A DNA stretch of 64,000 nt. Source: Ranitomeya imitator. Lineage: Eukaryota. Position numbers and translations under genes: made by a program. The stretch is taken from contig NC_091289.1 in assembly GCF_032444005.1 (NCBI RefSeq), positions 4,402,001 through 4,466,000 on the forward strand. Direction: 5' to 3'. The first letter of the stretch is position 1; every line of letters starts with the position of its first letter. Of this stretch, positions 1 through 64,000 are shown one piece after another. Under the pieces are notes generated by a model. The model searched no databases and was not told the DNA's origin. It was given only the letters and a program-made list of their open reading frames with translations.

Positions 1-600
1 TGTCTATCACCTATCTGTTCTCTCCACAGTGCAGCCCCCTACATCTCCTCCTCATCTCTGTCTATCACCCTACCTGTTCTCTCCACAGTGCGGCCCCCTA
101 CATCTCCTCCCTCATTTCTGTCTATCACCCTACCCGTCCTCTCCACAGTGCGGCCCCCTACATCTCCTCCCTCATTTCTGTCTAGCACCCTACCCGTCCT
201 CTCCACAGTGCGGCCCCCTACATCTCCTCCCTCATTTCTGTCTAGCACCCTACCAGTCCTCTCCACAGTGCGGCCCCCTACATCTCCCCATCATTTCTGT
301 CTATCACCCCATCAGTCCTCTCCACAGTGCGGCCCCCTACATCTCCTCCATCATTTCTGTCTATCACCCTACCAGTCCTCTCCACAGTGCGGCCCCCTAC
401 ATCTCCTCCCTCATTTCTGTCTATCACCCTACCCGTCCTCTCCACAGTGCGGCCCCCTTACATCTCCTCCCTCATTTCTGTCTATCACCTACCTGTTCTC
501 TCCACAGTGCGGCCCCCTACATCTCCTCCCTCATTTCTGTCTATCACCCTACCCGTCCTCTCCACAGTGCGGCCCCCTTACATCTCCTCCCTCATTTCTG
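1..600. repeat. Minisatellite, ~59-60-bp unit
   Basis: Repeats of TGTCTATCACCCTACCCGTCCTCTCCACAGTGCGGCCCCCTACATCTCCTCCCTCATTTC. Confidence 0.9.
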
Positions 601-605
601 TTAAT

Positions 606-1131
606 CAGCCTACCTACTCTCTACTCTCCGCAAGTGACTTTAAAATAACCTCTGCACTAATCCGTACCTCTCACTCCCGGCTCCAAGACTTCTCCCGAGT
701 TGCGCCAATCTTCTGGAATGCTCTACCCCAAGAAATCAGGCCTAACCACATCTTATACACTTTTAGGCGCTCCCTAGAAACACACCTGTTTAGAGCGGCC
801 TATCACGTTCCCTAATCAAAGTCCTTTCATATAAAGTCCATTCTCTATTTCTCTGATTATAATCCTCCATCAGACATACTGGCTGGTGAGCAGCTCATGC
901 AGCCTCTATCTGCCCCCACGTCCTAAAGATGGCCGGACCATCATTGTAAGTAAGCCCCTGTACTGTGTCACCTCCCTGTAGATTGTAAGCTCTTATGGGC
1001 AGGGGCGTCATTATATTTGCATTATTGTGTTATCGGTAACTTTGCTCTGGCTGCTGTACATGAACTGCTGAATTGTAAAGCGCTGCGGAATATGTTGGCG
1101 CTATAGAAAGATTATTATTATTATTATTATT
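606..1131 (+). mobile_element. L2 (LINE-2 clade) 3' fragment
   Basis: Translation TSHSRLQDFSRVAPIFWNALPQEIR...TFRRSLETHLFRAAY* is typical of the L2 ORF2 C-terminus. It is followed by a 3' UTR ending TGTAAAGCGCTGCGGAATATGTTGGCGCTATA and a (ATT)n tail. Confidence 0.8.
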
Positions 1132-2444
1132 GGGGGCACCTATGGCAGATTTCTCCCTATAGCCAGTGCTGCACCGCTCTTATAACAGGGCAGAAGAGAC
1201 TGCGACATGTGGAGGACCTGATGGCCGCCCCTCCAGTGTATATAGACCAATGTCAGTGACAAAACATCAGCAACTTGGGCCAAAATGTCCAGTGACAAAG
1301 TTCCCCGGCCGGGCAGCGGGTGACGAGGTCTCAGGTGGGGCACCGGCTTTCAGACTACGGATGGCGGACTGCAGGCGGAGACGGTGACCATTACTCTGCG
1401 TCTGTCTCTCCATTCTCGAGTACTTCGGGCCACGACAGTAACCCGGCGTGCACCACCACTGTCACATCTCTAGGCCTTTTCTTAGGCTGATTCATGCGCC
1501 ATCACCGCCTGAGTATTCAGGTACTTCGGCATCTTCGCCACTACCATGTCTCTGTGCTGCCACTAGTCACACCTGGCTCTGCTGCTCCACATACTCGGCT
1601 CTGCTGTTCCACGGTGCGGTACCGTATACTCATATCTGCAGCCCCACAAGTAAAGTGCGGCACAACATACTCAGTTTCGCTGTTCCACCTCCACGGTGCC
1701 ATCTGCACATTCAGCTCTGCTGTTTCTTGCACAAGGTGCCATCCAGCTCACCCAGCTCTGCTGTTCTGTGCGGCACCATCGCCTTTAGTCCAAGCTTCTC
1801 ATCCAGACCTGCAGCTTTGTAAGTCCACCGCAGCAGGTGAGCCATGACAAGTCCTCATTTCCGACTACCGCCAGCCCCGCGGTGAGAACTTCCTTCATGC
1901 GATGACGATGCGCCAACCGTCTGCTCCCGGCACCTGCAGGTTCAGTCATGACCCAGGTCACCACATCTCCCACCTGCAGGTGATTCATGGAAACTTGTCC
2001 CCAGGGCTCTACAACTGCATCCACTAAATGGCCAACCCAGGATAAGCTCCACCCACCTGACTCTATAAAAAAGACACGAGTCATGTGACACTCTCACACT
2101 GGCTGTGAGGCCTCAGGTCGTAGGGAATAAATGTGACAATCGGTCACTGGCCTTAGGACGGGTGAGGGACGGCACACACTTATCTGGATTTTTTAGGATC
2201 CCATACAGATATAACGTCATCTGCAGCAGCTATTGACTAACACCAAAACCAGCTGTATCCAAGAGAGGAGCGACCCAGGACATCCGCTCACTGGCTGCAC
2301 GGCTCCTCACATCTCAGACTCGCTGATCGGTCATATATTCAGCATTTAGTTGCATTCAAAGCAGAGTTCTGAAATTTCCTTACCCAACACCGGGCCCCAA
2401 TGTTCACAATGTATAGCAATGTGCACCTCCACCTAGTAAGCTGA

Positions 2445-4615
2445 GTGCTGGAGGACACACACGCTCAGCCCCCTCCATCTAATGAGCCGAGTGCTGAAGG
2501 ACACACACGCTCAGCCCCCTCCACCTAATGAGCCGAGTGCTGGAGGACACACACGCTCAGTCCCCTCCACCTAATGAGCCGAGTGCTGGAGGACACACAC
2601 GCTCAGTCCCCTCCACCTAATGAGCCGAGTGCTGAAGGACACACACGCTCGGTCCCCTCCACCTAATGAGCCGAGTGCTGAAGGACACACACGCTCAGTC
2701 CCCTCCACCTAATGAGCAGAGTGCTGAAGGACACACACGCTCAGTCCCCTCCACCTAATGAGCAGAGTGCTGAAGGACACACACGCTCAGTCCCCTCCAC
2801 CTAATGAGCCGAGTGCTGAAGGACACACGCTCAGTCCCCTCCAGCTAATGAGCCAAGTGCTGAAGGACACACACGCTCAGTCCCCTCCACCTAATGAGCC
2901 GAGTGCTGAAGGACACACACGCTCAGTCCCCTCCACCTAATGAGCCGAGTGCTGAAGGACACACACGCTCAGTCCCCTCCACCTAATGAGCCGAGTGCTG
3001 AAGGACACACACGCTCAGTCCCCTCCACCTAATGAGCAGAGTGCTGAAGGACACACACGCTCAGTCCCCTCCACCTAATGAGCAGAGTGCTGAAGGACAC
3101 ACACGCTCAGTCCCCTCCACCTAATGAGCCGAGTGCTGAAGGACACACACGCTCAGTCCCATCCACCTAATGCGCCGAGTGCTGAAGGACACACACGCTC
3201 AGTCCCCTCCACCTAATGAGCCGAGTGCTAAAGGACACACACGCTCAGTCCCTTCGACCTAGTAAGCTGAGTGCTGGAGGACACACATGCTCAGTCCCCT
3301 CCACCTAATGAGCCAAGTGCTGAAGGACACACACGCTCAGTCCCCTCCACCTAATGAGCCAAGTGCTGGAGGACACACACGCTCAGTCCCCTCCACCTAA
3401 TGAGCCAAGTGCTGGAAGACACACACGCTCAGACCCTTACACCTAATGAGCCAAGTGCTGAAGGACACACAGACTCCGTTCCTTCCACCTAATGAGCCAA
3501 GTGCTGGAGGACACACACGCTCAGTCCTCTGAGCATGTGTGTCCTCCAGCACTTGGCTCATTAGGTGGAAGGAACTGAGCATGTGTGTCCTCCAGCACTT
3601 GGCTCATTAGGTGCAGTTCCCTCCACCTAATGAGCCGAGTGCTGAAGGACACACACGCTCAGTCCCCTCCACCTAATGAGCCGAGTGCTGAAGGACACAC
3701 ACGCTCAGTCCCCTCCACCTAATGAGCCGAGTGCTGAAGGACACACACGCTCAGTCCCCTCCACCTAATGAGCCGAGTGCTGAAGGACACACACGCTCAG
3801 TCCCCTCCACCTAATGAGCCGAGTGCTGAAGGACACACACGCTCAGTCACTTCGACCTAGTAAGCTGAGTGCTGAAGGATACACACGCTCAGCCCCCTCC
3901 ACCTAATGAGCCGAGTGCTGAAGGACACACACGCTCAGTCCCCCTCCACCTAATGAGCCAAGTGCTGAAGGACACACACGCTCAGTCCCCTCCACCTAAT
4001 GAGCCAAGTGCTGGAGGACACACACGCTCAGTCCCCTCCACCTAATGAGCCAAGTGCTGGAAGACACACACGCTCAGACCCATACACCTAATGAGCCAAG
4101 TGCTGAAGGACACACGCTCAGTCCCCTCCACCTAATGAGCCAAGTGCTGGAGGACACACACGCTCAGTCCCCTCCACCTAATGAGCCAAGTGCTGGAAGA
4201 CACACACGCTCAGACCCTTACACCTAATGAGCCAAGTGCTGAAGGACACACACGCTCAGTCACCTCCATAAAATGAGCCAAGTGCTTAGAGGACACACAC
4301 ACACTCAGTCCCCTCCACCTAATGTGCCGAGTGCTGGAGGACACACGCTCAGTCCACTCCACCTAATGAGCCGAGTGCTGAAGGACACACACGCTCAGTC
4401 CACTCCACCTAATGTGCCGAGTGCTGGAGGACACACGCTCAGTCCACTCCACCTAGTGATCTGAGTGCTGGAGGACACATGCTCTCCATCCCCTCCATCT
4501 AGTAAGCAGAGTACTGGAGGACACACAGGCTCAGCCCCCTTCACCTAACGTGTCGGGTAATGGAGGACACATGCTCAGTCACATCTGCCAAGTGCTGGAG
4601 GACACACACGCTCAG
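2445..4615. repeat. Minisatellite, 46-bp unit, with an internal inversion at 3529-3613
   Basis: GAGCCGAGTGCTGAAGGACACACACGCTCAGTCCCCTCCACCTAAT repeated. Confidence 0.92.
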
Positions 4616-5035
4616 TAATTCTCAGATTTCCCCATACTGAGCTATTGGTCATACTGGGTGGCCAATAGATATATCTTTCTGCCTGTCAGGAGAGGAGCAG
4701 ACTCTGCAGTATATGGCGGTGGAGCTGGGAAGACCCCATTTATAGGGATAGTAACATAATATACGGTCAGCTGCCAGAGGGGAAAGGAGACTGATTCTAT
4801 TCGGATCAGCAGCAATACCAAAGAGGACACTGACAAGTAATGGCAAGGAAACGTCTGTAATGTTAGAAATACTGGAAATGTGTGGACTTTAGGTATAAAA
4901 GAGACCCATGCGATGGCCTTTTTTTCCTTGGGGGGGGGGGGGGGGGGGTGTCCTCTGTATAGGATCCTGATCTCTTGGGGTACATTGGGGGTCTCTCTCA
5001 TTACAGGACCCATCTTATTCCGTAGAATGGACACA

Positions 5036-5269
5036 GGCAGCACGGTGGCTCAGTGGTTAGCACTGTGGCTCAGTGGTTAGCACTGTATGGTGGCTCAGTG
5101 GTTAGCACTGTATGGTGGCTCAGTGGTTAGCACTGTATGGTGGCGCAGTGGTTAGCACAGCAGCCTTGCAGCGCTGGTGTCCTGGGTTCAAATCCCACCA
5201 AGGACAAGATCTGCAAGGAGTCTATATGTTCTCTCCGTGATTCCGTGGGTTTCCTCCCACATTCCAAAG
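5036..5269 (+). mobile_element. tRNA-derived SINE, 5' half (split by a CR1 insertion)
   Basis: Pol III A box TGGCTCAGTGG is present in five tandem copies, followed by B box GGTTCAAATCC and a SINE core ending TTCCTCCCACATTCCAAAG. Confidence 0.8.
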
Positions 5270-6654
5270 TCTAACCTCTATTGTTGGTAAAATATTTGAA
5301 GGGTTTCTGAGGGATGTTATTCTGGATTATCTCAATGAAAATAACTGTTTAACTCCATATCAGCATGGGTTTATGAGAAATCGCTCCTGTCAAACCAATC
5401 TAATCAGTTTTTATGAAGAGGTAAGCTATAGACTGGACCACGGTGAGTCATTGGACGTGGTATATCTCGATTTTTCCAAAGCGTTTGATACCGTGCCGCA
5501 CAAGAGGTTGGTACACAAAATGAGAATGCTTGGTCTGGGGGAAAATGTGTGTAAATGGGTTAGTAACTGGCTTAGTGATAGAAAGCAGAGGGTGGTTATA
5601 AATGGTATAGTCTCTAACTGGGTCGCTGTGACCAGTGGGGTACCGCAGGGGTCAGTATTGGGACCTGTTCTCTTCAACATATTCATTAATGATCTGGTAG
5701 AAGGTTTACACAGTAAAATATCGATATTTGCAGATGATACAAAACTATGTAAAGCAGTTAATACAAGAGAAGATAGTATTCTGCTACAGATGGATCTGGA
5801 TAAGTTGGAAACTTGGGCTGAAAGGTGGCAGATGAGGTTTAACAATGATAAATGTAAGGTTATACACATGGGAAGAGGGAATCAATATCACCATTACACA
5901 CTGAACGGGAAACCACTGGGTAAATCTGACAGGGAGAAGGACTTGGGGATCCTAGTTAATGATAAACTTACCTGGAGCAGCCAGTGCCAGGCAGCAGCTG
6001 CCAAGGCAAACAGGATCATGGGGTGCATTAAAAGAGGTCTGGATACACATGATGAGAGCATTATACTGCCTCTGTACAAATCCCTAGTTAGACCGCACAT
6101 GGAGTACTGTGTCCAGTTTTGGGCACCGGTGCTCAGGAAGGATATAATGGAACTAGAGAGAGTACAAAGGAGGGCAACAAAATTAATAAAGGGGATGGGA
6201 GAACTACAATACCCAGATAGATTAGCGAAATTAGGATTATTTAGTCTAGAAAAAAGACGACTGAGGGGCGATCTAATAACCATGTATAAGTATATAAGGG
6301 GACAATACAAATATCTCGCTGAGGATCTGTTTATACCAAGGAAGGTGACGGGCACAAGGGGGCATTCTTTGCGTCTGGAGGAGAGAAGGTTTTTCCACCA
6401 ACATAGAAGAGGATTCTTTACTGTTAGGGCAGTGAGAATCTGGAATTGCTTGCCTGAGGAGGTGGTGATGGCGAACTCAGTCGAGGGGTTCAAGAGAGGC
6501 CTGGATGTCTTCCTGGAGCAGAACAATATTGTATCATACAATTATTAGGTTCTGTAGAAGGACGTAGATCTGGGGATTTATTATGATGGAATATAGGCTG
6601 AACTGGATGGACAAATGTCTTTTTTCGGCCTTACTAACTATGTTACTATGTTAC
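5270..6654 (+). mobile_element. CR1-clade LINE, 5'-truncated, intact RT/C-terminal ORF2 segment
   Basis: Open frame 5271-6548 with QHGF, YLDFSKAFDTVPH, SGVPQGSVLGPVLF, FADDTK, LERVQRRATK and SLEKRRLRGDLI; 3' tail (ACTATGTT)n. Confidence 0.95.
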
Positions 6655-6775
6655 ATACTGATAGGGAATTTAGATTGTGAGCCCCGTCGGGGACAGAGAT
6701 GATAATGTGTGCAAACTGTAAAGCGCTGCGGAATATGTTAGCGCTATATAAAAATAAAGATTATTATTTATTATG
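6653..6775 (+). mobile_element. tRNA-derived SINE, 3' half with L2-like tail
   Basis: ACATACTGATAGGGAATTTAGATTGTGAGCCCC...TGTAAAGCGCTGCGGAATATGTTAGCGCTATA followed by an (ATT)-rich tail; continues the SINE core interrupted at 5269. Confidence 0.75.
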
Positions 6776-7400
6776 GTGTAATATTTCATTTCTCCTGTGG
6801 TGGGGCTGCAGGTAAATGTAGCCCCCGGGGTAGGTTTCCTCTACAGATCACTGTGATCAGATCATCGCCAAGGGATCCTTCCAATACGCCGGGATGATCT
6901 AGAGTGGAGAAGCCAATAAACGGGTGGGGGCCACAGGCGCCAAGTATCGTCCTTCTGTAAAACGTGACGGCACGGTCTACGATAGTCCGGCGGGGGGGCA
7001 CCAGGTCCTGGGGGGCTTTCACCTGGCTCTGCTTCCCACCTGTGCGGGTCCGAGGCGCCCACCACCCGCGGCTCTCGGAATGAGACATGAGGCCACTTCC
7101 GCTGCTTGTCCGGCTAAATATATCCTGACATGCCTGTGTGACCACGTAATGGCTGCAGATCAGGAATGTCTGGAATCAAACCAATTCCCTGGAAATACGA
7201 GAAATAAAATATGATTAACCCCTCTAGTGCCAGCAGAAGCCCCTTCCTCCAGCAGCCCTGCCTTGCTCTGCAGCAGCACTTCCGATCACCCCAGCGGCTG
7301 AGGACAGCGCAGGCGATGCAGGCGCCTCCCAGGGCAGGCAGCAGGGACACTCCTCCTCCGGCCCCCGGCCATTGGTGGATTTACATAGGTCTGCCCTCTT

Positions 7401-7420
7401 TTCCTGGAAAGTTCTTGGAA
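7401..7420 (+). promoter_or_regulatory. Tandem STAT5 GAS sites of the CISH promoter
   Basis: TTCCTGGAA-AG-TTCTTGGAA lies about 260 bp upstream of the CISH ATG. It matches the tandem STAT5 element I recall from the mammalian Cish promoter. Confidence 0.88.
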
Positions 7421-7470
7421 ATATATTAGGCGAGTTCTGCTCTTACACTGGGACAACACACACCCAATGC

Positions 7471-7473
<3 letters not shown>

Positions 7474-7529
<56 letters not shown>
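7474..7529. repeat. (TA)28 microsatellite in the CISH promoter/5' UTR
   Basis: Pure TA run between the GAS pair and the CISH ATG. Confidence 0.95.
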
Positions 7530-7532
<3 letters not shown>

Positions 7533-7678
7533 GACAGCAGCGATCCGCGCGGAGAGGACACAGGCGCTGAGCTCTGCCGCTTCATTACCGGACAAACCTT
7601 GGATTTTCGGACCCTCGTCCCCGCTCCCGAGGTCTCTGCGGTTGGACACACATGCCTTTCCGCTCTTCCTGGACAGAT

Positions 7679-10600
7679 ATGATTCTTTGTGTGAGAAGGT
7701 AAGAGACGTTCATTATTCCGATAGCGGCGCCCTATTCCGCAGCGCAGAACGTGACGCCTCCGGTTATTCTGCCGCTCCGCTGAAGGACGCCGCACGTCAT
7801 GTGTTTTTCTTCTCCTGCACTAAAGTCCTCTCCACCTGCGTCCGTTTAACGCCTCTTTATTCCAGTCCACAGAGCCTGTTGGCAGAGCAAAGGATTTGTC
7901 GACCTTCGTCTTGTGTGGGGGTCCCAGGCTTTGCAGCCGACCAAGTCATGCACCCCCTGAACCCTCCCGTCTGTCCGGGGCACCCACTGCCTGCACCTGA
8001 AGTGCCCCCACGGGCGCCTGAGCCCCAGCCGCTGCCGCCACCTCCGCAGGACAACAGGGACCCCGAGGAAGATCTTCTCTGCATTGCCAAGACGTTCTGC
8101 TATCTCCGGGAATCTGGTAAGACCCCAAACACCGCAGGAAGCTGAGAAAAACTTATAATCGGGGACTGGGGAGGTTCTCTAGAAGGGTCAATATTCATAA
8201 GAATGGGGGGGTCCCTGAAAGTAACTTTCCTGGCACCGACTTATCGTCCCACCACCCTCATCAGAGACGGCATCGGCTGTGATTGGCGACATCCGGCACC
8301 GGACCGTGGACGCGTTTATCGCACAGTGGCAGAAATAAAAAGGGGGCGCTAACACTTCAGAGCGACAAGTTCAGCAGGGTTGTGAACAACGGGGACGAAT
8401 GTCGGGAGATGGCGGCACTATTTATGTCGTATTAAAAATCAGGAAAAAAAAGCTACAAAGTAAATAATCATCATCACGTCGGCTTTCCTCGCGGTCTCAT
8501 TCATGGGTCACGCCGGCTTTCCTCGCGGTCTCATTCATGGGTCACGTCGGCTTTCCTCGCGGTCTCATTCACGGGTCACGCCGGTTTTCCTCGCGGTCTC
8601 ATTCCCGGTGTCACGCCGGCTTTCCTCGCGGTCTCATTCACGGGTCACGCCGGTTTTCCTCGCGGTCTCATTCCCGGTGTCACGTCGGCTTTCCTCGCAG
8701 TCTCATTCCCGGTGTCACGTCGGCTTTCCTCGCGGTCTCATTCCCGGGTCACGTCGGCTTTCCTCGCGGTCTCATTCATGGGTCACGCCGGTTTTCCTCG
8801 CGGTCTCATTCCCGATGTCACGTCGGCTTTCCTCGCGGTCTCATTCCCGGGTCACGTCGGCTTTTCTCGCGGTCTCATTCCAGGGTCACGCCGGCATTCC
8901 TCGCGGTCTCATTCCCGGTCACGCCGGCTTTCCTCGCAGTCTCATTCCCAGCATCACGTCGGCTTTCCTCGCGGTCTCATTCCCGGGTCACGTCGTATTT
9001 TCTTGCGGTCTCATTCCCGGCATCACGTCGGCTTTCCTCGTGGTCTCATTCCCGGGTCACGTCGGCTTTCCTCGCGGTCTCATTCCCGGGTCACGTCGTA
9101 TTTTCTCGCGGTCTCATTCCCGGCATCATGTCGGCTTTCCTCGCAGTCTCATTCCCGGGTCACGTCGGCTTTTCTCGCGGTCTCATTCCCGGGTCACGTC
9201 GGCTTTTCTCGCGGTCTCATTCCCGGGTCACGCCGGCTTTCCTCGCGGTCTCATTCCCGGGTCACGTCGGCTTTCCTCGCGGTCTCATTCCCAGGTCACG
9301 TCGGCTTTTCTCGCAGTCTCATTCCCGGGTCACGTTGTATTTTCTCGCGGTCTCATTCCCGGCATCACGACGGCTTTCCTCGCGGTCTCATTCCTGGGTC
9401 ACATCGGCTTTCCTCGCGGTCTCATTCCCGGCATCACGACTGCTTTCCTCGCGGTCTCATTCCTGGGTCACATCGGCTTTCCTCGTGATCTCATTCCCGG
9501 GTCACGTCGGCTTTCCTCGCGGTCTCATTCCCGGGTCACGTCGGCTTTTCTCGCGGTCTCATTCCCGGGTCACGTCGGCTTTCCTCGCGGTCTCATTCCC
9601 AGGTCACGTCGGTTTTTCTCGCGGTCTCATTCCCGGGTCACGTCGGCTTTCCTCGCGGACTCATTCACAGGTCACGTCGGTTTTTCTCGCGGTCTCATTC
9701 CCGGGTCACGTTGTATTTTCTCGCGGTCTCATTCCCGGCATCACGTCGGCTTTCCTCGCGGTCTCATTCCTGGGTCACGTCGGCTTTCCTCGTGATCTCA
9801 TTGCCGGCATCACGTCGGCTTTTCTCGCGTTCTCATTCCTGGCGTCACGTCGGCTTTCCTCGCGGTCTCATTCACGGTGTCACGCCGGCTTTCCTCGTGG
9901 TCTCATTCCTGGTTCACGTCGGCTTTCCTCGCGGTCTCATTCCCGGTGTCACGCCGGCTTTCCTCGCGGTCTCATTCCCGGTGTCACGCCGGCTTTCCTC
10001 GCGGTCTCATTCCCGGTGTCACGCCGGCTTTCCTCGCGGTCTCATTCCCGGTGTCACGTCAGCTTTCCTCGCGGTCTCATTCACGGGTCACGCCGGCTTT
10101 CCTCGCGGTCTCATTCACGGGTCACGCTGGCTTTCCTCGCGGTCTCATTCACGGGTCACGTCGGCTTTCCTCGCAGTCTCATTCCCGGTGTCACGCCGGC
10201 TTTCCTCGCGGTCTCATTCCCGGGTCACGTCGGCTTTCCTCGCGGTCTCATTCCCGGTGTCACGTCGGCTTTCCTCGCGGTCTCATTCCCGGTGTCACGA
10301 CGGCTTTCCTCGCGGTCTCATTCCCGGGTCACACCGGCTTTCCTCGCGCTCTCATTCCCGGTGTCACGCCGGCTTTCCTCGCGGTCTCATTCCCGGGTCA
10401 CGTCGGCTTTCCTCGCGGTCTCATTCCCGGGTCACGTCGGCTTTCCTCGCGGTCTCATTCCCGGTGTCACGCCGGCTTTCCTCGCGGTCTCATTCCCGGT
10501 GTCACGCCGGCTTTCCTCGCGGTCTCATTCCCGGTGTCACGCCGGCTTTCCTCGCGGTCTCATTCCCGGTGTCACATCGGCTTTCCTCGCGGTCTCATTC

Positions 10601-11770
10601 ACGGGTCATGCCGGCTTTCCTCGCGGTCTCATTCCCGCAGTGACAGTCGGACGCTCCCACATCTCTTGCCATTCACAGACCCGAGCGGCCACGTTTACAA
10701 AGCTGGAACACGACACCGGTGGGTTTGGACCGGAGGCCGACACTTCCGTGGCGTCAGATGGGACATGGCAGAGAGATCGCTCTGCAAAAAAACTCTGCGT
10801 TTAACCCCCAAAATCCGGGACTTTTTCTTTATTAAATTTTTGCCCGATACATTTTCTGAATCATTTCAGTTTTATAATAATCCAGAGCGTCTTTTTGGTG
10901 CGACCAGAAGAACGTTAGAAAGTTTTCCTGCATTTTTGTGTAAACTGGAGAGATTGTTTTCTAATTCTGGATTCTGCGCACGGTCACGTTCCCTGCTCAG
11001 AGGGTTCCTCGTACCAGACTCGGCCCCGGGACACAGGTCACTCAGCTTTCTGAGAGCCTGGAATGGAGCAGTGAAAATATCACTACAATATGATGAACTG
11101 CCGTTCAGGAGTCTGGGAAAGCTGAGTGACAGCCCCGCAGGACCTGGATAGAACGGCCGTGCTTTAGCCATCTAACATCGGACAAGAGAAGCGGGGAGCA
11201 TCAGGTGCGGGGAGTTGGGTGATGATTTTGCGGTTCCTACAAGTTGTCGCTTTCTCTCCCCTTCCAGGTTGGTATTGGGGGCCGATTACCGCCACAGAGG
11301 CCAAACAGAGACTCCAGAAAATGCCGGAGGGCGTCTTCCTGGTGCGGGACAGCACGCACCCCAGTTACCTCTTCACTTTATCGGTCCGGACGAACCGCGG
11401 CCCCACGAACGTTCGCATCGAGTACTCGGACAGCCTCTTCCGGCTGGACTCTAACTGGCTGTCTAAGCCGCGGATCCTCTCCTTCCCCGACGTCGTCAGC
11501 CTGGTGCAATATTACGTCTCGTCCTGCAACTCCGACAGCTCCAAGGACCCCGCCAGCCGGTCGCCCCCCGCACCCACCTCCCCTAAAGAGCCCCCGGCAG
11601 TGCACCTCAAGCTCCTGCAGCCGCTGCATCGAAGCGCGGACAGCCCGAGCCTCCAGCACCTGTGCCGGCTACAGATCAGCCGCAGCGTGGCGCCGGGCTC
11701 CGACCTCACAGCGCTGCCGCTGCCGCGGAGGATGGTGGACTACCTGCAGCGGTACCCATTCACGCTCTGA
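7679..11770 (+). CDS. CISH: Cytokine-inducible SH2-containing protein; join(7679..7698,7866..8116,11268..11770), 257 aa
   Basis: Exon 1 is MILCVR with AG|GTAAGA donor. Exon 2 ends [20 protein letters not shown]. Exon 3 has the SH2 domain ([52 protein letters not shown]) and a SOCS box ([10 protein letters not shown]...[18 protein letters not shown]). All junctions are GT-AG; 20+251+503=774 nt, in frame. Confidence 0.97.
8474..10637. repeat. CpG-rich minisatellite, 34-35-bp unit, CISH intron 2
   Basis: GTCACGTCGGCTTTCCTCGCGGTCTCATTCCCGG repeated; source of the long spurious ORFs at 8503-11151. Confidence 0.93.
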
Positions 11771-12153
11771 CTGCAGCAGGGCAGGACGCCATGCTCTACA
11801 CGCACTTCCCGCCACACACTGTATATACTCACCCTATTTATTACCAAGCCCCCCGCACTCTATTATTTTTTTTTATTTCTGGGGGTTTTATACTTTGTCA
11901 GTGGATGATTCCCCCAGGATGGGCTTCCTTGCCCCCTCAGAACTGGTGCCCGTGGAGGATTACACCCTGCGTACCCTGTAACCACCCTCCTACAGTGGAG
12001 CGCAGCGACTGTCTGGACTTGCCCGTGGGCGCAGTCGCTGACCGACCACCGCGGACCCCTCTGCTGCGCCCTGATAAGGCGGCAGAGCTGCACTTTAGTG
12101 GTTTCGTGGCGATGACGTGGGAGGAATCTTTCCGTTTGGCCGCTGGAGATAAC

Positions 12154-12159
12154 AATAAA
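12154..12159 (+). terminator. Candidate CISH polyadenylation signal
   Basis: AATAAA about 385 nt after the CISH stop; AT-rich TATTTATT elements occur earlier in the UTR. Confidence 0.5.
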
Positions 12160-13019
12160 TAGGATTTCTTACTAACGCGGCCGTCCTGTGATTATTTAAA
12201 GGCTCTTTCATCGCATATCGAGCCCTTGGGATTAATTCTAGCACTGGGAAAGCTGGGTGACCGCCATCACGAGGGCAGACACTCAACTATCCTGTAGCCC
12301 TGAATGGCAAATGTGCAGGTAAAATTCAGGAGTCTGGGAAAGATCTATCGATCACGGCGGCCATGTTGGTTGTCATCCAGCTTTCCCAGAGACAGATACA
12401 CAGAGTTACTAACATTAGAGAAGAGGAACTGCTCCGTAATATAGCCGCCGTATATTAGTGCGGTGTATGACACAGTGCTACATAATACGGAGCTACTGGA
12501 GCAGGAGACATTACTGAGGAGCGTAGGAACACCGCTCACTTAAAGGGGCGGCTATAGGAATCCTTCAGCCACAATGCAAACATGAAAGTCCGATCAGACA
12601 GATGGAAAACGATTGTTCTCTCTGCACCGCTAAGGGTTAATGACTCACTATAAAGGAAGGAAATGAGGTGACACAATGCGGCCGTGCCTCTGCTTCCTCC
12701 ACTGATACCTGTGTGGGATCTCCGCCGCTCAGCTCCGCCGCTCACTTATCGACCTATCGCACTTACACAAATTCGGCTGGGGGGTTTGGGGCACAGAAGA
12801 GGAAGTGAAATAGGGGGCCGCGCGACAAGTCCTCCAAGAGTACAGCAATGCATCATGGGAAGCAGCATTCCCCTGCAGCAGTCACGTATGCCCAGCTTTC
12901 CCAAGGCCCTGAACAGCAAATCAGCCGACATGTGAACACTGAAAAACCCCGGAAATAATCCATACAGGGATGTAAAAAGAAGAGCGAGTCTATGAGAGAG
13001 TGCCGCAGTGTAAAATACT

Positions 13020-14180
13020 CCCAGAGAGTGCCCCGCTATAGTGCCCCCATTAGAGAGTACCCCGCTATAGAGTGCCCCCAAAAGAGTACCCCGCTATAGT
13101 GCCCCCATTAGAGAGTGCCCCGCTATAGAGTGCCCCCATAAGAGAGTACCCGGCTATAGAGTGCCCCTATTAGAGAGTACCCAGCTATAGAGTGCCCCCA
13201 TAAGAGAGTACCACGCTATAGTGCCCCCATTAGAGTGCCCCGCTATAGAGTGCCCCCATAAGAGAGTACCCGGCTATAGAGTGCCCCTATTAGAGAGTAC
13301 CCCGCTATAGAGTGCCCCCATAAGAGAGTACCCGGCTATAGAGTGCCCCTATTAGAGAGTACCCCGCTATAGAGTGCCCCCATAAGAGAGTACCCGGCTA
13401 TAGAGTGCCCCCATAAGAGAGTACCCCGCTATAGAGTGCCCCCATAAGAGAGTACCCCGCTATAGAGTGCCCCCATAAGAGAGTACCCCGCTATAGAGTG
13501 CCCCCATAAGAGAGTACCCGGCTATAGAGTGCCCCTATTAGAGAGTACCCCGCTATAGAGTGCCCCCATAAGAGAGTACCCCGCTATAGTGCCCCCATTA
13601 GAGAGTACCCCGCTATAGAGTGCCCCCAAAAGAGAGTACCCCGCTATAGTGCCCCCATTAGAGAGTGCCCCGCTATAGAGTGCCCCCATAAGAGAGTACC
13701 CGGCTATAGAGTGCCCCTATTAGAGAGTACCCCGCTATAGAGTGCCCCCATAAGAGAGTACCCGGCTATAGAGTGCCCCTATTAGAGAGTACCCCGCTAT
13801 AGAGTGCCCCCATAAGAGAGTACCCGGCTATAGAGTGCCCCTATTAGAGAGTACCCCGCTATAGAGTGCCCCCATAAGAGAGTACCACGCTATAGTGCCC
13901 CCATTAGAGAGTGCCCCGCTATAGAGTGCCCCCATAAGAGAGTACCCGGCTATAGAGTGCCCCTATTAGAGAGTACCCCGCTATAGAGTGCCCCCATAAG
14001 AGAGTACCCGGCTATAGAGTGCCCCTATTAGAGAGTACCCCGCTATAGAGTGCCCCCATAAGAGAGTACCCGGCTATAGAGTGCCCCCATAAGAGAGTAC
14101 CCCGCTATAGAGTGCCCCCATAAGAGAGTACCCCGCTATAGAGTGCCCCCATAAGAGAGTACCCCGCTATAGAGTGCCCC
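13020..14180. repeat. Minisatellite, 31-bp unit
   Basis: GAGAGTACCCCGCTATAGAGTGCCCCCATAA repeated. Confidence 0.92.
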
Positions 14181-15635
14181 CATTACAGAGCACCCTAGTA
14201 TAGCGCCCCATTATAGAGCACCCTAGTATAGCGCCCCATTACAGAGCACCCTAGCATAGCGCCCCCATTACAGAGCACCCTAGTATAGCGCCCCATTACA
14301 GAGCACCCTACTATAGCGCCCCATTACAAAGCACCCTAGTATAGCGCCCCATTACAGAGCACCCTAGTATAGCGCCCCCATTACAGAGCACCCTAGTATA
14401 GTATAGCGCCCCATTACAGAGCACCCTAGTATAGCGCCCCCATTACAGAGCACCCTAGCATAGCGCCCCCATTACAGAGCACCCTAGTATAGCGCCCCAT
14501 TACAGAGCACCCTACTATAGCGCCCCATTACAGCGCCCCATTACAGAGCACCCTAGTATAGCGCCCCCATTACAGAGCACCCTAGTATAGTATAGCGCCC
14601 CATTACAGAGCACCCTAGTATAGCGCCCCCATTACAGAGCACCCTAGCATAGCGCCCCCATTACAGAGCACCCTAGTATAGCGCCCCATTACAGAGCACC
14701 CTAGTATAGCGCCCCCATTACAGAGCACCCTAGTATAGTATAGCGCCCCATTACAGAGCACCCTAGTATATCGCCCCATTACAGAGCACCCTAGTATAGT
14801 ATAGCGCCCCCATTACAGAGCACCCTAGTATAGCGCCCCCATTACAGAGCACACTAGCATAGCGCCCCCATTACAGAGCACCCTAGTATAGCGCCCCCAT
14901 TACAGAGCACCCTAGTATAACACCCCATTACAGAGTACCACAGTATAGCGCCCCATTACAGAGCACCCTAGCATAGCGCCCCCATTACAGAGCACCCTAG
15001 TATAGCGCCCCATTACAGAGCACCCTAGTATAGCGCCCCATTACAGAGCACCCTAGTATATCGCCCCATTACAGAGCACCCTAGTATAGTATAGCGCCCC
15101 CATTACAGAGCACCCTAGTATAGCGCCCCCATTACAGAGCACCCTAGCATAGCGCCCCCATTACAGAGCACCCTAGCATAGCGCCCCATTACAGAGCACC
15201 CTAGTATATCGCCCCATTACAGAGCACCCTAGTATAGTATAGCGCCCCCATTACAGAGCACCCTAGTATAGCGCCCCCATTACAGAGCACCCTAGCATAG
15301 CGCCCCCATTACAGAGCACCCTAGCATAGCGCCCCCATTACAGAGCACCCTAGTATAGTATACCGCCCCATTACAGAGCACCCTAGTATATCGCCCCATT
15401 ACAGAGCACCCTAGTATAGCGCCCCCATTACAGAGCACCCTAGCATAGGGCCCCCATTACAGAGCACCATAGTATAGCGCCCCCATTACAGAGCACCCTA
15501 GTATAGCGCCCCCATTACAGAGCACCCTAGTATAGTATAGCGCCCCATTACAGAACACCCTAGTATAGCGCCCCCATTACAGAGCACCCTAGTATAGCGC
15601 CCCCATTACAGAGCACCCTAGTATAGCGCCCCTAT
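14180..15635. repeat. Minisatellite, 29-30-bp unit (related to the preceding array)
   Basis: CATTACAGAGCACCCTAGTATAGCGCCCC(C) repeated. Confidence 0.92.
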
Positions 15636-16050
15636 TGGTGATGGCCACTGCCCCCACTGCGGTGTATGTAGCCTCGTATACAGGCGATGGTCCCTGGGTG
15701 AACGGTAGCAGCACACTGGGTTTCCTCCATAAGGGGAGCGTTCTCCCGCCCCAGACAATAAGGAATCTCCAAAATTACTGAGCCCCATCTACAAGCAGCT
15801 GCTATGGGGTCCTTGTGCCTCGTGGGTGCAGGTGTCGGTTCATGTGCCTCTCCTGCTTCTGGGGGGGTCTCCTGACTTTTTTAGGGTGATGTTGGCGGGA
15901 TGGCGGTGACGTGGCGATATCACCCGTGTGCGCCCATCTCCCTCACATGAACCTGGATTCTTCCACTCTCCGGTAGACGACGTTCTCCACATTCAGCCGC
16001 CGGCGCAGTCACACTTCACAGACACAAATATTTCTGAGACTTCTCCCCCT

Positions 16051-18950
16051 CCTGGCTGATAACAGGGAGTAATAGACTGTAGTCTCCTCTCCAGTAATGG
16101 CTGATAACAGGGAGTAATAGATTGTAGTCTCCTCCCCCAGTAATGGCTGATAACAGGGAGTAATAGATTGCAGTCTCCTCCCCCAGTAATGGCTGATAAC
16201 AGGGAGTAATAGATTGCAGTCTCCTCCCCCAGTAATGGCTGATAACAGGGAGTAATAGATTGTAGTCTCCTCCCCCAGTAATGGCTGATAACAGGGAGTA
16301 ATAGATTGTAGTCTCCTCCCAGTAATGGCTGATAACAGGGAGTAATAGATTGTAGTCTCCTCCCCCAGTAATGGCTGATAACAGGGAGTAATAGATTGTA
16401 GTCTCCTCCCAGTAATGGCTGATAACAGGGAGTAATAGATTGTAGTCTCCTCCCCCAGTAATGGCTGATAACAGGGAGTAATAGATTGTAGTCTCCTCCC
16501 CCAGTAATGGCTGATAACAGGGAGTAATAGACTGTAGTCTCCTCCCCAAGTAATGGCTGATAACAGGGAGTAATAGACTGTAGTCTCCTCTCCAGTAATG
16601 GCTGATAACAGGGAGTAATAGATTGTAGTCTCCTCCCCCAGTAATGGCTGATAACAGGGAGTAATAGATTGCAGTCTCCTCCCCCAGTAATGGCTGATAA
16701 CAGGGAGTAATAGATTGTAGTCTCCTCCCCCAGTAATGGCTGATAACAGGGAGTAATAGATTGGAGTCTCCTCCCCCAGTAATGGCTGATAACAGGGAGT
16801 AATAGATTGTAGTCTCCTCCCCCAGTAATGGCTGATAACAGGGAGTAATAGATTGGAGTCTCCTCCCCAAGTAATGGCTGATAACAGGGAGTAATAGATT
16901 GTAGTCTCCTCCCCAGTAATGGCTGATAACAGGGAGTAATAGATTGTAGTCTCCTCCCCCAGTAATGGCTGATAACAGGGAGTAATAGATTGTAGTCTCC
17001 TCCCCCAGTAATGGCTGATAACAGGGAGTAATAGATTGTAGTCTCCTCCCCCAGTAATGGCTGATAACAGGGAGTAATAGATTGTAGTCTCCTCCCAGTA
17101 ATGGCTGATAACAGGGAGTAATAGATTGCAGTCTCCTCCCCCAGTAATGGCTGATAACAGGGAGTAATAGATTGCAGTCTCCTCCCCCAGTAATGGCTGA
17201 TAACAGGGAGTAATAGATTGTAGTCTCCCCCAGTAATGGCTGATAACAGGGAGTAATAGATTGCAGTCTCCTCCCCCAGTAATGGCTGATAACAGGGAGT
17301 AATAGATTGTAGTCTCCTCCCAGTAATGGCTGATAACAGGGAGTAATAGATTGCAGTCTCCTCCCCCAGTAATGGCTGATAACAGGGAGTAATAGATTGC
17401 AGTCTCCTCCCCCAGTAATGGCTGATAACAGGGAGTAATAGATTGTAGTCTCCCCCAGTAATGGCTGATAACAGGGAGTAATAGATTGTAGTCTCCTCCC
17501 CAGTAATGGCTGATAACAGGAGTAATAGATTGTAGTCTCCTCCCCAGTAATGGCTGATAACAGGGAGTAATAGATTGTAGTCTCCTCCCCCAGTAATGGC
17601 TGATAACAGAGAGTAATAGATTGTAGTCTCCTCCCCAGTAATGGCTGATAACAGAGAGTAATAGATTGTAGTCTCCTCCCCAGTAATGGCTGATAACAGG
17701 GAGTAATAGATTGTAGTCTCCCCCCCAGTAATGGCTGATAACAGGGAGTAATAGATTGTAGTCTCCTCCCCAGTAATGGCTGATAACAGGGAGTAATAGA
17801 TTGTAGTCTCCTCCCCCAGTAATGGCTGATAACAGGGAGTAATAGATTGTAGTCTCCTCCCCAGTAATGGCTGATAACAGGGAGTAATAGATTGTAGTCT
17901 CCTCCCCAGTAATGGCTGATAACAGGGAGTAATAGATTGTAGTCTCCTCCCCCAGTAATGGCTGATAACAGGGAGTAATAGATTGTAGTCTCCTCCCCAG
18001 TAATGGCTGATAACAGGGAGTAATAGATTGTAGTCTCCTCCCCAGTAATGGCTGATAACAGGGAGTAATAGATTGTAGTCTCCTCCCCAGTAATGGCTGA
18101 TAACAGGGAGTAATAGATTGTAGTCTCCTCCCCAGTAATGGCTGATAACAGGGAGTAATAGATTGTAGTCTCCTCCCCAGTAATGGCTGATAACAGGGAG
18201 TAATAGATTGTAGTCTCCTCTCCAGTAATGGCTGATAACAGGGAGTAATAGATTGTAGTCTCCCCCCCAGTAATGGCTGATAACAGGGAGTAATAGATTG
18301 TAGTCTCCTCCCCAGTAATGGCTGATAACAGGGAGTAATAGATTGTAGTCTCCTCTCCAGTAATGGCTGATAACAGGGAGTAATAGATTGTAGTCTCCTC
18401 CCCAGTAATGGCTGATAACAGGGAGTAATAGATTGTAGTCTCCCCCCCAGTAATGGCTGATAACAGGGAGTAATAGATTGTAGTCTCCCCCAGTAATGGC
18501 TGATAACAGGGAGTAATAGATTGTAGTCTCCTCCCCCAGTAATGGCTGATAACAGGGAGTAATAGATTGTAGTCTCCTCCCCCAGTAATGGCTGATAACA
18601 GGGAGTAATAGATTGTAGTCTCCCCCCCAGTAATGGCTGATAACAGGGAGTAATAGATTGTAGTCTCCTCCCCCAGTAATGGCTGATAACAGGGAGTAAT
18701 AGATTGCAGTCTCCTCCCCCAGTAATGGCTGATAACAGGGAGTAATAGACTGTAGTCTCCTCCCCCAGTAATGGCTGATAACAGGGAGTAATAGATTGTA
18801 GTCTCCTCCCCAGTAATGGCTGATAACAGGGAGTAATAGATTGTAGTCTCCTCCCCCCAGTAATGGCTGATAACAGGGAGTAATAGATTGTAGTCTCCTC
18901 CCCCAGTAATGGCTGATAACAGGGAGTAATAGATTGCAGTCACCCCCCCC
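16051..18950. repeat. Minisatellite, ~45-bp unit
   Basis: TAATGGCTGATAACAGGGAGTAATAGATTGTAGTCTCCTCCCCAG with a variable C-tract. Confidence 0.93.
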
Positions 18951-19096
18951 CAGTACAGCGGTCCCCGGGCAGACGGAGCAGTCGTGCCCGCTGTTTGTGG
19001 TGCCCGGCTTTCCTAGGTCCACGCTGGGTGATCCCCCTGGCACAGATGGCTGACCACCTGAGCAGTCACTGTGGCAGTACAGGTTGTCACCCAACT

Positions 19097-19471
19097 TTCC
19101 TAGAAGCAGAAATAACATGTGGCGAGAGGTTTTCTGGCACACAGACTATGAGCCGTCATTGCTCCGCAGTGGTCCTGTGTACCTGCGGCTATAGGTCAGG
19201 TACTGTGGAGGAAGACGTAATACTGCGCGCTGCGGATCACAACCCCCACCCTCCTCCTCTGCATTTCACTGGAACTTGGCCCTTTCTAAGAAATCCTGAT
19301 TAAGCCGTGGGCGGAGCCTGAGAGCAGAGCGCAGCCAATCACAGCGCCGGCAGGTTCCTCTTCCTAAGAAGACCGAGGCTCGGAAAATCCCTCCTGATTT
19401 CCTGGGAACTGACACAAAGCCTGGAGGCCTGCAGTGATGTGACAGTGACAAAGGGGCGGAACCATTAAACC
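19097..19471. promoter_or_regulatory. Candidate distal STAT-responsive module 3' of CISH
   Basis: TTCCTAGAA 19097-19105, TTCTAAGAA 19284-19292, N4-spaced TTCCTAAGAA 19361-19370 and TTCCTGGGAA 19399-19408, plus GC boxes and CCAAT 19335-19339. Confidence 0.5.
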
Positions 19472-19944
19472 TCTATAGATACAATGTATCAACCCAAAAA
19501 CAGGATTTAACTCCTGACCTGCCGGGCTTGTGATCTGGACTTTTGTATGGAGCCCTACAGAGAAGCACCCGAAAAACTCCACAGCACAAGGAGCTCTCCC
19601 TATTGGCCCCTTGCTGATGGATGAGGGTCCAACAGCTGAGACCCTCAATGATCCCCACTGTGGGGTTCCGCAGTGCCCCCTCCAGTCAGTGCTCATGGGA
19701 TAGCGATCTGCGCGCACACGTGTGAGGACCAGGACCCTAATCCTCAGGATTGGGGGCCGAACCCTATAGTCAGACTCATTATAGCTGTATGTTCCCGTAA
19801 ACGGCAGTCTGTCCTCTCCACCTGCTGTGAAGATGAGTGCAGGCTATTGCTCCCTGTTATCAGCCAGGTGAACCAGGCTCAGATCATTCTCAGAATATGA
19901 GCAATTCTATCACCACAGGGGCGGCCCCCCGGCCCTCCTAACGT

Positions 19945-22900
19945 TTCCGAGGTCTGATCCCCCCTGTCCTCCCCTGTAGGGGGTGCGGTGACATCTGACG
20001 AGTCGGACTCTGATCCCTTCTGTGGATCTGATCCCCCCTGTCCTCCCCTGTAGGGGGGTGCGGTGACATTTGACGAGTCAGACTCTGATCCTTTCTGTGG
20101 ATATGATCCCCCCTGTCCTCCCCTGTAGGGGGTGCGGTGACATTTGACGAGTCGGACTCTGATCCCTTCTGTGGATCTGATCACCCCCTGTCCTCCCCTG
20201 TAGGGGGGTGCGGTGACATCTGACGAGTCAGACTCTGATCCCTTCTGTGGATCTGATCCCCCCCCCGTTCTCCCCTGAAGGGGGGTGCGGTGACATCTGA
20301 CGAGTCGGACTCTGATCCCTTCTGTGGATCTGATCCCCCCCTGTCCTCCCCTGTAGGGGGGTGCGGTGACATCTGACGAGTCGGACTCTGATCCCTTCTG
20401 TGGATCTGATCCCCCCCTGTCCTCCCCTGTAGGGGGTGCGGTGACATTTGACGAGTCAGACTCTGATCCCTTCTGTGGATCTGATCCCCCCCTGTCCTCC
20501 CCTGTAGGGGGTGCGGTGACATCTGACGAGTCAGACTCTGATCCCTTCTGTGGATCTGATCCCCCCTGTCCTCCCCTGTAGGGGGGTGCGGTGACATTTG
20601 ACGAGTCAGACTCTGATCCCTTCTGTGGATCTGATCCCCCCCTGTCCTCCCCTGTAGGGGGGTGCGGTGACATTTGACGAGTCAGACTCTGATCCTTTCT
20701 GTGGATCTGATCCCCCCTGTCCTCCCCTGTAGGGGGTGCGGTGACATTTGACGAGTCAGACTCTGATCCCTTCTGTGGATCTGATCCCCCCCTGTCCTCC
20801 CCTGTAGGGGGGTGCGGTGACATCTGACGAGTCAGACTCTGATCCTTTCTGTGGATCTGATCCCCCCTGTCCTCCCCTGTAGGGGGTGCGGTGACATTTG
20901 ACGAGTCGGACTCTGATCCCTTCTGTGGATCTGATCCCCCCCTGTCCTCCCCTGTAGGGGGTGCGGTGACATCTGACGAGTCAGACTCTGATCCCTTCTG
21001 TGGATCTGATCCCCCCCTGTCCTCCCCTGTAGGGGGTGCGGTGACATTTGACGAGTCAGACTCTGATCCCTTCTGTGGATCTGATCCCCCCCTGTCCTCC
21101 CCTGTAGGGGGGTGCGGTGACATTTGACGAGTCAGACTCTGATCCTTTCTGTGGATCTGATCCCCCCTGTCCTCCCCTGTAGGGGGTGCGGTGACATTTG
21201 ACGAGTCGGACTCTGATCCCTTCTGTGGATCTGATCCCCCCTGTCCTCCCCTGTAGGGGGTGCGGTGACATCTGACGAGTCGGACTCTGATCCCTTCTGT
21301 GGATCTGATCCCCCCCTGTCCTCCCCTGTAGGGGGGTGCGGTGACATCTGACGAGTCAGACTCTGATCCCTTCTGTGAATCTGATCCCCCTTGTCCTCCC
21401 CTGTAGGGGGTGCGGTGACATTTGACGAGTCAGACTCTGATCCTTTCTGTGGATCTGATCCCCCCTGTCCTCCCCTGTAGGGGGTGCGGTGACATCTGAC
21501 GAGTCAGACTCTGATCCCTTCTGTGGATCTGATCCCCCCCTGTCCTCCCCTGTAGGGGGGTGCGGTGACATCTGACGAGTCAGACTCTGATCCCTTCTGT
21601 GGATCTGATCCCCCCCTGTCCTCCCCTGTAGGGGGGGTGCGGTGACATCTGACGAGTCAGACTCTGATCCCTTCTGTGGATCTGATCCCCCCCTGTCCTT
21701 CCCTGTAGGGGGGTGCGGTGACATTTGACGAGTCGGACTCTGATCCCTTCTGTGGATCTGATCCCCCCCTGTCCTTCCCTGTAGGGGGGTGCGGTGACAT
21801 CTGATGAGTCGGACTCTGATCCCTTCTGTGGATCTGATCCCCCCTGTCCTCCCCTGTAGGGGGGTGCGGTGACATTTGACGAGTCGGACTCTGATCCCTT
21901 CTGTGGATCTGATCCCCCCCGTCCTCCCCTGTAGGGGGTGCGGTGACATTTGACGAGTCAGACTCTGATCCCTCCCTGTCCTCCCCTGTAGGGGGTGCGG
22001 TGACATTTGACGAGTCGGACTCTGATCCCTTCTGTGGATCTGATCCCCCCCGTTCTCCCCTGTAGGGGGTGCGGTGACATCTGACGAGTCAGACTCTGAT
22101 CCCTTCTGTGGATCTGATCCCCCCCCTGTCCTCCCCTGTAGGGGGGTGCGGTGACATTTGACGAGTCGGACTCTGATCCCTTCTGTGGATCTGATCCCCC
22201 CCGTTCTCCCCTGTAGGGGGGTGCGGTGACATCTGACGAGTCTGACTCTGATCCCTTCTGTGGATCTGATCCCCCCCCTGTCCTCCCCTGTAGGGGGGTG
22301 CGGTGACATTTGACGAGTCGGACTCTGATCCCTTCTGTGGATCTGATCCCCCCCTGTCCTCCCCTGTAGGGGGTGCAGTGACATCTGACGAGTCGGACTC
22401 TGATCCCTTCTGTGGATCTGATCCCCCCCGGTCCTCCCCTGTAGGGGGGTGCGGTGACATTTGACGAGTCGGACTCTGATCCCTTCTGTGGATCTGATCC
22501 CCCCCTGTCCTACCCTGTAGGGGGTGCGGTGACATTTGACGAGTCGGACTCTGATCCCTTCTGTGGATCTGATCCCCCCCTGTCCTCCCCTGTAGGGGGG
22601 TGCGGTGACATCTGACGAGTCAGACTCTGATCCCTTCTGTGGATCTGATCCCCCCCCTGTCCTCCCCTGTAGGGGGTGCGGTGACATCTGACGAGTCAGA
22701 CTCTGATCCCTTCTGTGGATCTGATCATCCCCTGTCCTCCCCTGTAGGGGGGTGCAGTGACATCTGACGAGTAAGACACTGATCCCTTCTGTGGATCTGA
22801 TCCCCCCGGTCCTCCCCTGTAGGGGGGTGCGGTGACATCTGATGAGTCGGACTCTGATCCCTTCTGTGGATCTGATCCCCCCTGTCCTCCCCTGTAGGGG

Positions 22901-24785
22901 GTGCGGTGACATTTGACGAGTCGGACTCTGATCCCTTCTGTGGATCTGATCCCCCCCTGTCCTCCCCTGTAGGGGGTGCGGTGACATTTGACGAGTCAGA
23001 CTCTGATCCCTTCTGTGGATCTGATCCCCCCTGTCCTCCCCTGTAGGGGGTGCGGTGACATTTGACGAGTCAGACTCTGATCCCTTCTGTGGATCTGATC
23101 CCCCCCTTTCTCCCCTGTAGGGGGTGCGGTGACATCTGACAAGTCAGACTCTGATCCCTTCTGTGGATCTGATCCCCCCCTGTCCTCCCCTGTAGGGGGG
23201 TGCGGTGACATCTGACGAGTCAGACTCTGATCCCTTCTGTGGATCTGATCCCCCCCTGTCCTCCCCTGTAGGGGGGTGCGGTGACATCTGACGAGTCAGA
23301 CTCTGATCCCTTCTGTGGATCTGATCCCCCCCTGTCCTTCCCTGTAGGGGGGTGCGGTGACATTTGACGAGTCGGACTCTGATCCCTTCTGTGGATCTGA
23401 TCCCCCCCTGTAGGGGGTGCGGTGACATTTGACGAGTCGGACTCTGATCCCTTCTTTGGATCTGATCCCCCGTGTCCTCCCCTGTAGGGGGTGCGGTGAC
23501 ATCTGACAAGTCTGACTCTGATCCCTTCTGTGGATCTGATCCCCCCCTGTAGGGGGTGCGGTGACATTTGACGAGTCAGACTCTGATCCCTTCTGTGGAT
23601 CTGATCCCCCCCCTGTCCTCCCCTGTAGGGGGTGCGGTGACATCTGACGAGTCAGACTCTGATCCCTTCTGTGGATCTGATCCCCCCTGTCCTCCCCTGT
23701 AGGGGGGTGCGGTGACATCTGACGAGTCAGACTCTGATCCCTTCTTTGGATCTGATCCCCCGTGTCCTCCCCTGTAGGGGGTGCGGTGACATCTGACGAG
23801 TCAGACTCTGATCCCTTCTGTGGATCTGATCCCCCCCTGTCCTCCCCTGTAGGGGGGTGCGGTGACATTTGACGAGTCGGACTCTGATCCCTTCTGTGGA
23901 TCTGATCCCCCGTGTCCTCCCCTGTAGGGGGTGCGGTGACATCTGACGAGTCAGACTCTGATCCCTTCTGTGGATCTGATCCCCCCCTGTCCTCCCCTGT
24001 AGGGGGGTGCGGTGACATCTGACGAGTCAGACTCTGATCCCTTCTTTGGATCTGATCCCCCGTGTCCTCCCCTGTAGGGGGTGCGGTGACATCTGACGAG
24101 TCAGACTCTGATCCCTTCTGTGGATCTGATCCCCCCCTGTCCTTCCCTGTAGGGGGGTGCGGTGACATTTGACGAGTCGGACTCTGATCCCTTCTGTGGA
24201 TCTGATCCCCCCCTGTAGGGGGTGCGGTGACATTTGACGAGTCGGACTCTGATCCCTTCTTTGGATCTGATCCCCCGTGTCCTCCCCTGTAGGGGGTGCG
24301 GTGACATCTGACAAGTCTGACTCTGATCCCTTCTGTGGATCTGATCCCCCCCTGTAGGGGGTGCGGTGACATTTGACGAGTCAGACTCTGATCCCTTCTG
24401 TGGATCTGATCCCCCCCCTGTCCTCCCCTGTAGGGGGTGCGGTGACATCTGACGAGTCAGACTCTGATCCCTTCTGTGGATCTGATCCCCCCTGTCCTCC
24501 CCTGTAGGGGGGTGCGGTGACATCTGACGAGTCAGACTCTGATCCCTTCTTTGGATCTGATCCCCCGTGTCCTCCCCTGTAGGGGGTGCGGTGACATCTG
24601 ACGAGTCAGACTCTGATCCCTTCTGTGGATCTGATCCCCCCTGTCCTCCCCTGTAGGGGGTGCGGTGACATTTGACGAGTCAGACTCTGATCCCTTCTGT
24701 GGATCTAATCCCCCCTGTCCTCCCCTGTAGGGGGTGCAGTGACATTTGACGAGTCGGACTCTGATCCCCCCTGTCCTCCCCTGAA
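19945..24785. repeat. Minisatellite, ~75-bp unit, ~4.8 kb
   Basis: CTGATCCCCCCTGTCCTCCCCTGTAGGGGGTGCGGTGACATCTGACGAGTCAGACTCTGATCCCTTCTGTGGAT repeated. Confidence 0.93.
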
Positions 24786-24996
24786 GGGGAATGCGGTGCT
24801 CGGTCGGGGACCTCAGCTGATTTTTTCCATCTTGACTCTTCCATGAATTATTATTTATCCATTTTCCAGAAATGCTTCGCGATCATAAACATTCCCTGGA
24901 AAGACAGAATTCTCTGCCGTCAGGAATCTACAAACAAATCCCCTCTTTTGCAGAGTCCAGGGACTGCGATTCCCTTAAGGACGCCCTGTACGGGGT

Positions 24997-26013
24997 TTCC
25001 TGGAATCCCTGCTCACACACATCTGCTCCGGATCATATAGAACCACCTCCCGGGCAGGTATTATTGGGCCGAGGGTCTTCTCTTCAGGATGAGGGGCTTC
25101 TGAAATAACGACACACAGTACAAAGTGCCGTCCTAGAATATCTGACGATCACAAGGTGCCGGACGATCAGACTTTCTGTATGATCAGGTCCGGATGTTGC
25201 TAGTGATTGATTAGTATGAGTAGAATCTTTGCCACCTCTGACTCTGATATTGTAGTGTACCCCATTATCCCGGACCCCTGTAATCATCTCTGCACGTCGT
25301 GGCTCTGGCTTGTTCCTTTAGCGGATAGTTTATATTCCGGTTGCCATGGTAATAAGGAGCTTATCATTGTATCCGCCTGGTACTGATCACCGCTGATCCA
25401 CTCGATTTCCCAGGTGGTAACGGAAGATGCTAGAGTCTAAAACGCAGAGCTAAGCGGCAGGTATCGGGCTTCTTATCCCCACCAAAATGTAATCTGACGT
25501 TAACAAAAGATGGTGCTGCAACTTTGTAACAGTTTTTGCATTTTAATGTTTCATCATTACGATCTCTGCTTAATGTCAGGCTTAAAATTCATCAGGACAG
25601 AATAAAGCTGAGGCTTTGCTCCAGCGAAGGAAAAGCTGCAGACGAGAGGTTTGCATTCACTGACAGCAAGCGGAGGCCATGACAATGTGAAGCTCATGGA
25701 GATCACTGATTCTGCATTTTACATAATGAAGATCGACTGAGCAGATCCATAAAAATATTAAGATTCCAGCCAGCCGGACAGCCAGAGAATCGCACAAATC
25801 AACACAAAAGGCACCAAGCCGGAAAAGCCTCGTCCATGGGGCCGACGCAGACCGCGGGGACGACGCAGACCGCGGGGACGACGCAGACCGCGGGGACGAC
25901 GCCATCATACATGACATTAGGGAGCATCTGACAATTTCCACCTCGTCATTCATTGCTGAATTCCTGGAATGATCTCTGGGACAGACGGGACTTTGTCACC
26001 CGGATTCTAGGAA
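24997..26013. promoter_or_regulatory. Candidate STAT5 sites downstream of the HEMK1 stop
   Basis: TTCCTGGAA 24997-25005, TTCCTGGAA 25961-25969, TTCTAGGAA 26005-26013. Confidence 0.45.
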
Positions 26014-26512
26014 CTGGCAACAGTGCAGGATTCCAGGATGGAGGGGGAGGGGTGGCAGGGAAGATGGACGCCGAGGGAGGAGGAGGAGGGAAATCTGCCG
26101 GGTCACCATCCACTGATCAGACCACACCGCTGACAACCTGCCAGTATACATGTGTGACAGGTTGTCAGCTCCGCCTCCAGTGCTGGAATAAAGATCTGAT
26201 CAATAGACATAAGAAAGCAATACCCGCATCAGATTGATTGATCGCTGCGGCTGTCATTTCTGGGGTCTGGGGGTGGTGTACAGGGGGCTTCATCTATATT
26301 TGAGACACACATGCTCCAGACACATTTCTCATTTCTTCCCATTATGTATCACTTTCAATAGAGCATCCTCATTTCCTGGAGCTGAGATACACCTGTATGG
26401 AGGGATGGATACCTCACTAGTGACTTGTCTGCAGTGTCAGTGCACAGGGCTAAGATACACCACTATGGAGGGATGGATACCTCACTAGTGACTTGTCCCG
26501 GTGTCCGCAGTG

Positions 26513-29500
26513 TCAGTGCTCGGAGCTTTGTCTCCTCCGTAGATGGATGAAGCGAGGTCTGAGGAAAAAGATGAACAGAAGTCAGACATTGGGGCCGGAC
26601 AGGAGAGGAACAATGAGATGTATGAGTGAGGACAGACGTTGTATGCTACAGAGATGGGCACTGCACAGTGCTGCCCTCGCCCGCAGAGCTCACCCTGCCC
26701 CTCGCCCGCAGGGCTCACCCTACCCCTCGCCCGCAGAGCTCACCCTGCCCCTCGCCCGCAGGGCTCACCCTACCCCTCGCCCGCAGAGCTCACCCTTCCC
26801 CTCGCCCGCAGAGCTCACCCTGCCCCTCGCCCGCAGGGCTCACCCTGCCCCTCGCCGTAGAGCTCACCCTGCCCCTCGCCCGCAGAGCTCACCCTGCCCC
26901 TCGCCGTAGAGCTCACCCTTCCCCTCGCCGTAGAGCTCACCCTGCCCCTCGCCCGCAGAGCTCACCCTGCCCCTCGCCCGCAGAGCTCACCCTGCCCCTC
27001 GCCCGCAGAGCTCACCCTTCCCCTCGCCGTAGAGCTCACCCTGCCCCTCGCCCGCAGAGCTCACCCTGCCCCTCGCCCGCAGGGCTCACCCTTCCCCTCG
27101 CCGTAGAGCTCACCCTGCCCCTCGCCCGCAGAGCTCACCCTGCCCCTCGCCGTAGAGCTCACCCTTCCCCTCGCCGTAGAGCTCACCCTGCCCCTCGCCC
27201 GCAGAGCTCACCCTACCCCTCGCCCGCAGAGCTCACCCTTCCCCTCGCCGTAGAGCTCACCCTGCCCCTCGCCCGCAGGGCTCACCCTGCCCCTCGCCCG
27301 CAGGGCTCACCCTGCCCCTCGCCCGCAGAGCTCACCCTGCCCCTCGCCCGCAGGGCTCACCCTGCCCCTCGCCCGCAGGGCTCACCCTGCCCCTCGCCCG
27401 CAGGGCTCACCCTGCCCCTCGCCCGCAGAGCTCACCCTTCCCCTCGCCCACAGAGCTCACCCTGCCCCCCCCTGTAGAGCTCACCTTGCCCCTCGCCCGC
27501 AGAGCTCACCTTGCCCCTCGCCCGCAGGGCTCACCCTGCCGCTCACCCTGCCCCGCCCGCAGAGCTCACCCTGCCCCTCGCCCGCAGGGCTCACCCTGCC
27601 CCTCGCCCGCAGGGCTCACCCTGCCCCTCGCCCGCAGGGCTCACCCTGCCCCTCGCCCGCAGGGCTCACCCTGCCCCTCGCCCGCAGAGCTCACCCTGCC
27701 CCTCTCCCGCAGAGCTCACCCTGCCCCCCCACCTGTAGAGCTCACCTTGCCCCTCGCCCGCAGGGCTCACCCTGCCGCTCACCCTGCCCCGCCCGCAGAG
27801 CTCACCCTGCCCCTCGCCCGCAGGGCTCACCCTGCCCCTCGCCCGCAGAGCTAACCCTGCCCCCCGCCCGCAGAGCTCACCTTGCCCCTCGCCCGCAGAG
27901 CTCACCTTGCCCCTCGCCCGCAGAGCTCACCCTGCCCCTCGCCCGCAGAGCTCACCCTGCCCCTCGCCCGCAGAGCTCACCCTGCCCCTCGCCCGCAGAG
28001 CTCACCCTGCCCCTCGCCCGCAGGGCTCACCCTGCCCCCCCCCCCCACCTGTAGAGCTCACCTTGCCCCTCGCCCGCAGAGCTCACCCTGCCCCCCTCCC
28101 CACCTGTAGAGCTCACCTTGCCCCTCGCCCGCAGGGCTCACCCTGCCCCTCGCCCACAGAGCTAACCCTGCCCCCCGCCTGCAGAGCTCACCTTGCCCCT
28201 CGCCCGCAGAGCTCACCCTGCCCCTCGCCCGCAGAGCTCACCCTGCCCCTCGCCCGTAGATCTCACCCTGCCCCTCGCCCGCAGATCTCACCCTGCCGCT
28301 CACCCTGCCCCCTGCCCCTATCCCTGTAGGTTATCATTACGGGCAGCCTGGTGACAGGTGGCCCCCCGTCTTTTGTGCACCTTATTTTGGGGGGGTAATA
28401 ATCAGAGTTACAAAGCTGTAAGTGATTGATACACTGCGAGTTATTGGCAAACATGGCACAATATGGAGCAGGTACACAGTGAACGGTCTGCCACACACAT
28501 GAATATCTTACTTACTTGCCGCAGAAATCCTTCACTATATTCAGGAGCTGTAGTCGCCCCTCTGGGTGGTCTTCCAGCCATTTTTGCACCATCTCAGGAT
28601 GCCGAGGATCCCCCTCCAGATAAACATCACTGGAAATTGAAGGAACAGCAGACATTGGAGACCCTGAACATCCAAGCCCCCCCCCCCCCCCATCAACTGC
28701 AGAAGTCGCGATAAGGTCACGTACCCCCCGTCCTTTAGCATGAGCGGTGCAAGACGTAGGATCCCCTTCATCACATCCATGCCATCGAGACCCCCATGTA
28801 ATGCTGAGTGGTCTTCATATCTAGGAACATGGCACAGGCTGGAAGAGCTCAGGCTAATAATAGGGGGATACAGACAGGAGACCCTTGGCCCTCAGACTAA
28901 TAATAGGGGGATACAGACAGGAGACCCTCGGCCCCATACAGCACCCACCTGAGGATCTCCGGCTCCAGCTGACTCATGTCCTCTGTACATATATAGGGCG
29001 GATTACTGACCACCGCAGACACGGCCCCCAGATCCAGAAGTCGCTCTATGGGATCTGCGTTGTGAGGAAGGAGGTCAGTAACGCACCAGATACAATGTCT
29101 GTGACACTACAACTCTCAGCATGCTGGGAGGGCGCACACTGCAAATCACTGACTCATAAAATCGCAATTCTACAATGACATCCACGATGGGAGTTATCCC
29201 CCAAGAAAGTGTCTCCCAGGCCCCCAATAGGAAGAAAGTACTGTGCCGATCAGCAGAGGAAACACTGCGCTGCCGAGCGTCCACATCTCACCGGTCAAAA
29301 CGTCGTGCTGCAGAAGGTGAAGTCTGTGCTGCAGGCCGAGCCTGGAGGAAGGAGCAACAGAGTCAGGAGCTGCGCGGAGCTCGTATCTGCGCTCCTAGTT
29401 CAGGGACCTACCTCACGGCGTTATCCCGGGTCAGACTCACAGCGGCCTTGGATTTATCTATGGCGATGACGCGCACCTAAGAGACATGGAGAGGCAGAGG

Positions 29501-32500
29501 GTAAATACGGGGAGCGCAGGGTACGGCCGGGGAGGGAGGGGTACGGCCGGGGTACAGCTGGGGAGCGCAGGGTACGTCCGGGGAGCGCGGGGTACGTCCG
29601 GGGAGCGCGGGGTACGTCCGGAAAGCGCGGGGGTGCGTCCGGAGAGCGCGGGGTGCGTCCGGAGAGCGCGGGGTGCGTCCGGAGAGCGCGGGGTGCGTCC
29701 GGAGAGCGCGGGGTGCGTCCGGAGAGCGCGGGGTGCGTCCGGAGAGCGCGGGGTGCGTCCGGAGAGCGCGGGGTGCGTCCGAGTAGGGCGGGGGAACATC
29801 CAGGGATGGCGGGGAACGCCTGGAGTGGGCGAGGTACGCACGGGGTACGTCCGGGGAGCGCGGGGTACGTCCGGGGAGCGCGGGGTACGTCCGGGGAGCG
29901 CGGGGAACATCCGGGGACGGCAGGGAACGCCCGGAGGGGGCGGGGTACGCCCAGGGAGAGTGGGGTACGTCCGGAGAGCGCAGAGTCAACTCATCACGAT
30001 GCATCACAGGAAACAGCGGTAGGAGGGACAGAGAGTGTGGGCGTGATGGCGGAGGTCCCTTTACCTGAGGGATCCTCCGGAGTAACGCCAAGGACACAGC
30101 TCCTGATCCACAGCCAACCTCTAGTATGGAGTCCTCGGCAGAACGGTGCAGCTCCTCGCAGTCGGCCACCACCAGCCCCACGAGCTCCTGCATCAGAGAC
30201 ACAACATCACTACAACGGCCATACTGCACGGGTGACCACAAGTCTCCTCCCTCTTGTTATTGAGGCTCGTCCCTCTAGGAGCGGTACACCTCTGAACGGA
30301 GCAGAGCTGCAGTGTAAAGCATGAAAGGGAGGAGCAGGAGACGGAGCTGTGGAGGTGATAAAATGGAGCAGACGAGGCAGCTAAGAAGCCCTGACCCTCT
30401 CCTACCTCCGTCTCCGGCCGCGGGATCAGCACTGGGGGTCTCATTTCTAGCGTCATGTCCAGGAAGTCCCATTCTCCAATTATATATTGGACGGGAACCC
30501 TGGAGGTGAGAAAAACATGAAGGACGAGTCCAGGCTCTGCCCAAAAGAAGGCTGCAGAGCGAGGGGGACAGGAGGCCGAGAACGGTGCGAGCCCTAAAGC
30601 CACTGCCTGTGTGGCAGAACAGCACCGGTGTGAGGAGCGAGCACTGCACATATACTCAGCAGTGTGTACTGTATATAGAGTGAATCGACGCGCTCCGCTC
30701 CACACACTGTATATACGAGGAGACGTCACGCTCCGCTACACACACTGTATATACGAGGAGACGTCACGCTCCGCTACACACACTGTATATACGAGGAGAC
30801 GTCGCGCTCCGCTCCACACACTGTATATACGAGGAGACGACGCGCTCCGCTCCACACACTGTATATACGAGGAGACGTCACGCTCCGCTCCACACACTGT
30901 ATATACGAGGAGACGTCACGCTCCACACACTGTATATACGAGGAGACGACGCGCTCCGCTCCACACACTGTATATACGAGGAGACGTCACGCTCCGCTAC
31001 ACACACTGTATATACGAGGAGACGTCGCGCTCCGCTCCACACACTGTATATACGAGGAGACGTCACGCTCCGCTCCACACACTGTATATACGAGGAGACG
31101 TCACGCTCCACACACTGTATATACGAGGAGACGACGCGCTCCGCTCCACACACTGTATATACGAGGAGACGTCACGCTCCGCTACACACACTGTATATAC
31201 GAGGAGACGTCGCGCTCCGCTCCACATACTGTATATATACGAGGAGACGTCGCGCTCCGCTCCACACACTGTATATACGAGGAGACGACGCGCTCCGCTC
31301 CACACACTGTATATACGAGGAGACGTCACGCTCCGCTACACACACTGTATATACGAGGAGACGTCGCGCTCCGCTACACACACTGTATATACGAGGAGAC
31401 GTCGCGCTCCGCTCCACACACTGTATATACGAGGAGACGTCACGCTCCACACACTGTATATACGAGGAGACGACGCGCTCCGCTCCACACACTGTATATA
31501 CGAGGAGACGTCACGCTCCACACACTGTATATACGAGGAGACGACGCGCTCCGCTCCACACACTGTATATACGAGGAGACGTCACGCTCCGCTCCACACA
31601 CTGTATATACAAGGAGACGTCACGCTCCACACACTGTATATACGAGGAGACGTCACGCTCCGCTCCACACACTGTATATACGAGGAGACGTCATGCTCCA
31701 CACACTGTATATACGAGGAGACGTCACGCTCCGCTCCACTCACTTTATATACGAGGAGAAGTCATGCTCCACACACTGTATATACGAGGAGACGTCATGC
31801 TCCACACACTGTATATACGAGACGTCACGCTCCGCTCCACACACTGTATATACGAGGAGACGACGCGCTCCGCTCCACACACTGTATATACGAGGAGACG
31901 ACACGCTCCGCTCCACACACTGTATATACGAGGAGACGTCGCGCTCCGCTCCACACACTGTATATACGAGGAGACGTCACGCTCCGCTCCATACACTGTA
32001 TATACGAGGAGACGTCACGCTCCGCTCCACACACTGTATATACGAGGAGACGTCACGCTCCGCTCCACACACTGTATATACGAGGATATGACGCGCTCCG
32101 CTCCACACACTGTATATACGAGGAGACGACGCACTCCGCTCCACACACTGTATATACGAGGAGACGTCATGCTCCACACACTGTATATACGAGGAGACGT
32201 CACGCTCCGCTCCACACACTGTATATATGAGGAGACGTCACGCTCCGCTCCACACACTGTATATACGAGGAGATGTCACGCTCCGCTCCACACACTGTAT
32301 ATACGAGGAGACATCGCGCTCCGCTCCACAGACTGTATATACGAGGAGACATCGCGCTCCGCTCCACACACTGTATATACGAGGAGACGTCACGCTCCGC
32401 TCCACACACTGTATATACGAGGAGACGTCACGCTCCACACACTGTATATACGAGGAGACGAAGCGCTCCGCTCCACACACTGTATATACGAGAGTTGCGC

Positions 32501-33912
32501 TCCACACACTGTATATACGAGGAGACGTCACGCTCCGCTCCACACACTGTATATGCGAGGAGAGAGTCACGCTCCACACACTGTATATACGTGGAGACGT
32601 CACGCTCCGCTCCACACACTGTATATACACTGGGTTCATTGTTCCGGGAAGCTGTGATTCATCTGTTACTTAACCACTATAATAAAGGATCGAGGCCAGG
32701 AGGAATCCTACAATCGTCAGTGACGCTGCACATACAAGTCACCTTTACATAACCCTAATCTGCACTGCAGCTCTTCCCTTGTGCTTCAGCCACATCCAGA
32801 GCTGCAGACACTGAACCAGCAGGGACATGTGACGTCCTGGAACCAACAGATGAGGAACCAGCAGAACCATGAATGCAGCTCTGCATGTGACTTGTGATCA
32901 GGACAAGATGAATGAAGTTAAGGATTTTAATACTGAGATTCACAAGTGATGAGACGCGTGAGATCAGTAACGTGCGGCGGAGCGCACTCACCTCTTCAGA
33001 CGTTGTTGTGCCATTTTCTCTACAAGCAGCAGCTGATCGGCAGACACTGGAGAACGCGCTGCGCAGGATCCGATACTGTGCATCTGCCAGACAGAAAAAG
33101 GGATCTGTGAGGACGTGAGCACCCCCCCAACCGGAGCACCCCCACTACCGTAGCACCCCCACCACCGGAGCAACCCCACCACCAGAGCACTCCCACCACC
33201 GGAGCACCCCCACCCGTTGCAGCACCCCACCACCGGGGCACCCTCCCAACTTGAGCACCCCCACCACCGCAGCACTCCCCCGCTGGAGTAACCCCACCAC
33301 CAGAGCAACCCCACCACCAGAGCACTCCCACTCCCCCCCACTGGAGCACCCCCACCACCACTGGAGCACCCCGACTACCAGTGCACCCCCACCACCAACA
33401 GAGCACAGAAGAGAAACCACAGGAACCTGTATTGCAAAAGCAGTGAAACAACAGATATGATCATGGAGCAGCTGCCAGATGCCTATGTCCCCTCCAAACT
33501 TAACCCATCTATCCTCACCTCCTTTTCCAGACCCCCCACTCCATTCCTCCAGACCCCCCCCCCCCACACTCCATTCCTCCAGACCCCCCCCCCCCCCACT
33601 CCATTCCTCCAGACCCCCCTCCCCCACACTCCATTCCTCCCCCCCCCCACTCCATTCCTCCAGACCCCAGTTCAGTCCCTTCCTCCAGACCCTCTTCTGC
33701 CCTCAGGATCTTGCACTCACCGTCTTTGCTCCCAGTGCATGAGCGATTAGTATTTGGCTGGAGTCCTCGGGCTCAGGGATCCCATGTTGATGGAAGACTT
33801 TCTCCCAGTATGATGCCAGTTTACCCGCTGTCATTCCTGTTGCCCCCATCCTACGGCACGGCACTGGTATATGGGCAACTTTGGCAAGAAACTGGCGCAG
33901 TAAAGGTTGCAT
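26513..33912 (-). CDS. HEMK1: HemK/PrmC-family mitochondrial release factor glutamine methyltransferase; complement(join(26513..26558,28516..28629,28725..28820,28949..29054,29292..29341,29412..29476,30065..30187,30406..30499,32992..33083,33721..33912)), 325 aa
   Basis: Ten exons with GT-AG ends sum to 978 nt in frame. Motifs: [41 protein letters not shown]...[14 protein letters not shown]-binding LEVGCGSG, catalytic [28 protein letters not shown]...[12 protein letters not shown]. The Arg/Leu-rich N-terminus is compatible with a mitochondrial presequence. Confidence 0.95.
26670..28320. repeat. GC-rich minisatellite, 25-bp unit, HEMK1 last intron
   Basis: GCCCCTCGCCCGCAGAGCTCACCCT repeated. 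Confidence 0.92.
29500..29990. repeat. GC-rich minisatellite, 20-bp unit, HEMK1 intron
   Basis: GTCCGGAGAGCGCGGGGTGC repeated. Confidence 0.88.
30690..32628. repeat. Minisatellite, 33-38-bp unit, HEMK1 intron
   Basis: CACACACTGTATATACGAGGAGACGTCACGCTCCGCTC repeated. Confidence 0.92.
33118..33665. repeat. C-rich short tandem arrays, HEMK1 intron
   Basis: CCACCACCGGAGCACCCC-like units at 33118-33400 and CACTCCATTCCTCCAGACCCCC units at 33530-33665. Confidence 0.75.
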
Positions 33913-34699
33913 GACCTGCAGGACAAAGAAAAACTCTGTGGAGTTCCCACAATACATAGATGGTACTATAATGGCCAGATCGCAGCCCGATGCTCGGCCA
34001 CTGCTGCTCGGCCGCCGCTGCCAACCACTCACACCTAATGCCCTCAGTGCCTTCTCTTCTGCCTGCCCCATGGGACTATGCATCACTCGCTGTACATCCG
34101 GATTCATGAACAGAATGTCAGCACTACACACAGAAGAGCGGCAGCAATCAGGAGGCTGGATCTGTGTCAGTGCATGTGCCGTTCAGGACATGTGGAAAGC
34201 TGGGTGACCACGAGCGCCATCATGGGGCTCATGGTGGCGATGGCACGCTCAGGTGTTTTTTTATTATGATGCAGAGAACATCAGAGGAATTACGATCCGC
34301 GGACACGGCGCGTCTACATCAGCTCCAGGAATTCAGGGCGGCGGCCGATCCTCCTCGGATCACTGGAAACCGGCACCAGGACTGCCCAAAAAAGTGCCCG
34401 AGTCAGAGTGCAGGCGTCAGCCGGACATGTGCTCGGCAGTAATGGCGTCATATGGCGGTATAATGTGAGGGCGGTATCATAGGACAAGGCCCGGCCGACT
34501 AATGACCTGACGGCGGCGTAGGTATCCACAGAGCTGACGGTGACTGGCCCCGCGGCAGGCGGCACTTGCACCAGCGCTGTGTTTTGGCTCCTGGGCGCTG
34601 CGTGGCATTACCTCCCTGTATGGGGCAGAATTATGTAGGCACACAGGGCAGGCGCCAAGATGGCAGTAATCCGGCACAGCTGAGGCCACCGATAGGCTG

Positions 34700-36022
34700 C
34701 CAGGGGGTGCTTCGGACTGTAGGGGGGGGGGTGCTTCCGACTGTAGGGGGGGGGGGGGTGCTCCAGACTGATGGGGGGGGAAGGTGCTCCGGACTGATGG
34801 GGGGGGGGGGGGGGGAAGGTGCTACTGACTGTTTTCGGGGGGTGCGCCGGACTGTTGGGGGGGGGTGCTCCGGACTGTAGGGGGGGTGTGCTCCGGACTG
34901 TTGGGGGGGGGGGGGTGCTCCAGACTGATGGGGGGGGAAGGTGCTCCGGACTGATGGGGGGGGGGGAAGGTGCTCCGGACTGATGGGGGGGAAGGTGCTA
35001 CTGACTGTTTTCGGGGGTGCTCCGGACTGTTGGGGGGGGGTGCTCCAGACTGTTGGGGGGGGTGCTCCAGACTGTTGGGGGGGGGCTCCAGACTGTTGGG
35101 GGGGGGGGGGGCTCCAGACTGTTGGGGGAGGGGGAGAGGGGCGCCGGACTGTTGGGGGGGGGTGCTCCAGACTGTTGGGTGAGGGGCGCCGGACTGCTGG
35201 GGGGTGCCCCCGGACTGTTGGGGGGGTGCTCTAGACTGTTGGGGGGGGGGCTCCGGACTGTTGGGGGGGGGTGCTCCAGACTGTTGGGTGAGGGGCGTTG
35301 GACTGTTGGGGGGGGGGGTGCCCCGTTGGGGGGGGGGTGCTCCAGACTGTTGGGGGGGGGGGTGCTCCAGACTGTTGGGGGGGGTGCTCCAGACTGTTGG
35401 GTGAGGGGCGGTGGACTGTTGGGGGGGGGGGTGCCCCGTTGGGGGGGGGTGCCCCGGACTGCTGGGGGGGCTGGGGGGGGGCTCCGGACTGTTGGGGGGG
35501 GGGGTGCTCCGGACTGTTGGGGGGGGGGTGCTCCAGACTGTTGGGGGGGGGTGCTCCAGACTGTTGGGGGGGGGGGTGCTCCAGACTGTTGGGGGGGGGG
35601 GTGCTCCAGACTGTTGGGGGGGGGTGCTCCAGACTGTTGGGGGGGGGTGCTCCGGACTGTTGGGGGTGGGGGGGGGGTGCTCCAGACTGTTGGGGGGGGT
35701 GCTCCGGACTATTGGGGGTGGGGGGGTGCTGCGGACTGTCGGGGGGGTGCTCCGGACTGTTGGGGGGTGGGGGCTCCGGACAGTTGGGGGGTGCTCCAGG
35801 ACAGTTGGGGGGTGCTCCGGACTGTTGGGGGGGTCATCGAGACTGTTGGGGGGGTGCTCCGGACTATTGGGGGGGGGGTGCTGCGGACTGTTGGGGGGTG
35901 CTCCGGACTGTTGGGGGGGTGATCGAGACTGTTGGGGGGGGGGGTGCTGCGGACTGTTGGGGGGGTGCTCCGGACTATTGGGGGGGGGGGGTGCTGCGGA
36001 CTGTTGGGGGGGTGCTCCGGAC
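34700..36022. repeat. G-rich minisatellite, ~22-24-bp unit with long G tracts
   Basis: GGTGCTCC(A/G)GACTGTTGGGGGG(G)n repeated. Confidence 0.9.
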
Positions 36023-36659
36023 TCGTCGGTTGCTTTCTTTTTTACAGGTGTAATAAGAGGAACGGATGACCATGACAACACACTGCACAGCGGCTGGAGG
36101 GGAAGCACCTGAACGCTGCCCGCGCCGCCATATTGTGCCATTTTCTGCCGCTGTCGTCGCCTCAGGCCGCTCCACATATTTTGTACATTTCTGCTTAATA
36201 AACTTGCAAAAAGAAAAAAAGTTAAAGTGAAAAAGAAAGTAAGAACTGACTTTAGTCTCGTCTCTGAATCACTGAGGTGGAACTACCAGTCGCAGCATGT
36301 CCAGAGGGCGAGGCGAGACATGCTTGGCCTTGTGGTGTCACATGAAGCCTATGGCAGTGTAGAGCAGTCACCTGCCTCCGGGGCTGAGCGATAACGGCAC
36401 CGGGAACTAATCCTACCTGGCAGCTGAGGGGTTAACGGAGCACTGTGACATGAACGGACATACCACTTCCGGAATCTCCAGAAAACGAAGCACCAGAACA
36501 TTAGTTCCTAAAGGTTCCGTTTCTTTCCTGCGCATGACCATTGTTGTCCTTTTCTGTTTTCGTCTTCATCCCCGTAGACATTTTGGAAATGCCATCGCGG
36601 TAACTATGGCAGCATTTGTGGTCCTTACTCCTTCCCAGTATGGGTATGCCTGCGCCCGT

Positions 36660-36980
36660 AGTAAAGATGGCGGCGCTCTATCACTTAGCTTTTGTTCCTT
36701 TCCGTATACAATCAGCGCATGCGTAGTGAGACAACAAAAATTCCCTTTACCTTACATAGGGAGTGACAGGACTATTAACCAATCGGAGGCGGGTAGTGTC
36801 TAACATTGGGCGGGGCTAAGCAGTCTGTCACAGGAGGAATTGGCTCGTGAGGAGACTCCAGATAGAAGGAGGGGACCCGGACCGGGCCCGAGAGGGGCGC
36901 CACAGCGGCCGAGCAGCCCCCGGAGCCACAGGTGAGCGCTCACCCCACACAGGGCTGCGGAACTACAAGTCCCAGCACGG
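36660..36980. promoter_or_regulatory. Bidirectional HEMK1/C3orf18 promoter (CpG-rich)
   Basis: YY1-type AAGATGGCGGCG 36664-36675; NRF1-like GCGCATGCGT 36715-36724; CCAAT 36779-36783 and ATTGG 36805-36809; GC box GGGCGGGGC 36808-36816; ZNF143/THAP11-type ACTACAAGTCCCAGCA 36962-36977. Candidate non-coding first-exon donors: CAG|GTGAGC at 36931 (+) and AAG|GTAAAG at 36751 (-). Confidence 0.75.
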
Positions 36981-37084
36981 AGTACAGTGTGCTCACTCCT
37001 TATAGTGCAGGCGGATGGGCCACAGCGCGAGAGCTCTGCCACACGGACCCCCCTCCTGCGACATCTACTTATCGTTGTGCGGGC

Positions 37085-37670
37085 TGCACTCACCTCCAGA
37101 GCTGCACTCCAGTCACCTCCAGAGCTGGACTCCATCGTGTGTCTGTACTCCAGTCACCTCCAGAGCTGCACTCCATCGTGTGTCTGTACTCCAGTCACCT
37201 CCAGAGCTGCGCTCCATCGTGTGTCTGTACTCCAGTCACCTCCAGAGCTGCGCTCCATCGTGTGTCTGTACTCCAGTCACCTCCAGAGCTGCGCTCCATC
37301 GTGTGTCTGTACTCCAGTCACCTCCAGAGCTGCGCTCCATCGTGTGTCTGTACTCCAGTCACCTCCAGAGCTGCGCTCCATCGTGTGTCTGTACTCCAGT
37401 CACCTCCAGAGCTGCACTCCATCGTGTGTCTGTACTCCAGTCACCTCCAGAGCTGCACTCCATCGTGTGTCTGTACTCCAGTCACCTCCAGAGCTGCGCT
37501 CCATCGTGTGTCTGTACTCCAGTCACCTCCAGAGCTGCGCTCCTTATATTGTGTGTTTGTACTCCAGTCACCTCCAGAGCTGCACTCCTTCTTATATAGT
37601 GTGTTTATACGCCAGTCACCTCCAGAGCTGCACTCCTTCTTATATAGTGTGTTTATACTTTAGTCACCTC
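37085..37670. repeat. Minisatellite, 41-bp unit, C3orf18 intron 1
   Basis: CAGTCACCTCCAGAGCTGCACTCCATCGTGTGTCTGTACTC repeated. Confidence 0.9.
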
Positions 37671-38520
37671 TGGGAGGTGTGCGGGAGTAGGAGGAGGCAC
37701 AGGGGGATGTGTGGGAGGAGGGAGGCACAGGGAGATGTGCGGGAGTAGGAGGAGGCACGGGGATGTGTGGGAAGAGGGAGGCACAGGGGGATGTGCGGGA
37801 GGAGGAGGCACGGGGGATGGACGAGAGGAGGAGGCACAGGGGATGGACGAGAGGAGGAGGCACGGGGGATGGACGGGAGGAGGAGGCACGGGGATGGACG
37901 GGAGGAGGAGCACGGGGGGATGGACGGGAGAAGGAGGCACGGGGGATGGACGGAAGGAGGAGGCACAAGGGGGATGTGCGGGAGGAGGAGGCACGGGGGA
38001 TGGACGAGAGGAGGAGGCACGGGGGATGGACGGGAGGAGGAGCACGGGGGGATGGACGGGAGAAGGAGGCACGGGGGATGGACGGAAGGAGGAGGCACGG
38101 GGGGATGGACGGGAGAAGGAGGCACGGGGGATGGATGGGAGGAGGAGGCACAAGGGGGATGGACGGGAGGAGGAGGCACGGGGGATGGACGGGAGGAGGA
38201 GGCACGGGGGATGGACGGGAGAAGGAGGCACGGGGGATGGACGGAAGGAGGAGGCACGGGGGGATGGACGGGAGAAGGAGGCACGGGGGATGGATGGGAG
38301 GAGGAGGCACAAGGGGGATGGACGGGAGGAGGAGGCACGGGGGGATGGACGGGAGGAGGAGGCACAAGGGGGATGGACGGGAGAAGGAGGCACGGGGGGA
38401 TGGACGGGAGGAGGAGGCACAATGGGGATGCACGGGAGGAGGAGGCACAAGGGGGATGTGCGTGAGGAGGGAGGCACGGGGGGGGGGGGGGAGGATGGAC
38501 GGGAGGAGGAGGGTTGGGGG
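37670..38520. repeat. Purine-rich minisatellite, ~27-30-bp unit
   Basis: GGGGGATGGACGGGAGGAGGAGGCAC repeated. Confidence 0.88.
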
Positions 38521-38571
38521 GGGTGTGACACCATTCTATTGTAGTGATTTTCTGGCGTTTAACCCCTAGTG

Positions 38572-38757
38572 CAGAGGTGTCAACCTGCATTCCTCAAGGG
38601 CTGCAAACAGGTCATGTTTTCAGGATTTCCTTGTACTGCACAGGTGATAATTTAATCACCTACACACATAATGATTGCAGCACCTTGTGCAAAGCTAAGG
38701 AAATCTGGAAAACACGCATGGTTTGCGGCCCTCGAGGAATGCAGTTTGACCCCCCTG
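38572..38757. mobile_element. hAT-type MITE
   Basis: Imperfect ~37-bp TIRs (CAGAGGTGTCAACCTGCATTCCTCAAGGGCTGCAAAC / GTTTGCGGCCCTCGAGGAATGCAGTTTGACCCCCCTG) and a perfect 8-bp TSD CCCTAGTG (38564-38571, 38758-38765). Confidence 0.88.
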
Positions 38758-39495
38758 CCCTAGTGTCCTGTGTCCTCGGCTGCGAGTGGCTCTTACATTA
38801 GTGACCATTGCCCGACCTAAGAGCTGTTCTGCCAGTGTATTTGATCTGTTCCTCACAAGTGCAGCCCCCCCCCCCCCCCCCCCACCGCTGTTTTTACGCT
38901 CACGGTTATGTATTTTCTCTTGAACTTTTTGTCCAGAACAGTCACTATATATTTTTTCAGATATAAAAATCGTTTCCCACTAAATAATTTGATCAATTTT
39001 CCCTTTTTTCTGCTTTCACATCGGTCCTGCATTGGTGGTAAACACGTTGTTAATGCTCGTTTGGTTCAGCAAAAATCCAGCTAAACCTGCTTTTTTCCTG
39101 CAGCCTTTTTACTGCCAAGAGATCAGGTTTTGGCTGCTGAAAAGAAGGAGCAAAAAAAGCAACGTGTGAACAAAGCCTTATTGTTCAGTCCCCTGTACAG
39201 CTGCAGTCCACATTTTGCTGGTTCCTGTCGGCTCTGCTCGCTGCTCCCAGCTGCTGGCTCGGTGCATTGGGCGGATCTGATGCATTTGTAGTGTCTGTTG
39301 GTACAGTGCAGCGACAGAATAATGAATGCAGCTCTGGATGTGACTGCAGCCACGATGTAGCTCAGGATCAGTCGCAGGTAAAGCACAGTGGACATACTCT
39401 ATTTAAGTGTAATAACCTACTCTGTATTTTCTCCTGCAGGTTTCCTGTGGACTGTGTGACTATGCTTCCTGACCCACGGTGACGACCAAACTACC

Positions 39496-50467
<10,972 letters not shown>

Positions 50468-50749
50468 GGAAGGGTCCTGACTCGTCTGTTGGGGGTCAGT
50501 GTCTTCGTGACTCACTGTCCTGTCTTTTAGCATCGTGCCCTGGAGGGGAAGATGTCATCCTCTTACCACCCTAGGCCAGGAATTTGGGGACCGGTGGTTG
50601 GCTCCGTGCTCTGCAGCTCCGCATCATAATCTGCAGACCTACAGCAACTGTAGGACTAACGTGACAAATAATCCTGCACAACCCACATACTGTACATGCT
50701 GTATCTGAGAGTCACTGCAGAGCGCTACGCCCGTAGAGGGAACTACCGC

Positions 50750-53700
50750 ACACAGTGTGATATCCTCCACTCTGAGCGCTCCTCCTCCCATAGTGATATC
50801 CTCCGCTCTGAGCGCTCCTCCTCCCATAGTGATATCCTCCACGTTCAGAGCGCTCCTCCCATAGTGATATCCTCCACGCTCAGAGCGCTCCTCCTCCCAT
50901 AGTGATATCCTCCACGCTCAGAGCGCTCCTCCTCCCATAGTGATATCCTCCACGCTCAGAGCGCTCCTCCTCCCATAGTGATATCCTCCACGCTCAGAGC
51001 GCTCCTCCTCCCATAGTGATATCCTCCACGCTCAGAGCGCTCCTCCTCCCATAGTGATATCCTCCACGCTCAGAGCGCTCCTCCTCCCATAGTGATATCC
51101 TCCACGCTCAGAGCGCTCCTCCTCCCATAGTGATATCCTCCACGCTCAGAGCGCTCCTCCTCCCATAGTGATATCCTCCTCCTCCCATAGTGATATCCTC
51201 CACGTTCAGAGCGCTCCTCCTCCCATAGTGATATCCTCCTCCTCCCATAGTGATATCCTCCTCCTCCCATAGTGATATCCTCCTCCTCCCATAGTGATAT
51301 CCTCCACGCTCAGAGCGCTCCTCCTCCCATAGTGATATCCTCCACGCTCAGAGCGCTCCTCCTCCCATAGTGATATCCTCCACGCTCAGAGCGCTCCTCC
51401 TCCCATAGTGATATCCTCCACGCTCAGAGCGCTCCTCCTCCCATAGTGATATCCTCCTCCTCCCATAGTGATATCCTCCACGCTCAGAGCGCTCCTCCTC
51501 CCATAGTGATATCCTCCACTCTGAGCGCTCCTCCTCCCATAGTGATATCCTCCACGCTCAGAGCGCTCCTCCTCCCATAGTGATATCCTCCACGCTCAGA
51601 GCGCTCCTCCTCCCATAGTGATATCCTCCACTCCCAGAGCGCTCCTCCTCCCATAGTGATATCCTCCACTCTGAGCGCTCCTCCTCCCATAGTGATATCC
51701 TCCACTCACAGAGCGCTCCTGCTCCCGTAGTGATATCCTCCACGCTCAGAGCGCTCCTCCTCCCGTAGTGATATCCTTCACGCTCAGAGCGCTCCTCCTC
51801 CCATAGTGATATCCTCCACGTTCAGAGCGCTCCTCCTCCCATAGTGATATCCTCCACTCCCAGAGCGCTCCTCCTCCCATAGTGATATCCTCCACTCCCA
51901 GAGCGCTCCTCCTCCCATAGTGATATCCTCCACTCCCAGAGCGCTCCTCTGTTGTGAATTCTGTGGTCGAGCTCCCTCCTGTGGTCACAAGTGGTACTTC
52001 GGCTGATTCTGTCTATGGGCTTCCGTTGGTGGATGTGAGTGGTACTGCGGCTTCTGAGTTTCCTTCCTCAGGTGATGAGGTTAAGTCGTTAGGTGCTGCT
52101 CTATTTAACTCCACCTAGTGCTTTGATCCTGGCCTCCAGTCAATGTTCCAGTATTGGTCTTGCTTCCTCCTGGATCGTTCTTGTGGCCTGTCTGCCCTGC
52201 ATAAGCTAAGTTCTGCTTGTGTTACTTTTGTTTGCTATATTTTCTGTCCAGCTTGCTATATTGGTTTTTCTTGCTTGCTGGAAGCTCTGAGACGCAGAGG
52301 GAGCACCTCCGTACCGTTAGTCGGTGCGGAGGGTCTTTTTGCCTCTCTGCGTGGTTGTTTGTAGGTTTTTGTGTTGACCGCAAAGCTATCTTTCCTATCC
52401 TCGGTCTATTCAGTAAGTCGGGCCTCACTTTGCTAAATCTATTTCATCTCTGTGTTTGTATTTTCATCTTACTCACAGTCATTATATGTGGGGGGCTGCC
52501 TTTTCCTTTGGGGAATTTCTCTGAGGCAAGGTAGGCTTATTTTTCTATCTTCAGGGCTAGCTAGTTTCTCAGGCTGTGCCGAGTTGCATAGGGAGCGTTA
52601 AGCGCAATCCACGGCTGCCTCTAGTGTGGTGTGATAGGATTAGGGATTGCGGTCAGCAGAGTTCCCACGTCTCAGAGCTCGTCATATGTTTTTTGGTTAT
52701 TGTCAGGTCACTTTGTGTGCTCTGAACTTCAAGGTCCATTGTGGTTCTGAATTACCTATTCATAACACTCCTCCTCCCATAGTGATATCCTTCACGCTCA
52801 GAGCGCTCCTCCTCCCATAGTGATATCCTCCATGCTCAGAGCGCTCCTCCTCCCATAGTGATATCCTCCACGCTCAGAGCGCTCCTCCTCCCATAGTGAT
52901 ATCCTCCACGCTCAGAGCGCTCCTCCTCCCATAGTGATATCCTCCATGCTCAGAGCGCTCCTCCTCCCATAGTGATATCCTCCACGCTCAGAGCGGTCCT
53001 CCTCCCATAGTGATATCCTCCACGCTCAGAGCGCTCCTCCTCCCATAGTGATATCCTTCACGCTCAGAGCGCTCCTCCTCCCATAGTGATATCCTCCACG
53101 CTCAGAGCGCTCCTCCTCCCATAGTGATATCCTCCACGCTCAGAGCGCTCCTCCTCCCATAGTGATATCCTCCACGCTCAGAGCGCTCCTCCTCCCATAG
53201 TGATATCCTCCACGCTCAGAGCGCTCCTCCTCCCATAGTGATATCCTCCACGCTCAGAGCGCTCCTCCTCCCATAGTGATATCCTCCACGCTCAGAGCGC
53301 TCCTCCTCCCATAGTGATATCCTCCACGCTCAGAGCGCTCCTCCTCCCATAGTGATATCCTCCACGCTCAGAGCGCTCCTCCTCCCATAGTGATATCCTC
53401 CACGCTCAGAGCGCTCCTCCTCCCATAGTGATATCCTCCACGCTCAGAGCGCTCCTCCTCCCATAGAGTGATATCCTCCTCCTCCCATAGTGATATCCTC
53501 CACGTTCAGAGCGCTCCTCCTCCCATAGTGATATCCTCCACGCTCAGAGCGCTCCTCCTCCCATAGTGATATCCTCCACGCTCAGAGCGCTCCTCCTCCC
53601 ATAGTGATATCCTCCACGCTCAGAGCGCTCCTCCTCCCATAGTGATATCCTCCACGCTCAGAGCGCTCCTCCTCCCATAGTGATATCCTCCACGCTCAGA

Positions 53701-55515
53701 GCGCTCCTCCCATAGTGATATCCTCCACGCTCAGAGCGCTCCTCCTCCCATAGTGATATCCTCCACGCTCAGAGCGCTCCTCCTCCCATAGTGATATCCT
53801 CCTCCTCCCATAGTGATATCCTCCTCCTCCCATAGTGATATCCTCCTCCTCCCATAGCGATATCCTCCACGCTCAGAGCGCTCCTCCTCCCATAGTGATA
53901 TCCTCCACGCTGAGAGCGCTCCTCCTCCCATAGTGATATCCTCCACGCTCAGAGCGCTCCTCCTCCCATAGTGATATCCTCCACGCTCAGAGCGCTCCTC
54001 CTCCCATAGAGTGATATCCTCCTCCTCCCATAGTGATATCCTCCTCCTCCCATAGTGATATCCTCCACGTTCAGAGCGCTCCTCCTCCCATAGTGATATC
54101 CTCCACGCTCAGAGCGCTCCTCCTCCCATAGTGATATCCTCCACGCTCAGAGCGCTCCTCCTCCCATAGTGATATCCTCCACGCTCAGAGCGCTCCTCCC
54201 ATAGTGATATCCTCCACGCTCAGAGCGCTCCTCCTCCCATAGTGATATCCTCCACGCTCAGAGCGCTCCTCCTCCCATAGTGATATCCTCCACGCTCAGA
54301 GCGCTCCTCCCATAGTGATATCCTCCACGCTCAGAGCGCTCCTCCTCCCATAGTGATATCCTCCACGCTCAGAGCGCTCCTCCTCCCATAGTGATATCCT
54401 CCTCCTCCCATAGTGATATCCTCCTCCTCCCATAGCGATATCCTCCACGCTCAGAGCGCTCCTCCTCCCATAGTGATATCCTCCACGCTCAGAGCGCTCC
54501 TCCTCCCATAGTGATATCCTCCACGCTCAGAGCGCTCCTCCTCCCATAGTGATATCCTCCACGCTCAGAGCGCTCCTCCCATAGTGATATCCTCCACGCT
54601 CAGAGCGCTCCTCCTCCCATAGAGTGATATCCTCCTCCTCCCATAGTGATATCCTCCTCCTCCCATAGTGATATCCTCCACGTTCAGAGCGCTCCTCCTC
54701 CCATAGTGATATCCTCCACGTTCAGAGCGCTCCTCCTCCCATAGTGATATCCTCCACGCTCAGAGCGCTCCTCCTCCCATAGTGATATCCTCCACGCTCA
54801 GAGCGCTCCTCCTCCCATAGTGATATCCTCCACGCTCAGAGCGCTCCTCCTCCCATAGTGATATCCTCCACGCTCAGAGCGCTCCTCCTCCCATAGTGAT
54901 ATCCTCCACGCTCAGAGCGCTCCTCCTCCCATAGAGTGATATCCTCCTCCTCCCATAGTGATATCCTCCACGCTCAGAGCGCTCCTCCTCCCATAGTGAT
55001 ATCCTCCACGCTCAGAGCGCTCCTCCTCCCATAGTGATATCCTCCACGCTCAGAGCGCTCCTCCTCCCATAGAGTGATATCCTCCTCCTCCCATAGAGTG
55101 ATATCCTTCGCTCAGAGCGCTCCTCCTCCCATAGTGATATCCTCCTCCTCCCATAGCGATATCCTCCACGCTCAGAGCGCTCCTCCTCCCATAGTGATAT
55201 CCTCCTCCTTCCATAGAGTGATATCCTTCGCTCAGAGCGCTCCTCCTCCCATAGTGATATCCTCCTCCTCCCATAGCGATATCCTCCACGCTCAGAGCGC
55301 TCCTCCTCCCATAGTGATATCCTCCACGCTCAGAGCGCTCCTCCTCCCATAGTGATATCCTCCTCCTCCCATAGTGATATCCTCCTCCTTCCATAGTGAT
55401 ATCCTCCTCCTTCCATAGAGTGATATCCTTCGCTCAGAGCGCTCCTCCTCCCATAGTGATGTCCTCCTCCTCCCATAGTGATATCCTCCTCCTCCCATAG
55501 TGATATGCTCCACGC
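50750..55515. repeat. Minisatellite, 38-bp unit (interrupted by the solo LTR)
   Basis: CTCCCATAGTGATATCCTCCACGCTCAGAGCGCTCCTC repeated on both sides of 51950-52767. Confidence 0.93.
51950..52767. mobile_element. Solo LTR inserted in the 38-bp satellite
   Basis: An 818-bp unique block with TGTTGTGAAT...ATTCATAACA termini (TG...CA, inverted ends) and an apparent CTCCTC target duplication; no coding sequence. Confidence 0.8.
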
Positions 55516-56479
55516 TGTGACCCACGGCTTTCCTCTCACAGACGGGTTGGGGGTCACACGTTCCCTGTGTCTCCTTGTGCTTTCTGGTGATTTTTGCCCC
55601 TCGGGCCCTGACTATATCTCTATATATTGCTGGCCACAGTGTGTCTGTGAGACCCCCACTGTGCTGGCACCAGGCAGGACCCTCTCCTGTGCATATGCCT
55701 TAATATCACTACCATGCACCTCGCTCTCAGGCCGCAGACCCTCACCCTCCGTTCTGCAGCACAGCACTGCTGGAGTATCCGTTGCTTTGTGTCAGTCCAG
55801 CCTCTCACTTTTGGAGACGGCTAAGCGTTTTAACCCCTTGGTTGCTGTTAGACTGACACCACAGCCAGGCGGCTAGGCCATTCCTCCGCCTCGGATTCGC
55901 TGCAGCGCCATTTTGTACTGTTCCTATTTGATATTTATTTGTTTGAATCTTTCGTGCTTCATTAATAAATTCTTCAGACCCCGAGGACGGTAACGGGTGA
56001 ATGCTCCGCGTTCCTGTGCGTCGGACACCCCCGGGGCTGCCCAGAAGGAAGGAGCCCTCGCTATTCACACAGGAGGACAGCGTCCATCATGGCTTTTCGG
56101 GGGTCGGAATAATAAAAAAATATTTTCCCGGCTGTGTAATCCGCGGCGGGGGCCGTGCGCTGGGGTTGGTTGCAATGTAATCTTCTGTAGCCACGGATTA
56201 AAGAGATTAATGGTGAAATAAGCAGATTCCAGATTCTCTGTTCAGTCTGGACCGCAGCTGTCAGTCCGGGGCACATCGACCCCCAAAATAATCCCAATCC
56301 AGAGCTGGATGCTGCACTCCTGTCTCCCAGAGGAGCGGTCGCTTCACTAGTATCTGGTCAATACATGTTATCTGCACTGATACATTGTAACAAAGGCCGT
56401 ATGTTCAGCTCCTCCATTGTGCTACATTCTAGCAAACCCTTTACTGACCAGATCGGAGCATATGCTCAGCCCCAACATA

Positions 56480-58028
56480 CACTGCTCAAAAAAATAAAGG
56501 GAACACTACAATCCCACATCCTAGATATCGCTGGATGAAATATTCCAGTTGTAAATCTTTATTCATTACATAGTGGAATGTGTTGAGAATAATAAAACCT
56601 AAAAATGATCAATGTAAATCACAACTAATATCTCACGGAGGTCTGGATTTGGAATGATGCTCAAAATCAAAGTGGAAAATGAAGTTACAGGCTGATACAA
56701 CTTCAGTGGAAATGTCTCAAGACAAGGGAATGATGCTCAGTAGTGTGTGTGGCCTCCACGTACCTGTATGACCTCCCTACAATGCTTGGGCATGCTCCTG
56801 ATGAGGCGGCGGATGGTCTCCGGAGGGATCTCCTCCCAGACCTGGACTAAAGCATCCGCCAACTCCTGGACAGTCTGTGGTGCAATGTGACATTGGTGGA
56901 TGGTGCGAGACATGATGTCCCAGATGTGGTCAATCGGATTCAGGTCTGGGGAACGGGCGGCCAGTCCATAGCTTCAATGCCTTCATCTTGCAGGAACTGC
57001 TGACACTCCAGCCACATGAGGTCTGGCATTGTCCTGCATTAGGAGGAGCCCAGGGCCACCGCACCACATGTGGTCTCACAAGGGGTCTGAGGATCTCATC
57101 TCTGTACCTAATGGCGGTCAGGCTATCTCTGGCGAGCACATGGAGGGCTAAGCGGCCCTCTAAAGAAATGCCACCCCACACCATTACTGACCCACTGCCA
57201 AACCGGTCATGCTGAAGGATGTTGCAGGCAGCAGATCGCTCTCCACGGCGTCTCCAGACTCTGTCACATGTGCTCAGTGTGAACCTGCTCTCATCTGTGA
57301 AGAGCACAGGGTGCCAGTGGCAAATTTGCCAATCCTGGTGTTCTGTGGCAAATGCCAAGCATCCTGCATGGTGTTGGGCTGTGAGCACAACCCCCATCTG
57401 TGGACGTCGGGCCCTCAGACCATCCTCATGGAGTCGGTTTCTAACCGTTTGTGCAGACACATGCACATTTGTGGCCTGCTGGAGGTCATTTTGCTGGACT
57501 CTGGCAGTGCTCCTCCTTGCACATAGGCTGAGGTAACAGTCCTGCAGCTGGGTTGTTGCCCTCCTACGGCTTCCTCCACGTCTTCTGGTGTACTGGCCTG
57601 TCTCCTGGTAGCGCCTCCAGCCTCTGGACACTACGCTGACAGACACAGCAAACCTTCTTGCCACAGCTCGCATTGATGTGCCATCCTGGATGAGCTGCAC
57701 TACCTGAGCCACTTGTGTGGGTTAGAGTCCGTCTCATGCTACCACGAGTGTGAAAGCACAACCAACATTCAAAAGTGACCAAAACATCAGCCATAAAGCA
57801 TTGGTACTGAGATGTGGTCTGTGGTCCCCACCTGCAGAACCGATCCTTTATTGAGGGGGTCTTGATAATTGCCAATAATTTCCATCTGTTGTCTATTCCA
57901 TTTGCACAACAGCATGTGACATTGTCAATCAGTGTTGTTCCTAAGTGGACAGTTTGATTTCACAGACGTTTGATTTACTTGGAGTTAGATTTTGTTGTTT
58001 AAGTGTTCCCTTTATTTTTTGTGCAGTG
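56480..58028 (-). mobile_element. Tc1/mariner DNA transposon, degenerate transposase
   Basis: TIRs CACTGCTCAAAAAAATAAAGGGAACACT / AGTGTTCCCTTTATTTTTTGTGCAGTG with TA TSD. Minus strand has the HTH region ([15 protein letters not shown]), FTDESRF, VMVWGGI and NARPH; the 3' part is frameshifted. Confidence 0.93.
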
Positions 58029-58814
58029 TATAAATGTCCCCATTCACTGACAGCTCATGAGTCCCAGAGACGGAAGCAGCGCCGCTAGTCAGTCCGGGGA
58101 ACAGAGGGAGGGGGCAGGTTTGGTGTCCAGTTCTTCCATCTTGTACTTTTTCTGGGGGTCCATTAGACTCTGCCCCAGCAGGATGCAGACAAGAATCAGA
58201 ACCCCGACACTGAAGGCATCTGTCAGTCACTCTGCCCTGCTGTGTGCAGACGAGGGGCCACGTGTGCCAGGGCTCATAGGGGCACTACAGGGGTCGCAGC
58301 TTATTTGCATCTCTCCTGCTGCGAATTCTCAATTCCCCTGACACCAGCCACCCCTTCCCTTCACAAGCCTGGTTGTGCTGGGACTTGTCCTACTACTTCC
58401 CTGACATGACAGACCAGCCCTAGATCTGATGTGGAATGTGACCTTTCATCTCGGAAGGGAGGGGTTGTAGTCCTGACAAGGCAGACGCTGAGCTGCCAGG
58501 AGAAGCTGCCAACACTTAGGAAGAAGAGACGCATACCCCCCCAGAGGAGCAGGGCTACCAAATGGCAAGTATGTCCATGCGGAGCGAGGAGTGTGCAGTA
58601 TGAGGAGCGCGGAGGGGGCAGCACACGGATGGCGGAGGGGACAGTGATGTGCTGCAGGTTCTTTCACTTCCTCGTCAGTCGCCATATTACCAGGTCAGAC
58701 TACAGGAGCCGTGACTGCGTGATCTGCCGCCAGTCATCACTGCTAGAAGTCAGCATGAGATGTTTCCAATTACATAAGAACTTCTGCTCCTTATTTACTG
58801 AAGCCGCTAAACCG

Positions 58815-59610
58815 TTCCTCTTCTTTTTGTTGTGTCTGCACGGCGCCGCTCTTCCGTTCCTCATCTTTCTGTCATGTCTGCACGGCGCCGCTCTTCCGTT
58901 CCTCTTCTTCCGTTCCTATTCTTCCGTTCCTATCTGCACTGTGCCGCTCTTCCGTTCCTCTTCTTTCTGTCGTATCTGCACTGTGCTGCTCTTCTGTTCC
59001 TCATCTTTCTGTCGTGTCTGCACGGCGCCGCTCTTTCGTTCCTCATCTTTCTGTCATGTCTGCACGGCGCCACTCTTCCGTTCCCCATCTTTGTCATGTC
59101 TGCATGGTGCCGCTCTTCGGTTCCTCATTTTTCTGTCGTGTCTGCATGGCGCCGCTGGTCCATTCCACTTCTTTCGGCCTTATCTGCACGGCGCCGCTCT
59201 TCTGTTCCTCTTCGTTCTGTCGTGTCTGCGTGGTGCCGCTGTTCTGTTCCTCTAATTTCGGTTGTGTCTGCGTGGCGCCGCTGTTCCATTCCTCTTCTTT
59301 CTGTCGTGTCTGCATGGTGCCGCTCTTCCGTTCCGCATCTTTCGGTAGTTTTTGCACGGCTTGCTGTTCCGTTCCTCTTCTTTCGGTCGTGTCTGCACGG
59401 CTTGCTGTTCCGTTCCTCTTCTTTCGGTTGTGTCTGCACGGTGCCGCTATTCCATTCCTCTTTCTGTCGTGTCTGCATGGCGCCGCTGTTCCATTCCTCT
59501 TTCGGTTGTGTCTGCACGGCGCCGCTCTTCCGTTCCGCATCTTTCGGTAGCTTTTGCACGGCGCCGCTCCTCCGGTCCTTTTCTTTGGGTCGTGTCTGCA
59601 CAGCACCGGC
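58815..59610. repeat. Diverged minisatellite, ~38-40-bp unit
   Basis: TTCCGTTCCTCTTCTTTCTGTCGTGTCTGCACGGCGCCGCTC-like units. Confidence 0.85.
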
Positions 59611-59690
59611 CACCAGATATTTAGGTTTCTGAAAGGAGGAGGGTCTGTGAACTTGTTAGAAAATGGCACAGAATTTCAGTAATGGATATA

Positions 59691-60453
59691 CACTGCCCAA
59701 AACAAAGGGAACACTACAATCCCACATATCACTGGATGAAATATTCCAGTTACAAATCTTTATTCATTACATAGTGGAATGCGCTGGGAACAATAAAACA
59801 GAAAAATGATCTATGCAAATCAGAATTAGTATCCCATGGAGCTTTGCCTGTGGAATGATTGACATTGGTGGATGGTGCGAGACATGATGTCCCAGATGTG
59901 CTCCATCGGATTCAGGTCTGGGGAACGGGCGGCCAGTCCATAGCTTCAATGCCTTCATCTTGCAGGAACTGCTGACACACTCCAGCCACATGAGGTCTGG
60001 CATTGTCCTGCATTAGGAGGAGCCCAGGGCCAACCGCACCAGCATATGGTCTCACAAAGGGTCTGAGGATGTCATCTCGGTACCTAATGGCAGTCAGGCT
60101 ACCTCTGGCGAGCACATGGAGGGCTGAACTGCCTGAGAAACTTCTGTGGGTTGTAGTCACCGCTTCATGATACTGTACAGTACCTCTAGGGGTGAGAGCA
60201 ATGACAAAATGCAAAAGTGACCAAAACAGCCAAAAAGTATGAGAGCAGAGAAATGGTCTGTGATCTCCCCTGCAGAACCGCTCCTTTTATAGGGGGTGTC
60301 TTGCTAATTGCCGATCAGTTGTCTGCTCCATTTGCAGCAGGAGAAATTGATTCCCAATCGATTTCTTCATAACTGGACCTGGTGATTGCACAGAAGTGTG
60401 ATGGACGTGGAGTTTCATTGTGTTGTGTGTTTCCTTTATGGTTTTGAGCAGTG
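59691..60453 (-). mobile_element. Internally deleted copy of the same Tc1 family
   Basis: Related TIRs and TA flanks; retains LARGSLTAIRYRDDILRPFVRPYAGAVGPGLLLMQDNARPHVAGVCQQFL but lacks the N-terminal half. Confidence 0.88.
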
Positions 60454-61158
60454 TATTAGCGAACGCACTTCCATTTTGGTAACCAGCTACGATGTGGCCC
60501 TCCCTAACGCTCTCCGTGTTTATAGTTGTGCGGCGTTCGTCCCAGTTACGGGCCGGGCTGTGTCTCCTGGTCACTATATCAACCTGAGACTCTGTGTCAC
60601 ATCAACGTTGGATTGTGAATTTATTTTTCACGATTTCTGTGCAGAATTCCTCAGCGTGAGGATAAGATTTGTAAAATGTCGTCTGTGCCCACCGCAGAAT
60701 CCACCCGCGCATATCCACATCGCGAGCCTTCGAGCAGTTCTGTCCGGTGTGGATTTCCTCTAAGGCTTTGTTCACACATTTTCTCCAGTTTTTATCTTCC
60801 GTTGTGAATTATCGTACATTACAAGCTCCACATGCTGAGGAAAGTTTCCACACAGAAATCCGAAAGTGCTGCAGATTGTCAGATCGCGGCTCGTCGTGTT
60901 GTGCGCGTGCCGCAGAATGATCAGTGCAGGTTTCACCATCTGTTTATAGGGGGCACATGGGTGGTCTGCTGGGAGTCGCTGTGGATATGGCTCCAATATT
61001 ACAGGTCTGTGGCTAATAAGCCCTTTCTCTTCTTTTTGCTTACAGTCGAGGCTCGGTACGTTGTGAAGATTTCCTCTGATGTTGACGTCCATTGTGCATT
61101 TTGGGGACTCCTCAAATCCTAATTAACACCGTGGTGACCCCTCGTTCTGCGGATCACC

Positions 61159-62280
61159 ATGCTGGAGCCGTATCCCAGCTCTGACATAGATGAGCCGCAC
61201 ACATTACGTTCTGATCTGCCGATCAATGGGATTGTGCTGCCGGAGTCACCAGATCCGAGTCCTCCATCTTGTGCATCTTATTCATTGCAGATCAGTGATT
61301 CACACAGTGCAGAACTCGTAACGGGGGCACACAAGAGCCAATGCGAGGCGAACTGTGGCCTCAAAAGAGACCCTTCACCCTGCGGCTCCAGCCCTTCAGA
61401 TGCGTGTGAGCTTTCATGTGCTGCCAATCCGACAGCAGCGGCATCAAAGACGTTCAGTGAGACGAAGAGCGCAACAGAGGAGCTGGAACATGAACGCAAA
61501 GCACGAGCAGAAGACATCAGAGACTTCCTCCGCCCTGCTGCATTAGGCCATACCCGGGGCAGCCATGGTGGCACAGTGTCTCCAGGACCTCCAGCTGGCT
61601 TCTCGGTGTCTGATTTACCCCCCTCGGTGTCTGATTTACCCCCCTCGGTGTCTGATTTATCCTCTTTCCCTCCATATTTGCTGCCGTCTTCCGTGAAGTT
61701 TTTCAGCTTTGTGATACTCCACGTCCCGGAGGATGAGGAGGAAGCTCAGAGGGTCTGCGCAGTTCTGCACCATCTGCAGATCGTGAACGGCACAACGTTT
61801 TGTGAAGGTTTTGAGACCGCAGGACAAAGTCCTCTCCGATGCCTTGAAGACGCCGTGGAGAACTCTGCCTACGTCGTTCTTCTACTCACTGACAATTTTG
61901 TGTCCAGATGGGGCGAGTTCCAGACCAACGTTGTCCTTATGAACTCAATCCAAGACCAAAAGAAGGGCGGCACGGTCATTCCTCTTATTCCCAGGTTCAA
62001 CCCTGCAAAAAGGACCATGCCCCTGCCTCTGAGAGCATTAACGCGCCTGGAGGAGAAGTCTGCGCTCTTCAAGACCAAAGTTCAGATAACATTCAAAGAA
62101 GACGAGATCAAAATGCAACGAGAAGAATGGGAAAGAGAACAGGCAAAACGATGGTCCGAAAAACAGCTGGAAGATGCAACGCGGCTGTCACGTGCTCTGG
62201 CGGAGATACGGCGTAACGAGGAGCAGCTGCGCACCGTCAACTCTCGTCTTTGTCAACAGTTATCGCTACACCCGACCTAA
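61159..62280 (+). CDS. TICAM (TRIF/TRAM)-family TIR-domain adaptor, single coding exon, 373 aa
   Basis: Uninterrupted ORF with Kozak CACCATG, an in-frame upstream stop at 61120-61122 and a splice acceptor at 61045/61046. The TIR domain (~aa181-312) FSFVILHVPEDEEEAQRV...GTTFCEGFETAG...LEDAVENSAYVVLLLTDNF...LMNSI...VIP aligns by eye to human TICAM1 FYNFVILHARADEHIALRV...GATFCEDFQVPG...LQDAIDHSAFIILLLTSNF and to TICAM2. Orthology is uncertain, so no symbol is given. Confidence 0.9.
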   Translation: MLEPYPSSDIDEPHTLRSDLPINGIVLPESPDPSPPSCASYSLQISDSHSAELVTGAHKSQCEANCGLKRDPSPCGSSPSDACELSCAANPTAAASKTFSETKSATEELEHERKARAEDIRDFLRPAALGHTRGSHGGTVSPGPPAGFSVSDLPPSVSDLPPSVSDLSSFPPYLLPSSVKFFSFVILHVPEDEEEAQRVCAVLHHLQIVNGTTFCEGFETAGQSPLRCLEDAVENSAYVVLLLTDNFVSRWGEFQTNVVLMNSIQDQKKGGTVIPLIPRFNPAKRTMPLPLRALTRLEEKSALFKTKVQITFKEDEIKMQREEWEREQAKRWSEKQLEDATRLSRALAEIRRNEEQLRTVNSRLCQQLSLHPT

Positions 62281-62369
62281 TATTACCAGGACAACGATCC
62301 ATCGATGAGATCCACGCTGCGAGAAATATACAGATAGGAAACCAAAATTGTATGAATGTGCAGCACCCA

Positions 62370-63745
62370 GCATAGGTGCCCCTGAAAGAGACAGAGGATA
62401 CTTGTGCCCCCGAAAGAAGAGACAGGATAGCTGTGCCCCCTTGCGAAGAGACATGATAGGTGTGCCTCCAAAAGAAGAAGCAGAGGATAGCTGTGCCCCC
62501 CCCGAGAGAAGAGACAGGATAGCTGTGCCCCCCGAGAGAAGAGACAGAGGATAGCTGTGCCCCCCGAGAGAAGAGACAGGATAGCTGTGCCCCCCGAGAG
62601 AAGACAGAGGATAGCTGTGCCCCCCGAGAGAAGAGACAGAGGATAGCTGTGCCCCCCGAGAGAAGAGACAGGATAGCTGTGCCCCCCGAGAGAAGAGAGA
62701 GAGGATAGCTGTGCCCCCCGAGAGAAGAGAGAGAGGATAGCTGTGCCCCCCGAGAGAAGAGAGAGAGGATAGCTGTGCCCCCCGAGAGAAGAGAGAGAGG
62801 ATAGCTGTGCCCCCCGAGAGAAGAGAGAGAGGATAGCTGTGCCCCCCGAGAGAAGAGAGGATAGCTGTGCCCCCGAGAGAAGAGAGAGAGGATAGCTGTG
62901 CCCTCCAAGAAAAGAGAGAGAGGATAGCTGTGCCCTCCGAGAAAGACAGAGGGTAGCTGTGCCCCTGAGAGAAGAGGCAGAGGATTGCTGTACCACCAAG
63001 AGAAGATGCAGAGGATAGCTGTACCCCCAATCCTCCCCCCCCCCCCCCCGAGAGAAGAGGCAGAGGATAGCTGTGGCCCCTAAGAGAAGAGGCTGAGGAT
63101 AGCTGTGTGTTTCCCCCCCCACCCCCACCCCGAGACAAGGGGCAGAGGATTGCTGTGCTCCCCGAGAGAAGAGGCAGAGGATTGCTGTACCCCCAAGAGA
63201 AGATGCAGAGGATAGCTGTACCCCCCCTCCTCCCCCCCCCCCCCCCCGAGAGAAGAGGCAGAGGATAGCTGTGCCCCCCAAAAGAAGAAATAGAGGATAG
63301 CTGTGCCCCACGAGAGACAAGGCAGCGGATAGCTTTGCCCCCAAGAGAAGAGGCAGAGGATAGCTGTCGCCCCGAGAAAAAAGACAGAGGATAGCTGAGC
63401 CCCCGAGAGAAGAGGCAGAGGATAGCTGTGCCCCCTAGCGAAGAGACATGATGGGTGTGCCTGCAAGAGAAAAAGCAGAGGATAGCTATGCCCCCTGAGA
63501 GAAGAGACAGGATAGCTGTGCCCTCCGAGAAAAGAGGCAGAGGGTAGCTGTGCCCCAGAGAGAAGAGGCAGAGGATAGCTGTGCCCTCAACCCCCCACCC
63601 CCCGAGAGAAGAGACAGGATAGCTGTGTTCCCTAGCGAAGAGACATGATAGGTGTACCTCCAAAAGAAGAAGCAGAGAATAGCTATGCCCCCCAAGAAAA
63701 GAGACAGAGGGTAGCTGTGCCCCAGAGAGAAGAGGCGGAGGATAG

Positions 63746-63776
<31 letters not shown>

Positions 63777-64000
63777 GAGAGAAGAGACAGGATAGCAGTG
63801 GCCCCCGAGCGAAGAGGCAGAGGATAGCTGTGGCCCCCGAGAGAAGAGACAGAGGATAGCTGTGCCCCCCCAAGAGAAGAGACAGGATAGCTGTGGCTCC
63901 CGAGGGAAGAGGCAGAGGATAGCTGTGGCTCCCGAGAGGAGAGGCAGAGGATAGCTGTGCCCCCCCAAGAGAAGAGACAGGATAGCTGTGGCCCCCAAGA
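62370..64000. repeat. Purine-rich minisatellite, ~30-32-bp unit, 3' of the TICAM-like gene
   Basis: GAGAAGAGACAG(A)GGATAGCTGTGCCCCCC repeated to the window end. Confidence 0.9.

Follow-up and report, generated by a model that had tools for sequence, protein, structure and literature searches.

A single-exon open reading frame (ORF) of 373 codons at 61159-62280 on the plus strand of a 64,000-nucleotide stretch of Ranitomeya imitator contig NC_091289.1 (the window) is a young in-paralogue of anuran TICAM1, the gene for TRIF. The best explanation of the data, and one we consider probable, is that this transcribed copy on C3orf18 encodes a putative TRIF lacking the RHIM. As a lineage-specific duplicate of a known gene family the locus is of moderate interest; new here are its splicing onto C3orf18 after the stop codon of that gene, a frameshift in the Ranitomeya RHIM, its fast evolution with conserved TIR positions spared, and the finding that its missing N-terminal domain and BB-loop alanine are traits of frogs or hyloids more widely. 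No paper was found in the literature on this duplicate or on any link between C3orf18 and TICAM1.

An earlier note on this DNA read the gene order as CISH(+), HEMK1(-), C3orf18(+) and then a TICAM-like gene, and exon and domain matches in the window bear this out. With the window ending at 64000, CACNA2D2, which continues this block in human, does not come into view. Features around C3orf18 and the TICAM1-like exon are as follows.

7531-8142 (+), CISH upstream exon
11168-11767 (+), CISH SH2 domain and SOCS box, from a domain search
between 28544 and 34182 (-), HEMK1, four exon-like ORFs
56740-57721 (-), Tc1/mariner transposase remnant (HTH_Tnp_Tc3_2 at 5.6e-14)
59770-60286 (-), second Tc1 transposase fragment, DDE region, whose translation resembles the first copy

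Two of the four HEMK1 ORFs weakly match HemK/PrmC structures in a PDB search, a third has a weak Pfam PrmC_N match, and an NPPY motif is visible. Matches of a HEMK1 exon to designed armadillo proteins in the PDB were rejected as spurious, as they fall on translated intron. Many repeat-derived contigs overlie the second Tc1 fragment. C3orf18 itself gave no Pfam match in any of its exons, and its identity rests on homologue search: tblastn of the annotated 133-aa R. imitator protein on the window recovers it from four coding exons spanning 39496-50467.

39440-39672 (+), C3orf18 start-codon exon with a 56-nt 5'UTR and the ATG at 39496 (tblastn, AG/GT boundaries)
42342-42367 (+), C3orf18 26-nt coding exon (tblastn, transcript of another frog, splice boundaries)
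43492-43609 (+), C3orf18 coding exon (tblastn), also joined straight to 61046 in annotated isoform X3
50387-50494 (+), last C3orf18 coding exon, stop TGA at 50465-50467 (tblastn, RNA contig match)
50495-61045 (+), GT-AG intron spliced out when the TICAM1-like exon is used (RNA contigs, boundaries)
55600-56120 (+), conventional C3orf18 3'UTR terminal exon, limits approximate (similarity to another frog's transcript)
61046-62523 (+), TICAM1-like exon, an alternative 3' terminal exon of C3orf18 (RNA contigs), its 3' side entering a minisatellite

Exon 39440-39672 aligns with the C3orf18 transcript of another frog, and the conventional terminal exon, which carries AATAAA near 55,965 and 56,110, matches the 3'UTR of such a transcript at 69% identity across 351 nt. 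The intron within the C3orf18 3'UTR is ancestral, and its donor at 50494 (GT at 50495-50496) serves both 3' fates of the gene. When the TICAM1-like exon is chosen, about 5 kb past the normal poly(A) exon, the intron removed is 10.5 kb long and contains the conventional 3'UTR exon, minisatellites and both Tc1 remnants.

RNA-like contigs from four runs in four studies cover 61045-62392 and extend about 80 to 135 nt beyond, with no coverage of 60271-61014 among the same contigs. They begin exactly at 61046, so that the start proposed in the earlier note proves to be a true splice acceptor. Their loose ends map to 50464-50493 with no mismatches, which places the junction at 50494|61046, 27 nt past the C3orf18 stop codon. 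The parts of contigs upstream of the junction measure 490 and 504 nt, and the exons from 39440 to the donor sum to 485 nt; these sizes point to a complete C3orf18 coding sequence upstream on the same transcript. The annotation holds a second route to the same acceptor: RefSeq isoform X3 of R. imitator (113 aa) ends in QPQGK followed by SRLGTL, the latter being a reading of 61046-61063, and joins the third C3orf18 exon directly to 61046.

On the spliced mRNA the TICAM1-like ATG lies 140 nt after the C3orf18 stop, and an in-frame stop at 61135-61137 precedes it, so no C3orf18 fusion protein results. Because splicing takes place after the C3orf18 stop, the copy is an alternative 3' terminal exon and a second cistron rather than a fusion partner, and the mRNA is bicistronic-like, with two complete, nonoverlapping ORFs on one spliced transcript. 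Among the contigs, none showed a separate transcript start for the TICAM1-like ORF. The C3orf18 start lies in a good context (ACCATGA), and a second cistron that follows such a 133-codon ORF is normally translated inefficiently. In Ranitomeya variabilis, RefSeq labels the paralogue protein "C3orf18 homolog isoform X1," a name that is an annotation error. The existing RefSeq entry, the splicing onto C3orf18 and the RHIM frameshift had all been missed by the earlier note.

Assignment of the ORF to the TICAM family, first made from its translation, was upheld by domain and structure searches. Pfam TIR_2 scored 29.1 bits, above its cut-off of 28, and a phmmer search of solved structures in the PDB ranked TRIF first (3.6e-30, residues 153-338) and TRAM next (2e-22); residues 368-557 of human TRIF align with the TIR of the paralogue.

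61282-61296 (+), pLxIS-type motif S-L-Q-I-S, residues 42-46 (alignment)
61602-61659 (+), in-frame 21-nt (7-aa) tandem repeat, 2.8 copies
61690-62148 (+), TIR domain, residues about 178-330 (Pfam, PDB, alignment)
62274-62375 (+), out-of-frame RHIM remnant, I-Q-I-G core at 62328-62339

The protein retains an N-terminal motif with the pLxIS, where S-L-Q-I-S is aligned to the conserved P-L-Q-I-S of frog TICAM1, together with the core of the TIR and a long helix at the C-terminal end. The 7-aa repeat lies in the linker and is strongly expanded in the paralogue of Phyllobates. An AlphaFold2 model built on a 17-row alignment was poor (mean pLDDT, 43.8), and only helix 314-369 was confident. No TRAF6 motifs were recognized in the paralogue, and the TRIF N-terminal domain (PF17798) gave no Pfam match; that domain was also absent from six of six canonical frog TICAM1 proteins scanned, while echidna and arowana TRIF matched it. 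In the TIR, an alanine replaces the BB-loop proline. Neither trait is peculiar to the paralogue: lack of the N-terminal domain is general among frogs, and the BB-loop alanine among hyloids.

By asking where the copy falls in a phylogeny with TICAM1 and TICAM2, a check that the earlier note had proposed, we found that it groups with TICAM1, inside the hyloid-frog genes, with support of 99/98, 100/99 and 92/97 in three trees, the last with human TICAM2 as an outgroup row. TICAM2 formed a separate clade, the TICAM1/TICAM2 split being supported at 100/100, and the four paralogues known from proteome searches (two Ranitomeya species, Phyllobates terribilis and Anomaloglossus, all dendrobatoids) formed a 100/100 clade of their own. 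These trees contradict the suggestion of an ancient paralogue lost in amniotes. A third TICAM lineage retained in amphibians would account for a locus unrelated to that of TICAM1 or TICAM2, but it is very improbable given the strongly supported nesting, the hyloid BB-loop alanine, frog N-terminal motif and RHIM-coding DNA that the paralogue has in common with its relatives, and the absence of a copy from every non-dendrobatoid proteome searched. Searches of 5.8 billion proteins and of 1.84 billion representatives placed no other cluster between the four paralogues and canonical frog TICAM1. The idea of a third TICAM stands numerically (TICAM1, TICAM2 and the paralogue) and fails only as a claim of an ancient lineage.

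Chromosomal placement agrees with a relocated, lineage-specific duplicate, as the earlier note had inferred. In all four species the paralogue and C3orf18 share one contig (206.08, 222.42, 399.05 and 263.40 Mb), and canonical TICAM1 lies on other contigs of 0.98 to 1.25 Gb; the R. imitator canonical protein is 426 aa long and encoded on a 1.25-Gb contig, so the copy in the window is not the only TICAM1 of this species. TICAM1 and C3orf18 occupy separate contigs in 11 other frogs. An odd location is all that could suggest a sole TICAM1 orthologue that merely moved, or an artefact of assembly or annotation, and either is extremely unlikely: besides the canonical gene on another contig, RNA contigs from four studies equal the window base for base, frameshift included, and the same arrangement recurs in the assemblies of four species. 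Whether amphibians have TICAM2 was a point of conflict between two reviews, one reporting absence (PMC6043800) and the other presence (PMC9440496). It is present: annotated TICAM2 genes occur in R. variabilis, Phyllobates, Dendrobates and Anomaloglossus, and in R. variabilis, Phyllobates and Anomaloglossus it lies on the chromosome of canonical TICAM1.

We propose that an interchromosomal duplication occurred on the stem lineage of dendrobatoids or at a slightly earlier point in hyloid history, probably by retroposition of a parent with a single coding exon, and that the relocated copy then captured the C3orf18 splice donor and, with it, expression. A strictly dendrobatoid origin was not favored by AU tests that joined the paralogue and the dendrobatoid canonical copies as one clade, although the result was borderline (p=0.049 when distant outgroups were included, 0.098 when they were not). 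Among the traits of a retrocopy, placement on a new chromosome was confirmed, and intron loss is uninformative because the parental coding sequence also occupies one exon. The 3' flank of the paralogue is overwritten by minisatellite from 62389, and its 3'UTR similarity to a canonical TICAM1 transcript (from Logan, beginning inside the coding sequence) is at shuffle level.

In Ranitomeya the RHIM has dropped out of the reading frame. In R. imitator its remnant reads I-Q-I-G-N-Q-N in a frame other than that of the ORF and keeps 84% nucleotide identity to the RHIM of a canonical hyloid TICAM1, and the ORF stop at 62278-62280 arose by a 1-nt deletion common to the two Ranitomeya species. RNA contigs are colinear with the window across the frameshift, with no indel. 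Canonical frog copies and the Phyllobates paralogue still read the RHIM in frame, and the Anomaloglossus paralogue model, as in Ranitomeya, stops early.

For the same pair of Ranitomeya species, 42 of 373 residues differ between paralogues versus 15 of 422 between canonical TICAM1 proteins, and the path in TIR-rich columns is 0.113 versus 0.025. The paralogue evolves 3 to 4.5 times faster than canonical TICAM1, with conserved TIR positions still spared. Differences between the two Ranitomeya copies fall in 3 of 66 conserved TIR columns versus 15 of 85 others (p=0.02), and those from the Phyllobates copy in 6 of 66 versus 25 of 85 (p=0.002). dN/dS in the TIR is 0.27 against one canonical hyloid gene. 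One possibility, which we hold to be tentative, is that a once-functional gene has become an expressed relic in Ranitomeya, a decaying copy that rides untranslated in one of the alternative C3orf18 3'UTRs and whose ORF is a leftover. Removal of the RHIM by frameshift, the accelerated protein change, within-species differences of four nonsynonymous to one synonymous, and a place as second cistron for which no separate promoter was seen would all fit such decay; in addition, a neutral simulation gave each lineage a 33% chance of remaining free of stops, so the lack of stops alone is weak evidence for function. Against it, recent substitutions keep off conserved TIR columns, both Ranitomeya ORFs have 373 codons and align without a gap or indel in spite of their residue differences, the pLxIS and all 46 family-invariant columns common to the canonical copies are retained in the alignment, and the copy persists in both dendrobatoid families.

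If the paralogue is indeed translated as a TRIF without RHIM, its protein would join TLR3/TICAM1 TIR assemblies, where recruitment of IRF3 is predicted to be possible via a phosphorylated pLxIS and coupling to RIPK1/RIPK3 impossible. The paralogue would then serve as a TRIF with interferon output only, or as a modulating form of it, and its fast evolution would mean relaxed or diversifying selection. A stronger form of this proposal, which we regard as unlikely, is a truly bicistronic vertebrate C3orf18 mRNA in dendrobatoids, in which reinitiation or internal entry lets ribosomes make, from the second cistron, a TRIF without RHIM that uncouples interferon induction from RIPK-dependent NF-kB activation and cell death under pathogen-driven diversifying selection. 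To our knowledge, no TLR adaptor but TRIF connects sensing by the receptor with all three of IRF3, NF-kB and RIPK-driven cell death. Natural variants of one duplicate, with the RHIM kept in Phyllobates and lost in Ranitomeya, therefore offer a ready comparison of which outputs require which module in a nonmammalian vertebrate.

Compared with its parent, the paralogue has much in common with canonical anuran TICAM1 (R. imitator XP_069623890.1, Bufo bufo and Rana dybowskii TRIF): a single coding exon, the D-E-P-H-T-L-R-S-D-L and L-Q-I-S N-terminal motifs, the BB-loop alanine found in all hyloids examined, and the post-TIR helical segment. It differs in being only 42 to 47% identical to these proteins on a long stem branch (0.46 to 0.72), in its linker tandem repeat, and in being transcribed from C3orf18, whereas the canonical gene is its own transcription unit. 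With mammalian TRIF it has the pLxIS logic in common (PMC9440496). That protein has 712 aa, in contrast to the 373 aa of the Ranitomeya paralogue with no in-frame RHIM. TICAM2 (TRAM) is likewise a TICAM-family TIR adaptor that is short and has no RHIM; it measures about 200 to 235 aa, bears an N-terminal myristoylation signal and lacks a pLxIS region. The paralogue, at its greater length, begins M-L-E-P and falls outside the TICAM2 clade.

As a route to expression, the locus is a dated, well-bounded case of a dispersed duplicate that gains expression through the pre-existing 3'UTR-intron donor of a neighbor. It resembles TRIM5-CypA, reportedly a retrocopy captured through the splice sites of its host gene, and CERS1-GDF1, said to be expressed from a bicistronic mRNA, in that an intronless copy is expressed via an upstream host transcript and promoter. 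Unlike in those systems, translation of the second ORF is putative here, the splice falls after the host stop codon, and an in-frame stop before the ATG leaves the two proteins unfused.

The plus strand carries a TICAM1-like open reading frame (ORF) of 373 codons at 61159-62280. Its product scores above the Pfam TIR_2 threshold and, among solved structures, matches human TRIF best (3.6e-30, residues 153-338), followed by TRAM (2e-22). The earlier note had begun this gene at 61046, which proves to be a genuine splice acceptor, a polypyrimidine tract then AG, 113 nt 5' of the ATG. The neighbors it listed, CISH(+), HEMK1(-), and C3orf18(+), are borne out.

11168-11767, plus strand: CISH, with SH2 plus SOCS box
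28.5-34.2 kb, minus strand: HEMK1, four exon-like ORFs with an NPPY motif, two weak HemK/PrmC structure matches and, for a third, weak Pfam PrmC_N
39496-39672, 42342-42367, 43492-43609, and 50387-50464, plus strand: C3orf18 coding exons, stop codon 50465-50467 (tblastn with the annotated 133-aa R. imitator C3orf18)
50495-61045, plus strand: intron, GT-AG

Tandem repeat makes up 34 of the 64 kb, in 22 blocks, and these arrays account for many of the long 'ORFs' seen when the window is translated. A 31-32-nt minisatellite fills the rest of the window from 62389 onward, and the TICAM1-like exon extends its 3'UTR into it; a LINE-type reverse-transcriptase ORF of 435 aa that looks intact lies upstream of CISH at 5241-6545(+).

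A protein encoded on a 206,080,291-bp contig, which also bears R. imitator C3orf18, matches the ORF at 100% identity; a Ranitomeya variabilis protein listed in RefSeq as 'C3orf18 homolog isoform X1' matches it at 89%. A protein family search grouped R. imitator and R. variabilis paralogues with proteins of Phyllobates terribilis (62%) and Anomaloglossus baeobatrachus (58%). Canonical TICAM1, at 42-45% identity to the TICAM1-like protein, formed a second group in R. imitator, R. variabilis, Dendrobates tinctorius, P. terribilis, and Anomaloglossus, and non-dendrobatoid frogs had a single TICAM1 each; no other cluster fell between the two groups among 1.84 billion cluster representatives scanned. 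R. imitator thus does possess the separate ticam1 that the earlier note had proposed looking for. TICAM2 is annotated throughout amphibians, four dendrobatoids among them, which fits one report (PMC9440496) and contradicts an older review (PMC6043800). The TICAM family of these frogs thus has three members, canonical TICAM1, the paralogue, and TICAM2, and the suspected third TICAM is one by number. For D. tinctorius C3orf18 the annotation lists isoforms X2 and X3 (P0152 and P0153), implying an X1 that may be a copy of the TICAM1-like ORF; protein searches found no X1 protein of this gene.

Location was compared contig by contig, with contig size as chromosome label rather than base-level synteny. 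The paralogue and C3orf18 share a contig in all four dendrobatoids (206.08, 222.42, 399.05, and 263.40 Mb), canonical TICAM1 of the same four lies on a contig of 0.98-1.25 Gb, and TICAM1 and C3orf18 occupy separate contigs in 11 non-dendrobatoid frogs. It is therefore the copy linked to C3orf18 that is derived and has moved, in line with the lineage-specific duplicate first suspected. Canonical TICAM1 and TICAM2 share a chromosome-sized contig in most frogs (Pseudophryne, Leptodactylus, Hyperolius, Dendropsophus, Aquarana, Mantella, Bombina, and Xenopus laevis, as well as the dendrobatoids R. variabilis, Phyllobates, and Anomaloglossus) and lie on different contigs in Engystomops, Eleutherodactylus, and Pyxicephalus. 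As amphibian TRIF has been described without its usual neighbors (PMC9440496), this possible linkage is of interest.

In a tree with TICAM2 as outgroup, the TICAM1/TICAM2 split received 100/100 support, and the four paralogues formed one clade (100/100). Its stem is long (0.46-0.72), and in three data sets the clade branches from within hyloid-frog TICAM1 (99/98, 100/99, and 92/97). This nesting excludes the ancient third TICAM lineage offered as an alternative origin. Forcing the paralogue beside the dendrobatoid canonical clade cost 8-15 log-likelihood units (AU p = 0.049 and 0.098). The phylogeny called for in the earlier note thus sets the gene within hyloid TICAM1 and apart from TICAM2, and puts the duplication somewhere between the hyloid and the dendrobatoid ancestors, which is young on the vertebrate scale.

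Assembled contigs of four sequencing runs from four studies span 61045-62392, mismatch-free in three of the four. All four runs' contigs continue 5' into letters that are not adjacent to 61046 in the genome, and 60271-61014 is uncovered by the contigs of every run, so that they behave as cDNA. The upstream letters place uniquely at 50464-50493, with the donor at 50494, 27 nt past the C3orf18 stop codon. In L001, a C3orf18 transcript of another frog, this donor opens an ancestral 3'UTR intron whose usual partner is a 3'UTR exon, here at ~55.6-56.0 kb with AATAAA nearby. Given this junction and partner, the TICAM1-like exon is an alternative last exon of C3orf18, 5 kb beyond the usual 3'UTR exon. 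Contigs of two runs extend 490 and 504 nt 5' of the junction, and since 485 nt separate 39440, where the start-codon exon begins, from the donor, they most likely hold the whole C3orf18 coding sequence. Contigs of the remaining two runs end 29 nt into the C3orf18 exon, which we infer is an assembly-graph branch between two 3' fates. RefSeq backs the model independently: C3orf18 isoform X3 of R. imitator (113 aa) takes its last six residues from 61046-61063, so exon 3 is there joined directly to the 61046 acceptor. Very many contigs of all four runs match a Tc1 remnant at 59800-60180 (95-99% identity); this Tc1 family is therefore abundant in the four RNA-like data sets.

Because of the C3orf18 stop and an in-frame stop at 61135-61137 upstream of the TICAM1-like ATG, there is no C3orf18-TICAM1 fusion protein. 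The ORF forms a second cistron: it begins 140 nt past the end of the first, with one 15-codon uORF in between, and its start context is good (ACCATGC). The 3'UTR intron conserved in frog C3orf18 lies so close to the stop (50465-50494, L001) that, under the usual 50-55-nt rule, it would not trigger nonsense-mediated decay. We found no paper on the duplicate in the searched library, and RefSeq lists the paralogue proteins as 'C3orf18 homolog isoform X1' or 'uncharacterized protein'; although public, the sequences have gone unrecognized, and the splicing of this exon onto C3orf18 transcripts is a new observation. Identity, origin, and transcript are the parts of the picture that we hold with high confidence.

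Between the R. imitator and R. variabilis ORFs there are 42 residue differences and not one gap or stop, and the differences avoid TIR columns conserved in canonical TICAM1 (3/66 versus 15/85; p = 0.02), as do those between Phyllobates and Ranitomeya (6/66 conserved versus 25/85 other TIR columns; p = 0.002). Together with retention in both dendrobatoid families, this counts against an expressed but decaying relic, a reading we consider rather unlikely, even though the paralogue evolves 3-4.5 times faster than canonical TICAM1 (15/422 residues in the same species pair), one run of the same species carries four nonsynonymous and one synonymous differences in the ORF, and the second-cistron place is unfavorable for translation. 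Absence of stops is weak evidence of function, since simulated neutrality leaves a 33% chance per lineage of remaining stop-free. We lean slightly toward a working protein in Ranitomeya at present.

Aligned with canonical frog TICAM1 (alignment A1), the paralogue shares the N-terminal D-E-P-H-T-L-R-S-D-L block, the L-Q-I-S (pLxIS) motif, 46 invariant columns, nearly all in the TIR, and a helix after the TIR, the one segment that AlphaFold, in an otherwise poor model, predicted with confidence. The TRIF N-terminal domain, carried by echidna and arowana TRIF, was absent from all six canonical frog TICAM1 proteins scanned with Pfam, and these begin directly with the pLxIS-bearing segment; BB-loop Ala replaces Pro in all hyloid TICAM1, with Pro kept in myobatrachid, ranoid, and Bombina proteins. 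Neither feature is specific to the paralogue. Its own are a 21-nt in-frame repeat (2.8 copies in R. imitator, many more in Phyllobates) and a few fixed changes adjoining pLxIS and in the TIR. The RHIM (I-Q-I-G-N-Q-N) ends the canonical copies and the Phyllobates paralogue, whereas both Ranitomeya ORFs end in Q-L-S-L-H-P-T without it in frame. Its coding sequence continues out of frame, which fits a 1-nt deletion in an Asn codon, and still has 84% nucleotide identity to a distant canonical gene; the frameshift is real, as the RNA contigs have no indel there. If made, the protein would join TLR3 and canonical TICAM1 in TIR assemblies, where it could offer IRF3 to TBK1; in Ranitomeya it could not recruit RIPK1/RIPK3, and it would then be an interferon-biased or modulating adaptor. 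That a TICAM1 duplicate captured as a C3orf18 3' exon plays this role is, as a whole, a picture we find reasonably probable. The gene itself is a lineage-specific TICAM1 duplicate and alternative 3' exon of C3orf18 that keeps pLxIS and TIR and, in Ranitomeya, has no RHIM. It belongs to a known family, is expressed by an unusual route, and does not amount to a new kind of system.

Follow-up and report, generated by a model that had tools for sequence, protein, structure and literature searches.

The window, a 64,000-nt stretch of Ranitomeya imitator DNA, carries a gene that phylogenetic comparison identifies as a second copy of TICAM1 (TRIF) and not as the canonical TICAM1 of the species. Comparisons among frog sequences establish both the identity of this paralog and its evolutionary history. 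Taken as a whole, we consider it moderately probable that a short hyloid TICAM1 without the N-terminal domain (NTD) gave rise to a dendrobatoid copy, that this copy lost its RHIM by a frameshift, and that it acts as an interferon-biased adaptor.

An intact reading frame encodes a TRIF-type adaptor

A preliminary description of this DNA had proposed an uninterrupted 373-aa ORF encoding a pLxIS block, a TRIF-type TIR and a helix, in a product without NTD, TRAF6 motif or RHIM. Translation recovered the ORF in full and our analyses agreed with that architecture. The features of the gene are the following:

61159..62280, + strand: dendrobatoid-specific TICAM1 (TRIF) paralog, intact 373-aa ORF, stop included
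61023..61045, + strand: predicted 3′ splice acceptor (polypyrimidine tract and CAG); the coding exon would begin at 61046
61046..61158, + strand: likely 5′ UTR part of the coding exon, including an in-frame TAA at 61120-61122
61189..61218, + strand: conserved DEPHTLRSDL block (aa 11-20), upstream of the pLxIS motif
61282..61308, + strand: pLxIS motif region SLQISDSHS (aa 42-50), with Ser46, Ser48 and Ser50 as candidate phospho-acceptors
61602..61659, + strand: perfect 21-bp tandem repeat, 2.8 copies with 100% matches, coding for SVSDLPP repeats in a disordered linker
61699..62094, + strand: TRIF-type TIR domain (aa 181-312), from Pfam TIR_2, phmmer, AF2 and Foldseek
62098..62268, + strand: long αE helix continuing the TIR (aa 314-370), a single AF2 helix with pLDDT >94

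As previously described, no AG lies between the in-frame TAA and the ATG, so that no N-terminal extension can be spliced on ahead of the ATG. Of the acceptor-like sites around the ORF, the strongest has its AG at 61044-61045, preceded by 20 bases of which 18 are pyrimidines. In the four species carrying the paralog, gene models are single-exon and the ORF is intact; the three transcripts modelled by NCBI for the Ranitomeya variabilis ortholog all have an identical 373-aa product, and the gene ranges of three orthologs match a single-exon CDS. The protein begins with MLEPYPS and has no Gly2, so that the Met-Gly start of a TRAM-type myristoylation signal is missing. A large-database search with the paralog-specific N-terminal half, itself uninformative, matched no transcript-derived contig encoding the paralog. 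In the paralogs of Phyllobates and Anomaloglossus the repeat tract is far longer; canonical TICAM1 has none.

The paralog is restricted to dendrobatoids and lies on another chromosome

Phylogenetic analysis grouped the R. imitator paralog with those of R. variabilis, Phyllobates and Anomaloglossus in a clade made up of dendrobatoids only (support 100/100). This clade was nested in hyloid TICAM1 (100/98) and the topology of its four species agreed with the species tree; a position as sister to dendrobatoid canonical TICAM1 was not rejected (AU p = 0.256). The paralog lies on a different chromosome from canonical TICAM1, in a CISH/HEMK1-type neighbourhood. Canonical copies were located on contigs of about 1.0-1.25 Gb and paralogs on contigs of 206-399 Mb, the two sizes being very different in each species. 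Two neighbours served as locus markers:

11219..11770, + strand: CISH/SOCS-like last exon (SH2 and SOCS box), not part of the adaptor
29477..34131, - strand: HEMK1-like exons, weakly supported

The CISH-like exon matched Pfam SH2 (E 3.5e-11) and SOCS_box (1.3e-9). The HEMK1-like ORFs bear EVGCGSGA and …QYIIGEWDF…VLIPRPETE, with a weak PDB match to HemK (E 0.04) and none in Pfam. When C3orf18 exons were sought, the + strand candidate ORFs at 39460-39693 and 43313-43642 gave no Pfam match, and the part at 39490-39693 gave chance-level Atlas matches only.

The closest relative of the window protein is its R. variabilis ortholog, XP_077133149.1 (‘uncharacterized protein C3orf18 homolog isoform X1’), which has the same length of 373 aa and is 89% identical. 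The Phyllobates terribilis ortholog (463 aa) retains an in-frame RHIM, its repeat linker is much longer, and the ortholog of Anomaloglossus baeobatrachus has 405 aa. No ortholog of the paralog is annotated as a TICAM; the Phyllobates and Anomaloglossus proteins are filed as uncharacterized.

The pLxIS block, the TIR and the αE helix are those of TRIF

SLQIS (aa 42-46, nt 61282-61296), already pointed out in the preliminary description, is the sole LxIS in the ORF. The resemblance of aa 16-48 to the pLxIS segment of human TRIF, also reported there, proved to be above chance: a profile built from frog N-terminal blocks alone gave three matches against the PDB, all of them human TRIF at the pLxIS segment, including 5jel_B, the phospho-TRIF peptide of the IRF3 complex (E 4.3e-4). 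In the alignment of anuran TICAM1, L43, I45 and S46 do not vary, and S48 hardly does. These comparisons identify SLQIS as a pLxIS motif homologous to the IRF3-docking site at human Ser210. The residues after the pLxIS serine have changed in the paralog (SQSPT to SDSHS), and the L-x-I-S core and the two following serines are retained in all four paralogs. In the block upstream, P13, L16 and S18 are invariant in the TICAM1 of frogs, a caecilian, a salamander and echidna. We found no statement in the papers we read that presents PHTLRSD as a STING-like TBK1-binding motif (PLPLRT/SD), and we mention this likeness as a lead only.

The TIR previously placed at about aa 181-312 was confirmed. Pfam TIR_2 matched aa 185-285 slightly over the gathering score (E 1.5e-6), and phmmer against the PDB aligned aa 153-338 with human TRIF (E 3.6e-30), up to TRIF residue 557. 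TRAM was the second-best match in both sequence (2e-22) and fold, the TIR being nearer to TRIF than to TRAM and the close homologs being all TICAM1. The AF2 model used was obtained from a 52-sequence alignment (a 23-sequence alignment gave a mean pLDDT of 45); in it, the TIR was confident, with pLDDT mostly >90, and aa 1-178 were disordered. Foldseek returned human TRIF (8rlm) as the best fold match, with a target-normalised TM-score of 0.82. A helical tail is present, as had been claimed, but it is not a special feature, since it corresponds to the long αE helix that the human TRIF TIR also has, of about 65 aa as seen by cryo-EM (PMC12965317). Within the TIR, the BB-loop Pro is replaced by Ala, a change shared with canonical hyloid TICAM1. 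G209, invariant in canonical frogs, is Val in the window paralog and Met in that of R. variabilis.

Canonical frog TICAM1 also lacks the NTD and the TRAF6 sites

The preliminary description had taken the absence of an N-terminal domain and of a TRAF6 motif as distinctive. Both absences were real: Pfam gave no TRIF-NTD (PF17798) match in the ORF, and no PxE occurs anywhere in it. A relic of the NTD upstream of the ORF was considered and rejected, as tblastn detected no NTD-like sequence in the 64,000-nt window (best E 0.11). However, PF17798 was matched in no neobatrachian TICAM1 tested, with echidna and arowana as positive controls, and the strict TRAF6-binding motif, PxExx(aromatic/acidic), was found in no canonical anuran TICAM1 tested; the sole TRAF6-type motif among anurans was PTEELE, once, in the paralog of R. 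variabilis. The TICAM1 proteins annotated in anurans (Bufo, Hyla, Rana, Ranitomeya and others) have 420-450 aa, with a conserved Met start and pLxIS block, and the canonical TICAM1 of all ~20 neobatrachians sampled, without NTD or strict TRAF6 sites, starts with this same block. These two absences are thus not peculiar to the paralog, and the lack of an NTD is not a defining trait within frogs. The architecture had also been thought new among described vertebrate TICAMs. Anuran TICAM1 largely has it already, and only the missing RHIM sets the paralog apart.

Canonical neobatrachian TICAM1, exemplified by R. imitator XP_069623890.1 (426 aa) and Bufo bufo XP_040273664.1 (449 aa), further shares with the paralog a single coding exon, the Met-proximal DEPHTLRSDL…LQIS block, a TRIF-type TIR with, in hyloids, the BB-loop Ala, and the long αE helix. 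It differs in having a C-terminal RHIM (VIQI…NVQIGNQN) and an acidic tail, in having no SVSDLPP repeat linker, in its location on another chromosome and in evolving about half as fast; identity to the window protein is 45-50%. Human TRIF/TICAM1 (712 aa; 8rlm, 9dk8, 2m1x and the 5jel peptide) has in common with the paralog the pLxIS segment, the sequence and fold of the TIR and the long αE helix but, unlike the paralog product, contains an IFIT-like NTD (aa 1-153), TRAF6/TRAF2 sites, proline-rich regions and a RHIM. Teleost TICAM1 is another naturally occurring TRIF in which Pfam detects no RHIM (PMC9440496; arowana), although it keeps the NTD (arowana PF17798, E 1.9e-35); a pLxIS motif is present in only a few teleost TICAM1 (PMC9440496). 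TRAM/TICAM2, too, is a small adaptor of the TICAM family that has a single TIR and neither NTD nor RHIM. It is nevertheless a bridging adaptor with an N-terminal myristoylation signal, whereas the paralog has the pLxIS block and a phylogenetic place within TICAM1.

The RHIM was lost recently by a frameshift

The RHIM core tetrad ([IV]Q[IVL]G) is missing from the ORF, in line with the reported lack of a RHIM in the product. Two features at the 3′ end bear on this lack:

62271..62280, + strand: frameshift site, C-run at 62271-62273 (codon 372) and premature TAA at 62278-62280
62277..62375, + strand: out-of-frame RHIM relic LILPGQRSIDEIHAARNIQIGNQNCMNVQHPA with its own stop, core tetrad IQIG at 62328-62339

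A complete out-of-frame RHIM-like tail (…NIQIGNQN…) follows directly after the stop, a feature overlooked in the preliminary description.

In the ORF frame the protein ends H-P-T-stop; shifted by one frame, the sequence reads P-D-L-I-L-P-G-Q, to be compared with P-N-L-I-L-P-G-Q in Phyllobates. The relic is identical in 25 of 32 residues to the in-frame tail of the Phyllobates paralog, where IQIGNQN is still in frame, and tblastn related it to this tail (E 1.5e-18), to the Bufo tail (4e-8) and to aa 381-415 of canonical R. imitator TICAM1 (2e-4). The R. variabilis protein shares the C-terminus …SLHPT, and the Anomaloglossus paralog stops even earlier, within the αE helix. The comparison indicates that the loss is recent, a one-base frameshift in the Ranitomeya lineage having ended the protein just before the RHIM, and that two losses of the RHIM occurred in the paralog clade, one in Ranitomeya and one in Anomaloglossus. 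Judged from these alignments, the paralog is not an anciently designed minimal architecture; its lack of a RHIM is a lineage-specific frameshift in a dendrobatoid-only copy.

Access to the RHIM frame by programmed frameshifting was rejected, as no slippery heptamer precedes the stop, and so was a mini-intron, for which there was no plausible donor/acceptor pair. A 373-aa transcript cluster (P0011), considered as a parallel case, turned out to be an N-terminally incomplete canonical TICAM1 of another hyloid, with the RHIM present.

Constraint on the paralog and alternative explanations

Between R. imitator and R. variabilis, identity is 88.7% for the paralog and 96.2% for the canonical pair, and in the tree the paralog evolved ~1.9x faster than the canonical copy when both were measured over the same split (path lengths 0.264-0.27 vs 0.137). 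The window protein differs from that of R. variabilis by 42 substitutions, with no indel and no stop in 373 codons. Constraint was assessed at the protein level. Differences between the two species were rarer at columns conserved in canonical frogs (3/70 vs 32/238, p = 0.033), and the same test inside the TIR of the paralogs gave 2/56 vs 15/88 (p = 0.016). Compared with Phyllobates, paralog identity was 80% in the TIR and 64% in the linker (p = 0.004); between the Ranitomeya paralogs, differences were even across TIR, linker and tail (Fisher p = 1.0). The gene is probably functional, given that recent changes spare conserved columns and that four species have kept the reading frame.

It is unlikely that the gene is a redundant copy in decay after duplication, with the RHIM frameshift as its first disabling lesion and the ORF drifting to a pseudogene. 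Such decay would fit a rate 2-3x that of the canonical copy, recent substitutions spread evenly over the domains, the two changes at G209, a residue invariant in canonical frogs, C-terminal truncation in two lineages and, for what an uninformative search can say, the lack of matching transcript-derived contigs. Yet the frame has remained open in four species from across the dendrobatoid radiation, and 42 amino-acid differences have accumulated between the Ranitomeya orthologs without indel or stop; in neutral DNA with so many substitutions several indels are expected, an estimate from general indel-to-substitution ratios. Both the avoidance of conserved columns (p = 0.033; TIR p = 0.016) and the three transcripts modelled for R. 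variabilis also argue against decay. Far less probable still is that the ORF belongs to a longer spliced product, such as one in which an upstream coding exon of a host C3orf18-type gene is joined in phase 0, between SLQ and IS, to the acceptor-like site present at 61289-61290. The R. variabilis ortholog is indeed filed at NCBI under a gene named ‘C3orf18 homolog’, but all three of its transcripts encode the same 373 aa, three ortholog gene ranges are those of a single-exon CDS, and the acceptor at 61044-61045 is far stronger (90% pyrimidines, vs 70% at 61289-61290). The absence of NTD-like sequence from the window and a conserved Met start common to canonical frog TICAM1 speak against it as well.

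Another improbable explanation is that the RHIM-less paralog is a negative regulator or decoy with no signalling of its own. Using its TIR and αE helix, it would enter assemblies of canonical TICAM1 or TLR3 and dilute their RHIM density, damping the NF-κB response and cell death that depend on RIPK1/RIPK3, and perhaps the IFN output too. In its favour, the TIR core and the αE helix have stayed conserved and are modelled with confidence by AF2, the pLxIS flank has diverged (SQSPT to SDSHS), and RHIM-RHIM contacts lengthen and stabilise TRIF filaments, with RIPK1 preferring mature complexes (PMC13642992). Moreover, its double loss makes the RHIM look dispensable or disfavoured in the paralog. 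A pure decoy, however, would not need the L-x-I-S core and two serines long kept in 4/4 paralogs, and the Phyllobates paralog still carries the RHIM.

We return to the interferon-biased adaptor. Its ancestor was an already short, NTD-less hyloid-frog TICAM1 that was duplicated. The copy now resides on another chromosome and keeps as its three modules the pLxIS block at the N-terminus, a TIR of TRIF type and the long αE helix. TIR and helix would allow entry into TLR3 or TICAM1 TIR assemblies, TBK1 would phosphorylate the pLxIS serines to create an IRF3-docking site and, having no RHIM, the protein would not nucleate RIPK1/RIPK3 assemblies. With these modules kept and the RHIM gone, the paralog may supply an additional, interferon-biased output next to the full-length canonical TICAM1 still present in the genus. 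In human cells, phosphorylation by TBK1 comes before formation of the mature TRIFosome, which it may not need, and RIPK1 is found with mature complexes, thought to be cross-linked by their RHIMs (PMC12965317, PMC13642992). The signalling behaviour of the paralog would be IRF3-biased or modulatory, and an adaptor uncoupled from RIPK-dependent outputs is the most reasonable functional inference.

Implications for TRIF signalling

Models of TRIF distinguish an early, TIR-driven TBK1/IRF3 branch from a later branch in which RHIM cross-linking engages RIPK1/RIPK3 (PMC12965317, PMC13642992). A paralog without RHIM or NTD beside a RHIM-bearing canonical TICAM1 offers a ready comparative test of TRIF modularity. 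We put forward, tentatively, that poison frogs maintain under selection a separation-of-function TRIF, without NTD and RHIM and with pLxIS, TIR and αE intact, which would either give interferon without RIPK1/RIPK3 inflammation and death or act as a brake on the canonical TRIFosome. If true, nature would here have performed the RHIM-disruption experiment sought by current TRIFosome work, and the fast evolution of the paralog might mean a host-pathogen arms race and not decay.

In mammals, the NTD is held to autoinhibit TRIF. From the proteins compared here, TRIF signalling appears to proceed without an NTD in most frogs, for which we found no statement in the surveys we read. This raises the question of how frog TRIF stays off, possibly the more useful point to emerge from the paralog and its canonical relatives.

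A second TICAM1 copy in dendrobatoid frogs

The gene under study, hereafter the window gene, and its immediate 5′ context comprise the following features.

61159-62280, plus strand: intact TICAM1-paralog ORF, 373 aa by translation
61120-61122, plus strand: in-frame stop TAA, 5′ of the ATG
ending at 61045, plus strand: predicted acceptor-like site, strongly pyrimidine-rich

Translation confirmed the intact ORF of the preliminary description. A motif scan of its 373 residues found the SLQIS proposed there (aa 42-46) as the sole LxIS motif and, again as proposed, no P-x-E tripeptide; no RHIM core tetrad was detected in it either. The upstream TAA was also verified, with no AG dinucleotide in the 36 bases separating it from the ATG. 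Given the acceptor-like site, the coding exon probably begins at 61046 with a brief 5′-UTR. A single-exon CDS constitutes the gene range in all three paralog orthologs looked up. Just N-terminal of the TIR lies a coding minisatellite (61602-61659; 2.8 copies of a perfect 21-bp unit, SVSDLPP); the homologous stretch is far longer in the paralogs of Phyllobates and Anomaloglossus, and canonical TICAM1, the ordinary RHIM-bearing frog gene, lacks it.

The closest protein is a 373-aa product of Ranitomeya variabilis (89% identity), named 'uncharacterized protein C3orf18 homolog isoform X1' by NCBI, followed by uncharacterized proteins of Phyllobates terribilis (463 aa, 62%) and Anomaloglossus baeobatrachus (405 aa, 58%). 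The R. variabilis ortholog has three transcripts modelled by NCBI (XP_077133149.1,.150 and.152). Their C3orf18 name notwithstanding, they belong to a TICAM1 paralog; they were probably merged into the locus of a neighbouring gene, which hints at a promoter or 5′ exons shared with that gene. Next closest, at ~45% identity, were proteins annotated as TICAM1 or TICAM1-like from many frogs. Among them are separate proteins of R. imitator, R. variabilis, Phyllobates, Dendrobates tinctorius and Anomaloglossus, so two genes of the TICAM1 type exist in such frogs. In a maximum-likelihood tree of 41 sequences (LG+C20), the window protein and its R. variabilis, Phyllobates and Anomaloglossus counterparts formed one clade (support 100/100) with a long stem (0.49), nested within hyloid TICAM1 (100/98). 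Branching inside the paralog clade follows the species tree: the aromobatid, then Phyllobates, then Ranitomeya. Within Hyloidea, a placement of the paralogs as sister to canonical TICAM1 of dendrobatoids was not rejected by an AU test (p = 0.256). No second copy was found in the other hyloid families sampled. The most likely history is that the gene was duplicated at the base of Dendrobatoidea or earlier.

Loss of the RHIM by frameshift

Canonical frog TICAM1 ends in VIQI…NVQIGNQNSMNVQ, the RHIM core, which scores below threshold against PF12721 (12-15 bits), and the Phyllobates paralog still carries LILPGQGSTIEIHDSRNIQIGNQNSMNMQHPA in frame. The window ORF ends in …L-H-P-T-stop, and the following feature was read just past it.

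62277-62375, plus strand: RHIM relic LILPGQRSIDEIHAARNIQIGNQNCMNVQHPA-stop, one frame over from the ORF

The relic is identical to the Phyllobates paralog tail at 25 of 32 residues and was recovered by tblastn with three independent queries: that tail (E 1.5e-18), the Bufo canonical tail (E 4e-8) and aa 381-415 of R. imitator canonical TICAM1 (E 2e-4). The two frames part at the C-run 62271-62273, at codon 372, consistent with the loss of one base there. The R. variabilis paralog has an identical C-terminus, so the frameshift is shared and is no assembly error. The Anomaloglossus paralog stops even earlier, within the αE helix; therefore, the RHIM has been lost at least twice in the paralog clade. 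Thus, the product does lack a RHIM, as had been described, and this absence is evidently a recent frameshift whose remnant is still readable out of frame.

The NTD and TRAF6 sites across frogs

The window ORF had also been characterized by the lack of an NTD and of TRAF6 sites. We surveyed canonical TICAM1 in ~20 neobatrachian species plus Bombina, Spea and Pelobates. These proteins are 396-478 aa long, and N-terminally complete models start at most about a dozen residues from a conserved D-x-P-H-T-L-R-S block, directly N-terminal of which the NTD lies where present. Pfam TRIF-NTD matched none of the frog short forms but gave strong matches in echidna and arowana, used as controls. Lungfish possess the NTD, caecilians and salamanders have it full-length, and the early-branching anurans Ascaphus, Xenopus and Pelodytes carry a shortened version; no TICAM1 sampled from Neobatrachia, Bombina, Spea or Pelobates contains it, a pattern that indicates either several independent losses or gene models missing an exon. 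No strict TRAF6 motif occurred in the canonical anuran TICAM1 tested, and tblastn with seven NTD sequences over all 64 kb of the window recovered no NTD (best E 0.11). Amphibian TRIF retains the pLxIS motif and RHIM (PMC9440496); the surveys found do not mention NTD loss in it. Across these protein models, the missing NTD and TRAF6 sites, although true of the window ORF, are not special to it, being common to canonical TICAM1 of the sampled neobatrachians.

The TIR domain, αE helix and pLxIS block

The TIR previously placed at about aa 181-312 was borne out by several approaches. Pfam matched TIR_2 at aa 185-285, and phmmer against all PDB sequences aligned aa 153-338 with human TRIF 368-557 (E 3.6e-30), with TRAM at E 2e-22. 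An AlphaFold2 model from a 52-sequence alignment (a 23-sequence alignment had given a poor model) showed disorder at aa 1-178, then a TIR modelled with confidence (aa 181-312) and one long helix (aa 314-370). Its top Foldseek match in the PDB was the human TRIF oligomer 8rlm (E 4e-11, target-normalised TM-score 0.82), followed by TRAM and TRIF TIR structures. In human TRIF, the TIR is terminated by an unusually long 65-aa αE helix, seen in a cryo-EM map (PMC12965317), and the phmmer alignment spans this region. The helical tail of the preliminary description therefore exists and is a standard TRIF feature, not an unusual one.

Two TIR positions were noted separately. BB-loop residue aa 221 (61819-61821) is Ala, where human TRIF has Pro (P434); Ala is also found in canonical TICAM1 of every hyloid frog aligned, and Pro is kept in ranoids and early-branching frogs, so that in these alignments Ala is a hyloid rather than a paralog trait. 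At aa 209 (61783-61785), all 19 canonical TICAM1 of frogs that were compared have Gly, as do the paralogs of Phyllobates and Anomaloglossus; the window protein has Val and R. variabilis Met, different replacements in close relatives.

Within the pLxIS block, anuran TICAM1-like alignments show no variation at L43, I45 and S46 and almost none at S48. A profile built solely from frog sequences, 50-67 residues of each N-terminus, gave three matches in 177,635 PDB sequences, all to the human TRIF pLxIS segment: 5jel_B, the phosphorylated TRIF peptide co-crystallized with IRF3 (E 4.3e-4), and two full-length TRIF entries (residues 189-219 and 192-222, E about 0.01). The resemblance to human TRIF noticed earlier is supported, and by this profile the block is homologous to that of TRIF and not a chance motif. 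About 25 residues N-terminal of the motif lies D-E-P-H-T-L-R-S-D-L (aa 11-20, 61189-61218), with P, L and S invariant from frogs through echidna; human TRIF apparently lacks the Pro. There is a loose likeness to PLPLR(T/S)D, the TBK1-binding motif of STING, for which no statement was found in the literature searched.

Locus and surroundings

Paralog-bearing contigs measure 206-399 Mb and are, species by species, much smaller than those with canonical TICAM1 (about 1.0-1.25 Gb). Other features in the window were as follows.

11219-11770, plus strand: CISH/SOCS-type last exon, SH2 and SOCS box
29477-34131, minus strand: HemK-methyltransferase-like (HEMK1-like) ORFs, weak PDB match only
56930-57712, minus strand: Tc1/mariner-type transposase fragment (HTH_Tnp_Tc3_2), 3.4 kb upstream of the window gene
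5373-6548, plus strand: LINE-type reverse transcriptase ORF, near the window start
62389-64000; 58812-59608; about 8500-11150; 15993-24523; 26500-28330; 30611-32750; 34822-38590: long tandem/minisatellite arrays

The CISH/SOCS-like and HEMK1-like arrangement resembles human 3p21.31, where CISH, HEMK1 and C3orf18 adjoin one another; human TICAM1 is at 19p13.3. Two plus-strand ORFs considered as C3orf18 exons (39460-39693 and 43313-43642) had no Pfam match. The arrays (e.g. 32-bp units directly 3′ of the window gene, 42-bp units upstream) dominate the window and give rise to numerous long but spurious ORFs in both orientations.

Constraint or decay

Path length across the Ranitomeya-Phyllobates split is 0.264-0.27 for the paralog versus 0.137 for canonical TICAM1, the window and R. 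variabilis paralog proteins are 88.7% identical versus 96.2% for canonical R. imitator and R. variabilis TICAM1, and the 42 differences between those two paralog proteins are evenly distributed over domains, all of which points towards decay. Other observations speak against it: all four species have an open frame, no indels separate the window and R. variabilis proteins, and substitutions between these two are rarer in columns that canonical frogs conserve (3/70 versus 32/238, p = 0.033; within the TIR, 2/56 versus 15/88, p = 0.016, or 4/77 versus 13/67, p = 0.01, at a looser threshold); identity to the Phyllobates paralog is also higher in the TIR than in the linker (80% versus 64%, p = 0.004). 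From these protein-level comparisons we concluded that the window gene is constrained but fast-evolving. Among the matches of the database searches, no transcript-derived contig encoded the protein.

Proposed function

The window gene is real and, for the most part, an ordinary outcome of gene-family evolution: a TICAM1 paralog confined to one lineage, in which truncation of the RHIM is derived; the novel minimal architecture suggested before is not upheld as a new class. Phosphorylation by TBK1 in human cells comes before the TRIFosome forms and may not depend on it; RIPK1 joins mature TRIF complexes, which a review proposes to be cross-linked by the RHIM, and TRIF filaments are shorter when the RHIM is mutated (PMC12965317, PMC13642992). 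This order and the RIPK1/RHIM link set the behaviour expected of a RHIM-less pLxIS-TIR-αE protein: it would dock onto TLR3 or TICAM1 TIR assemblies and recruit IRF3 once phosphorylated by TBK1, and would be unable to seed RIPK1/RIPK3. By this analogy, both roles put forward in the preliminary description stay plausible: the window protein could serve as an adaptor biased towards interferon, or it could dilute canonical TICAM1 as its partner.
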